A DNA stretch of 64,000 nucleotides from positions 320,912,001-320,976,000 of the forward strand of contig CM097882.1 in assembly GCA_044892505.1 (NCBI GenBank), in the 5' to 3' direction. A program made the position numbers and the translations under genes. The DNA comes from Schmidtea nova. Taxonomy: Eukaryota. This document shows positions 1-64,000 of this stretch, one piece after another. Each line of letters opens with the position of its first letter. The first letter of the stretch is position 1. The notes beneath the pieces were generated by a model that saw nothing but the letters and a program-made list of their open reading frames with translations, did not search any database and had not been told where the DNA came from.

Positions 1-1799
1 TCAAGTTTTAAATAAACCATCATGTAATCGTACAGTGATGTACATGAGGTTTCTTGCCAAATTTTATGAGCCGAAGCATACTCGACAGCAGTTATATCTT
101 TCCATTTAGGTGGTAAACACAAGGTAGATTTTAAAACTTCTAAAGAAGTGGCAGCGTCGTATGGAAATATGCCCTTGGCAGTCACTATAGTGCCGCGAAA
201 TTCAGAGTTTGTTAAAGGTAAAGATGAAAGGGTTTTTACCGCATTGTTCAAGGACTCACTCACAAATTGGTAAGAATCTATAAATTTTACTGTGAGGCTA
301 TCTATGTAAGCGAAAAGGCTTAAAAACTTTTCGCTGGTCAAGGGAATACAACTTATATTCCACGTGTTGTATTTTGAAAGGCCGTATTTTAAGATATGGT
401 GCAAATCGTAGCCCTTCAAGTTGTAAAAGATAACGGGCAAAGAGTGTCTTATTTGCCGGGATTTGTTGCACTCTGAGCAGGCTGCTCCAATATAAAGACC
501 GGTGAAATGGTCGTGATCTCTAACAGGTGCCACTAAAAGCTTTTTACATAAATAGCAATTAGTGCTATTATTAAATTCGAGTTGTTGGGTCGCAGTGATG
601 GTCATGCGCTTTTTATAATTTTTATAGTTATAGGGTGTTACTATATACCGACTGATTGACTCAATTTCATTTAGGAATTGGTCAACACAGTCTAACCCTA
701 CAAAAGATCTGTATATTCTGACCCCAGTAAAGTTGTTTATCAGAAGAAGACCTGCAGCAATAGGAATATGTTTTTGATGATGAAGAATATCTTTAGGTAA
801 TATTGCTTCGAAATCAGCATATATTACGAAAGGAGGAGTTACTGTTTTCTTCCAATCAGTAAACTCTAAAAATTTATTTTTGGGTAATGTGTAGAGTGTG
901 GTACCCAACTGATTTTTTGTGCAAAGACCCTTATGACGATTAAAGGCTTCGTCGTTCCTAAAGCCATTCAAGCAACGAGGGCACCATTGGCTGCAAATCC
1001 TAACTGGGGTGATGGTACTATTTCGGCAATTTAAAAAACGATTCAGGTCGGTAATCGCTAGATAATGAAAATTATCTTTATTTTCCAAGAGAAGCAAATT
1101 TATTGGAATTGCCCCGACTACTTTACTGCGATATACTATGTCGATAAAAGGATGTTTAAGGACGACATTATCATCATTATCGCTATCACTTATATCAATT
1201 TGGGCCTTTTCGTCATATGTAAGGACATTAATGCTGTAGCCGGGGTTTTGCCTCTCGAATTTCTTTATGTTTACTAATTTCATGGGCATGTCATTCGGGT
1301 CAAAAGTCAGTTGGGAAAGATCGTAAGAAGTAACCCTATGTCTGTATTGGCGTTCAATACTATCATATTTAACTATTGCTAAAAAGCTATATAAAAAGCA
1401 ATAAGTGTCGCTATTGTTGACATTAACTAAACAACTTAAATTTTTTAATGTATTAGGAGTTTCGATATAACTGCTGCCGCTCAACCTAGTAATCTCGGAA
1501 AATTTAGTCACTAAAAAACTAATATATTCTATTTTGGAGATTGTCCAATTACTCCCCTTTTCGTTAATCTGGACAATCTTTTCATTTAAACTAGTGATAC
1601 CTTCCTCAATAAAGGTATCACTCCACTCTCTGGCAGAATTTGAGATGACAAAAGATTGTAATTGATCATCTTTCTCAAATTCTACCTTGAGACAAAATTG
1701 TATTTTAGCTGATTTTAATTTAATAATATAAGATTTTAATTTATCTATCAATATATCTGGTACAGAGACCGTTTTTAATAATAAATTAGAAACATCCAT
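1..1799 (-). CDS. polB: Protein-primed family B DNA polymerase, N-terminal ~600 aa (runs off window start, so absent from the ORF track)
   Basis: Manual translation from ATG at 1799 gives GSSYIETP, NVNNSDTYCFLYS, WCPRCL, Exo I VIYADFE, an endonuclease-VII-like DHDHFTG..AACSECN, Exo II FYNLKGYD and LYDYMMVYLKLD at the window edge. Codon phase at 1799 and at 59 agrees. Confidence 0.93.
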   Translation of the reverse strand, partial: MDVSNLLLKTVSVPDILIDKLKSYIIKLKSAKIQFCLKVEFEKDDQLQSFVISNSAREWSDTFIEEGITSLNEKIVQINEKGSNWTISKIEYISFLVTKFSEITRLSGSSYIETPNTLKNLSCLVNVNNSDTYCFLYSFLAIVKYDSIERQYRHRVTSYDLSQLTFDPNDMPMKLVNIKKFERQNPGYSINVLTYDEKAQIDISDSDNDDNVVLKHPFIDIVYRSKVVGAIPINLLLLENKDNFHYLAITDLNRFLNCRNSTITPVRICSQWCPRCLNGFRNDEAFNRHKGLCTKNQLGTTLYTLPKNKFLEFTDWKKTVTPPFVIYADFEAILPKDILHHQKHIPIAAGLLLINNFTGVRIYRSFVGLDCVDQFLNEIESISRYIVTPYNYKNYKKRMTITATQQLEFNNSTNCYLCKKLLVAPVRDHDHFTGLYIGAACSECNKSRQIRHSLPVIFYNLKGYDLHHILKYGLSKYNTWNISCIPLTSEKFLSLFAYIDSLTVKFIDSYQFVSESLNNAVKTLSSLPLTNSEFRGTIVTAKGIFPYDAATSLEVLKSTLCLPPKWKDITAVEYASAHKIWQETSCTSLYDYMMVYLKL

Positions 1800-1859
1800 T
1801 TTTATAATAAAATGGGTATCGTTCAAGTCGGAAGTAGCTTCAACAATACCCATACCAAT

Positions 1860-2272
1860 TTAATTATTATTATTATTTATAATATTAACATAATCGTCAA
1901 ATTCATCATCATTGACGATTATGTCATCGGCAATGGCAGATATAATATCGATATTCGTACTTTTATTATAAATAAGATCATCTTCATCANNNNNNNNNNN
2001 NNNNNNNNNNNNNNNNNNNNNNNNNNNNNNNNNNNNNNNNNNNNNNNNNNNNNNNNNNNNNNNNNNNNNNNNNNNNNNNNNNNNNNNNNNNNNNNNNNNN
2101 NNNNNNNNNNNNNNNNNNNNNNNNNNNNNNNNNNNNNNNNNNNNNNNNNNNNNNNNNNNNNNNNNNNNNNNNNNNNNNNNGATGTCGATTATGATCAGTT
2201 TTTTAGGAACTGAATCCATTAATGTTGTATTTTTACGTTTATTTAAATTAGGTGTATTATTTAAATTTTGTA

Positions 2273-2315
<43 letters not shown>

Positions 2316-2480
2316 TAGATTATTTCGATTATTTTGTATATTATTATTATTATTATTTTGTAGATTATTATTATTTTGTAAATTATTATTATTATTTTGA
2401 TTATTTGTATTATTATTATTATTATTATTTTGTAGATTATTATTTTGTAGATTATTATTATTTAGAGTATTTTGATTAAG

Positions 2481-2522
<42 letters not shown>

Positions 2523-2819
2523 AATATTAATATTAATATTATTATTATTATTATTAGTGATATAATTAGCATATATGTTATTGAAAAGACATTTTTTCGA
2601 AGGCATGAATTGGGAAAGGTGAGTCCTATGCGAAAGAAAAAAATCTTTATAAGAAGTCGTTGAAATAATTTTACATTTTGAGCAGAGGAGGTGGGTGACA
2701 CCATTATATTTATAGGTATAGTACTTTTCCATAATGACATGGCAGTCATTATGGAAACGACTATTACAAAAATTGGTATATGTTAAACCTGAATATATGG
2801 AAAAAAAATTTAAATACAA
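1860..2819 (-). CDS. Asn-rich Polinton accessory ORF with N-terminal Cys/His cluster (spans an N gap)
   Basis: ORF track 319 aa. CxxC...HxxH-like residues precede a poly-Asn tract. Co-oriented with and directly upstream of polB. Frame across the gap is unverified. Confidence 0.5.
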
Positions 2820-2909
2820 TTTAAATGAAATGGTTAAATAATAATTATAAATTGTTTAAAAATAATATCCTCATTAATTTTTCATCAATATTCATCTTAT
2901 TAATATATT

Positions 2910-2973
2910 AATTTATCTTTAACATATTAAGTAATTGTTTTAAATATATTACTTAATATGTTAATGATAAATT
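2910..2973. repeat. Hairpin 1 (25-bp stem, 14-nt loop)
   Basis: AATTTATCTTTAACATATTAAGTAA / TTACTTAATATGTTAATGATAAATT, one mismatch. Confidence 0.85.
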
Positions 2974-3104
2974 TATATAAAATAATTTCTTAGTAATATA
3001 AAAGTTTTCATCATTGTTTCGTTATATTAGCCTTCTTTTTGGTCATTAAAAAAAATATTATCATCATCATTATATACCATCTAAATTAGTCTTGTTCATC
3101 TTGG

Positions 3105-3172
3105 TAATTTACCTTTTAACTTATTAAGTAATTGTTTTAAATATGTTACTTAATAGGTTAAAAGGTAAATTA
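3105..3172. repeat. Hairpin 2 (27-bp stem, 14-nt loop), paralogue of hairpin 1
   Basis: TAATTTACCTTTTAACTTATTAAGTAA / TTACTTAATAGGTTAAAAGGTAAATTA, one T-G pair. Loop is nearly identical to hairpin 1. Confidence 0.85.
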
Positions 3173-3672
3173 ATATAAAAATAATATAAAATTCAATATA
3201 AAAATAATAAAAAATTCAATATAAAATTAATATAAAAATACTTCAATATAAAACATTTTTCATTATATCGTTAATTATTCATAAAAATAAATTCTTTATC
3301 ATTTCATATTATTATTATTATTGTTCATCATTATTTTTTCATATTATTCTTTGTCATAATAATTCATCTTCTTCATTTCATCATAACAAATTCTGCATTT
3401 CATATAATTATTTCTTCATAATATTCTTCGTCATAATAATTCATCTTCATTTCATTATAACGTCATAACAAATTCAACATAATAATTTCATTATTTTTAA
3501 AAGTTATTATTATATTAAATAATATTAAAAGATTTAATTAAAAATAATAAAAATATTATTATTATTATTATATAAATAAATAAGAATAATAAATTACATT
3601 TTTTTGAGTTTTTAAAACTCTGTCCATTCAATTTCATGGCATAATCATTATTACTCGGGACATCATTCATCA

Positions 3673-3958
3673 TCATATTCGGGACATCATTCGTTGCATC
3701 GATATCAACAGCATGGAAATTGTTATTATCATTTCTACAAATTTAATAATAAAGAAAATGAAAATTAAATATTATTAATTTTACCAATAAATCGATTTTC
3801 TTTTCCGATTCCATTTGACGATCCCGCCATATTGTTCGATAAATTAACAACTAGAAATAACAAACAGAATATAAATATAATATAATAAAAAAAATAATAA
3901 TTTTACCTTTTAGACCTCCGGCGATCCTTGTTGGTATATTTAAATTTAAATTTTGCAT
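3673..3958 (-). CDS. Putative small spliced Polinton gene (exons 3958-3907, 3850-3785, 3734-3673)
   Basis: Two AT-rich GT..AG segments (3851-3906, 56 nt; 3735-3784, 50 nt) flank GC-richer exons below a CCAAT/TATA promoter. Splicing gives a ~60 aa peptide MQNLNLNIPTRIAGGLK...MMSRI. Exon 3 frame is uncertain. Confidence 0.4.
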
Positions 3959-4024
3959 AATTGCTTCTTTAAAATAATTTGATATATTTTTGAAAAAATT
4001 TGTGAGCAAAACGTGACGAAATAA

Positions 4025-4240
4025 TGCAAGTATATACTATATAAAGATGAATTTTATTAACCGACCAATCAGAATCGAGATAGGATAGGCAAATACATGC
4101 ACACATACTGCACACATAATGTACCTTTGTTTATGTGTTTGACGTCACGATACTTGCTTTGTATCGTGACAAAGACATGATATGACATGTTTTATCATAT
4201 GCTTATCACGCATTGATCACGCACTGGTCATACCTTTGTG
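4025..4240 (-). promoter_or_regulatory. Polinton internal promoter module
   Basis: CCAATCAGAATC 4065-4076, TATA-like tract ~4030-4045, CRE TGACGTCA 4140-4147, ACAAAGACAT 4169-4178, 10-bp inverted repeat GTCACGATAC/GTATCGTGAC. Confidence 0.55.
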
Positions 4241-4338
4241 ATTAAAATAATAATATTTAATATTAATAATAATAAAAATAATAATATTTTATAAAAATAA
4301 TAATAAAAAGAAAAAATAATAAAAAAATAAAATAACAT

Positions 4339-4740
4339 TTATTGTTTTAAATAATCTACAACAGCAGACAAGCACCCTTTATAGGCACACATACAATGGT
4401 CTTTATAGGGACATGAAATGTTTTCAGGAACATATTCAACTTTTTTAAAATTATATTTAATTAATCTTAATTTGGGGAAATACTTCTTCAAAACATGCAT
4501 CTTTTCATTATCTGTTACATAGAAAATAGCTCCTTTATCTGTAATATCATCCATTATACATTTTGGGCAAAAATAATCTTGTCCTTCAAACGATTCTATA
4601 CGATCAGGCCAGAAAGATAAATCACTGTATATATATTACTGGGGTGTGAAGATATTATTGACATTCATAATACATAATTCCTTAATTGTTGTTCCACCCA
4701 TTTCATTATATCCATAAAAATCGATAAAATAACAAGACAT
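4339..4740 (-). pseudogene. Conserved Polinton ORF, possible RNase H/DEDD-nuclease-like fold, with in-frame TAA at 4636-4638
   Basis: ATG at 4740 is in frame with the 4339..4554 ORF: FIDFYGY...IKELCI, then FYVTDNEK..L and C...H.MCA. This resembles the pattern I recall for a common Polinton accessory protein; the fold is inferred. Confidence 0.5.
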
Positions 4741-4773
4741 TTTTTTCAAATAAAATTTATTAAAATAAATTGT

Positions 4774-5151
4774 TTATAACATTGATTTCAACTATGCAAG
4801 GCAATGTTCACCACAAGTGATTGTTAAGGGATGCTGATATCTAATTCTATTATACACAATAGGTTTACCGATAGTTTGAAGTTTTCGAACAAGTAAATTA
4901 GGATAATAATATCCAAAGGGATCAAATACATGTATTCGATCTGGTTTCACGTAAACTTCAATCCAATGTTCACCGCCCAACGTAGATGTCTAAGTATTTA
5001 CAAAAAAGGCTTGATTCATTTTCAAATAAGGTATTTTATCCAGAGGAAATACTCCAATAAATTGATTTCCCAATAGTTCTTTACCTTGATGTAATACCTG
5101 AATAGAACTAATTAAAAATAAATAATTAATCAATTAAAATACTTACTCCAT
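4774..5151 (-). pseudogene. Adenain-like cysteine protease with 39-nt intron (5108-5146) and in-frame TAG stops (4990-4992, 4792-4794)
   Basis: Spliced translation MDSIQV...FIGVFPLDKIP...FVNT*TSTLGGEHW...FDPFG...YQHPLTITCGEHCLA. His/Asp/Cys triad and oxyanion Gln are present. Donor is GTAAGT. Confidence 0.88.
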
Positions 5152-5224
5152 GATGATAATAATAATAATAACTTTGGTCATTTATACTGTTTCAGAGCTC
5201 AAACCAATAATGTTTAAGCAGAGC

Positions 5225-6445
5225 TCAAACCAATATTGTTCGATTGGCCGTAATTTGAACTTCATTTTCAAAAACTCCATACATAATTACATGAACCGGT
5301 TCATCAATAGGTTTTGCAAACTTTATATCGAGTCGTAAATTTCCGTTTTGTGGGATTTGGCTTTGATTCAAATCAAAATCGGGAGCGAGAACAAATGTAA
5401 AGAATGGATATTTACTTTTAAATTCATCCAGACTTATACCGCAATTCAAGTTTTTATCGAAATATCCTAGATTTCGGACAAGACTTTGCATATATGTGGC
5501 ACTAAAATTATCATTTTCAAAATCTTGAGTATAAGTTTCTCTAAAATCGGTATTTTTCGATAACGATAATGAAGTCACATTGAAATGTTTGAATGTAGAT
5601 GCAGATTCAGCATATGATCCATTATATTGATTTTCAGTTTGAAAAGCCACAAGAATGAAATTAGGCATTCTTCTATCTCCAAATATTTGCTCCTTGTAAA
5701 ATGACGATGCGCCTTTACCGATTGCAAACGATACGATTTCTTTGGATTTTAATGGATAAATTGCATGTTTACTATTTAAACCAATTTGTTGACCGGCCAA
5801 AACTGAAGATTCACATCGAACTCTTCGAACCAATAATTTAGCGTCTACTAATTGGATTATTGGTTTCCCAGCTGCAGATTTCAATGATAATGAAGATTCA
5901 GATCTCTTCAATCTAACATGTACATTAACTCCGGGAAGTAAGTATTTTGGTTGATCCATAAAATCGAGTTGTAATGATGAACACATGTTAAAAAGTTTAG
6001 ATCCCTTGATCCACTTTTTCCTATCGTCAGATGAACCATATCCCATTGGAGTAAGACATGTTTCTTTTGTATCGCTAGTATAATTTAAAACAGTTTCGAT
6101 TATGGCCTTGTGTGCATATGTATTGTTTCCACCCTCAATTTTTATATTATTAAATCCAAGAATCGCATCTTTGAAAAGAGTATGAAACAGGTAATTATTA
6201 GGCACAACATCACTCGCATCAACTAATTTATTTTTATCTTTATCTAGAACCTTGACAGTAACGGATAATAAAGTATCGTTCAAATCCAAATATTCGGTTG
6301 CCGATCCATTAATGTAAAATTCAACATCATTTCTACTATCTGTAATAGAATTCATTGGAAAAACATCTTCAAACACCCCATATTCAATAACTGCTTGAGG
6401 TGATGGTCGATCAAAAAGACATAATTCAGATTTACCGCAAATCAT
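5225..6445 (-). CDS. Major capsid protein (double jelly-roll, Polinton PY/hexon-like), intact 406 aa
   Basis: KSELCLF..P.Q..IE.G, VEFYING...YLDLNDT, LDFMDQPKYLLPGV, and C-terminal FDL...GNLRLDIKF...Y match animal Maverick MCPs. Confidence 0.9.
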   Translation of the reverse strand: MICGKSELCLFDRPSPQAVIEYGVFEDVFPMNSITDSRNDVEFYINGSATEYLDLNDTLLSVTVKVLDKDKNKLVDASDVVPNNYLFHTLFKDAILGFNNIKIEGGNNTYAHKAIIETVLNYTSDTKETCLTPMGYGSSDDRKKWIKGSKLFNMCSSLQLDFMDQPKYLLPGVNVHVRLKRSESSLSLKSAAGKPIIQLVDAKLLVRRVRCESSVLAGQQIGLNSKHAIYPLKSKEIVSFAIGKGASSFYKEQIFGDRRMPNFILVAFQTENQYNGSYAESASTFKHFNVTSLSLSKNTDFRETYTQDFENDNFSATYMQSLVRNLGYFDKNLNCGISLDEFKSKYPFFTFVLAPDFDLNQSQIPQNGNLRLDIKFAKPIDEPVHVIMYGVFENEVQITANRTILV

Positions 6446-6807
6446 TCTTCAAATATGGTTCCATGACCTTTCATTCGTTTGTTTATACGTTTTCTAATCT
6501 TTTTACGTTTTGGTCCTACCGGTTCTGGTTCCGGTTCATTTTTGGAAAACATATTTGAAATTGACGGTATCGCCTTGGATACAGCCTCCATAGCATTCGT
6601 TTTCAATGTAGGCAAAATTTTCTGATCTTTCATTATAACGTCTTTAGCAGTTTTCATTCCAAAACTACCCAGTCGCTTAAGTAGTGGAAGTGCAAATCTT
6701 CCAATAGTTTTCAACCAACCTGATCCATACTGTTTACCGACAAAATACGGTAATTCGCCACCAGTTTGACTATTACTGTACAATGAAATTATATCGGGAT
6801 TACTCAT
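6442..6807 (-). CDS. Putative virion core protein (pVII-like) with adenain-type GG/GxG sites
   Basis: SQTGG, QYGSG followed by amphipathic WLKTIGRFALPLLKRLG, basic KRKKIRKR and terminal MKGHG. Lies between penton and MCP. Confidence 0.75.
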   Translation of the reverse strand: MSNPDIISLYSNSQTGGELPYFVGKQYGSGWLKTIGRFALPLLKRLGSFGMKTAKDVIMKDQKILPTLKTNAMEAVSKAIPSISNMFSKNEPEPEPVGPKRKKIRKRINKRMKGHGTIFEE

Positions 6808-7826
6808 GATGTTTTCGAAAATGTAGAGTCAAATGAGTTTTTGAATTTTTTGGAAAGTTTATTAAATTACCTCTATCATCTCGGATATTTATTTCTATAT
6901 TGTTTATACAGGATGTTGAAACATATAAATACATTGGATTTTCAACTTGTATTTGAACAACTTCATCCTGTTCATATTTTTCAATCCATACAGATTTCAA
7001 CATGGGAACTAATGAATCACCAACAATTATAGGATTTACTATATTACTGTAAATGAACATTTGCTGATGAAATTTAATTATTTTCGGTTTATATATTCCA
7101 ACAGTGAAGCTTCCATCTTGAGCATATGTTGCTTTCGATAATCCCAATGTTTTTACAAGATTATTGTCAAAAGTTATTTCGCTAACATCTGCATTCAAAC
7201 TGAATTTGAAGTAACTATCATCTACCAATTCCAGCGATTTAAAAATACTTGCACAATTTAGAATAAAATATGATTGCATTTCATCCAGTTTCGATATGTA
7301 TAAATTATCGGCAAATGTATGTATAAATGCACTATCATCCTTGTACTCCATCTTTATTCTAATTTTTTCCGTTAATGGACCATCTATGCCATATGCCGGT
7401 AACGGTATCTTGTATGTATCTGTAGGACTTACAATACTCTGTTTCGTTAATCCCATTCGTTTTGCCATTGCCAAAGTATCAAAAGTTATAGTGAAGGGAA
7501 AATTATCACAGGTAAAATAAATAGAATGTCAATCGCTACTTATTGTAGCAATATCATCGGCAGGATTAGATATATCAACTTCACAAAATTGATTGTTGAT
7601 AATCAAATTTTTATATTTTGTATGTATAGTTTTCTTTTTGTACCGAATTTCTGATTTACTGTAAAATGGAAATGGATTATACACAAATGTAAAGTCTAAG
7701 AGAGCGACTTCCCAAATCCCGTCCAAATACATCGGATTTTACGAGATTAACCATGAAATTACTGGAAGTATTATCTCGGTGTATATCTGAACAACTGTTG
7801 CTAGGTAGAATCATATAAAAATTCAT
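6800..7826 (-). pseudogene. Minor capsid protein (penton, Polinton PZ) with +1 indel at ~7737-7740 and TGA at 7529-7531
   Basis: Starts MNFYMILPSNS...NTSSNF and continues NPMYLDGIWEVAL. C-terminal MFIYSNIVNPIIVGDSLVPML...NNIEINIRDDRG...LHFR is typical of Polinton pentons. Confidence 0.85.
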
Positions 7827-8866
7827 TTTACTAGGTTTTTTGATGATATCCATGATGGTTCTTTATATCCATGCCACTTTACATAGTATTGTTTATCCTT
7901 ACCCACCATTTTAGATTTCAGGATTTTTTGAATTCTAAATATTGTCGGTGGAGGAATAACTTGTAATTCTTGTTCGTAGAATTTCCCGCTGATTATATTG
8001 TTATCAGAGTCACAAATAGTATACATGACAGGATTCTGCACTGTGTTGACTTTCGATATTTGATATACCTCATCACTCCAATTATTATCAAAATTTTTAA
8101 TGAATGGCGATGCACTAATTTTGCTAATTCGAACATGATCACCAATTTTATATTTCGGTTTCTTTACTTTCACTTCACTCACAATATTTTCAGTATCAGC
8201 TACTTCTGCCGGTTTCCTGCCATTTATACCCCGATGAGCACTATGATTATAACTGTGAATCAATTGAGGTAAAACATTAATCCAGGTTTTATTGCCTTTA
8301 AAAACAAAGTATTTTTTCAATCGATCACGCAAAGTTCGATTAAATCTCTCGACATGAGCGGCTTTGAATTGTGAGAATACCGAATAATGATTTATTCCCT
8401 TGATAACTTCCTTGACTTTACTGTTGTAAAATTCCTTTCCTAAAAAATATTAAATTTATAAATTTAAATTAAAATTTACCCAAATCGGTTTGTAAATTAG
8501 TTGGCCGATCCTTTTCATCATTGTCTTGATAGCGATTGCCATGTCATTAGCAGATTCAGATTTTACTCCAATTGCTCGAGCAAATCTACTGTAAACATCA
8601 ATACATGTTAAAATATACTTGTACCCCTTGTTAATAGCAGAATACGGAATCATTTCCATCAAGTCCATTTGCCACAAATCATTGATTCTATATGTTTTAT
8701 ATGCTCGAGTTGGAAACCGTTTCAACATCGGTTTGTTTAGACTGTATGCAAGTTGCCTCGATAACCAACTTTGTGTCTGTTGTTTCGACTTCTGTGATTT
8801 TTTCCTTAGCTTTTCGACTCCACCGAAACCGGCGTCGTCTTTTGGGTTCGTCCAGATCTTCTCCAT
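7823..8866 (-). CDS. Retroviral-like integrase with C-terminal chromodomain; 40-nt intron 8440-8479; 1-nt deletion in A-run 8512-8515
   Basis: N-terminal NPKDDAGFGGVEKL. Catalytic D (WQMDL), D (QTDLG, joined to KEF only after splicing) and E (HVERFNRTL). Chromodomain IQKILK...YYVKWHGY...SW. Confidence 0.92.
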
Positions 8867-8918
8867 TACAACAAGAAGATTTAAAGTTTAAATTTAAATT
8901 AGGTAATGATTGACCCAT
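8697..8918 (-). CDS. Putative 73-aa small protein overlapping the integrase start
   Basis: ATG lies 3 nt after the stop of the upstream ORF. MG start, CC pair and KRRRRFRWSRK basic patch. Confidence 0.35.
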   Translation of the reverse strand: MGQSLPNLNLNFKSSCCNGEDLDEPKRRRRFRWSRKAKEKITEVETTDTKLVIEATCIQSKQTDVETVSNSSI

Positions 8919-8921
8919 TGT

Positions 8922-9461
8922 TTATGACCTTTGTCCCAATAAACCAGCACCTCCCAATAATGATAAAGCTAGTGGTAATAAAGCGGCAATAAATCCTCCT
9001 TGTTGTTTATATATTATTTTGCGCATAAGTTTTCGATTTTTTGTTTTTACTAGCGACAACAATGGTTTCTTATGCTTGTTCAAAACACGTCGATTAGATG
9101 GACTTAGATGCATTTTACCTCGTACGACTTTAATTAAAATAGCGAGTAAATCATCGATATCGTAATTAGGAAACGATTGAAGAATACCCATTCTTCTAGC
9201 GGATGGGGCTTTAAGCAATGCATTAAAAAACGGAAAACTCCGATGATGTATTTGTTTAGCATTGGATTTCAAATTAATTGGAATTTGATTTTGTTTGGGA
9301 AAATTATCCATAATTAGCTTTTTCGATGGCGTATAACTTGTTTTTAAAACTGATTTTGAAACGGATTTCTTTGACAATTTCTTTCTTCGACCTGCTTTCT
9401 TACCTATTTTCATTGATTTTCGAGCATTTATCAATCGTTCAAACTTTACTCGAGATTTCAT
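8922..9461 (-). CDS. Highly basic putative core/membrane-lytic precursor protein
   Basis: Lys/Arg-rich; ends KQQGG-FIAALLPLALSLLGG, a protease-type site followed by an amphipathic helix, as commonly seen in Polintons. Confidence 0.75.
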   Translation of the reverse strand: MKSRVKFERLINARKSMKIGKKAGRRKKLSKKSVSKSVLKTSYTPSKKLIMDNFPKQNQIPINLKSNAKQIHHRSFPFFNALLKAPSARRMGILQSFPNYDIDDLLAILIKVVRGKMHLSPSNRRVLNKHKKPLLSLVKTKNRKLMRKIIYKQQGGFIAALLPLALSLLGGAGLLGQRS

Positions 9462-9487
9462 TAAGATTATTATTACTGTAAATCAAT

Positions 9488-10111
9488 TTAACTTTGTTTA
9501 TAAACCATGGCTCCTTCCTTGTTAAAAATATCAGTTCTAACTCTTAAATCATCACTGCATTGTTGAGTAAAATCCAGGAAAATATATCCATGAGGAGATT
9601 TTGTAGCATCTTGAAAGGCCTCCATTAAAAAGTTACGATTTGAAGGATAAGCTTGTCTTGCCAGAAAATCAATAACTGTTGCATCTCTAGGATTTTTAAA
9701 CACAACAAGATATTGAACATTTAAATTACGGGTTCGATGACTACCGCCCTGATGAAATAAATTCTGAGTTATAAAAATAACAGTAACACCTTTATGTCTA
9801 CTGATTTTCGTAAATAAGTTATTGAAATCCTTTTCTTTATTTGCTTCTTGATACAAGTCGTCAATGATAATCACATCACCTTGTTTTAATCTAGATGACC
9901 AGTTTTGATCGAAACCTTTTATGATTGTCATTTTTATTTTACAAAACTGATCTTGAGTCATTCCGCTTTCGTCGTCAGCACCCCTATGCCAATAAATATT
10001 ATTAAATTTTGACTTGAATAATTTTGATTGCAATAATTTACAAACAAATAAAGTTTTTCCACTCCCGCTCGGACCAACAATTTGAAACACTGCATCATTT
10101 CTTAATTCCAT
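9488..10111 (-). CDS. Genome-packaging ATPase (A32/FtsK-HerA family)
   Basis: Walker A GPSGSGKT, Walker B VIIIDD, SRH and ITQN motifs; intact 207 aa. Confidence 0.93.
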   Translation of the reverse strand: MELRNDAVFQIVGPSGSGKTLFVCKLLQSKLFKSKFNNIYWHRGADDESGMTQDQFCKIKMTIIKGFDQNWSSRLKQGDVIIIDDLYQEANKEKDFNNLFTKISRHKGVTVIFITQNLFHQGGSHRTRNLNVQYLVVFKNPRDATVIDFLARQAYPSNRNFLMEAFQDATKSPHGYIFLDFTQQCSDDLRVRTDIFNKEGAMVYKQS

Positions 10112-10204
10112 ATTTAAAAATTATATTTTCTTAATATTATTGTTTATATTTGTTTTAAATACTAGTTCTCAAAGTATTTATTTCATTTAAAAATATTTTC
10201 AGTA

Positions 10205-10672
10205 ATGATTAGAAACATTAATTACAAGGGTAAGACAGATGTATCACACATGAAATTTCCAAATGGAAAACTCCAGCAAATTGTAGATCGAAGTGGAAAA
10301 TACCCAATAATATACTTTAAAACAGGAAGATATAGAATAATGGGATGCAGGGAATTTATTAGTGACGAACAAGTTGAGTTTTACGATTTAACAATACAAT
10401 CGATAACTGTAACTGCGGATTTAGGATTTATTTGTAATTTGAATGAATTATCGAAATTAATACCGTGTGTTTACGAGCCAGAATTATTTCCAGCTTTGAG
10501 ATATATCAAATATAATCCCATGTGTGTAAATATATTTGCAAGTGGGAAATTAGTCATATTAGGATTAAAAAACAAAGACTATTCAACTATAGTTGATGAT
10601 ATTATTTACGATATAAAATCAATTATAGAAGATAAAGCCTTTGTTGATTTCATACTAACATGTGACTCATGA
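10205..10672 (+). CDS. TATA-binding-protein-like protein (one clear and one degenerate TBP repeat), 155 aa
   Basis: IQSITVTADLGFICNLNEL...YEPELFPALRY...NIFASGKLVILG aligns with TBP repeat NMVGSCDV.F.I.LE.L...YEPELFPGLIY...LIFVSGKVVLTG. The first half IRNINYKG...IIYFKTGRYRIMG is a divergent repeat. Confidence 0.85.
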   Translation: MIRNINYKGKTDVSHMKFPNGKLQQIVDRSGKYPIIYFKTGRYRIMGCREFISDEQVEFYDLTIQSITVTADLGFICNLNELSKLIPCVYEPELFPALRYIKYNPMCVNIFASGKLVILGLKNKDYSTIVDDIIYDIKSIIEDKAFVDFILTCDS

Positions 10673-10830
10673 CTGCAATATCGATGCATTAGAAATGCAC
10701 GATTCTGATTGGCTCTGTGTGTATTTCGAGAATAAAGACATGTTGTGCATGCTTGATTCTGATTGGTTCATTATGTGTGTTTCAAATCATGTGTGTTTCT
10801 TTGATATATATACTATGAACAATCTCACAT
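10660..10830 (+). promoter_or_regulatory. Polinton internal promoter module
   Basis: TGACTCA near 10663, GATTCTGATTGG twice (10701-10712, 10755-10766), TATATATA at ~10805, upstream of ATG 10848. Confidence 0.55.
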
Positions 10831-10847
10831 AGTTTATATTCACAATT

Positions 10848-11471
10848 ATGTCGCTAACCCAAACTTTAATTAAAAGCCGTAAGGATTTTAATTATTTATT
10901 TTTCATATTTTATATTATTATTATTTTAGAAAAGTTAATGAACGTGATCTACAGGAAGCTGGAGGAACTTTTCCCGAATCTGATGCCGGCTCTCGTCTAC
11001 ACGGCTCCGGAGATGTTCCCGTACAAGATAATGGTCTTGACGGGAATTGACATCAATCAGATCGTGCTGGACCACATGACGGACCAGAATACCGATTTGC
11101 CAGTGGTAGCCGAGCACATTCTCTGTGCATACCAATGTGGGAGCTGCGTCGAACGCATTCGACAATTCAACATTTGGGTTTTGCGAAACTCACTGAAATT
11201 ATTCGACATCCAGCAAATGGATAAAATCGATGAGGAGGAAGAAGAGCAAATCAAGGAAATATGGCCCAACTCTACTCCGGAGCCGATTGATGCCGATGAT
11301 AATGATGATCAAACAACAGAATTGGAAGCACCAACTCTAGATGGTCCATATCCATCTGAACCGGCTCAATCATCTGATTGTACGGAATCACCACAATCGC
11401 CGGATTGTGCCGAATGCCATCGAAAGGCTGATGGCGTTGAAGAAGAAGAAAAAGAAGAAGAAGAACAATAA
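10848..11471 (+). CDS. Polinton accessory protein with acidic C-terminal half; probable in-frame 51-nt intron 10879-10929
   Basis: ORF 207 aa. GTAAGG...TTTTAG segment is AT-rich and in frame. The 10940-11170 segment is unusually GC-rich. Contains CxxxCxxC and an acidic tail. Confidence 0.7.
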   Translation: MSLTQTLIKSRKDFNYLFFIFYIIIILEKLMNVIYRKLEELFPNLMPALVYTAPEMFPYKIMVLTGIDINQIVLDHMTDQNTDLPVVAEHILCAYQCGSCVERIRQFNIWVLRNSLKLFDIQQMDKIDEEEEEQIKEIWPNSTPEPIDADDNDDQTTELEAPTLDGPYPSEPAQSSDCTESPQSPDCAECHRKADGVEEEEKEEEEQ

Positions 11472-11864
11472 TGATTAATTTGATGTCTATATGTTTTATG
11501 TAATAACTTATTTTTTAGTTTTAGTTTTTTTTTGTGATTTTAGTTTAGTTTAGTCTAATAAAAGTTTTTTTTTGTTTCATTTTAGTTTTTATTTAAATAA
11601 TAATAGTAATAGTTTTTTATTAAAACAATTTTTAGTAGTAGTAGTTTTTTATTAACTGTATAAATAAAAGTAATTAGTTTTTATTAAATAATTATAATTA
11701 GTAAGAAAGTGTTTTATGAAAGATAATAATAATAATAATTGTGAAATAAATAAATAAATAAGTAAATAAATACATTAGTAGCAGAACATTGCGAACAGAA
11801 CCCTGGATGCAGAACCTATTCTGTGATGGTTTTTATGTGAAAAAGCTTCATACTAAATAATTAA

Positions 11865-11990
11865 AACATGCATGCATGCATACAACAAAGACATTGCAAT
11901 ACATGTGCATAGTGTGTGCAAAACAAATGCATCAATATGATTGGACAAAGACATCCAGTCATCAGTATAAATACAAAGACTTTTTATAAA
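11865..11990 (+). promoter_or_regulatory. Polinton internal promoter module
   Basis: ACAAAGACAT twice (11885, 11945), TGATTGG 11938-11944, TATAAATA 11966-11973, upstream of ATG 12011. Confidence 0.6.
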
Positions 11991-12010
11991 ATATTGTCAC
12001 AATCTACAAC

Positions 12011-12427
12011 ATGCAATCAAGAAAACAAAATTTAGATATAAGCGAAGAAAGAATATATCAGACTGAGGTCAAACCAGTTCAGATGTACCATGACAGCCGA
12101 ATTTATTTTTTGGATAATGAAATACCGTATCGATTATCTTATCCGGTAAAGTTAACAAAATCTTTATATGACAGTCTTGCTGTAATTATTGCTAAAGAAG
12201 ATATTATCGCATTAAATCGATTATTTTCAAAAATCAATGTTAATTTGACATGTAAAGAAACCATGTACATCAATAACAGAAAAACGCGGTTCCATGATGC
12301 TTTTCAAACTATTGATTTCGTGGATCAAGAACACTGGTTCGTTACCATTATTATCCAAGGATACAAGATTGATAAAAAAGATGTTGTTACTCCTATTTGG
12401 AGAGTTGACAATGCAAGATACGCATAA
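12011..12427 (+). CDS. Polinton accessory protein of unknown function (beta-rich C-terminus; contains NLTCKE)
   Basis: Intact 138-aa ORF downstream of a TATA promoter and followed by an AATAAA signal. Confidence 0.7.
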   Translation: MQSRKQNLDISEERIYQTEVKPVQMYHDSRIYFLDNEIPYRLSYPVKLTKSLYDSLAVIIAKEDIIALNRLFSKINVNLTCKETMYINNRKTRFHDAFQTIDFVDQEHWFVTIIIQGYKIDKKDVVTPIWRVDNARYA

Positions 12428-12492
12428 TTGTTATTTAATAAATATTTTAGTATGAACAAATTTAGTTTTTATATTAGTTTTTTGTTTTTAAA

Positions 12493-13071
12493 ATGAAATT
12501 AAATATAGTTATTTTATTATTATGTATTCACAATACCGAAGGAGAACAATCTTTGGAAGATTGTCAATCATCCCATCCGTTTCGAAAACAAGATAGTACT
12601 TGCGCGAGTTATAATGATATATGTCTTTACTCAAACATTGAATGCAGTCAAATAAAATTACAATGTAATCAATGTCCTTCAAAAAATAATGTGATTAATA
12701 ATGATATTGAAAAAATGATTAATAAAATAATGATGAAAATAGTTGAACGATTAAAATGTATCAATCAAACTTTTGTTAAAAAAGAATATGAAGTCAGATA
12801 CCAAAATCAAACAGTTGAAAATGAAAAAACAGCCATTGTATTACATTATATAAGTTTATTTATATTAATAATTATAATGATATTATCGGCATCCATACGA
12901 TTGGAGAAGATATCAAATATTCCAAAGAATAACATTCCGAAAAATAATATTCCAACTAATAACATTACAATGAATAATATTCCTATGAATAATATTCCGA
13001 GTAATAATTTAGATGTAAATAATTTTGAAACGAAATTTTGTACACGCACACAACAATATATTTATAAATAA
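12493..13071 (+). CDS. Predicted type I membrane protein
   Basis: Signal-peptide-like MKLNIVILLLCIHNTEG, six-Cys ectodomain, hydrophobic AIVLHYISLFILIIIMILSASI and a cytoplasmic NNIP pentapeptide repeat. Confidence 0.7.
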   Translation: MKLNIVILLLCIHNTEGEQSLEDCQSSHPFRKQDSTCASYNDICLYSNIECSQIKLQCNQCPSKNNVINNDIEKMINKIMMKIVERLKCINQTFVKKEYEVRYQNQTVENEKTAIVLHYISLFILIIIMILSASIRLEKISNIPKNNIPKNNIPTNNITMNNIPMNNIPSNNLDVNNFETKFCTRTQQYIYK

Positions 13072-13089
13072 ATTTTATTTTGGCTTTGT

Positions 13090-13628
13090 ATTTTTAATGT
13101 CTTTGTTTATGTTGCACATGTGTTGCAAAGTGTTGCATGTGTATTGCAATGTCTTTGTTCATGTTGCATACGTGTTGCAATGTCTTTGTTCATGTTGCAC
13201 GCGTGTTGCAAAGTCCTTGTTCATGTTGCAATGTCTTTGTTTAGTTTGCACGCGTGTTGCAAAGTTTTCGAGGGCTCTAATTTGTGTTAAAAAAATTTGT
13301 GTTAAAAAAATTTGTGTTAAAAAAATTTGTGTTAAAAAAAAAAAATTTTGAAAAAAAATTTTGACGCAAAAAAAATTTGAAAAAAATTTTTGGCGCGAAA
13401 AAAAAAATTTGAAAAAAATTTTTGGCGCGAAAAAAAAAATTTATAAAAAATTTTTGGCGCGAAAAAAAATTAATAAAAAAAAAAGTATGACTCATTGATG
13501 ACTCATCGATGACTCATCAAAAAAAATTTTTTTTACCCCCCCCCGGGGGAGGGGGGTCTTTGTTTTTTTTTTCCGCCCACGCAATGAGTCATAATGTCTT
13601 TGTTCCCTGCTCCACACATCTTCCTACT
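13090..13628. repeat. Polinton subterminal/terminal (likely TIR) region with tandem repeats and TF-site arrays
   Basis: ~30-bp TGTTGCA/ATGTCTTTGT repeats (13095-13260), 4x15-bp repeat (13281-13340), 3 E2F sites, 4 AP-1 sites, GC box, terminal CTACT. Confidence 0.85.
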
Positions 13629-13679
13629 AAATACAATACTATAATAAAATATTAGTTTGCATAATAAAATTAAAGTGCA

Positions 13680-15850
13680 TCAAAAATAAAATACCACACA
13701 TGGGTAATGAGGGCATGACCCACTAGCCTTGTTCCAACGAGCAATATCCTTACATGAAGAATATAAAATCGTCTGATTCTCGATTTATTGAGAATTGTTT
13801 TCTTCCAGATCCTTTGATGTAAATCATCAGTGTTGGTTCCGACTTAAACGTTTTCTGGCTTGACCGTAAGTTTTAATATAATCTTCTCGTAGGTGTTCGT
13901 CTTCTGAAGACTTCAACTTGGTAGTCGTAAAATTCTGATAATGCTGATTATGATGGCGGTATATATAGGAGGTTTTGTGTGTTGTTTTCGTTGATGCATT
14001 AAAACAAATTGTTCTAGAAGGAATTTTCGATTCTTCAAAATTTTACTTTTGAATTAAAGTTTTTTCTAATTTAGTTTAATTTACAAAATTTTCATCTAAA
14101 CCAATTTTCTTTCATATTTTATAAGCTTTTAAGGTGAGTTTTTATTAAGTTTTGTGAGTTTTTTAAAAATATGTTAATTTTTCAAAATTTGTAATTTTAT
14201 TTTCTAATTGACGTTTTTTCGTTATATATGTGCTTTACACGTGTACATTTGATGCGCTTTTGTTCATTTTATTTCTTAAACGTGTTTTATTTAATTATTT
14301 CGGTGTTTTGTGATTTCTATGTTTTACTTGGTGTTTTATCTCATATAATTTTAAATTTACTTCTTGCCCGCTATTACCGCTTCATTTAAACAACTCTCAG
14401 TTTTTTCCCAACAGTTATATACAATTAAAAAGGGGACCCCAGAATGAAATATTAAGAAAAAACAAACTAATTAAAAATAATTAATTACCCAATGGTAAAT
14501 CCGAGCTAATGAAAGCCGGAGTGACGTTGGAAACCTGGGGAATCATAAGATTTATGTAATTAGAGGAATAAATTGATTAATCGAAGGGTAACCCTGGGAA
14601 AAGCCGCAAATCCACTTAACAGCAAATTCCAAATACAATTACTTTTGATATGCCAAATCAAGACGCGGTAGGTTCAAAGAGGCAAGTCACTATAAATATC
14701 AATGCAGATTTGCCATACTTACCAGTATGGTCGAAGATAAAAATTTGTAATTCTTCGTGATAAATCAGTAGCGACAAAAAGATAACTTAAAGGAAACGAA
14801 AGGTTAGAATGCGATTTAACCAATTTTCTTGCGTATCATAAAGAGAGATTTACTATTGGATTAACTACCCTAACACAAGAAGAGCGCAGAGAAAATTTTG
14901 TAACTTTGTGTAATCAAAATTGTGTTTGATCAATTTGAAAATAAAGATAATTGTGTTTGGTTTAATTCATCATTGTGTTGGGCAAAAACTGAGATTTGTT
15001 ATAATGAAGTGGTAAAACATCACGAAGAGAGCACGCAAAAAGTAAATTCAAAATTCTATGAGATAAAATACCAAGGAAAACATTGTAATAAAAAAACACA
15101 GAAAATATTAAATAAAACACGTTTAAAATTTAAAATTAACAAAAGCGCACCAAGTATACGCGTTAAAACATAAATATAACATGAAAATAGCAATTAGAAA
15201 ATAGAACTACAAAATAGAAAATATTTTCACATTTTTAGAAGAAAATTTTCGATTTTTACTTTAAAAACTCATAAAATATGAACGAAAATTGTTTTGGATA
15301 AAACTATAGTAAATTAAACTAAATTAGAAAAATCTTTAATTTAAAAGTAAAATTTTAGATTAAAAATAAATTATTTAGAGTTTTATAAAATTTTATACAA
15401 AAATGATAATTTAATTTTGCTTGAAATTATTAAATTTAATGTTGGAAAAATCGAAAATTCCTTCTAGAACAACTTGTTTTAATATATCAACGAAAACAAC
15501 AGACAAAACTCCTATATATAACGCTATCAAAATCATAATTATCAAGATTTTGCGACTAATAACTAGGAGTTTATCAAAAGGCGGACCCCTAGGAAAAAAT
15601 TAATTTCAAGAAAACATTTTCAAGAAAGCTTTTTCAAAAACATTTCATTGTTCCCGAAAGCTCTGAAAGCTTCCAAACAGAATCATTTCGTACAAGTTAT
15701 AGAACCTCTAATTCGAACCGAAAAGAAGCCACCACAACTGTTGCCGACTTTGGAAAACCTCATACTGAATAATAATGTAAGTCTCATGATTTTATGAATG
15801 CAGGTAAGCAAGACATGCCCTCGTTATCCCATGCGAAGTATTTTTATTTA
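13680..15850. mobile_element. Large diverged inverted-repeat (foldback-like) element
   Basis: 13920-14200 is the reverse complement of ~15230-15560 (e.g. TATATATAGGAG..TTGTTTTCGTTGAT..TTCTAGAAGGAATTTTCGA). 13680-13720 matches 15810-15850. Confidence 0.6.
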
Positions 15851-18800
15851 TATTTTTATTTATTATTATTGATATGAGTTTATTATTAATAATATTGTTA
15901 TTATGTATTGAAAATATAAATTTTATATTTTAACATTCTTCTATTTTTTATATAGAACTAGAACCACAAATTCCCATAATACATTCTAAAATATTAAGAT
16001 GCTATTCATATTATAAGGCTATATAATTTTTTTTTAAACTTCCATATCAGTCCGACCCATGAGCTGTACTGACGAAAGTAGCATAGGTGGATCGCTGTTC
16101 AGTTGAGGCCCATCAACCGGCCAGCCCGTATTTCTATCTAAGGTGAGGCCCATACACCCATGATCACTTCATCCCATACGTAGACGTTGGTGAACAGTGC
16201 CTTGGCCAAGGGCAAGGTTTTTATATTAATGATAGTTGAATTATAGTAGTGTATTTTTAAATGAATTAATATTACACATTACACATTTTACCTGCGATAT
16301 GGTATTCAAAGATGCAAACTGATATTTCATTATAGTATAATGTCTATATATACATTAATATCAATCTACATAACTCGCACAACTACACAAAAGTTCTGAC
16401 ACAATAAAAGCTATCGAAATTATTTGTCCATCTCGTAATTCACCATCGCTCACATCTTTTTCACCTCATCACAAATGAAATCGCAGTCATTTAGAAAATT
16501 GAATTTATAAAGATCTTCTAACTAGCAACTCAAAGTGTAATAGAAATTTTTAGATTGCATTAGATTCTATTTGATTTTATTCAGTTGAACTTCATCTTAA
16601 TCGGAAAATTATTCCTAAAAAACTTGTAATTCTTGATCTATAATGTTGAGTATTCGGAATTTCCAAATGAACTATCTCGAAAATTTTATGCATACTTTGT
16701 TAGGAAAATATCATATATGATCGAAGTTATTTTTTGTTAAAAATATAATTCTATTATCAAAAATAATATATTATAAAAACCTTATAAATTCAAATTAAAC
16801 TTAGAGTTTAAAATTATAAATCTAAAAATTATTTTTTATTTATTATATAAATTTTTACAATTTTTAAATTCAAATAGAATCTCATGTATTCATATAACGG
16901 CTTCCATTCGTCAACACTGATAATATCTAATACACTACTCATAAAAGTAAAAAGTTAACACCCTTCTGGCAGCAAAGAAAATCATCGTTTCATCCAATAA
17001 CATCCCACGTATCCAAAAAAATTCATTCCTTCACCAACATCCATCAAACAAGTCTATCACTTATAATATTATACAATTCATTCATAAAAATCTAATAAAA
17101 TCAATTACACCAATGGTGGGAAAAAGAAATGTTTCACGCAACGAAATCACATACAGTCACCATCACTCTAAATATTTACTGTTTAATCCATAAAATACAT
17201 ATAATTTATCAACTTGCAACTCAGTACATCCTAAACATGAAATAGTTCATTTGCAATTCACAACACCCGATAATATACATTGCTTGCAACTCACAACACT
17301 TAATAGCAATAACAAAATCACTTGCAAATCACAACATATTATAACAAAAATTAATTTACTTGTATCTCACAATGCCCCTATTCACAATTAAGTAAATCGG
17401 TTCAATAATCAATCATCATCTATAGTATAGAAATATAGTTTTTCTTTTTCGCCTAAAATTATCTATTTTCACTTGGGAGGAGGGGTGTCAAAACTCAAAC
17501 CTAATCTAACGCTAAAGAAAAAATTGAATGCCTTTAAAATGACAAGAGAAACACTAGTACTTAAAACTTAAAAGTTTCTGTAAATTAGCCGTTGCGTGTT
17601 GCCAAGACCTAGGCGAAAACTAATTTTTTTTGTAAATTCTAATGTAAATTTAATAAAACCTGAACTAAGACCTATTAAATTTAGGACGTTTATTAATAAT
17701 AAAAAGGAACGCTGTTTTGGACCGGTAAATTAGAGGTTGAAAATCACCAAATAGCGAATACTTTTAACGTTAAGGAGCTCACCGATTCGAGTCATGGTAA
17801 AATGATTTAAGTCAATAGTATGTTGGAATATGCGTGTGAAAAACTAGTTATGTTTTGACACGGTAACGTCTAACTAATTTGGTTTTCTTAGGAATAAATG
17901 TTTTAATGACCACAATTGAGGTAATATTCATTTTAGACGCCGCTGATCGATTAAACTAACACCCAATTTAACCGAGAGTTTTGTGAAATTAGGATACAAA
18001 CAACAAAATCCGAAAAACTTCAGTGCTTTTGGGACGAGTGATTTTATTGATTCTATTTTGTTTGCTATTGTGTTACATGTATTTTAGATGGATTCTTGCA
18101 TAAGTTATGTTTTGTTAATGGTTTGAGGTTGTAATTATCCATTTTGATGTAGAAATAAACTCTTGTTAATGTAAATGATTTGTTTTAAATTGCTGATTAG
18201 AATCTTATCGAATATTTATAGATAAATGGTTGAATGAGGGACTTAAACGGACACTAAACCTTCTATCGGTAGCCATTGAACCCATTGTGATGTTCGGTCA
18301 ATCATAGTTTTAATTTTTCGACTCTCACTGTTTGCGGACATTCACCCATTTGTTGCATTACCAACGTTACATTGTGACGGGCAACAAAGTGGTTAAGCTA
18401 ATGTTTTGTGTTGAGTTGTTGATAGGGGCCACAGCAACGTCAAGGTCATATTGACGATCAACAACCCACCAATTGTCAAAGAAAGAACACCGGAGTCAGA
18501 TACCAACCGACTATTCGATAATAACCCAACATATTTTACCGCTACTATTTAAACAAAAATTAATCAAAATTCGTTTTACCTTACAAACCCAACGGGGTTA
18601 TCCAGTCAATTATAGTCATACAGACACTGATAACTTTTTGCTAATACCCTTCCATTTGTTACAGTACCAATGTAGCTTCGCTATGAATAACAGGGTTAAA
18701 TAATGTTTATATGGCGGTTATTGTGAGTAAGTAAATTATAAGTTAACCAGTAACTCAGCAGTACCAATATAATTGCTAATTATCAGTTCTGAGTATACGA

Positions 18801-19211
18801 GAAAGGATAGTTGCATCTCACTAAGGTGTCTAAGTAATATTTTATTTTATGAATATATTTTATGAATATTAATTTGTATTTAAAATATTTGATTCAACAA
18901 AATGAAAATAATCAATAATTTGTAATAAATCTCGAAGACAACATTTTAAAGTTTACTTGATATAAAATAAAATAAAAAAATATAGCTAACCATTTGTATC
19001 AAGAAAACCCCAATAAATTATTTACAATAAATTCAAAAATATTGTTTAATTGTATAACTTAAATGATTGTCAAAAAAATTATTTTTGAACTGCTATCGAT
19101 ATATTTAATTTAATTATTCATTTTTAACGATAAACTTATCAATGTAATAATATAATTTTTGCCTATTTTTTCTTTTGATATTTTTATTAAAAATTCTAAT
19201 TTCCAATAGAT

Positions 19212-22200
19212 ATGAAGTATCACAATGGTACGAAAATGCCCTTGAATTGTTACAAAAATCAAAGTCTTTCAATTGATAGCAAGACAATGTCAAATAGAAA
19301 TCCTAAATCGGAAGTAATTTATGATAGAAATCCAGTTGCTATTGGATTTGCAAATGACATAAACCTGTGTTATAGCGATAAGGATTTCAATTCGGATCCC
19401 GACATAATTGGATCAGGATTTTTCGCTAAAGTTTACATAGTAAATATACATATTATGACTTTGGGTTATTATTCATTGCTGATACCACATTCAGGTGTAC
19501 CATGTTGTGTTGAATTTGAAAATGGCTTTCAAAGTTCCTAAACCAACTCAGTCAATTAATAAATTTGTTAAAGAGATTAAACTATTAAAAAGCCTGAATC
19601 ATGACAATATATTGAAGTAATTAATGAACTTACTTTTGATATTTTTTTTGTTAATTAATTGTAAATTTGCTATTAAATAACAATGGTAATTTTTTCAAAC
19701 AAATAAAGAAAACCATCTTCTAAAATATCAAACAGCTCATCAATGCTTGTCATAAATAGAGGGATTACAATTCATCTCTGTATACGAATTCAAGAGCAGC
19801 TTGAATGAGTGTAATTTAATAAAAAAGACCAATCGATTAAGACAATGTTTTATTNNNNNNNNNNNNNNNNNNNNNNNNNNNNNNNNNNNNNNNNNNNNNN
19901 NNNNNNNNNNNNNNNNNNNNNNNNNNNNNNNNNNNNNNNNNNNNNNNNNNNNNNNNNNNNNNNNNNNNNNNNNNNNNNNNNNNNNNNNNNNNNNNTATAA
20001 CTAATTCATATTTTAACGCATTCCTCTTATTTTGTCTGAATTATAAACTTATCCTTGAATAAAATAAAATATTATTGGTTAATTTAATTGTAATTTTATG
20101 TTAATACGATTAAAATTTATTTCGACTTTGAAAATTGATTTAAAAATAAACATAGTTTGATATGAATCGACATGAACAAATATTATCCAGATCAATAATT
20201 CTTATTTCAACAGCCTTAATAATGTGTATTCAAGCTGATTTTATTGTAAAATGCTTGTTTTAATGACTTGTTTAACGTTTATTAGTGTTAAGGGAATTTT
20301 AAAGAATCATAGGATAAAATTTAAGATTTTAACAAACTTTCGTTCATAAATTTGACACCATTTCTGATATTAGATTAATCTTGGAGCTTATTTGAATATA
20401 ATTAGTGCCATGTAATTGCAATCATCTGAAAACCAAAGCAGTGGTTTTAATTTCCACTTATTGTCACTTGAGGCTATTACAAACTATAATTATATTTTCA
20501 TCGATTTAGTGACGCAATGATGACATGAGTTTTGTTTTGAGGCCTTATTACAAAATAACTTAGTTCGATCCCGGACGAGATGGAGATACAAATAAACTCA
20601 AAACTTATCTTTATATAAAAATCACATCAAATGTAACATTACACTTTATTTCATTGATTCATATCTATTTGGAAAATATTTATTTATGATTAATAAAGAT
20701 AGATCAGATTTGATTATTTTTTGGATACTATTCTTTATATTTTTATTTTTAATATATTTTGTTGATTGATTTTCTTTGAGATTTTTACTAAAATAAATTA
20801 TTGCAAACCCTAATTTTGTCAACTTCAAGTTTTTTGGTTAAAATATTTTCTTTTTCGAATCGACAAAAAATTGAATTTTCATTCCATCTTGTACGAAAAC
20901 CGTGAAATAGTTTAATAATAAAAAGTTGATATTTGCAGTGCGTGCTAAATTGCAGATATATGAAGCCTGTAATATGCTTTCCATATACCGACTCATAGAA
21001 TATTTTTAAATCGGCTCCGAATCATAATTTAAAAACAATAAAGATAGTATATGCATATGAAACAAAAAATAAATAGTAAGATAAAATTGGATAATTTCGG
21101 GAGATTTAACATTTATTCTTTTTATCCTTCTTTTTATCCTCTTAAACATTCTTTTTATCCTTCTTTTTATCCTCTTAAACATTTAATTGGAAAAAGCTTT
21201 TTTATAGAAAACATCGATAATGGGAAATTCTTTTATTTGTAGCCTAAGTCTGGAAAAATTTCGATTTTTCCGACTAAGAATTTTTGCATTCCTGTTAATT
21301 TGTATGATTTAATGTCGTGTAATGATTTTCTAAACGGTAAAGGTTATAACGTCACGTAATGCATATATAAATGTATTTTATCAAGGTATTTACTGAAGGG
21401 GCAATTAACAAAATAGAAAATTTGTTCCTGAAATTAACAAAATAGAAAACGTTTTAATTTATATGTTACAGTTAAAGCATAAATTGCAGTGAGTGTAAAC
21501 AATAACTAGTTGATGCATTATTTCACTTGTTGTTTTAGTGAAAGCACTGTACTCTTTTTACGAAATTACCTACGTACTTAGTGAAGTAAATTGAAATCAT
21601 ATTCTGTTTGCGGCAAAACAGTGTTTTCAGCTATTATTAAAATTAGTTATGCACGTGCTTCATATTCTCTAATTATAAAAGTCAACCAAACTAAAAGTTT
21701 TATAATAAAATTTTATATTGATGAAATTTGCATGCCCTTGATAATGAATCAGCGAGATACAAGTGTTAGGAAAAGAAAATATAGTGATGAATTTTTAAAG
21801 TATGGCTTTACTTTCATAGTTACAGCAGGAATTGAAAAATTATTATGATTCAATTATATTATTCGAAATTTGAATATTATTCAAAATTTGTAATAAAAAA
21901 ATATGGTGCATATAAAAGTATAAAATAAAATAAAATCAGATAATTAGAAGCCAAAACATAATTATCATAATATTTGGCTGCAAAAATGCTGTAACTGAAG
22001 TGCAACTCTATTGATTTTATTGTTTGGGTCGCCACAAATTGGCAAATGTTATCATGGGGTCACAGCACCAGAAAGGTTGGGAACCGCTGCTGTATCTAGT
22101 CAATGTACTCATTAACTAGTGAGTGTATACAACCACTAATTCGCATTAGTGATAGTATTAGTTGAATGATTCTAACCTCAAAATTTTAAAGACTTGTGCT

Positions 22201-25200
22201 GGTTGTGTCTACTGCAAATAGAAATCTTGCGAAATTTACGAAAAAGATTATGAAAAAAAACACTAATTTATTAATGATAGTTTCTCGGATAAAAATATCA
22301 TGAAAATCGTTTTTTACGAAAATATATATATTATTTTAGAAAACTACGAAACAACTAGGCTATAATTCTGTATTTTCTTTTAAATTAAAATAAAAACAAA
22401 TTAATTTTTTATTGCACATTGAATATTTATTTGGTTTTACAGATAGTTTAGGTACGTTGAAAAATCACTGAAATACTTTAACTATTTAATTATTTGAGAA
22501 AATTTGAGATCAAACTGAGATAATGATATATTTAATTCGAATCGGGAGATTATTTGAGAATTATTTGAGATAAATTTGAGATTTAATTGAGATAATGATT
22601 TGAGAAAAGGCTAAAACAAAGAGCAGATAAAAAAAATAAAAGTGTCCGGATTACCCATATTCACTATATATATATATATATATAATGGAAAATTTTAATT
22701 CATATTAATAAAAAATTTTAATTTTGTTAATATAAACCAAAAATTTTTTCTATTTTGTTAATTTCAAAATAAAATAAGTGCATTTATTTTTTTCTATTTT
22801 ATTAATATTCCCTTTACTGAATTTATTTTCCTCCATTTGCTATAATATTTTGCCGTAGATAATAAATTATTGTTTCCTAAATCTTCTAATACAGGGGTTC
22901 CCAACCTTTTCATAGTACCGTACCTGTACGTTGTAAACAATTTGATGGCGTACCGGTAAACATAATTTTTTTAATGGGGTATAAAATGCAATGGAGATTT
23001 GTAATAANNNNNNNNNNNNNNNNNNNNNNNNNNNNNNNNNNNNNNNNNNNNNNNNNNNNNNNNNNNNNNNNNNNNNNNNNNNNNNNNNNNNNNNNNNNNN
23101 NNNNNNNNNNNNNNNNNNNNNNNNNNNNNNNNNNNNNNNNNNNNNNNNNNNAATATAATTATGACTTAAAAAATAGTTAGTGAGAAGGTCGGGCCTGTTT
23201 ATTATTAACTAAAGAAGAAATATCGGTCTCAATGTTTGTCAGTTTAAGGCGAAGATACAATTCAATGTCCAACAAAGTACTATACTTGGTTTTCATCCCA
23301 GTCATTGCAGAAAATCCTGTTTCTCTTTGATATATACTCTTAATTATTCGTTTTTAAGAGTATAAAAAGGAAATAAAAAACGGCTTTATTATCCAAACTC
23401 AGACGCAATTCGAATAAGACTGAACGCGAACCCTTAGAATTGGCGTTTCCCCAGAGATCAATCGTCCCCACTCTTATGGGGTCGTAGATAATGCAGTCAT
23501 GTTTTTTTCGCAAAACAGATTTTTAATACATTTTTGTTTTATACATAGTAAAGTAATTCGCGTACTGGTAGCTGCTACGCGTACCCAAGGTTGGGAATCC
23601 CTGTTCTAATACATTTATTTCTTTGTTGTCATTAGTTTTTCCTTCAATAAATTTTAAGATTCAAACAAAATAAATCTGAATATTAGGATGAATATGCATT
23701 CAGATTGGTAAACCTAAAAATACTTATCCACTATGATTGTCCATGATTATGGATTGGACTATCAACATTATCATTAAACTATAGCTGAATGAAATACACA
23801 CTTAATAACGGCTGTGCCGAAATATCGTGTACCTAACAACTAAAAAAGATTACAAAAAATAATATGAAAATTATCGAATTTATAAAAGAAATCAAAGGTG
23901 AAACCAAAAGATAATTATAATATAGTTTAATTTCGTTAGTTCAATTATCTTTTTATTTCTTTTGGCCAGAACTCTTTATTATTAATATGTTAATGTGCTT
24001 ATTTTCAATCTTAGACGATGAAATAAAATGAATAGTTATTTTTTATTTCATCTATTATTAAACAATTTCATATGATCATCTATATTTATCGTTTGTTTTT
24101 ATGCTTAGATTTTATGGCGCTTGTCTTTACAATGGAGTTTTTGGTTACTTAACCGAGGTAAATCTTTTGTCAAATTAAATTCTTCTATTATTATTATTAC
24201 TAACTTTGGTACTTGTTTTTTAATCCATCCTAATTATTTTTTTGTTTTATTTACACCCGGTTTATTTATTTTTAAATATATAAATTATTAAAGGTCTTTT
24301 ACAAATGAATTTGTTGCAATTATCCGCTTTATGTCAGGACAAAATAGCTAGTGTACAATTTCTTCCACAACATGTAATTGTGCATAACATGCGTCGTTTT
24401 ACAAATAACCATATAATGACTTTATCATTGACAGATCGCCAGGAGCGATGTTGATGTCTCCAGGGTATATTTTGGCTAGATATACTTTTTCACAAGAGGC
24501 ATGATTAAGAGGATTGCAACTATCATACAGACAAATAGTGTTGTTCATTTATTGCTGGTTAAAAAAGTTGATCAGTATGCGTTTCTATGAAACTGAGCTT
24601 GAAATTTCCCAGTCATCTATCATATACTGAAATCACTACCTTCGAGAGATGTGTGCTAATACATCGGTCAACAATCCCATTGTTATTGATGGACCCAATA
24701 CAGCTGGTGAAATTGAAAAAATTCTATTTATTCGTCTCAGAAACCTTTTTGGTTGAGTATTACCGCAAAAGTGGGTTTTTGGGAGTATATGTCGACAAAC
24801 GGGTGAATGTTTTATGCTTACTGTCACAGACTGAACGGCAGCCACACTTCTTTCTATAATATCTATGCATAAATTGCCAGAAACTACTATTAAGCCCTAA
24901 AATGAAATCATTGGTGTTAGCGGTGGTGGATTCAATCATCATTATCTTAATTTGTTTATCTTAACACTGGAGCAAACATCCAACGAATTGAAAGTTCGTA
25001 AAAGGCAGTGAAAGAACTTAACAAACGTCATGATGGCACACACAGAGGCATGCTGAATTCTTATATATGTGAATAAATGTGGCGTACCTGTGCTGAAGTT
25101 TGACAATTATATGTGTTTGATTCGATCATCATTGACATTAATTTTTTCCGTCAACGGTATAAACGGTGATAATGTTTGAGCAAAAAATTAAATACAAGTC

Positions 25201-28200
25201 ATTTAAAGTTGTTTCTGCAGTTAACCCTCTGACCGAGTATCTCGCGATTTACGCGTGCAGCATCTACTGGTTTCATTATACGCATCCCGCGATTTGGACG
25301 TAATTGCATTTATTTGTGTTTTCTCACGTTGTTATTCCGCGATTTCCCCGTTCAAGCTGTGTTTCTGTGCTGATAATTTTATGCATCACGATAATTTTAC
25401 CATTTACAAACAAAAAACATACATTTTTAAAATCAAATTTGAAAAAAAACGCGGTCAGAGTAAATAAAACAAAAAAATAATTAGGGCGAGTACCCTACTC
25501 TATTATTATTATTATCTATNNNNNNNNNNNNNNNNNNNNNNNNNNNNNNNNNNNNNNNNNNNNNNNNNNNNNNNNNNNNNNNNNNNNNNNNNNNNNNNNN
25601 NNNNNNNNNNNNNNNNNNNNNNNNNNNNNNNNNNNNNNNNNNNNNNNNNNNNNNNNNNNNNNNNNNNNNNNNNNNNNNNNNNNNNNNNNNNNNNNNNNNN
25701 NNNNNNNNNNNNNNNNNNNNNNNNNNNNNNNNNNNNNNNNNNNNNNNNNNNNNNNNNNNNNNNNNNNNNNNGACTATAGATCAAAATTTTTTTATAAACA
25801 ATAACACAATATTTCGGCACAACCTTTATCAAATGTGTATTTCAATCTTTATATTAACTTAATCCTAAATAGTATCCTTAATTATTATTTTAATATTTTA
25901 TAATGATTTTATTGGATGAAAAAAATTTATTTTTATTTTTTTGTGCGAATTGAATGTTGATAAACGGTTTTTATTTTTTTATGTAAAAAGTCTCGGAAGT
26001 TAATCTTTGTAATGAATTTTTGAATCCCTCTTGTAGAATCTGGCATTTTATTTCTTCTATAGATGGAATTGTTTTATGTACTTTCTCCCAGTGTTCGTAA
26101 TAATTACTGGTTTTGTTTTTAGTGTGTTCATTAAGTCGGGTGCGAAAAGTTCTATGTGTTTCTCCTATGTAAGTAGCGTCACATTTTTGACAAGAAAAAT
26201 AACAGGAAAAAGAATAGCTTAAGCTTAGCATTTCAGCTTGCTATAAAAAGCTAAATGAATTGACTAGTTTTCCTTGTGCTCCTCTTACTTGTGAAGATAA
26301 TACTTGTTGCCAGAATTTATCCAAAAATCTCGATATTCGCAAGCATAAAAAATTAGAAACGCTACTTTCAACAAATTCAAACAACACTAAAGACTCTAAC
26401 TCACACTCAAATTCAATTCTTCCATTTACAAACAAATCTAATCACATTTTTTCCAAAACACAAGAAAATATCCTCGCTCTAGGACCATCTTTTGTTCCTC
26501 CACCTAACCAGAAAGATTTAGAAAAAGCCGAAGTCATCACTAACGCCTCTCTTATAAGCCTAAGAAGACAAATAGGTTACCATCTAAAACCAATTTCATC
26601 CACCAAATCTTCAAGTTTAGCTGAAAAGCACAATCATCTTCTGGATCCAAATCGTAGAACATATCCAAACATGCCTGTCTTTTCGACTGAACTTGAAGAA
26701 AAAATCAGCTTTTTAGTCAAAACTTTAGTCAAAGAACAAATTATCTTTCTTGAAAAATATTGCTCAACACAAAATTCTTTCACTTCAAACATAAAGAAAA
26801 TTAAGAATTCCAAAGACTTCACAATTCTTCCATCAGATAAAACCAATCGACTAATTGCCCTTGAAGAACATCTCTCGAACTATGAACCGATAAACAAAAT
26901 AATCTTACCTGCATCGACTCAGATTTTATACAATAAGAAACTGTCAACACTTGCAAATAAACAAATCAACCTTAAAAATCAAAGATTTACTTTTAAAATG
27001 CAACTGTAGTGAGCCCTTACCTAGTAATATGACTATGTTACCTAAAGACCACAAAATTCCTTTAAGAGGTAGACCTCTTGTATCCGCAGTTGACACTCCT
27101 TCCACAACACTTTCTAAAGTTCTTTCAGAAATCCTAAAAACACTTTTGTCTTTAGTTCCTTGTCATCTTAAAAACACAACTGAATTCGTCTCCGAAATTA
27201 CAAATACGTCTCTTCCATTAAACGCAGGACAACAGTACTTCTGGGGATCTCTTGATGTTTCCAATCTTTACGGATCTATTCCTCTTCACGGAGAGAATAA
27301 TATTTTAGATATCACAGCTTCTTTCTTTGAAACTCATAAAGCCAATACTGACCTCGCAGACTTAACTAAACAAGACTTTATGGAACTTCTAAAATTAGCA
27401 ATAAATTCAGATACTCTCATAATTAAAGAAAAACCATTCAAACAAATTCATGGATTAGCCATGGGTAATAACCTTTCTCCCATCTTAGCCATCTTCTACA
27501 TGAACTTTATAGAATCTAAGATCATATCTTTTTTGGGGACAAAATACTTTTCTGGAAACGATATATCGACGATATATCGACGACAAGAAACATTAGAAAA
27601 CTTCAAAATACGATTCCTCCAAAATGGATACCCTGAAGAATTTGTAAAGAAATACTTCCTTAACGAACCATAACACAATAAACGCAACAATAGGAAACGC
27701 CAGAAACACAATAACAATAACAAACACAAAACATATCTAAGATTACCTTTCCTAAATGACACTTCAGCCAACAAAATCACCAACATTTTTAATCAAACAG
27801 ATTTGCCTATCCACATCCATCCAACGTTCATAAACTCCGCACCGTTAAAATCACAACTCCGAAAGCCACCAATTTCCAACATCTCCAAACATAAATGTCT
27901 TTGCCGTTCCACAACCCGATGCTTTTGCTTTTCCAAAAATATAGTATATAAACTTTCTTGTCAAAAATGTGACGCTACTTACATAGGAGAAACACATAGA
28001 ACTTTTCACACCCAACTTAATGAACACACTAAAAACAAAACCAGTAATTATTACGAACACTGGGAGAAAGTACATAAAACAACTCCATCTATAGAAAAAA
28101 CAAAATGCCAGATTTTACAAGAGGGATTCAAAAATTCATTACAAAGATTAGCTTCCGAGACTTTTTACATAAAAAATACAAACCGTCCATCAACATTCAA

Positions 28201-31200
28201 TTCGCATAAAAAATTAAAATAATTTTTTTTCATCCAATAAAATCATTATAAAAAATTAAAATAATAATTAAGGTTACTATTTAGGATTAAGTTAATATAA
28301 CGATTGAAATACACACTTGATAAAGGCTGTGCCGAAATATTGTGTTATTGTTTATAAAAAAAATTTTGATCTATAGTCATCATTATGAGAATTATTGATA
28401 ATAATAATAAAAAAATATCAAAGGTGAAANNNNNNNNNNNNNNNNNNNNNNNNNNNNNNNNNNNNNNNNNNNNNNNNNNNNNNNNNNNNNNNNNNNNNNN
28501 NNNNNNNNNNNNNNNNNNNNNNNNNNNNNNNNNNNNNNNNNNNNNNNNNNNNNNNNNNNNNNNNNNNNNNNNNNNNNNNNNNNNNNNNNNNNNNNNNNNN
28601 NNNNNNNNNNNNNNNNNNNNNNNNNNNNNNNNNNNNNNNNNNNNNNNNNNNNNNNNNNNNNNNNNNNNNNNNNNNNNNNNNNNNNNNNNNNNNNNNNNNN
28701 NNNNNNNNNNNNNNNNNNNNNNNNTCCAAAGTGAATTCTAGATATTATTAGATTCTAATATTGATCTTTCAATAATTTTGTTACCAAATGTTTATGATAA
28801 TAAATACGCAAGTAAAAAGTAAAAGGTATTTTAGAATGTTTGGAATAATTAGGGCAAATTATTTTGGTATCTAATATTTTAAGATTTAAAATAAAATCAG
28901 TGTGTTATCTAGTAACATTCATGTTTTTCATGTTTTTCATTTTTGAATCAAATCTTTATTTATTTCTGTAACAGTTGAAGGCTTCAACAGCTTGTTGATC
29001 ATTTGGAAACTAGATTATGATATTAACACATTCAGCTGCAAGATGTCATAGTCTAATGGGCTGCAAACGCTGTCACTGTCCGCGAATGTATTGATAAATT
29101 TTGTTTCTAAATCATGGATATTAAATTGCCAAAAAAGTTTTAAGCTGCTGCATTGTCTTGATGAAAATTTTTTATCTTCCGTATAACAAGTCTTCACGAA
29201 TTTTTTCGACCAATTGATCCAACAGGCTTGTATTATATTCTGAGTAAATTATTTTACCTTTCTCCAAAGTAATCGATGAACAACATTTCTTAATCATCTC
29301 AAAAAACTGATGTCATAACCTTAGCTGCTGATGGAACCCCTTTCATCTTTTTAGTGCACTTGAACTCTAACCATTGTTCTGATTGTTCTTTTGTCGTTGG
29401 TGTGTAATAGTGGATTCAAGTTTCATCTATAGTTATAAATCGACGATTGAAAAAAAACAAAAATTTAAGAAATTTTAAGAAATTTTAGAATTAATTGATT
29501 TGCAATCAAACGATACAATGAAATAACTCTTTAAAAATGAAAACATAAACACATTTTATTCACTTTTGCCGGAACATACTTTCAGCAATATAAAAATTTT
29601 GCCAGGAAAATAATTTAAATGTTTGGATGCACATATACCTGCGAGCAAGCCTTTTCACGGATGAAATATATAAAATGACCTTTTGAAGAATTTTTTAAAA
29701 ATAAGCGTATCTAGTTTCAAAGCAAATATAAAGAATGTCAAGGAAAGATCAAACAATCAGGCACATTGTTCACGTTAATTTTATTTTTTTAAATAATAAT
29801 ATGTCTTAACTTTTTTGCGTAAATATTTTAAATAAACCATAATTTTTCAAAAATTATTTTATGTTTTTTTAATATAATATTATAGTAACATATAAAATAA
29901 TGAAAACTTTGATACGAATCACTGAACTCATGAAAAACTTTTGTGGCTCTCTTCTTAAAAAATTGGGGACCTCTGATATAAAACAATCATTTTAAATTTC
30001 CAAAAGAACCTCTACTAAACTTGCTTTTTTATTGTTGAAAATCAAATGAATATGATGTATCAACTTCTCGATCTTGTAAGTTNNNNNNNNNNNNNNNNNN
30101 NNNNNNNNNNNNNNNNNNNNNNNNNNNNNNNNNNNNNNNNNNNNNNNNNNNNNNNNNNNNNNNNNNNNNNNNNNNNNNNNNNNNNNNNNNNNNNNNNNNN
30201 NNNNNNNNNNNNNNNNNNNNNNNNNNNNNNNNNNNNNNNNNNNNNNNNNNNNNNNNNAAGATCATAAGTTGAATGACGTAGCGACAGATAGGAAACCTTT
30301 AATGGTGCAATAAACCACTAGACCTATTAATAGGATTATTAATCATTTAGTAGAAGCTTTGAGATAAAAATTCAAAAATTGTGTAAACTTTTTATTTGCT
30401 TTTTACTTTTTGAACTTAGAAATCTTTTTTTTGCACAAGTATTTAATATTCCTTAATTGATTTTATTTATTATGGTGAATAAGTCTTAAAAAAATTATTC
30501 ATAGAAGCATTGTCAGTTTAAAAAATATCTTTGCAAACTGGAATCAGAATAGTGCGATGTAATTCGATTCTAGTCGCGGGAAATGCTTAGAAAGATTTTG
30601 TTACTACTATGATATTTTGGTGTGCGGACGATTCATCCAAGGACGATTTATCCCTGGACGATTTATCGAGAGGACGATTCATCCAGGAGACGATTCATCC
30701 TCTGACGATTCATCCAGAGAATAAACNNNNNNNNNNNNNNNNNNNNNNNNNNNNNNNNNNNNNNNNNNNNNNNNNNNNNNNNNNNNNNNNNNNNNNNNNN
30801 NNNNNNNNNNNNNNNNNNNNNNNNNNNNNNNNNNNNNNNNNNNNNNNNNNNNNNNNNNNNNNNNNNNNNNNNNNNNNNNNNNNNNNNNNNNNNNNNNNNN
30901 NNNNNNNNNNNNNNNNNNNNNNNNNNNNNNNNNNNNNNNNNNNNNNNNNNNNNNNNNNNNNNNNNNNNNNNNNNNNNNNNNNNNNNNNNNNNNNNNNNNN
31001 NNNNNNNNNNNNNNNNNNNNNNNNNNNNNNNNNNNNNNNNNNNNNNNNNNNNNNNNNNNNNNNNNNNNNNNNNNNNNNNNNNNNNNNNNNNNNNNNNNNN
31101 NNNNNNNNNNNNNNNNNNNNNNNNNNNNNNNNNNNNNNNNNNNNNNNNNNNNNNNNNNNNNNNNNNNNNNNNNNNNNNNNNNNNNNNNNNNNNNNNNNNN

Positions 31201-33475
31201 NNNNNNNNNNNNNNNNNNNNNNNNNNNNNNNNNNNNNNNNNNNNNNNNNNNNNNNNNNNAACGATTCGTCCGTCCCGGGATGAATCCTTCACTGGATGAA
31301 TCGTCCACTGGATGAATCGTCCGGGGATGAATAGTCCAAAAATCGATATTTTTCTATTGTACGATTTCTAGGTTTATGTTTTCTAACAAATATCACAATG
31401 AAATTAAATGAAATACCCACTTGATAAAGGCGGTGCCGAAATATCGAGTACCTAACAACCTAAATAATTTTGATCTAGTCATACAATTATTAATATAAAA
31501 ATTATTGATTAGAACAAAAAGAGATCAAAAGTAAAACCAAAAGATAAAATTAAATGAACTAAATCTGAAGCCGCAAAATGAAAATAAATTGATAGTTATC
31601 CAGATAAAAAAAATTCATATCAAAATTCAAGCGTTATGAAAATCAACTGAAATTCAATAATGCCATTTACTTTTTAGTGGTTATTTAAATGTAATAGTGA
31701 AAAAATTATTTTCCTCAATAAAGAAATGAAATCGCAAGATTATTTAGAATTTAAATACAGATTCTCTAACCTGCAAAAAAGAACCATCCAACATTGTCAA
31801 ATAATTAGCCCAAGAAAATTTCCAAATGACATTTTTAAAACTAAAATTTAATACTTAATTGAATTTGATGTTTGAATCGAAGGATTAACTTGAATTTTAC
31901 TTAAATGCAATCACTAAAATAACTTTTTAAACATGAAGCAAGGTGTTTGTATAACAGCAGAAATTGAAATCACATATCTATGAATTTTCTCGAAATTGAA
32001 AATTGTCAAATCAAAGATTTGAAACAGACTGACGAATGAACATATAACTAACTAATTGGGTTGTTTGTCGTCAAAAATACCTATGATATTAATCCTCAGT
32101 TAATCAAGTAGGAAAAAGTAATACAAATAGTCACATGGGTCAATTTCTATAATCGAGTGCAAAGCAATAAATTAGTTCACATCAGATACGTCCTCACAAC
32201 TGAAGGTGACTCATCAGCATGTCGGTTAGAGGTGCTGAGCAGCTCAAGGTCATGCGGTAAAGTCTCCGGAAGAGGAAACTGCTTTTTAATAGCCTGAGGT
32301 TACATTGACTCGCGCTTGACGAAGCGAGGGTTAAAACAACATCAAATAAAATTCAAAATGAATTTAATATAATATTAAAAAAATTATTATCGACCTTTTG
32401 TTTTTTTATGTGTGTAATTCTTTTATTAGCTTTAAGACTTTTTTCAGTCCAAAAAATTATTTGGATTGAATATCATAGCTGCTTTAGGTTATTTTACGTT
32501 TAATACACGTTACCCATTGATCTATTGGGTTTTCGTGTCCCGTGAGTTTTAGAGAGATTACTAGAAACTAAATACGGTACATATTAAACCTTTATAATCA
32601 ATGTTATCAGCGCCGGATTTTCTCTTGAGGAGGCCCAAGACTAAAAATTTTATGGGGCTATTTATAATTTTTTTTTAAACAAAAAGGTAAATTTGTTAAT
32701 GCTCAATCAGTAATTTGAAGTAATGATTTGATTTTAATGTTTTGTTTGTAAACGGTTGAAGAAAATCAAAGCCAACATTGTTTTTTTTAAATAAAAATTT
32801 GAAAAAATATTGTTTTCGTGAAATTTTTACTTTAGAAAGGTATTATATTAAATATAATAATATAATGTATATAATATTAAAATATTATTATTAAATATTT
32901 TGTTACTTATATTACATAAATATAATATTCTGCAAATAATTAAAAGATGTAATAAGTTTTTATGATAATAATACAAAATTTGGGCCCGCCGCCAGTCGGG
33001 GGGCCCTAGGCTGCAGCCTTGTCAGCATAAGGATAAATCCAGGCCTGAATGTTATGCCCATAAGTTGAAGTATTGAAAATTTCAAGGGTCCCTTGAAAAC
33101 GAAATGATGCAATTATTTTTTTAAATTTTATTACACAACGAGAAAAAATTTATGTAATTCTCAGTTTCTCGATTCTGGTAACATGTCCCGTCTAATTGAA
33201 AAAGAAGGCCACTTGTTAGATTGGTCAAACAGAGTTCATATTGCCGAAGACATAGCGAAGGGATTGGTTTATTTGCACGATCAATTCGTTATACATCGTG
33301 ATTTATCTGCCGAAGTAATGATAAAACTTATTTTTGTACTATAAATTTGACTTACAATGTGTCATTGACAGAATATTCTGTTACACAAATCCCAATCCAA
33401 ATCAGATAGTGAGTCGATGATCTACAGTTATCGGGCAGTTATCGCTGATTTCGGACTGTGTTTGAACATGAAACA
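19212..33475 (+). CDS. Host TESK/LIMK-like protein kinase gene, N-terminal exons (19212-19439, 19495-19616, 24109-24156, 33165-33314, 33372-33475); remaining exons not found
   Basis: Spliced translation gives IGSGFFAKVY, MAFK, FVKEIKLLKSLNHDNILK, GACLYNGVFGYLTE, DWSNRVHIAEDIAKGLVYLH, HRDLSAEN and AVIADFGL. All introns are GT-AG. Exon 3 is 1 nt short. Confidence 0.8.
21760..22089 (+). mobile_element. hAT (Buster/Charlie-type) relic
   Basis: RKRKYSDEFLKYGFT is the transposase N-terminus. 3' TIR AAAGGTTGGGAACCGCTG ends at 22089. Confidence 0.65.
22892..23603 (-). mobile_element. Non-autonomous hAT (Buster-type) element
   Basis: TIR CAGGG(G/A)TTCCCAACCTT, 8-bp TSD TTCTAATA, and a dimerisation-domain remnant ETGFSAMTGMKTKY on the minus strand. 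Confidence 0.9.
23797..23830 (+). ncRNA. Degenerate hammerhead ribozyme copy (G5 mutated) in a Penelope pLTR fragment
   Basis: ACAC-TTAATAA-CGGCTGTGCC-GAAA-TAT-C-GTGT. Confidence 0.5.
24530..25130 (+). mobile_element. Merlin (IS1595-like) transposase relic
   Basis: Frameshifted WVFGSICRQTGECF and HRGMLNSYI; homologous to the 50209-51222 element. Confidence 0.75.
25804..25838 (-). ncRNA. Minimal hammerhead ribozyme (U3-A8 variant) in inverted pLTR
   Basis: Minus strand TTGATAA-AGGTTGTGCC-GAAA-TAT-T-GTGT. Confidence 0.6.
28307..28349 (+). ncRNA. Minimal type I hammerhead ribozyme (U3-A8 variant) in Penelope pLTR
   Basis: ACAC-TTGATAA-AGGCTGTGCC-GAAA-TAT-T-GTGT. Stem I ACAC/GTGT extends to AATA/TATT; stem II GGC/GCC; palindromic ATAT stem III. 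Confidence 0.7.
28960..29450 (-). mobile_element. mariner transposase relic
   Basis: RRFITIDET*IHYYTP..KEQSEQW...SAAKVMTSVF. Confidence 0.75.
29600..29977 (+). mobile_element. hAT 3' end relic
   Basis: YTCEQAFSRMK-like dimerisation motif and TIR TTGGGGACCTCTG. Confidence 0.55.
30626..31338. repeat. Element with inverted arrays of ~15-bp subterminal repeats flanking an N gap
   Basis: GACGATTCATCC repeats on the left; reverse-complement GGATGAATCGTC repeats on the right. Confidence 0.7.
31417..31450 (+). ncRNA. Minimal hammerhead ribozyme copy in solo pLTR fragment
   Basis: TTGATAA-AGGCGGTGCC-GAAA-TAT-C; core intact, stem I weakened. Confidence 0.55.
32608..33047. mobile_element. hAT-type MITE
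   Basis: Imperfect TIRs CAGCGCCGGATTT / AAATCCAGGCCTG and 8-bp TSD AATGTTAT. Confidence 0.85.
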
Positions 33476-33777
33476 GTTAGTGAAATATGGATTATTTCTA
33501 ATAATTGCCGGTTTTATATTGTGGTGCACGAGTGAAACCTTTTACTTGTCATGTCTCAATAGGATGGAATTGTTTCTTTGATAAATTTCAGTTGACTTTT
33601 GAACAGTCAAAATTTTATGTTGAATAATGGATGCACTAAAAACACATCTGAAGTGCTTTTCTGATATAGCGAAAACTAATTAGTATTATAAACTAAAACT
33701 TTTTAAAATATATATTAATATACGTATGGAATAATTAATTTTAAATATTTAAGAAGATAAATTTATTTCCTGACTCT

Positions 33778-36700
33778 TATAAGCCACAGAACTTCTGGTG
33801 TTGATTGAATCTATTTTAAAACATTATTTGAATATTACGCCATAATATTTAAACAAATCAATTATAATTGGTTTGAGGAGTTTCTATAAAAATAATAAAT
33901 GCATAAGTAAGGATTTCAACATAAGTTCATTCATACAGGCAAAATATACTAATAATATAATATGTATTACAAAACACCTCACATCCCTTGTTTAAAAGCT
34001 TCTGTCCATTCTATGTTTCTAATTAAAGTAATTCCATTTTCCAATTTTACTTCACAACTTCGCTCATGCAACTTTTTCATAACCTCCCCTGGCTCTTTAT
34101 ATCTCTTTTGATTTTTATTGCGAACATTCATTTTACTTGAAACAGTTTTCAATTTGAAATTCACGATTTGTTTTTTGATCGATTCTTTTCTATCGTTGCT
34201 TCTGAAAACCATTCATCAGATATCTTTTATCCAAACATAATTTAAGTTGGAGTTTTGTTAATAGTTTTTTGAAAAGTTGAATTGATCATAAATTGCAGTT
34301 CAGGGAGAATACCAACTAATGATTCATGAGTAGTCATGAAGTGTTATTTGTGTTGCATCACAAATAGTTCGAAACCTTCTCTCAATTGGCCAATTCGCTG
34401 CATAATAGTATGGAATTGAATAACTTATTTCAATATTGTAGTCTTTCAAGCTTCCTTACTGCTTTTGATTTAAATGACTTGCATTTATCCCAATTAATTA
34501 TCCTTGGGCGCCGAATTTCATTATCCACTCTTCTTTAAGTATCCGAATCACTATCTTCTCATCTTTCGCTTTAGCTGCGTGCAGGAAGATAAATTAAATG
34601 TGATTGCTGATTGTAATGGACCTCACAAATCAATGCAGATTCTTTCGAATAAATTAGAATGGCTTGTACATATTATTCTTTCTTTAATTCTTGTCGTATC
34701 AACCTTTCGTTTTTGATAATTTTCACAAGCTTGTACTGTATCAAGAACATATTATTTACCTTTTCTGTATTGTATTTCCATATCTAAACTGATAAGGGGA
34801 TTTATCCCTGATTGAAATTGAGGAGTAATAGCTTTTTCAGTTTTCATCATAATTGTAATAGCTTTGTGATCTGTTCTTACTGTAAAACCTTTGCCACATA
34901 AATAATTCTTAAAATGATTCGTAAAATAAAATATAAATAACAATTCCTTCCGCGTTATGCAATAGTCTAACTAGTGTTTATTTATTGTCCGAAATCCATA
35001 CACGATAACTCTTTCTTTATTTCCTTCTGTTTCAGACAATACAGCACCTATTCGATCCAAACTATCATCTGTATTCAATATGAAAAGCTTAGTAAAATCT
35101 AGAAACTTTAAAACCGGTGTAGACATTAATTTTAGTTTTAAATTTTGAAATGAATTTTCACAGTCGTCTGTCTATAAGAGTTTCTTTTGTTTACTCCCAC
35201 ACAGCGCCTCTAATACTTTTCAATCTTTTATGTAATTTTCTTTAAATCTGCGATAGTAATTTGCTAGACTTAAAAAGTCTCTCAAGCTTTTTACACATTT
35301 AGGTGAATAAAAAATTTGAATAGTTTCAATTTAGCATTAGACTGTAATCCATTTTCTCCAATAATATGACCCAAAATCTTTTCTTCATTCTTTTTAAACT
35401 GACATTTTTAGATTTGCTAATTAATCTTTTAAAACACTTTTTAAATAGTTTTATAGTGTTTTCGAGAAGACTAGGATATCATCAAGATACAATAGCTCCT
35501 TTCCAGTTTAATTCTCCAAGAATCAGATTCAAGTGTCTTTGAAATGTAGCCGGTGTGGCAGCTATTCCAAATGGCATTCTATTGAAGTATAACTGCTTGT
35601 TTTTTTGTTGAAAATGCGGTCTTTAACTTTGAAGTTTCTTCAAGTTCTACCTGATGATGGGCATTTCCTAGATCAATGATCGAGCAGTATTTGGTTTCAT
35701 CTAGGACGTATAGTAATTCTTCTCTATTCAGAATTAAGAAAATTTGCCGCTCTGTTACATTGTTTATTGCATGATAATAACCAACACATTCTTTTACCAT
35801 TGCTGTTTATCTTTTAGCGCATACTAATGAAGAATTTCAAGGTGACGTACATTCCGATATAATGCCATATTTCAACCTTTCCTGAATATTTTTTTTCAAT
35901 TTTTTCTATCAAATGCACCGGTTGTCGCCTAGGGTTGATTACAATCAGACTAGACCCCCTTTAGTAAGTATTTCATGCTTTAATAATTCGGTCTTTCCAA
36001 CATCGTATTTATGTTTCATAAAATTCAGCCATAAACATTGATTGAATTATTCAAGATCTTAACTTCACAAAAATCCGTATTAAAAGAATTGTCAGAAAAT
36101 TCTTTTAATTTCACATTTCTTTATCTGTAATTGAATATCAAATTTTTTCAGGAAATCTATTCCACCTATTAACGTTGGATTTATATCTTTGGCTACTAGA
36201 AATTCCATTGCTTGGATTTGAGAAATCTTAACTATTGTTTACTTGTTTACCACAAATTTTTATTTGGCTATCGATTGCACATTTTTACTTTAAATTACTT
36301 TTGGTCAATCGAAAATTACCAATTTTTTAAAAATACGCATACCGTTTATTAAAGGAATACTATTTTTACATTATTTATCATTACAATGACACTTGGCTTT
36401 TCCTGAATTTATCATATAAAATTACATAATTTTTTTTTCACATTTCACATATTTTATTTAAATAATTAAATTTAATAGACGATTCTTTAAAATGTTCACC
36501 CATACAATATTTATCAATATATACATTATTAAAACTTTTATAATCAAACACACAATCAAAATTATTTTCATTCTCATATAATTCCTACTCATACCATTAG
36601 TTACCCTAAATTTATTGCTCTCATCACTTCCTCGTGTGTGGCAACCATTTTCTAGAATTTCCGACGTTTTTAGGGAAGTAGATCATGACATTGCTGCTTA

Positions 36701-38416
36701 AAGTGTCCTGATATCTTGCAATGTGTACAACAAATACTGGGACATTCTGATCTTTTATTGCCTTCATCATGATGTGTCCAACATCTTTTTGCGGTTGAAT
36801 ATGTGTTCGAAATTGATTGTCTCTAGAATTATAAACCTTTTAAATCTATTGGCTTTCATTCATTTTCAAAAATTTGTTATCTTCTTGGAATTTCGTCTTT
36901 ATATCTTTGATATAATCATCTCTCTTTATCTGTTCGATTTTCATAATTTTTTTGGCAGTTATCTTAACAGTATCAGCATAACATTGATTTTTTGCCATGT
37001 TTTTATTAACTTTCTTTTCTTGTATGTATGTGCGGTACAAATTTTGCAATCGATTTTTAACTAACTTCCCGATGAGCCAGAGTCTTGAAATTTTGAACAT
37101 AGCTCAGAACCGATGACAATGCAATATTCAACAGTTTGTCACAGGTTCGTACCAAGGGTTCGGCGGCCCTCATATAAAAGACGATTGTAAAAGTAATGAA
37201 AATGACAAAATGTATAATAATAATAAAGTTTTCACTCACAGAAGACTAAAAGGCAGAAAATAAATAAAAAAAAACTTTTTAATGTACCACGTTTTTAAAA
37301 TCGACTAAAAAGGAGAAAATAATTTTTCCCACCCCCCACATAAAAATTATGATTGTGAGATTATAAAAAAACAATGAAAACTTTTGTGAAATTTAAAATG
37401 AAAAACTTAAAGCTCACGCATTTTATGGTGTAATATAGTTCCAATAGCTAGATAATACTTAAGAATTTTAACTATGATGTTAAAATAATTCACTCATTAG
37501 TTAAAACCACTTACGAGTTGAGCATAATTAAATTGTTACGGAGCCATCGGAACTATATTATAATTTATACCTACAATGCATATATTACATGCGCTCCACG
37601 TTTTTCATTTTAAATTTCACAAACGTTTTCATAGTTTTTAAAATCTTTCAATTATAAGCCCTCAGAATTTTCCGTGTGGGGTAGGAAAAATTATTTTCTC
37701 CTTTTTAGTCTATTTTAAAAAGGTGGTACATTAATTTTTTTTATTTATTTGTATTTATTAAAGAAACTTCCGTATTGAATTTATTAATTTCTCTTGAAAC
37801 TTGGTTATTTTTCTTTAGTCTTTCAGATAGTCAAATCATTTAAAATCCTTCTTTATTTCTTTATGTTCGAGCAATTTTTACCGTTAAAAATATTTTAATT
37901 CTAACTCCAGTTTATTTCAGAATATTTTTTTTCGATTTTCGAACAAAATCCTTCGGTATTGTCATTTCCTTGAGTGCTTTATTGAGATCATCATTAAGGC
38001 TTCTTTTTTTCAAAAATGCATTTCTTAAACTTTCTATGTGGTGAATATTTTCATTTATCGAATCCTTTTTCATGGTATTATTAATTGAGAGAAATGCCTA
38101 ATGAATTTGCTTATGTAATCATCGGCAATATTTGTTATTTAAAAAAAAATCGTTCTGTTTCTAATATAAAATCATTTACGTCTGCATCCATATCATGTTT
38201 CCTGTGGCTTGACGAAATTTGCTATCGTGATCGCCATATTAACCACATAACTTCTGGTGTTAATTGTATCCATTTTAATACACTATTTGAATATAAACAT
38301 TTTATTATTTTATTACCCAATAATATTTAAACAAATCAATTAAGGGTTTCAACATAAGTTGATGCATACAAGGAACATACACTAATAATTTAATGTATAT
38401 TTTAAAACACCTCACA
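33778..38416 (-). mobile_element. Decayed Ty3/Gypsy LTR retrotransposon
   Basis: Diverged direct LTRs 33778-33983 and 38237-38416 starting TGTGAGG on the minus strand. PBS-like TGGCGATCACG at 38226-38236; PPT next to the 3' LTR. RT (MPFG, YLDDIL) and RNase H (VRTDHKA) remnants. Confidence 0.85.
37258..37750. mobile_element. Long-TIR MITE nested in the Gypsy element
   Basis: ~170-bp imperfect inverted repeats (37260-37430 vs 37575-37750). Confidence 0.7.
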
Positions 38417-40329
38417 ACGCTATTTAATTATTTTTATATTATTATGAAGTATAAATCAGTAGTTCTTAACCGTTTTATAGTCGAAACTCACTTAATAACC
38501 ATGATTGTTTTATCACTTTAATATTAAAACATAAAATACATTTATATATTAAATAAACATAAAACTTAAATTCAAAAATATTCATAAACATGTAAAAAAT
38601 TTCGTTGGATTTTTGTGAAATCCTGACAAATGTATTTTTATTTAGTATTTTTAATAGACTTGAATTATTTTTCCGAAATTAAATTTTTTGTTGAATTAAT
38701 TATAAATGTTTTTTTAAATAATTTAGAGAACCCCACCGAACCTTCCGCGACCCCTCGTTTAAAAATCATTTGTATAAGTCAATGATTGAAATTAATAAAA
38801 AAATTATTTCAATTGAAACGAAATTTGGAAAGTACGATTAACACTTTCTAAAATTTAGTGTCACAAAACTCACAGAAAAATAAACCGACAAAATTAAATC
38901 TAATAAATTGTAATGAAATTTGAGAAATTTACTGAGATATTACAATGAATTTTCCACAATTTTTTTATTTTGTTCTCAGTAAAATTTTGTTGAATCTGAT
39001 AAAATCTATTTTAGTAACCAATGATGTCGGTAAAAATGAATTTAGAAAATTCAATTCTTTTCTGAAAATTTTAATAAATCCAAAATGATTGGTTGGTTTT
39101 ATTTGGAAGATGATTATAGAAATTTTGAAATTCATTTGCAATTGGTGCTGATAAGGTAAATGCAAATGATCCATTGAATTATTAAAGGATGCATTTAAAT
39201 AGCCTAAACACCATTAATTACATGAAATTTACCAGTGATTTATGATGGAATTTAATTTAAAAGTTATATCAACATATTTCTTTACGAAAAAATATTAACT
39301 TATTATGTATTTAAAAGATTTTTTAAAAATTAATATTTACATCATTTATTTTTTCACCTTTCTATTTCAAAAACTTTCATTTTATTTTAGATTAGACAGA
39401 AATTGTTTTTTACATACACACAAATTGTCTGCAGACTTTTTGAAGTATGTACACTTTCAAAATATACACTTGTAAAAGGTGCCAAAGATTTGTATGATAT
39501 ATTAAAAAACATTTTGATTTAGTCTTTATATAAAAAATGCAGATTTATTTTTCTTTGTATTCTAATAAAATATTTATTAGTCAAAGGAAAGAATAATAAT
39601 GACTATGTAAAATACGAAAGAACATATAACCGTATAAGGTATGAACATATCAAAATTTGGAAGTATTGTATAATATTCGCTTGTTTTATTTTTCAGAGTG
39701 TATTTCTAATATGAAATAACTTCTACTCCAAAAAACCGATCCATATCAGAAAAAAACTGATATAAATAATATTCTACTAAGACGAGTTGCTTTCTTTTCA
39801 ATTTTCTTTTGATGTAAATCAATTTGTTTAAACAAAACGTTTTACGCGTTCGGCGAAGGAAAAAAATATACAAAATTCAAACTGAACATAGAATTTTTCA
39901 TATTTATTTTGTTCTCGTTTCTCTGTGACAAATGTATTTTTAAAAGTGTTTGTTTTGCGTATATATCCGTGAATCACCAAGTTCAGTTTATTTTAATTCG
40001 GTTTAATAACAAAAAATCAGATTTTCAATAATAATTATACTTAGATTTTAATTTTTTAACCCAAAAAATTAATTTTAAATCTATATATTGAGACATTCAA
40101 ATAAAAGTTAACCATTCAAATAAAAAAGTTTCATTTGTTAGAATCAGTGTAAAATAAGCATTTGTAATATTAATAGTGGTGGTTAATTATAATTGAAATT
40201 GTGAAAATAATGTTAAAGGTGATTTTAAATGCAGTTTGCTGTACTTTAATATAATTTTCGTCGAGAAAGGTAAATAATTAAATATTAAATTATTAAAATA
40301 CCCCATTTAAATACAAAATTTATAACTAT

Positions 40330-42715
40330 CAGGTATAATGGACAAAAAATATGTATCAATATATTTATAATGCTTACTTACTAGTATAACCAGAAAAAAA
40401 ACTAGAAAATTGTGCCAGAAAGGAGTTGTAAAACAATGGAACAAAACGAGGTTGATTTGCAAACAGAGGTAAACAATTATTTAAAACAATTAAATGCAAT
40501 TACCATAAGGGAAAAAGGAAGTCTGTTTTCATTTTAGGAAAGACAAGCAACAAAAATTGTGGGTTTTCAAATGCTACAATTGAAAATTGTTTAGCTTCAA
40601 TTAGTGAAACTGAGCCATCAACATCCACTGCTAACTCAACTAATACTAGTAGTTTAATACACAAAACTGTAAAAGATAATTTACCATCCAGCTCTTGTGA
40701 ATCACCACGAGTCGCTATAGTTCAAAAGAAACTACAATCCGAGATTGAAGTACTGAATTGGTTTATATGAACGTCATAAGCGAGGTTTTCTATCTGATGC
40801 TCAGGAAAAAAAGATTTAAATGCCAAATAGAAACAAACAATTGATTTAGAGGCTCAGTTGAAAAGGAAAAAGGAGGAGCAGAAACGACCGCATAAGTACC
40901 TAAACGAGAGAAAATTAAAGTTTAACGCAATTATGGAAAAAACCCCGGAAATACGCCAAGCTTTGAAAATTAGAGAGCATGTCGGAAGACCGATAATTGA
41001 AGAAGACCAGCCGCAGCTACTACAAACTATTATAAATATAGCTATGCATGGATCTGCAGCCCATGAGCGGTGACAAAGTGACGTTTATCGTACTATCAGA
41101 ACACTTAATGAACTATGAATGGTATTAAAAAATGACGGCTTTAATATTAGTAGATTCGGGCTGTATCTTAGACTACTATCAAAACGGGGCTCATCTTTTG
41201 AAGGAAACCGCCATGTTAAAACCGTCCCAGTTAAGCTGATCAGGTCTCAAAATGATAAACATTCAAAATATATCGATGGTTCGTTTTGTCGATCAACAAT
41301 TAGCTGTTTAGAAGAATTATCGTCACTTCTAGGGCCTTCTGAAGTTTGCTTTGTAAGCTAAGATGACAAATCTCGGATACCATTAGGTCTTGCAGCAGCC
41401 AATAAACAAAGCCCTCTGTTAACCCTTTCTAAGGCAAAGGAAACTAAAAGTGATGTAAAACTCAAAGTTTATTAATAATAATTATATAGTTACAAACACA
41501 TCTATGGTTTCAAATACTATAAATTTGTCCTCTTGTGGCTCAATATATGTCAGCAGTTGTACCAAAAGTATAAATGATTACCGACAGCGTTACACTTAGA
41601 TATTTTTATTAGTTTAAAATGGTGTACAGTATATTGCCACCACCTTAGAAAGGGTTAATGCATGTAGAATACAGAATTCAATTGCCTGATCATGACTGGG
41701 TTGTAGCAACCCAACATAAACTTATCCCTTCAGTATACGCAGAAATTGAAATTTTATCCGATGGACTTCGTAAAGCTGAAAATGTAACTTATTCTGGACC
41801 AACATATATTGCTATACAATCAGGTAAACATTCAGCATCAACAGCTATGAGTCACGCGTTGGATTTTGAAAAGATATTAAATTTAGAGGAATTCAATACT
41901 ATTACTCGACACGGAAAAGATGGATTAGTAAAACCTGTTCTAGTTTTTACCGTTGATGGAGGGCCAGATGAAAACCCACGATATCAAAAAAAAACGATTA
42001 CAGTGGCGGTTCATCACTTTTTAAAGCATAATGCTGATGCAGTATTTATTGCCACCAGCGCATCAAGGCGCAGTGCATTCAACAGCGTTGAAAGAAGGAT
42101 GGCACCGCTTAGTAATGACTTAAGCGGACTAATATTACCTCATGATCATTATGGTGTCCATCTTAATGACAAAGGCGAAACAATTGAAAAAGAGTTGGAG
42201 AAGCAAAATTTTATTTTTTGCTGGCCAATGCATGGAAGGATGAGGACGAAAGTTAAATAATAAAGACAAACGTTCTATTTTGGATTGATTTTATAATATA
42301 TACTTGGATCCTGTGATTTTATTTATCATTAATTAAGTACTACGATTCTTTAACCCTTATGCTGGAATGAACGCATTTGAATTTTTAGTTTTAAGGATTA
42401 TCTAGAGTTAATTTTTTTTAAATGATAACAACGCTTATTTTATATTTTGTTATTTACTGTACAGTTTTTGGAAATAATATGAAATTTTTAGAGTTAATAT
42501 AATAAGTTACGAAAAAATATAAATATAAAATAAAGAAATTATTTATTTCTTCATTATACATCATGTTTATTATTTGTTTTCATTTGGTAATGGGGGTGTG
42601 TGCATTTGTGACATAATTTTTAATGGGGTATTTACAGTTTTGTGACGAGTCGTGACAAAGGGGGAGGTGGGTAAAATCATTCAAAATTAGCGTGACGTAG
42701 TTTATGGATGGCCTC
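40330..42715 (+). mobile_element. Zator-type DNA transposon, decayed transposase, right TIR intact
   Basis: S*DDKSRIPLG, LPDHDW, VDGGPDENPRY and NSVERRMAPLS form a DDE triad. TIR (GAGGCCATCCATAAACTACGTCACGC on minus) ends at 42715 next to TTA. Left end not found. Confidence 0.75.
41423..41654. mobile_element. piggyBac-type MITE inserted in the Zator transposase
   Basis: 12-bp perfect TIR CCCTTTCTAAGG and TTAA TSD. Removal restores ...SPLLMHVEY. Confidence 0.92.
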
Positions 42716-42718
42716 TTA

Positions 42719-43307
42719 AATCTTTGATAAATAAATTAAATACTTCAAGTCTATCACAGCCCAAACTGTAGGTTACGCATTGTAAAACTATCACACTGGG
42801 ATCGTAAAAGTAAATGACATCATTGATCACTGGCTTGAAAACTGAAAGATACGTTTCGTCATTTATTCCTTCTTTCAAAGGTACAATAACTGAATAGTGT
42901 TTACCAAAATATGCACCAATTTCATACATACCACCTGTTCCCGTGAAGAAAATGTTACCATATTTATGAAAAGAAACTTTCATAACACATTCAGTAAAGT
43001 AAAATGCTTCCTATATGCCATCACCATGACAGACATCAATATCAATGTAGAGAACTCTTTGATGCCTCTTTAATAATTCCAGAATAGCTATTACAATATC
43101 ATTCACATAGCAAAATCCACTTGCTTCCAATTTTATAGCGTGATGAAGTCCCCCTGACCAATTTATAGCTATATCAACAATTTTATTATTTAAAAATTTT
43201 GCAGCTTGCAAAGTAGCGCCAGTATATACAAAACAAAAATCAAAAACCCCAGGAAAGATCGGGTAATTTTCACCGGCATTGTAATACATGAATTTTTTAC
43301 ATGACAA
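42719..43307 (-). pseudogene. HDAC3: Class I histone deacetylase (HDAC3-like) pseudogene fragment
   Basis: [33 protein letters not shown] (Zn His lost), TAG stop, [28 protein letters not shown] (Zn Asp lost). No introns across ~200 codons. Confidence 0.88.
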
Positions 43308-43747
43308 ATTTCTTGAAAAGCAATAACCTTAATTAACAAAAATTTCGCTTTTTTAATTTTAATATTCTTTTTTTCTTTTCAATCATTTTTTACAAAGAAT
43401 TCATTTAACTGTTTGACATACCGAAGACAGTATTCAGTGAAAAGCATATAGAAAAAAAGCATATAGAGCATGTCTGGTAGTAGTAGAAGGTCCATGTTAT
43501 GCAGCCTCCGCACTAGGGTATCATAGCTTCATCCTAAGATATTTCTTGGTTTGGCTTATATATTAATTGAAATTATTTTGTGAAATAATCTACTACATGT
43601 CTAATTTTAAGTAGTCTATCTTATGAATTGTTTTCCAACGCATTATTATTGAAATGAAGCGATTGTAAAATTTCCTAAAATCGGTTCCGGCTCATAAGTT
43701 TTGAAAACATCGGAGTTTTTAAAAATGAATCAGTTGACCAATAATCT

Positions 43748-44122
43748 TTAATATGATATTTTCTTACATGTCCTATAAAGATAACAATAGGTAAAAATTT
43801 TGATTTCCTTTTTTTCTAGATCTACCCATTTTACAGTTCTAGCGTGTTCTTTCCACTTACTTTCATTTTTATGTCGATATATGTAGGTTTCACGAGAAAG
43901 CATTTCAAATAAATCATTTATAATAAACAAACTTACGACTTCATTAATACTCGAATGATTGGCAGGAAATTGCTTTACTCCTGAGTTTCCAATAAAATTA
44001 TCCAGGATAGAAATTTTGTCTTCCTTAGACCATAGACTTGTTTCATGAATTATTGGAATATCTCTAGCACTATCACGGGTATCTGAATTGCTCGGTAAAA
44101 GACAAGTATTTTTTTCCTTCAA
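43748..44122 (-). mobile_element. piggyBac transposase N-terminal relic
   Basis: FIGNSGV...SLFIINDLFEMLSRETY...W.DLEKKEIKIF resembles the PGBD N-terminus. Confidence 0.65.
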
Positions 44123-46388
44123 CAGACAATAAAAAAGAAATTATCACTGTGACTATCATCACTTATGTCATTTCCACCTTTATCATCACTTTCTACATCT
44201 AAAACCGCGTCTGCAAAAATTTGTGTTTTAAATTCAAAAGATTGATCTTCCATCTTTGATTGTCTTCTCATTAATGGAAGGTTAATTTTAATTAATTAAT
44301 TAAATTTTTTAAATTTTATTTGAATATAACAACGATTGACTTTTTATTCAAGTTACAATGTACACACATTCATAGCATGATTGTTGTTGATAACAAAGAT
44401 TCGTCACTGTTTTCATGTATTTTCATGTCTTCATGTTTTATTTAGATGTAATTCTAATTTATGAAATTCCAAATGACATGCATTTCCACCATCCATCGCC
44501 AACAGTTGAAAAATAAAAGATGGGAATTCACGTCTTCCGCCTTCAAAGTATTAAGATAATTAATTTGCTCATTTAACTCATCGTTTGTTGGATCGTTTTG
44601 TTTTATCTAACATTTTCAAATTCAATGATATCATTTATAATTTTGTTTTTTACCTCATTGGATGTAGTTTCCTTCGAACAAATATCATCTACGGTATCAG
44701 TTAGTAAATAAGTTTTCGATTTACACCCAATAGAATTATCAAAATTTTAAAAAAAGACCACAAGAATAGCACCAATCGGAATTTGATAGTTTTTTAACGT
44801 CGCATTCTGGACGACGAATATAAAAGACATTGTAAGATTGTTTTAAGTTCTTTATGAGATTCTGAGTCAAAAGTTTATCGACATTTTCTCGGAAATTATC
44901 ATGAGACCGAAGATTTAATTAGTAGGTTTTAGAAGTTGGAAGATTAACAGCATTGTTTCCTAAAGTACTTTGAACATTAACCTTCAGCCTATGCATTGTA
45001 AATTTCCCATAGTCTGTGCAAAGGGGTCAATCTTACTCCATATATATTTTCAAATATTTTTTAAGAATGTATAATATGTTTTCGATATCCTTTTTAGTAA
45101 TGCGTGTTGTTGGGGTTAGGCTGAAGTAGTGCAAGTAAAACAAGAGTGCGCCAGTGGTTGAAGGAAAATCAATAAAAAGGCTGAAAAGGGTTAAATTCAC
45201 AATTAATAAATAAATACAAAAAATTAATTAAAAATTTGAAAAATTTAAAATAAAGATTTAACGGGGGAAATGGTATGTACGGATGGCAAATGGAGAGACG
45301 AGTAGGAATATGATAATAAGATATCAATAAGGGGTACCCAGAAAAAGATATTCAGTAAATAGAAATTAATTAAAAATTAATGAATAATTTAGTAGTTTTG
45401 TAGAAAACCCGAGTCAAGGGAAGACCGAGTGCATGGGAGATCTGGGCTAGTGGAGAGCCCGAGCAAAGGGAAACCCGAGTCGTAAACGAATTACCAAAAG
45501 CGCGGATCAAATAAATCAAATTAGTGCGAATTACAATTATCGAAATTCCATTTACGGAAAATCATAATCGAATTTGATCGCAAGTTTGGGAAACATAATC
45601 AATTTATTAATAAATGGGTAAACTATAAAAGCGGCAAGAAAAACAGAAAATTGCCAGGGTGGTCGAAGAGAATTATCGTCAGTTTTAAAGATTGAGAAAG
45701 TGAAAAGGAGATTTTCGTACAGTAACATTAGCCAATCAAGCGTAACAGAAAGGGCAATCTACCCTTGGTGGATCTACCCCTATCGCTTAGACAAAGAGTG
45801 CAGAAAGAGAATGTAGAAACAATAAAGATTGTACTGATTTTAGTTGTTGTGAATTCTCAGATTTGAATAAATAAAATTTATTGTGTTGGGTCTCAGTTAT
45901 ATCGTTATTAAAGGAGCACGAGGAGTCAGAAACTATACCGACTCAAATTAAGAACCCAACAGTGTGTAATACCATAGTGGAACAGTTCTAGTTGCCTGGC
46001 ATATATGTTTGGTGTAAAACTTATTGAGTCGAATATTACAATGACCGGGGTCCAGTTAACCCCAAATGCACAGACTAAAGGTTAAATAACGACGATTGCT
46101 AATTTCTTTCGGTAAAACGACTGAGCTGTTGCTATCATTTTAATGATAATTAGTTAAATACTGGTTGAATCATAGTTTTTGCGATGATAATCAATTGGAT
46201 TTAATTTAAATATCAAATCTTCAGTTCTTCCAGTGTTATACGGTGTATCATGCACTATCTAATATGTTGATAAGAAAAACTATTATAACAATAAATTTTT
46301 CACTATTTAATAAACAATGCAATTCAATTTCGATATTAAATAATTTTTTTCAAGTTTCTTATTTCTAAATTATTGAATTTTTTTAAAG

Positions 46389-46389
<1 letters not shown>

Positions 46390-46452
<63 letters not shown>
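46390..46452. repeat. (TA)n microsatellite
   Basis: Direct reading. Confidence 0.95.
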
Positions 46453-46456
<4 letters not shown>

Positions 46457-47008
46457 ATGGCAAATTGTTTGAAAAGCAAACGGTCGAATAGTTTCAAGGC
46501 AAAGGATTAAAACGAATAACTAATTTTCAGTCCGGCACCAGGGACATATGAAGGGAATAGGGATTAAGGCTAATCAAAACGACTATGGTGTGACGCTATG
46601 AACAAACTTAAATATAAACATGATCTGTGTCAATTTTTATCAGCTGATATTTTGTTCGAATACGTAAAATTTTGTTGTAATAATATTTTATTTTTGTAAC
46701 AGAATTTTTTTCTAATTAATGTTTTTTTCTTGATTATTTTCTATAGATTTCCATTTTCCTTTTTTCTCTATTTTTTAATTTATCATATGAGTCAACTCCT
46801 CTCTAGAAAAAAGATAGTTCAAGTAAATATTTTTAAAAGTAGTTCAATTTAAGGTCAATTTTATTGTCAAGGTCGAATTTAAGGCACTTAAAAGTTTTAA
46901 AAGTACGTTAAAGTCACTGTAAGGTAAAAAAATAAGTCAAGGGTCGAATTCAGGTCATTTTAGGTCAAATTAAATAGATCATATATTAAAAAATTTAAGT
47001 AGGCCATA

Positions 47009-47907
47009 CCCCGGCTTACCAAAAGTCTCCAGTCAGGCAGTTATTTACATATTGTAGTTTATAATGAACGTCTGCAGTGCAAATATGAACAGCAATGGGA
47101 ACAAAGGTCATCAACACCTTCAACATGCTGCATGTGCACATGTACACACGCACGAACGCACTCACACACAGACACACAGAAGTATTTGGACAGCAGAACA
47201 ATGGCGCTCAGTCATTTGGAGTGATGAATCAAGTTTCACTCTTTTCAAATCTGATGGACAGCAATTCTGCTGGCGTCGTGTAGGAGAACGATTACACCCT
47301 GACTGCATTCAGCCAACTGTGAAATATGGAGGAGGCTCCATCATGTTTTGGAGTCTTTTCTCAGCTCGTGGAACTGGCCCTCTAGTGAAGTGCGGCAATC
47401 ACATGATGTCAGTGGAATACCGTGTCATTCTGGTAAATGAGCTTGTTCCCTTTCTCCCAGAAATGAGGGGCTCATTTTCCAACAGAATAATACACCAATC
47501 CATACTTCGCATATTATGAAGGAATTATTTCTGTAGCACAGCACCAACGTTTTGGATTGGGTTCCACAAAGCCCTGATCTGAATCCTTTTGAGTTTCTGT
47601 TGTACGTCCTTGGCAGACGAGTTCGTAAAAGGATTCCCATTGCCCGTAACGCCTCTGAACTGGAAACGCATCTGCATGAGGAATGGTCACACATCTCCCA
47701 TCATTTCCAGGCAAAAGTGGTTGACGCAATGCCTAAACGAGTTCGCCTTGTTATCCAGATGAAAGGTAATATAACGAAGTACTAACTCTCTCAGCACTAC
47801 AGACATTCAGTATTCGTATGTGTTTTTGACATATGTTCCCATCGCTGTTCATTATAAACTGCAATATGTAAATAACTGCCTGACTGGAGACTTTTGGTAG
47901 GCCGGGG
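47009..47907 (+). mobile_element. Internally deleted Tc1-like element
   Basis: ~60-bp TIRs CCCCGGC(T/C)TACCAAAAGTCTCCAGTCAGG and TA TSD. WSDES, GGGSIMFW and QSPDLNPFE remain; DNA-binding domain missing. Confidence 0.92.
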
Positions 47908-48793
47908 TATATAAAATATTTAAAAGATGAGTTTCAAATATTCTAAGATCAAATTAAATAGGCNNNNNNNNNNNNNNNNNNNNNNNNNNNNNNNNNNNNN
48001 NNNNNNNNNNNNNNNNNNNNNNNNNNNNNNNNNNNNNNNNNNNNNNNNNNNNNNNNNNNNNNNNNNNNNNNNNNNNNNNNNNNNNNNNNNNNNNNNNNNN
48101 NNNNNNNNNNNNNNNNNNNNNNNNNNNNNNNNNNNNNNNNNNNNNNNNNNNNNNNNNNNNNNNNNNNNNNNNNNNNNNNNGGGTTACATTATCGGGAACT
48201 TATATAAAACATCAATAATTTTAGAGGTCGGAGGCACTAGCTGAATAAGCATATTTATCATCTTCCATGTCAACTTGACTCGTTTCTAATCTCATCTAAA
48301 TATAATAATCTTTCATTATCATAATAATTATCTATATTTAGGTATTTCTTTAAAAATCTTTGTCAATAACTTAATGCACGTTAATCTTTTAAAAATCGCA
48401 TGTAAAATTTTTAATGATTTCAAATTTAGTAAAAATATTATTCAATAAATTTTATTGAAACTTTACAAGTATGAAGTCATTAGAAAAATATGTTTTTTAA
48501 AAAATAAAAAAATAAAAAATTGTGAACAGTGAATGGGGAAGTTATATTGAATGTTGATTGCAATATATGTTGAATAAATAAATATTGTTGACATCTAGAA
48601 TAAGTAACAATTTTTTGTACATAGTACTAAATTAAGAAGTCAGTATTATCAAGTGTATTGAATAAAAATTTTCTGCAATAATAAATCTCGAATAAAAATA
48701 TAATTAAGTAATCATTAAAATCACTTATTTTCACCTTTGATATTTTTTCTTTTTCAAAAATTTTCATTGTTTTATAGATCACTTTTTAAAATA

Positions 48794-49283
48794 GGGGCCG
48801 TTCATAAAGTATGTACGCACTTAGGGGGTAGGGGGTGTCAGGCCAAAAGCGTATTGGTATGTATGGGGGTAAAACACGGTAAATAAATACAAAACTAGTA
48901 AATATCGTGCAATAGGTTGTTTAAAACAGTCGCATTGATAATTGTAGTTTATAGTTTTATATTTTGCTATTCTATTTCGGTATTATTTGGAAATTCATTT
49001 GAATATAATGTTAAATGCGGCCGAATTCCTGGGATTAAGTAAGTTCGCTGGCGATAATAAGAAGATTCTTATCGTTAGGACATGGTTTTAAAAAACTGAA
49101 ACAAACGACCCATGACATTCATAGAAGTCCATCTTTGTCTAAAGATTAATCATTCTTTTCCAGGGTGTAAAGTGTATGTACCGGGGGGGGGGTAGGGGGG
49201 CCGAAAAAGTACACACTGCAACATGGGGGAGGGAGGGGGTAGCATTTACGATTTTTTGGCGTACGTACTTTATGGACGATCCC
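48794..49283. mobile_element. Zator-family MITE
   Basis: TIRs GGGGCCGTTCATAAAGTATGTACGC / GCGTACGTACTTTATGGACGATCCC, related to the 42715 TIR; 3-bp flank ATA on both sides. Confidence 0.8.
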
Positions 49284-50208
49284 ATACACGAATTTTCGAC
49301 ACAGCCTTTTTTCAAGTTTGTATTCTTAAAAAAAGCTGTATCAAATATTCGTGTACTTTTAAAAAGAATTTCGATCTAGTCTTTAAAAAAATAAAATTAT
49401 AATGAGTAAAACTTAAATGTGATAGAAAATTTTCCATGCTCAAAATAGTAACTGGTAACACTAAACTAAATTAGTGATCTTCAAAGACAATTTATTTCAT
49501 TGGACTATTCTTTCTAGAATAGCAGTCGTTGTAGTGTTTTGTCATTCGGTACTAAATACATTTTTAATTGGAAACTGGCACTGGGAAATATTTAAAATAT
49601 TACTCTCATCTGTCCGACTGATTCTAGTAAGTGTTTTTTAAATTGGTTTGGTTTTATTCCTGTCATATTTGATATCTGACCTTTATACAAACACGAAAAA
49701 TTTAGTTTCAGGAATCTCCAAAATATTGATAGTTTTGAATTCATATTCAATTAATGATATCAAAATGTTAATTTCATAGTTTTTAAAAATAAATCTTAAC
49801 ATCCTAAAATATAAAGCAAACGTTAAATAAAACACAATTAATATTTTCTCAGGATTGTCAAATGTTCAGATAAACGAGGATTGACCGCATAACTGTTTAA
49901 CTATAATTCTATTTATCTCAACATAGTGGTTTATCATTAATAATTTGCTTTGTATGCATATATTAAACACCTTTATTATAAGATCTATATTTATAATGCG
50001 ATTATCAGTAGTGCAATGTATAGAAAAATTTTTAAAATAAGTAAAATGACATTTTAAAAATTTTACTTTATTGTGTCATATGTGGTTTTTTTTAACGTGA
50101 ACACTTAATAATTGTTCTTTAAATTGTTTTTTTCTCAGTTAAATCAAAGTTGCTAGTGTTAAATTCAAAACATTGTACAGTTAATGTAATTAACTACGAT
50201 GATTTGTG

Positions 50209-51222
50209 GGTACTTCTATACTTTCCCCCACCTTTAATTTTTGGCATGCGTGTAAATGTTTTGGCATGTTCACTTAGATATATTTAAGCGTTTGCAAATA
50301 TGGTATGCATTATTTTTGCTTCAAGAATGAATTTCATGTCGTTGATTCAAACCTATGGAGAAAAAGAGAAGGCAATCAAATTCTTTCAAGAAAGAAACAT
50401 TCTACACTCTGACCGTGATTGCGCAAATGGCCATCCAATGAAGTTATATATTAATTCGAAGGAAGAGCGATGGAGATGCAATGTGAAGGCTTGTCGTTTG
50501 CAGAAACAATTGAAGGCAGATACATGGCTGCATGGAACTCATTTGGCATATGACACGATTATTTATTTCATTTATTGCTGGAGTAAGGAGTATACGACAA
50601 CTGCATTTTGTCAAAGTGAGTTGAATATTTACAGCCAAAACACAATTGTGGACTGGAATAACTACATGAGGGAGGTGTGTGCTCAAAGCCTTCTTGCTAA
50701 TCCAATCCAAATTGGTGGCCAGAACACTACTGTTGAAATAGATGAAAGTTGTTTCGTACGAAAGTATAATATTGGTAGACAAATAAACGAGCAATGGGTG
50801 TTTGGGGGATTTGCCGTGAGACAAAGGAATGTTTCTTGTATGCCATACCAGACAGATCGGCAGCAACACTACTTCCCGTTATTAAGGAGTCGATTTTGCC
50901 GCATATAACAATCGTAAGTGATCGATGGGCAGCATACAATGACATTACTGAAATACCAAATATGCATTATACACATTTAACTGTCAATCGCTCAGAAAAC
51001 TTCGTTGACCCAAACAATGGTGCATGTACAAATACTGTGGAAGGAATGTGGAATGTTGCTAAACAGAAACACAAAAGAAGATGGGGAACTCACCGAAGTC
51101 TTCTCGACTCTTATCTATGTGAATTCATATGGAGACAGAGAAATAAAGGAAAGGATTTGTTTGAATAAATTATAATGATTTGTTATATAATAATCAAAGG
51201 TGGGGGGAAGTATAGAAGTACC
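50209..51222 (+). mobile_element. Compact full-length Merlin transposon (1014 bp), one frameshift at ~50808-50811
   Basis: TIR GGTACTTCTATACTT(T/C)CCCCCACCTTT, perfect 8-bp TSD GATTTGTG, catalytic VEIDES, VSDRWAAY and NTVEGMW. Confidence 0.95.
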
Positions 51223-51319
51223 GATTTGTGTTTCATTTATAGCATTTTAGCTATTTTAAATATGATGAGATTGATAATAATAGAAATAGGGCCATTGACT
51301 AAAATCTTGCCGATCTTGA

Positions 51320-53965
51320 CATTGACCCTTCTGACATGCCCATAAGACTTTGTAATATTCTAAAATTTGAGGCTAAAAATCCTGGTCTTACCATTAATGG
51401 CTTATCTTACGACGAGGATGCTTTACTTGATACCTTGGCAAACCCCGAAGTGTCATACATCCCTGTGCTGATATTATCCACTAGTCGAAAGTTGTGGAGA
51501 TTCTAATTAGTTTAATTTTGTTAGAAAGAGGTGATGCGTATAATTATATAGCAGTCACCGATTTTTAAAGGCTTTTGAATTATTATAATAAATCTTACTG
51601 CCGCTCGCGTACAAAGTATATGGTGTTATCGATGCTTGAATAGATTTAGAAAATCTGAAGCATTCGATTATCACCAAGAATTGTGTGCTAAAAATTAATT
51701 GGGCATAACTTTTTATACTTTACCTAGAATTTGAAATTTAAAATTTAGTAACTGGGCCAAAACCATTACCCCACCTTTTGTTGTTTACGCCAATTTTTAG
51801 ACAATATTACATATTGAGGACAAGTACTTTCAGTGACATATCCCAATCTCTGCTGATAATTTACTTGTTAATAATTTCACTGGGGAAAAACTAAACAAGA
51901 TTTTGAGGTCTCGTTTGTTAAATTAATTTTCTTTCAAAAATTAGTTATTTATCGGAAACAACAGTTTATCCTTTTGATGAAAACAATTACCAACAACCTC
52001 TTTTCATGAATATTCTTAATCAACGTGCATTTTCTTCGGTGACCATCTGTTATCTCTATAAGTAAACATTTTATTGCGACCGGTTAGAAACCATGATCAT
52101 TACTCTGGTGAATTTTTAGGAGTAGCATGTAATTCATACGATCAGTCCCGACGGTTACACAAATTCTTACCTGTAATTTTTCATAATTTACACCATATCC
52201 TTAAATACGACTTGACATTTTAAAACGTGGAAAATCTCTGTAATTCCCATAACCAGTTAAAAATTCTTGACACTGTCTACAAGGGTCAGTGATTTAACCA
52301 TTAAATTCGTTGACTCTTGTCAGTTTGTAAATTTGAGCTTAATCGACGTGGTTAAGACACTTACTTATTTCCATTGACTCTATCTGAATTTACTGATACT
52401 ATTATTGGCTGTAAGAGTATCTTTCCGCGTGATTTTGTCACTTCTTTAGAGGTGTCCAATGAAACTTATGAATTACCGCCAATTTGCGAAGGTGTTAATC
52501 AAGCTAAATACGACAAGGCACTTCTGATTTGGAAGGAATCACAGTGTCAGACTCTTTGTGACTATATGATGGTCTATCTTAAACTTGATGGCTTTCTTCT
52601 TGCCGATTTCTTTTAGCTGTTTAGGGCGAAATTCATAGCACACAATAGTTTTGAATATTTTGGGTATTCCATGTATGTCGTTGACTTCTGCGCTTATTAC
52701 CTTGGATGAACCTCTTGAATTGCTCCAGGATATGGAGATGTACAAATTTTTCGAAGGAGGGATCCATAGTGGTTTGAAATTTGTCAACAAGCAAAAATGA
52801 CCGTATGGGAAATTTGAGTGGATCACAGATCAGAATAAATTAACTAATTTAATGGATGCTGATTTGGCTATTTTAACTTGTGGTGTAATTTTTGAAGTGG
52901 ATCTTGAAATCCATTCAGAAATACACGACAAATTAAATGATTTCCCAGTTGTAGCAGAAAAGATGTGTGCTCCGGTTCTAAACTTGAGAAGTTTATTCTT
53001 ACACAATTCTCAATTTTAATTAGGTTTTTTATTGGAGATTTCTCAAACTTTGTTTCTTTGGGTTTCAAATTCCCTAGGGTTCATTGAGAAGTTCGATATA
53101 AATAGAAACCGATTTTTAAAAACTACATTGACACTAATACCCAATTTAGCGTGATTTCATCTACTGCTTTAGATAAAAATTACTAAAAACCATTGAATAA
53201 TAGTCTACGGTAAAACTATAGAGAATCTTAAAAAACGCCTTAATTTAAGGTTATGTAATTCTGCGTCAAAACTGATTACGTATACACGTACTTCTAAACC
53301 TACTTTTCAAAAAACTTATAAGATTGATGATAGCCTGATTTCTGTCTTGCTTAATAAGGATTCGGTAGATTCAGATAGACCCAACTATATTGGATAAACC
53401 TTAATCATTAAGGCTTAATGGATCTATCTAAACTTAGGATTTATTAGCTCCAGTATGAAAAATTACAAAAATACCGAAATGACTTCAACTGCGAGATTAA
53501 TATAGTAGCTAGTGATACATAATCTTTTTTCATGAGGTTAATATTTGTAATCAGAGATCTATTTGTCTGCTATTGTTGGGGATAGTTTTTTTTGGATCTC
53601 TCAAATCATGATCCAAATCATCCTTTTTATTCTAAAAACATAGATTCCGTCATTGGTAAATTCAAAGATGAGAATAAAGGACTTAAATACAATGATTGGG
53701 TATTTTTTAGACCTATGTGTTATAGTTTATTAGGTGATAAAGAAAGTAATAATGCTAAGGAGATAACATTGAAAGGTACTGACTTCAAACATCAGTCGTA
53801 CCTGGATCGCTATCATAATAAAACAATAATTTCAGTCGATCAATCCAGAAGTCAGTAAGAACAACCAACCTTTTACACACAAAAATTTTAAAATAGCCTT
53901 GACGAACTTGAACGATAAACGACTATGAATAGCTAAATATGAGAGCCTGGCCTATGGGCATTATA
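51320..53965 (+). pseudogene. polB: Second, heavily decayed Polinton pPolB
   Basis: KFEAKNPGLTINGLSYDE, LPVIFHNL, CDYMMVYLKLDGFLLADFF, GKFKDE, FRPMCYSLL and AYGHY, with many stops and indels. Confidence 0.85.
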
Positions 53966-56074
53966 GTGGTAGTGATGTACTTATGGGGTGCGTGATGATG
54001 CTTATGATAATACTGAAGAATATCAAGATGTTGCCGTAGAAGATTTGCTTTAAAGAAAAGTTATTTTAAAATTTTGTGTTTTTTATTTTTGTTTTTATTA
54101 ATTTTTATTTTCCGAGTTATTAGTTTTTATGTATTGATACTTCGTTTGTCAATCGTTTTTTCATTGACCCTTTTTACGTGCGAGTCTTTTTACGTTTGTC
54201 GACGTAGAATAGTTTTCGATATGACTTGTGTATCCTTATTTTTCACTAAGTTTTGAATTTTACATTAGTAAATTGTGGGAATCAAGACTTTTTAGAAGAT
54301 TTTTTTTCTTTGTGTTTTAAACTTAAGTCTTGGAAATTGCGGGAGTCTAGACATTTTATAAAAGAATTTTATTGTGTGTAATTAGTTTTTCTGAGTATTT
54401 AGACTTTCTTGTATATTAATGTTTTTTATTTTTGGAAATTGTGGGAGTCGAAACTTTTTACTTGGGAATTTCTTGGCAGAGAGCAGTTTTTGAGTTACAA
54501 ATAAATTAAAAAGTTTTAATTATTACGTCGTCGATTACGAGATCAATTAAATAACAAAAAAATTACCGAATACGTAATAAATACTATATAATTTCTTTCG
54601 TAATTATCAAGTGTAACGTAACAGAAAATATTACATTAACAAAGTATTGTGTGATTGTAAAGTATCACCTAATTATACAGAATTATGTAATTATTTGTAC
54701 CCCCTCTTGTCCCATTCGAGGGGAGTTCACTTTATAGTTTATTATATATCAAGCTTTATTACATCTGTATCCAAATTAATTAATGCTCTTAAATAAATTT
54801 TTAANNNNNNNNNNNNNNNNNNNNNNNNNNNNNNNNNNNNNNNNNNNNNNNNNNNNNNNNNNNNNNNNNNNNNNNNNNNNNNNNNNNNNNNNNNNNNNNN
54901 NNNNNNNNNNNNNNNNNNNNNNNNNNNNNNNNNNNNNNNNNNNNNNNNNNNNNNNNNNNNNAATTAAAAACTGTAAAATAAAATCAAACTTTTCAAGTCA
55001 AATTGTTCATTGAGCTATCTAGGTGCATTAAAAGAAAATATGTGATGATGGTACATGTCTTGTCTGAAAGATCCAACACGCGATTTTGACCATTTCACTA
55101 TTTGAAAATAAGAATAAAGAAATTAAGAAGAAACTGGTTTTTATTAAAATTTCTGTTTTCTTGTCAAATTTCTGTTAAAAATTTGCAAGTACTTGTGAAG
55201 ATAAAAAATAATAGAAAACATATTTGGTACTAAATTTTTGTCTAATGGGATTCCTAATATTAAGATTGGTTCAATACTTTTTACAAAGCATACATTTATT
55301 AACTAAATTAATGATATTATGACTAAGGTAAAATTGTATAAACAATTTTGCCTCAGTAATTGAAAATTAATTTCTCGATAATTGTGGCAATCAAAGAGAA
55401 GAGTTAATTAGATTCATGTACCACGAAACCTGGTTACATAAATATTTTGCATTGTTTTGCATATGTCATTGAACGAATTTTACTTTTCCGGAATCTCTTA
55501 AACAATATTAAGTGGTTATTATATGATTACAAACATTTTCCTCCAATGGAATCGCCAGGAAATGCTTTACAAATCTTATGATTGTTGGTTTATTCAATTG
55601 AAATAGGCATTTTTATTTCCCAATGATTGGTAAAATTTTACATTATTTTAAAAGTGTAACGAAAATTTTATTAGGGGCTTAAATAAATTTTATTGTTTCA
55701 AATTATCGTTTAAACATCCAAGATATATTTAATTTTTTTGTTTTTAATTTGTTTTTAATAATTTTTAAAATTACACTGAACATTGAAAATGTTATAAAAT
55801 TTTAACAATCTGCAAACAAAATCGGCTTTGAAATAATTCTATCATGGCATTTAAATCTGTGTCAATTGTAATTTTTTTCATACTTTTAATAGCAAATTAA
55901 TATGATTATTAAGTATCTGAATTTGATGTAAACAATTTTTACATTTGCAAAAAAATTGGTAGATTCTGAATTATATAATCATGATTATAATAATTATTAG
56001 TTTCTATTATGTTTAAATCAAATATTCTAAATTTAAATAATTAATAGTAATAATAATAATTATTATTATTATTA

Positions 56075-56173
56075 TTTTCAATAATTCCCATAATGACTAT
56101 AGATCAAAATTTCTTTAAAAAGTACTTTTTTAAAGAAATTTTGATCTATAGTCATTATGGGAATTATTGAAAA
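56075..56173. repeat. ~99-bp near-perfect palindrome made of head-to-head pLTR fragments
   Basis: TTTTCAATAATTCCCATAATGACTATAGATCAAAATTTCTTTAAAAAG-TA-CTTTTTTAAAGAAATTTTGATCTATAGTCATTATGGGAATTATTGAAAA. Confidence 0.9.
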
Positions 56174-56553
56174 CAATAGTAAAAAAAGATCAAAGGTGAA
56201 AAAAGATAATTATAATAATAATCATAATAATAATAATAATGAAACAAAGTTAAGCCTTCTCCGCAATGTTTATTTAAATGAAAAATTTCGATCTTAAAAA
56301 AATCCTGATCACTCCAATGTGAAATTCCAATTGACTTTTCACTTCTTTCTGCTACACCTCGAAAGTTTTCCTACAAATTCGGGAGAAAGAAAATATTCAG
56401 AAGTGAAAAGTCAATTGGATAGAATTTCGCATTGGAGTGATCAGGATCTTTTAAAGATCGAAATATTTCATTTAAATAAATATTGCGGAGGAGGCTTACC
56501 TTTGTTACCTTATTATTATATTTTAATAAACTCTGATAACGATAAAACAATTT

Positions 56554-56555
<2 letters not shown>

Positions 56556-56612
<57 letters not shown>
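56556..56612. repeat. (AAT)n microsatellite
   Basis: Direct reading. Confidence 0.95.
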
Positions 56613-56620
<8 letters not shown>

Positions 56621-56680
56621 TAAATAAATTCAAAATCTTTCTTTTTAAATTAATTTTCGCAGCGATTTTAATAATATTAA

Positions 56681-56908
56681 CACTCTCAGCGCCATGACTA
56701 TCAAAAATAATTGACAGTTCTTTGCTGCTCGGACCTCAACTTATTTTGGAATGACATTACACTGAAAGTGTGTATGACAACGCATGTTTCAGCATAGTCA
56801 ATGTCAGGTCGATTTGTCTGACAGTTACTTTTTTAAAAATAAACTTGTCAGGTCGATGTTACAACAATGTTCAAAAACACCTGTATTTTATGAGTAGCAC
56901 TGAGAGTA
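56681..56908. mobile_element. TTAA-target (piggyBac-type) MITE
   Basis: TTAA|CACTCTCAG ... CTGAGAGTA|TTAA. Confidence 0.7.
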
Positions 56909-57079
56909 TTAATATAAAAAAGTGTAAATACATTTTAAAATAACTATCTTTGTAATTGTCGCTCTAAGATTTGTGTCATTTTTTTAGTTATACAATATTT
57001 TTTCTATTAGGTTGTTGTAAAAATAATAGCCGATTTACAAGTGCTGTTTTAAAATAAAATAACTTGATTGATATTAATT

Positions 57080-58060
57080 TTTAGTAATGGAACATCCATT
57101 AGTGTTAATATACTTTTGCTACCGTTATAAAAGTGTTTTCAGACCGATTTTGTAAAACTCTGGGGATCTGGATTTGACAAATTCTCGGAAGGCGTCTTTG
57201 CAGCATCTTGTAAGATGAAACATTTTTCGTGGAAGAAGTTGTTGAGGTGTTTGAAAAAGTATTGGTCTGTTGGTGAAAGGTTCAATATGAATATGGAGCG
57301 TGTGGAAGGATCGCATAACCAAGTTTTTTTAGTTTCTATAATGTTGATACTTCGACATGAGAGTGGGTGTTATCGTGGAGAAGAATTGTTCCCTTTCTGC
57401 TGATCAATCCGCATGCAAACGCTGTAATTTCTAATGCACCTTGTTGATTTGTCGACAGTATTTTTCTGTAGTAATTGCTTCGCCTGATTTTAGTCCAGCC
57501 GCAAAATACCATTATCATTATCTTCTTTTGATGCAAAACAGGCTTTAAAAAATATTTTGGAGACTCATCTCGGTCTAACCACTGAGCCGAACGTAGCAGA
57601 TTGTTATACATGATCCTATTCTCGTTGCAAGTCACAATTCGATCGAGATTTAGATCATTTTTGTTGCAAAATATGAGCGAAAGGGACACCTGAAATGACG
57701 ATTTTTAAATTTTATTTTAGTTCATGTGTCACTCACCTATTGAGCTTAGTAGCTCTTTCAAGTTGCCTCAAACGATGAGCAATTGTTAAAAGGTTGACTT
57801 TCAGTTCCTTAGCATTTTCTCTGGCAGTTTTGCGCGACTGGGCTTCAATTTTGGCTTTCAGTTAAACATTGTCAAAATCATATGGCCGTCCTCAACCTTC
57901 ATCTTTGAGGCTGGTACTGCTTTAACGGAATTTTTCAAACCAACAACGCGTTGTACGTTCTAAAATGGTTTCCTCCCCATGCTTTGAGGATATTTCGAGT
58001 GGTTTTCGTGGCTCTACGATCGAGGTTAAACTGATGGAGCAAAGTTTTCATCGATTCTTG
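57080..58060 (-). mobile_element. mariner (SETMAR-like) transposase relic
   Basis: LDRIVTCNENRIMYNN..RSAQWLD...KPVLHQKKIM and ILLHDNTHSH. Confidence 0.8.
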
Positions 58061-59167
58061 TTTTGAAAACAAATGAATAACAGTTTAATAATGGGACTAA
58101 CTCAACAATAGAATAATTATTGTTATCGAAAGAATACTCTTTAAAACGATATAAAACAGTTGGTAAGAAAACCAGTCTTTATTTGGAACAGATTAATATA
58201 TAAAAATATGTATAAATATAAAAACGGCCATAATTTTCGCAACAACCTAATATATTGAAACTCCAATTGCAAAGGTTTTAAAGATTTTAGAATATTGAAA
58301 ATTTCCACGTATTTCATTTTATTATTTCTCCTTTTTTGAAGATCCATCTACATTGAAACCTCTTAGATACTTCAAATTATATATCACCCTTTTGTTTAAA
58401 TATTTTGTTCATTCTGATTATAGCAACGTTTACCAATGATATACTTATATGGTAATTTTCTTCGATATCTCCCGCTAGAATATTTATAAGTTATAAGTTA
58501 TAGACAGAAGTTCTATAAAATTAAAAATTTCAAAATGTTTGGTGATGTCCTTAATTTTGAACTCAAAATGACCTTAATTAAAATCATAGAAATTGTGCTG
58601 ATATGCGAATTAGTATATTAATTTGATGCTTGTTGGTAAGTATCAACACGTAAAATGAAATGCACAATTTTTGCTTTGACCGTGAGAAATGATTTCATAA
58701 AATTTCCGTCCGACAAATACATTGGATTTGACTAAAGTAAATAACTGCTTTTTAATGTTTTTCAAAAATAATTATGATTTTATTTGATCATTCTCCTTTT
58801 TTTTCATTTAATGCGTTCTTTCTACTTCTATGATTTTTACATTTTTTGACAAATGTTTTTGCTTGATGAATAGTATATATTGTCTCGTATATATTATACC
58901 GCATATTATATATTATATATTATATATTATATATTATATATTATATATTATATATTATATTATATATTATATTATATTATACCGCGTTAATATTTTATTT
59001 TATATTATTTATGGAAATAGATTAAAATTCTCTATATAGCATCTGTTATATTATTCTCCAGCATTATGAAAGGTCATAATTATCTTTTTGTTTCATCTTT
59101 GATTTCTTTATTTACATCAATAAATCCAAAATGTTATGCCTATAAATCAAAATTGTTTTTTAACAAG

Positions 59168-59203
59168 TACACAATATTTTGGCACAGCCTTTATCAAGTG
59201 TAT
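59168..59203 (-). ncRNA. Inactivated hammerhead copy (G12 to A) in pLTR fragment
   Basis: TACAC-TTGATAA-AGGCTGTGCC-AAAA-TAT-T-GTGTA. Confidence 0.5.
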
Positions 59204-59377
59204 TCACAGAAGGTCGCCAATTGACCTGTTCTAAATTAAATAATCTGCAATATGTTCTAAGAAATATTATACTTGTTCATTGGGAGATTATTTTTAAAAT
59301 ATTGTCAAAAATCGGTGGATTATGCTAGTTTTACGACTTTTGTGACTTATGTAGTTCTAGGATGGGTCATCTTCTAG

Positions 59378-59408
<31 letters not shown>

Positions 59409-59917
59409 TTGTGAATGCCATATTTTATTGTCATTTTTATATGATTATTTGCGGTTGAGGTGGTAAGCGCCGTCATTGTTATGGACGGTGCCTTTGCGGT
59501 CACCTGGGCCCCCCCTTTTTCATTGTGTATGTTAATATTTATTTTTATTATTGTGATTATTATTATGCCGTTCAAAATTCAAATTTGGCTTGCTATAGCA
59601 AAAGCTATAGTAAGCCAAATTGAATAAAAAAAAAATCAATAAAACAAATTTATATTAAAAACATTTAAAAGCCAAAATTAAAAGAAGCTTGAAGGAGAAT
59701 TTCAAAGACTACAAAAGCGAATAAGAATTATAAAACAGAAGATAAAAAAAAAAGCAAATTGTCCTAGAACAAAAGAGAGAGAGCTAAATATCGAGCATCT
59801 AAGCAATAACAAATCAAATTAACAAAAGACAATTCTTAAGGAATCAGATTATAACAAATCCAAATTATAATAATTCCAACGCGATCAGAAAATAAACATT
59901 CAAATCGCCAGGAGAAA

Positions 59918-60053
59918 AAGAACAATCAAAGAACGATTAAAGAACAATTAAAGAACAATTAAAGAACAATTAAAGAACAATTAAACAATTAAAGAACAAT
60001 TAAAGAACAATTAAAGAACATTTAAAGAACAATTAACGAACAACTAAAGAACA
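59918..60053. repeat. 11-bp minisatellite (AAAGAACAATT)n
   Basis: Direct reading, about a dozen copies. Confidence 0.9.
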
Positions 60054-62774
60054 TAGCAAACCAATTTATTTGAACTATCTAGAAGTTTTTCCCTCCGAAA
60101 CTATAAAGTAACTTTTGTAAAATTGTAGATTTGACAATATCTGGGTTATAGTTAATAATTAATTTATCACATTGTTTATTATTTTATTTTGTTACTTATA
60201 ATCTACCAATACACAGCATTCACCCCGAGTGTCCCCACAACAATCGGGCTGACTCTCTCGGGCCCTACAAATACTTCCTAGACATAGTTCTCGAAATATA
60301 TATTCTATTACACACAATATAGTTTATAATAAAATTGATTGATGTGAAATCTTTCTTAGATATTTGTAGGCTTGTAATTTTAAAACAAAGAAAATTCTTT
60401 GCATAAACTTGTTTTCTGAAATTTTTGCAAAAATTAATAAGAATACACTGATTAATATAATTAAAACCTTGAACGACCTGATAAAAATAAATGTATTTTT
60501 GAAAAAAATATTTGTTTTATTTTATCTCTATTTGTCTAATAAATATTATCATATTTACAAATATTATAATAGATGTATTAATTAAATTGGAAATAATCTA
60601 TTTTAAGTTTTTTTAAATACTAAATAATTGGGCACAATTGTGATTTTAAGTGAATATTCGTTTTTGAAATGATTGATTTTCATTATAATGAAATTTTTAT
60701 CTTGGAAATAACTGCCAATTATTGGGTTTGCAATGGAAACACTGACATTTTTTAAAGGTATTAGAAACTGTTGGACTTGTCCATACTGCGAATAATATAA
60801 TGGCTTCAAAAATTATGGAGATTATAATAATTGTATTCCGTCTCATTGTCGTGAAAACCAGAATTATGGCATTAGTGCTTCAATTAAAGTTTAATAATGC
60901 CTACCGGTAAATTTTTTGATTTTTGTAATGAAGAACAAAATCGAAAAATTTTATTGTTAAGCAAATTTCAAGAAAAGAAAAAAACATTATAAGTTTTTTA
61001 TGTGCAAAAAGCACTTGAAATTCAATATAAGCTCTGTTATGATTGCAACAAAGTTGCATGTGATCGAATTAATTCAACTGATAATAGAGCTCTGGATGAT
61101 TTTAGCAGTGATGTTGAAAGATTATTGAAAGCTATGTAAATAAGATTCCAAAGAAATTGATAATATCAAAAGAGAATTAGTAATGGAAAGAAGATATCTA
61201 TACAAAAAATGATACAGGTCCATACCTTTGTAAAAATTAAAGAAATACAAGAATAAAAATTTAAATAGTATATAAAAATATTTGTGAATATACAGTAAAT
61301 ACTTTCAAATATCATTTATTATTTGACAACAATCAACACGCAAATTTATTTTATTTGTACTAGTTGGGAACAGGTGATTTCTATTATCATAACTGTGCTC
61401 ACCTCATTGAACTATATCATTTGGTTTTATTCGACATTTATTAATAATAATAATTAGATTGAATATTTTGATAGTTAATGATCGTGTTTATCATTAACTC
61501 GTGGTTTAGATACTAATGACATTTTACATTTTCGAATATATTGTTCTAAAANNNNNNNNNNNNNNNNNNNNNNNNNNNNNNNNNNNNNNNNNNNNNNNNN
61601 NNNNNNNNNNNNNNNNNNNNNNNNNNNNNNNNNNNNNNNNNNNNNNNNNNNNNNNNNNNNNNNNNNNNNNNNNNNNNNNNNNNNNNNNNNNNNNNNNNNN
61701 NNNNNNNNNNNNNNNNNNNNNNNNNNNNNNNNNNNNNNNNNNNNNNNNNNNNNNNNNNNNNNNNNNNNNNNNNNNNNNNNNNNNNNNNNNNNNNNNNNNN
61801 NNNNNNNNNNNNNNNNNNNNNNNNNNNNNNNNNNNNNNNNNNNNNNNNNNNNNNNNNNNNNNNNNNNNNNNNNNNNNNNNNNNNNNNNNNNNNNNNNNNN
61901 NNNNNNNNNNNNNNNNNNNNNNNNNNNNNNNNNNNNNNNNNNNNNNNNNNNNNNNNNNNNNNNNNNNNNNNNNNNNNNNNNNNNNNNNNNNNNNNNNNNN
62001 NNNNNNNNNNNNNNNNNNNNNNNNNNNNNNNNNNNNNNNNNNNNNNNNNNNNNNNNNNNNNNNNNNNNNNNNNNNNNNNNNNNNNNNNNNNNNNNNNNNN
62101 NNNNNNNNNNNNNNNNNNNNNNNNNNNNNNNNNNNNNNNNNNNNNNNNNNNNNNNNNNNNNNNNNNNNNNNNNNNNNNNNNNNNNNNNNNNNNNNNNNNN
62201 NNNNNNNNNNNNNNNNNNNNNNNNNNNNNNNNNNNTACAATATGTCTTAATTAATATTGTCCTTAAAAGAAATATCACGTTGGCAATTTAATCTTTGAAA
62301 ATCACATCAAATAAGTTTCACAGCAGATCGTGATCTAGTCGATCATTATTAGCTATAAATTATGATCTAATTGCTTTACAAACAAATTGTCACTCAAATT
62401 TTGTTTTTTTATAAATTAGTATACCTTTGAACAATAATTTATTTTATCTTTTAATTTATCTTTTAGTTTCACCTTTGATCTCATTTTTTAAATCAATAAT
62501 TTTCATATTAAAATTTTATGACACTAGATGACATTTTCTTTGGTTGTTAGGTACACTATTATATTATATATTATATTATATTTTGAATGGTTGCATTGAA
62601 TGACTCAATTTGGGGAATTTTGAGAAGCAAATACATTTTTAGCTTTTTAAACCCATTTTATAACTGAAAGTTCTAAACTTGTCATTTTAACTACTAAATA
62701 GATAAGGTATTTACTATTTAGAAGTTTATATATATAAACAAGTAAAGCTTTGTTATACCCAGTGCAAAACTCCA

Positions 62775-62816
62775 ATAGCAGACTAGTTTCGAGCTTTTGG
62801 CTCTCATCAGTGCTAT
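62775..62816 (-). ncRNA. Canonical minimal type I hammerhead ribozyme
   Basis: Minus strand ATAGCA-CTGATGA-GAGC-CAAAA-GCTC-GAAA-CTAGT-C-TGCTAT: full core, 6-bp stem I, palindromic ACTAGT stem III, GUC cleavage triplet. Confidence 0.9.
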
Positions 62817-64000
62817 GCAGGAGACGCGAAAATTTCTCTCCGCGCCAGGTAAGTATAAAACAAAGTCGAAAATGTATTGTTATATACTATTCCTGGTACA
62901 CTGGATATCACATCACTTGAATATGCAAGGTCCTACAGATAATCTGTTACTTGCAAACATGGCGTATGAATATATATAAATCAAAAGTCAAATTAAATAA
63001 ATTTCATGTCAGTCTGTGATATGTCGGTTATTAATAATTATAATTTCTGATCTAATTTGATAAAAAACAAAATGACTTTTTTAACTCTTTCTTTTAACTT
63101 CCAATTTCTGTTTGTTTTCTTGTCAAACTTTGGATCGATTTTTAACCCACTTCCCGATATCCAATCGATCTGAAAATTTGCGAGCAGACTCGTGGTGGCC
63201 CACAAATTATTCCATTGAAAAATTGAAACATTTTGAAACATTGTGATTTTTCAATTTACTGTTTTCAAGAAACTACCAAACAATGAAAGAACAATAAAAT
63301 TAACCGAGAACATGAGAAAAAGAAAGAGTTACAAAAAAATCTTGTTTTTATGGGTTCCTTTTTTAAATTTTAAATAATATATTTACTTTTAAAAAATATT
63401 TGATTGGGTTCACAAAATGTAACGTGGAACCTATTAAAATATATCTGAAACTTTCAATATTTTTCGCAAATATTCTTTTGGTCTTAATTTTTTTGTAATA
63501 AATATGTGTCTTAAGTGCCATTTTTTTGATGTTTTTTGTACATCTAAATTCCAAATAGTTAAACAAATTTCACTTTTCATTTTGTTTTATTATTTCAAAT
63601 TTTAATTATTCTTTTATGTTTTTTTGTAAAAATAAATATATTTTCTTTATTTACCAAGCATAATTTTCACATTTTTCTTTTTTAAGTTTTCAGTGTTATA
63701 AATGAAAGAGATTCATAAATGCAAAATTAACGGTTCAAAAGACCTTTATAAATGTTAAACATTGCTTTAAATTATACAGAATTAAAAAATACAGAATTAC
63801 AAAAAATTTTTAATATGATTCCCATTTGGACCCAAACTCGCACACAAATTAAAATATGTTAAAATATTGAAGGTTACTTATTTTGACTCCAGTTATTCTT
63901 ATTCAATTCAGGGGGTCAGATGTTGTTATTTATACTGCATTACCTCTCGTTTTAAATGTATACACATCTAATGGTGCTTGGTTGGCAGACTTCTTAGGTC

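Follow-up and report, generated by a model that had tools for sequence, protein, structure and literature searches.

In vertebrates, intact Polinton/Maverick elements are described as being without introns, and the accessible text of that study indicates that only intronless elements were counted as intact (PMC8097293). In nematodes, the available part of the relevant account describes intronless core genes in Mavericks, with introns just in captured cargo genes (10.1101/2022.07.12.499685). A large protist survey assumes intron-free genes and, according to the sections we draw on, used a prokaryotic gene finder accordingly (PMC10120064), and introners have been reported inside dinoflagellate maverick-polinton-like proviruses in the accessible portion of a further study (PMC11957031). 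Surveys of Polintons and endogenous viruses that assume the absence of introns would score lineages like the one described below as dead and miss them. Our search of the literature, which lay outside subscription papers, Repbase and supplements (where a prior record is possible), found no published account of introns being maintained in the core genes of animal Polintons.

Here, we have analysed an element in the genome of Schmidtea nova whose integrase gene is interrupted by a short GT-AG segment. As far as the partial texts of the vertebrate and nematode sources go, it has in common with those Polintons/Mavericks a protein-primed B polymerase (pPolB), an rve integrase with a chromodomain, an A32 ATPase, a C5 protease and a capsid-like ORF, as well as long terminal inverted repeats and a 6-bp target duplication.

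A Decayed Polinton/Maverick Copy

The window, by which we mean the whole stretch of 64,000 nucleotides analysed, contains an element assigned to the Polinton/Maverick group on the basis of its gene content (Table 1). A retroviral-like DDE integrase is indicated by the Pfam rve match on exon 1, and an adenovirus-type cysteine protease by Peptidase_C5 (E 1.1e-4) on a family-B homologue that is 59% identical to a sibling's protease. The 407-codon ORF has no Pfam match; its Atlas score is 0.98 to clusters in which 15-30% of members carry PF21738 (DJR-like), with recognition below threshold. The gene remnant at 6800..7528 is presumably the minor capsid gene, judging from its position. No matching left terminus was found for the window copy. 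Among four siblings, two have long inverted repeats ending in AGTAG and a 6-bp target duplication (element lengths about 17.5 and 19 kb), one has repeats with ill-defined ends, and one has none within the stretch examined.

Table 1. Features of the element, in window coordinates.
Feature	Position	Strand	Basis
Protein-primed B polymerase ORF, 5' part, leaves window	1..1859	-	DNA_pol_B_2 E 1.8e-16 on neighbouring stretch L063
Candidate 50-nt intron, weak, same small gene as 3851..3906	3735..3784	-	3/5 aligned stretches GT-AG
Candidate 56-nt intron, weak, variable small gene upstream of polymerase	3851..3906	-	6/8 aligned stretches GT-AG
Putative 39-nt GT-AG intron, five coding bases past protease start	5108..5146	-	Sibling alignment
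Uninterrupted 407-codon ORF resembling a major capsid protein	5225..6448	-	Atlas look-alikes
Gene remnant, ~350 codons in siblings	6800..7528	-	No Pfam match
Integrase exon 2, open over 204 codons, with the catalytic Glu motif and a chromodomain at the C terminus	7823..8439	-	Chromo E 1.8e-5, just under cut-off
Putative 40-nt GT-AG intron, phase 1, Gly codon of integrase D-x-G	8440..8479	-	Conservation, homologue alignment
Integrase exon 1, with the rve core and the first two catalytic Asp residues; carries a frameshift here	8480..8866	-	Pfam rve E 3.7e-8
Copy-specific frameshift, approximate place, ~21 codons upstream of donor frame's end	8511..8516	-	Differs from 28/29 siblings
A32-like packaging ATPase, uninterrupted	9488..10120	-	Pox_A32 E 5.7e-7
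Putative 51-nt GT-AG intron in accessory ORF	10879..10929	+	19/19 aligned siblings GT-AG, lengths 49-52
Right terminal region; terminus AGTAG inward at about 13628	13000..13628	-	Sibling comparison

The window element is a decayed member of its family, and the biology of interest sits in the family. Its polymerase is frameshifted and is broken further on in L063, and its protease is broken as well, with stops in exon 2. The frame leading to the integrase donor has 21 open codons, compared with 136-137 in 28/30 best-matching loci, because of the frameshift listed in Table 1, and thus this copy would yield no integrase, spliced or unspliced; both integrase exons are open in 26/30 of the best-matching loci. 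The preliminary description of this DNA had overlooked the frameshift, so that its observation of the intron stands and its use of the window copy as a source of integrase does not.

Several other features of the window were noticed. A TATA-binding-protein-like ORF (PF00352, E 3.2e-13) lies in the element at 10166-10672 on the plus strand, the polymerase has an Endonuclease VII-like match, and the polymerase is preceded by an Asn-rich, Cys-containing frame (1860-2855, minus strand) in which an acceptor may lie near 2791; small upstream exons (3594-3958, minus strand) might splice into this frame. Five more segments, at 26218-28222 (+), 41649-42260 (+), 42702-43328 (-), 47058-47519 (+) and 50288-51168 (+), were judged by eye from their translations; they comprise remnants of DNA transposons, a decayed reverse-transcriptase element whose tail is GIY-YIG-like, and a histone-deacetylase-like fragment without introns.

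A Probable Short Intron at the Integrase Active Site

Read on the minus strand from 8479 to 8440, the segment in the integrase gene starts with GT, ends with AG and is 95% AT, versus 61% and 67% in the flanking exons; its coordinates and ends had been given correctly in the preliminary description. Being in phase 1, it breaks the Gly codon of Q-T-D-L-G after base one, two codons past the Asp. The Asp codon is intact within exon 1. The exon 2 frame continues with K-E-F, followed by a V-E-R-F-N motif and the chromodomain. An intronless homologue (P0009) matches 16 solved integrases, and in its alignment with a solved retroviral integrase this Asp is that of T-D-N-G and the Glu that of the V-E motif. 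We take these to be the second and third catalytic residues of integrase. The Asp codon thus belongs to exon 1 and the Glu to exon 2.

Removal of the segment restores colinearity with homologous proteins, since D-x-G-x-E-F is uninterrupted in 106/106 homologues aligned across the site (among the matches listed, 120 of 476), in agreement with the earlier claim that splicing would give a canonical rve core. Also as claimed, the unspliced window copy meets a stop; it lies three codons past the donor. The 5.9-kb core (4300-10200) contains no GT..AG stretch of 35-60 nt and 88% AT or more apart from the integrase and protease segments, the latter with two overlapping starts. Because the core scan yields just these two, and because GT..AG is present in 30/30 best siblings and in 60/60 genome matches, the integrase segment is not a chance occurrence.

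Conservation and Selection across the Family

To characterise the segment in the family, we used the first 60 consecutive genome flank matches, picked without requiring GT or AG. All 60 have GT-AG ends, with lengths of 40-45 nt that are spread over the three frames (48, 7 and 5 copies) and a composition of 92% AT, and both exons are open in 44. The unspliced frame is stopped in every copy, inside the segment in 56 and within 21 codons in the remaining four, and this lineage-wide pattern bears out the earlier proposal that integrase would depend on splicing. Among 946 pairs from the 44 copies, which are not independent, seven of eight bins have pN/pS values of 0.08-0.19, and the eighth (exon 1, the most distant 44 pairs) has a value of 0.44. 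At mid divergence the intron interior differs by 0.27 versus a pS of 0.27-0.34, and hence drifts like synonymous sites, whereas among near-identical exons it differs by 0.17 versus 0.05, an excess over the drift expectation that may reflect slippage in poly-T or recombination among subfamilies.

Donor sequences differ among copies, from GTAAGC to weak forms such as GTTATA. A branch-like YTRAY is present in 9/13 intron types, and no conserved interior motif apart from the ends and the AT-rich 3' tract was found. Synonymous difference beside the junction is 0.16 and 0.26, compared with 0.04-0.38 in other 10-codon blocks; the value for the last 10 codons of exon 1 (0.16 versus 0.22 elsewhere) falls inside the block-to-block range. 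Together, the invariant ends, the drifting interior, the lengths in mixed phases and the constraint on both flanking exons fit splicing, and fit neither a dead insertion nor a translational bypass; we infer that the segment is spliced out. Four sequence runs cover the element evenly, as DNA would; none of the 15 joints listed, of 136, coincides with the intron, which speaks neither for nor against splicing.

In host chaperonin genes, 10 putative introns of 44-54 nt and 76-89% AT were found by a search confined to 30-130 nt. The introns of the element are 37-56 nt long and that of the integrase lies at or slightly below the lower edge of the host range, the 40-nt intron of the window being shorter than all 10 host introns measured. 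The preliminary view of a host-type mini-intron in the integrase is upheld by its presence throughout the lineage, its invariant ends and a size close to that of host introns. Considering the 40-nt length and some weak donors, splicing may be inefficient. As a separate observation, the C-terminal third only of the chaperonin model has dozens of near-identical genome matches (e.g., L230-L246), some in tandem about 4.6-5.4 kb apart, which probably represent a captured fragment in a repeat.

Genome-Wide Distribution and Intronless Relatives

A genome search with the exact 12-nt flanks of the family returned 3,841 matches at 35-60 nt apart and none at 3-12 nt, and reversed-pattern controls returned none. 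Thus, no copy with the family flanks lacks the segment, which speaks against a copy-specific insertion, the outcome that the preliminary description had set against its own reading. GT and AG are at the expected places in 3,753 of about 3,841 (the spacer range being moved by 2 nt between the two counts), and this loss rate fits post-insertion decay at about 1.5% diversity. A degenerate pattern without the family flanks, into which GT and AG were built, found 6,675 further matches in diverged families. Altogether, there are approximately 10,400 intron-bearing integrase junctions in the genome versus 178 intronless ones, the intronless pattern being somewhat stricter and restricted to D-L-G junctions. 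On this evidence the integrase intron is regarded as a trait of the lineage. If many of these junctions belong to full-length elements of 17-19 kb, they would account for at least one tenth of the AT-rich, 1.25-Gb genome.

Integrase families without the intron also occur in this genome, with 115 scored matches besides the 178 motif matches, and among the matches listed their rows mostly belong to a separate family that is 71-74% identical in protein. Processed copies were considered for ten atypical intronless matches, five of which have a junction near that of the window family. These are 66-79% DNA-identical to intron-bearing families and are therefore separate families or old copies and not retrocopies, so no processed copy was found among the ten (taken from the 100 matches listed of 178). 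No polymerase ORF was seen in the one copy examined of the main intronless family. A search among viral contigs returned no relative.

A fold-back Polinton derivative of about 14 kb was also observed (G000:C3:14.186-14.200 Mb; L061:2808-9648 and L062:293-7131). Its two 6.8-kb arms are 99.8% alike, and each contains ATPase, intronless integrase, minor-capsid-like and capsid-like genes. A piece of the protease lies at the centre of the derivative, which has a 6-bp target duplication and in which no polymerase ORF was seen. Head-to-head pairs 7.0 kb apart occur many times across the genome, which suggests that the derivative moves as a unit.

Probable Origin of the Integrase and Protease Introns

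A midpoint-rooted tree of exon 2 proteins (39 rows, 212 columns) placed the 12 intron-bearing types in one clade with support of 99/96, nested among 27 intronless rows, four of which are from the same genome. Intron state changes a single time in 98% of bootstrap trees. The rows exclude decayed intronless copies with fewer than 100 open codons and most database homologues, and a quick tree of 87 rows agrees on a single intron-bearing clade. The survey of relatives at this codon, which the preliminary description had proposed, found no such intron outside that clade: besides the unbroken homologues mentioned above, which come from a protein collection that favours intronless genes, 54/78 metagenome loci span the site unbroken, and the other 24 stop short or are ambiguous. 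The integrase intron was thus likely gained once, as far as the tree and survey tell.

Intronless relatives frequently have AG/G or G/GT at this position, and the site therefore resembles a proto-splice site. The intron ends resemble the flanking exon ends at 2-5/6 and 3-5/7 bases, making an origin by tandem or target-site duplication or by repair-linked insertion plausible; the splice consensus alone would give such likeness of the ends.

The protease gene begins with a 5-base coding micro-exon, ATG-GA, which together with the intron occupies 5108-5151 (minus strand). This intron was compared in 20 sibling loci and five loci of other families, as were the other short introns. Of these siblings, 19/20 aligned at both ends, and all 19 have GT-AG. 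The position is also interrupted in L061, a family with an intronless integrase, and in metagenome loci L084 and L086, as well as, in decayed form, in L284 and L285; distant loci L092, L093, L110 and L118 have a protease start without an intron. From this distribution the protease intron is judged to predate that of the integrase, and because it is common to relatives with intronless integrases, the lineage would already have depended on splicing to make its virion protease by the time the integrase intron appeared.

The preliminary description had counted up to five short introns in the element. Besides that of the integrase, that at 5108 is well supported and that at 10879 is supported, with GT-AG in 19/19 aligned siblings each and the latter being stop-free in the window copy, and those at 3735 and 3851 are weak: several of their aligned stretches are probably at non-orthologous places, and a flank-anchored search in 15 close siblings, some of which may fall short of these positions, found the 3735 intron in none and the 3851 intron in one.

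Possible Functions of the Integrase Intron

A lineage-wide intron in the integrase is very probably real, if its constitutive, beneficial and regulated use, which overlap as readings, are taken together. Based on the observed sequence, its conservation, the single clade and the selection on the exons, we infer splicing, its constitutive use and the mode of gain, and consider it quite probable that the segment is an ordinary, constitutively removed spliceosomal intron, likely gained a single time in this Polinton/Maverick lineage and now present in about ten thousand copies. The element would rely on host Pol II for its transcription and on the host's major spliceosome for removal of the intron; if left unspliced, the RNA would end ahead of the catalytic Glu and the chromodomain. 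The GT and AG ends would stay fixed while the interior drifts because lineages losing either would lose their own integrase. The gain likely took place at a pre-existing G/GT or AG/G site in an element that was already splicing its protease, and such prior dependence on splicing would make it cheap, with no regulatory purpose needed.

The preliminary description had raised the possibility of a control point separating integration from particle production. That proposal is not supported, since the maturation protease has an intron of its own, and an older one, so that both arms would need splicing. A broader form, in which certain cells or piRNA control would leave the intron unspliced and so limit integrase while other viral proteins are made, can point to a retention product without the catalytic Glu in 60/60 copies, a very short intron with variable and sometimes weak donors, uninterrupted capsid and ATPase genes, and, in the available texts, the precedent of P-element IVS3 (PMC9762592) and the targeting of Polintons by piRNA in a planarian (PMC8532177). 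We nevertheless regard it as distinctly unlikely: the protease is intron-bearing too, intronless integrase families of the same genome also transpose, and neither a conserved interior motif beyond the ends and AT-rich 3' tract nor added synonymous constraint beside the junction was found. With donors variable and junction-flanking synonymous sites within the normal range, the sequence gives no sign of regulated retention, and constitutive use with no switch function appears most likely. It is rather unlikely that the intron benefits the element, by raising expression or by shielding its transcript against surveillance directed at intronless RNA, and so promoted the expansion of the lineage. 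The great excess of intron-bearing junctions and the retention of the intron through several radiations, with no loss seen, would agree with a benefit, as would the finding, in the accessible part of one report, that introns guard against HUSH silencing in human cells (PMC8770142). However, a single gain is a single comparison, the contrast is confounded by the main intronless family showing no polymerase ORF in the copy examined, and the search patterns were of unequal strictness; moreover, DNA elements do not pass through reverse transcription and so lack this route of intron loss, and therefore retention needs no benefit. The bolder idea that an active-site intron allowed the transcripts of this Polinton lineage to be taken for host RNA, or its integrase to be adjusted by cell type, and thereby drove one of the largest Polinton expansions, is improbable.

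Intronless integrase families in the same genome could in principle act as helpers, mobilising a family that a disabling insertion had made non-autonomous for integrase. This is very improbable, as purifying selection acts on both exons, also past the insertion, in families that differ by up to about 0.3 substitutions per residue, and the interior changes between an invariant GT and an invariant AG. The likeness of the first bases of the segment to the start of exon 2 might instead recall a translational bypass (frameshift, hop or read-through), which is scarcely credible given lengths in all three frames, stops in or just past the segment, and splice dinucleotides that alone are invariant. 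Maintained introns in the integrase and protease would mean that the element is transcribed in the nucleus by Pol II and relies on the spliceosome of its host. The locus would lend itself to work on intron gain, and on whether introns help mobile DNA escape surveillance, since it offers thousands of copies, sister families with and without the intron in a single genome, and two gains whose order (protease, then integrase) can be dated.

Comparison with Known Systems

The following comparisons draw on the accessible parts of the sources. In the Drosophila P element, as here, transposase needs one intron (IVS3) removed and retention gives a truncated product; retention of IVS3 has been shown to be regulated by tissue and piRNA, whereas for the present element such regulation would be hypothetical (PMC9762592). 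Ginger1 DNA transposons are similar in having a Gypsy-like DDE integrase gene with GT-AG introns in an active DNA element, and differ in being simple cut-and-paste elements without polymerase or capsid and with 1-4 introns (PMC2836005). The dinoflagellate proviruses also carry spliceosomal-type introns within Polinton-like elements (PMC11957031); theirs are mobile introner copies, mostly post-integration, whereas here one fixed, AT-rich intron of 40-45 nt is present in all copies of the lineage, a comparison that rests on matches all found via the integrase flanks. Finally, unlike the Polintons of vertebrates and nematodes as described in the available texts, this element carries maintained short GT-AG segments in both its integrase and its protease.
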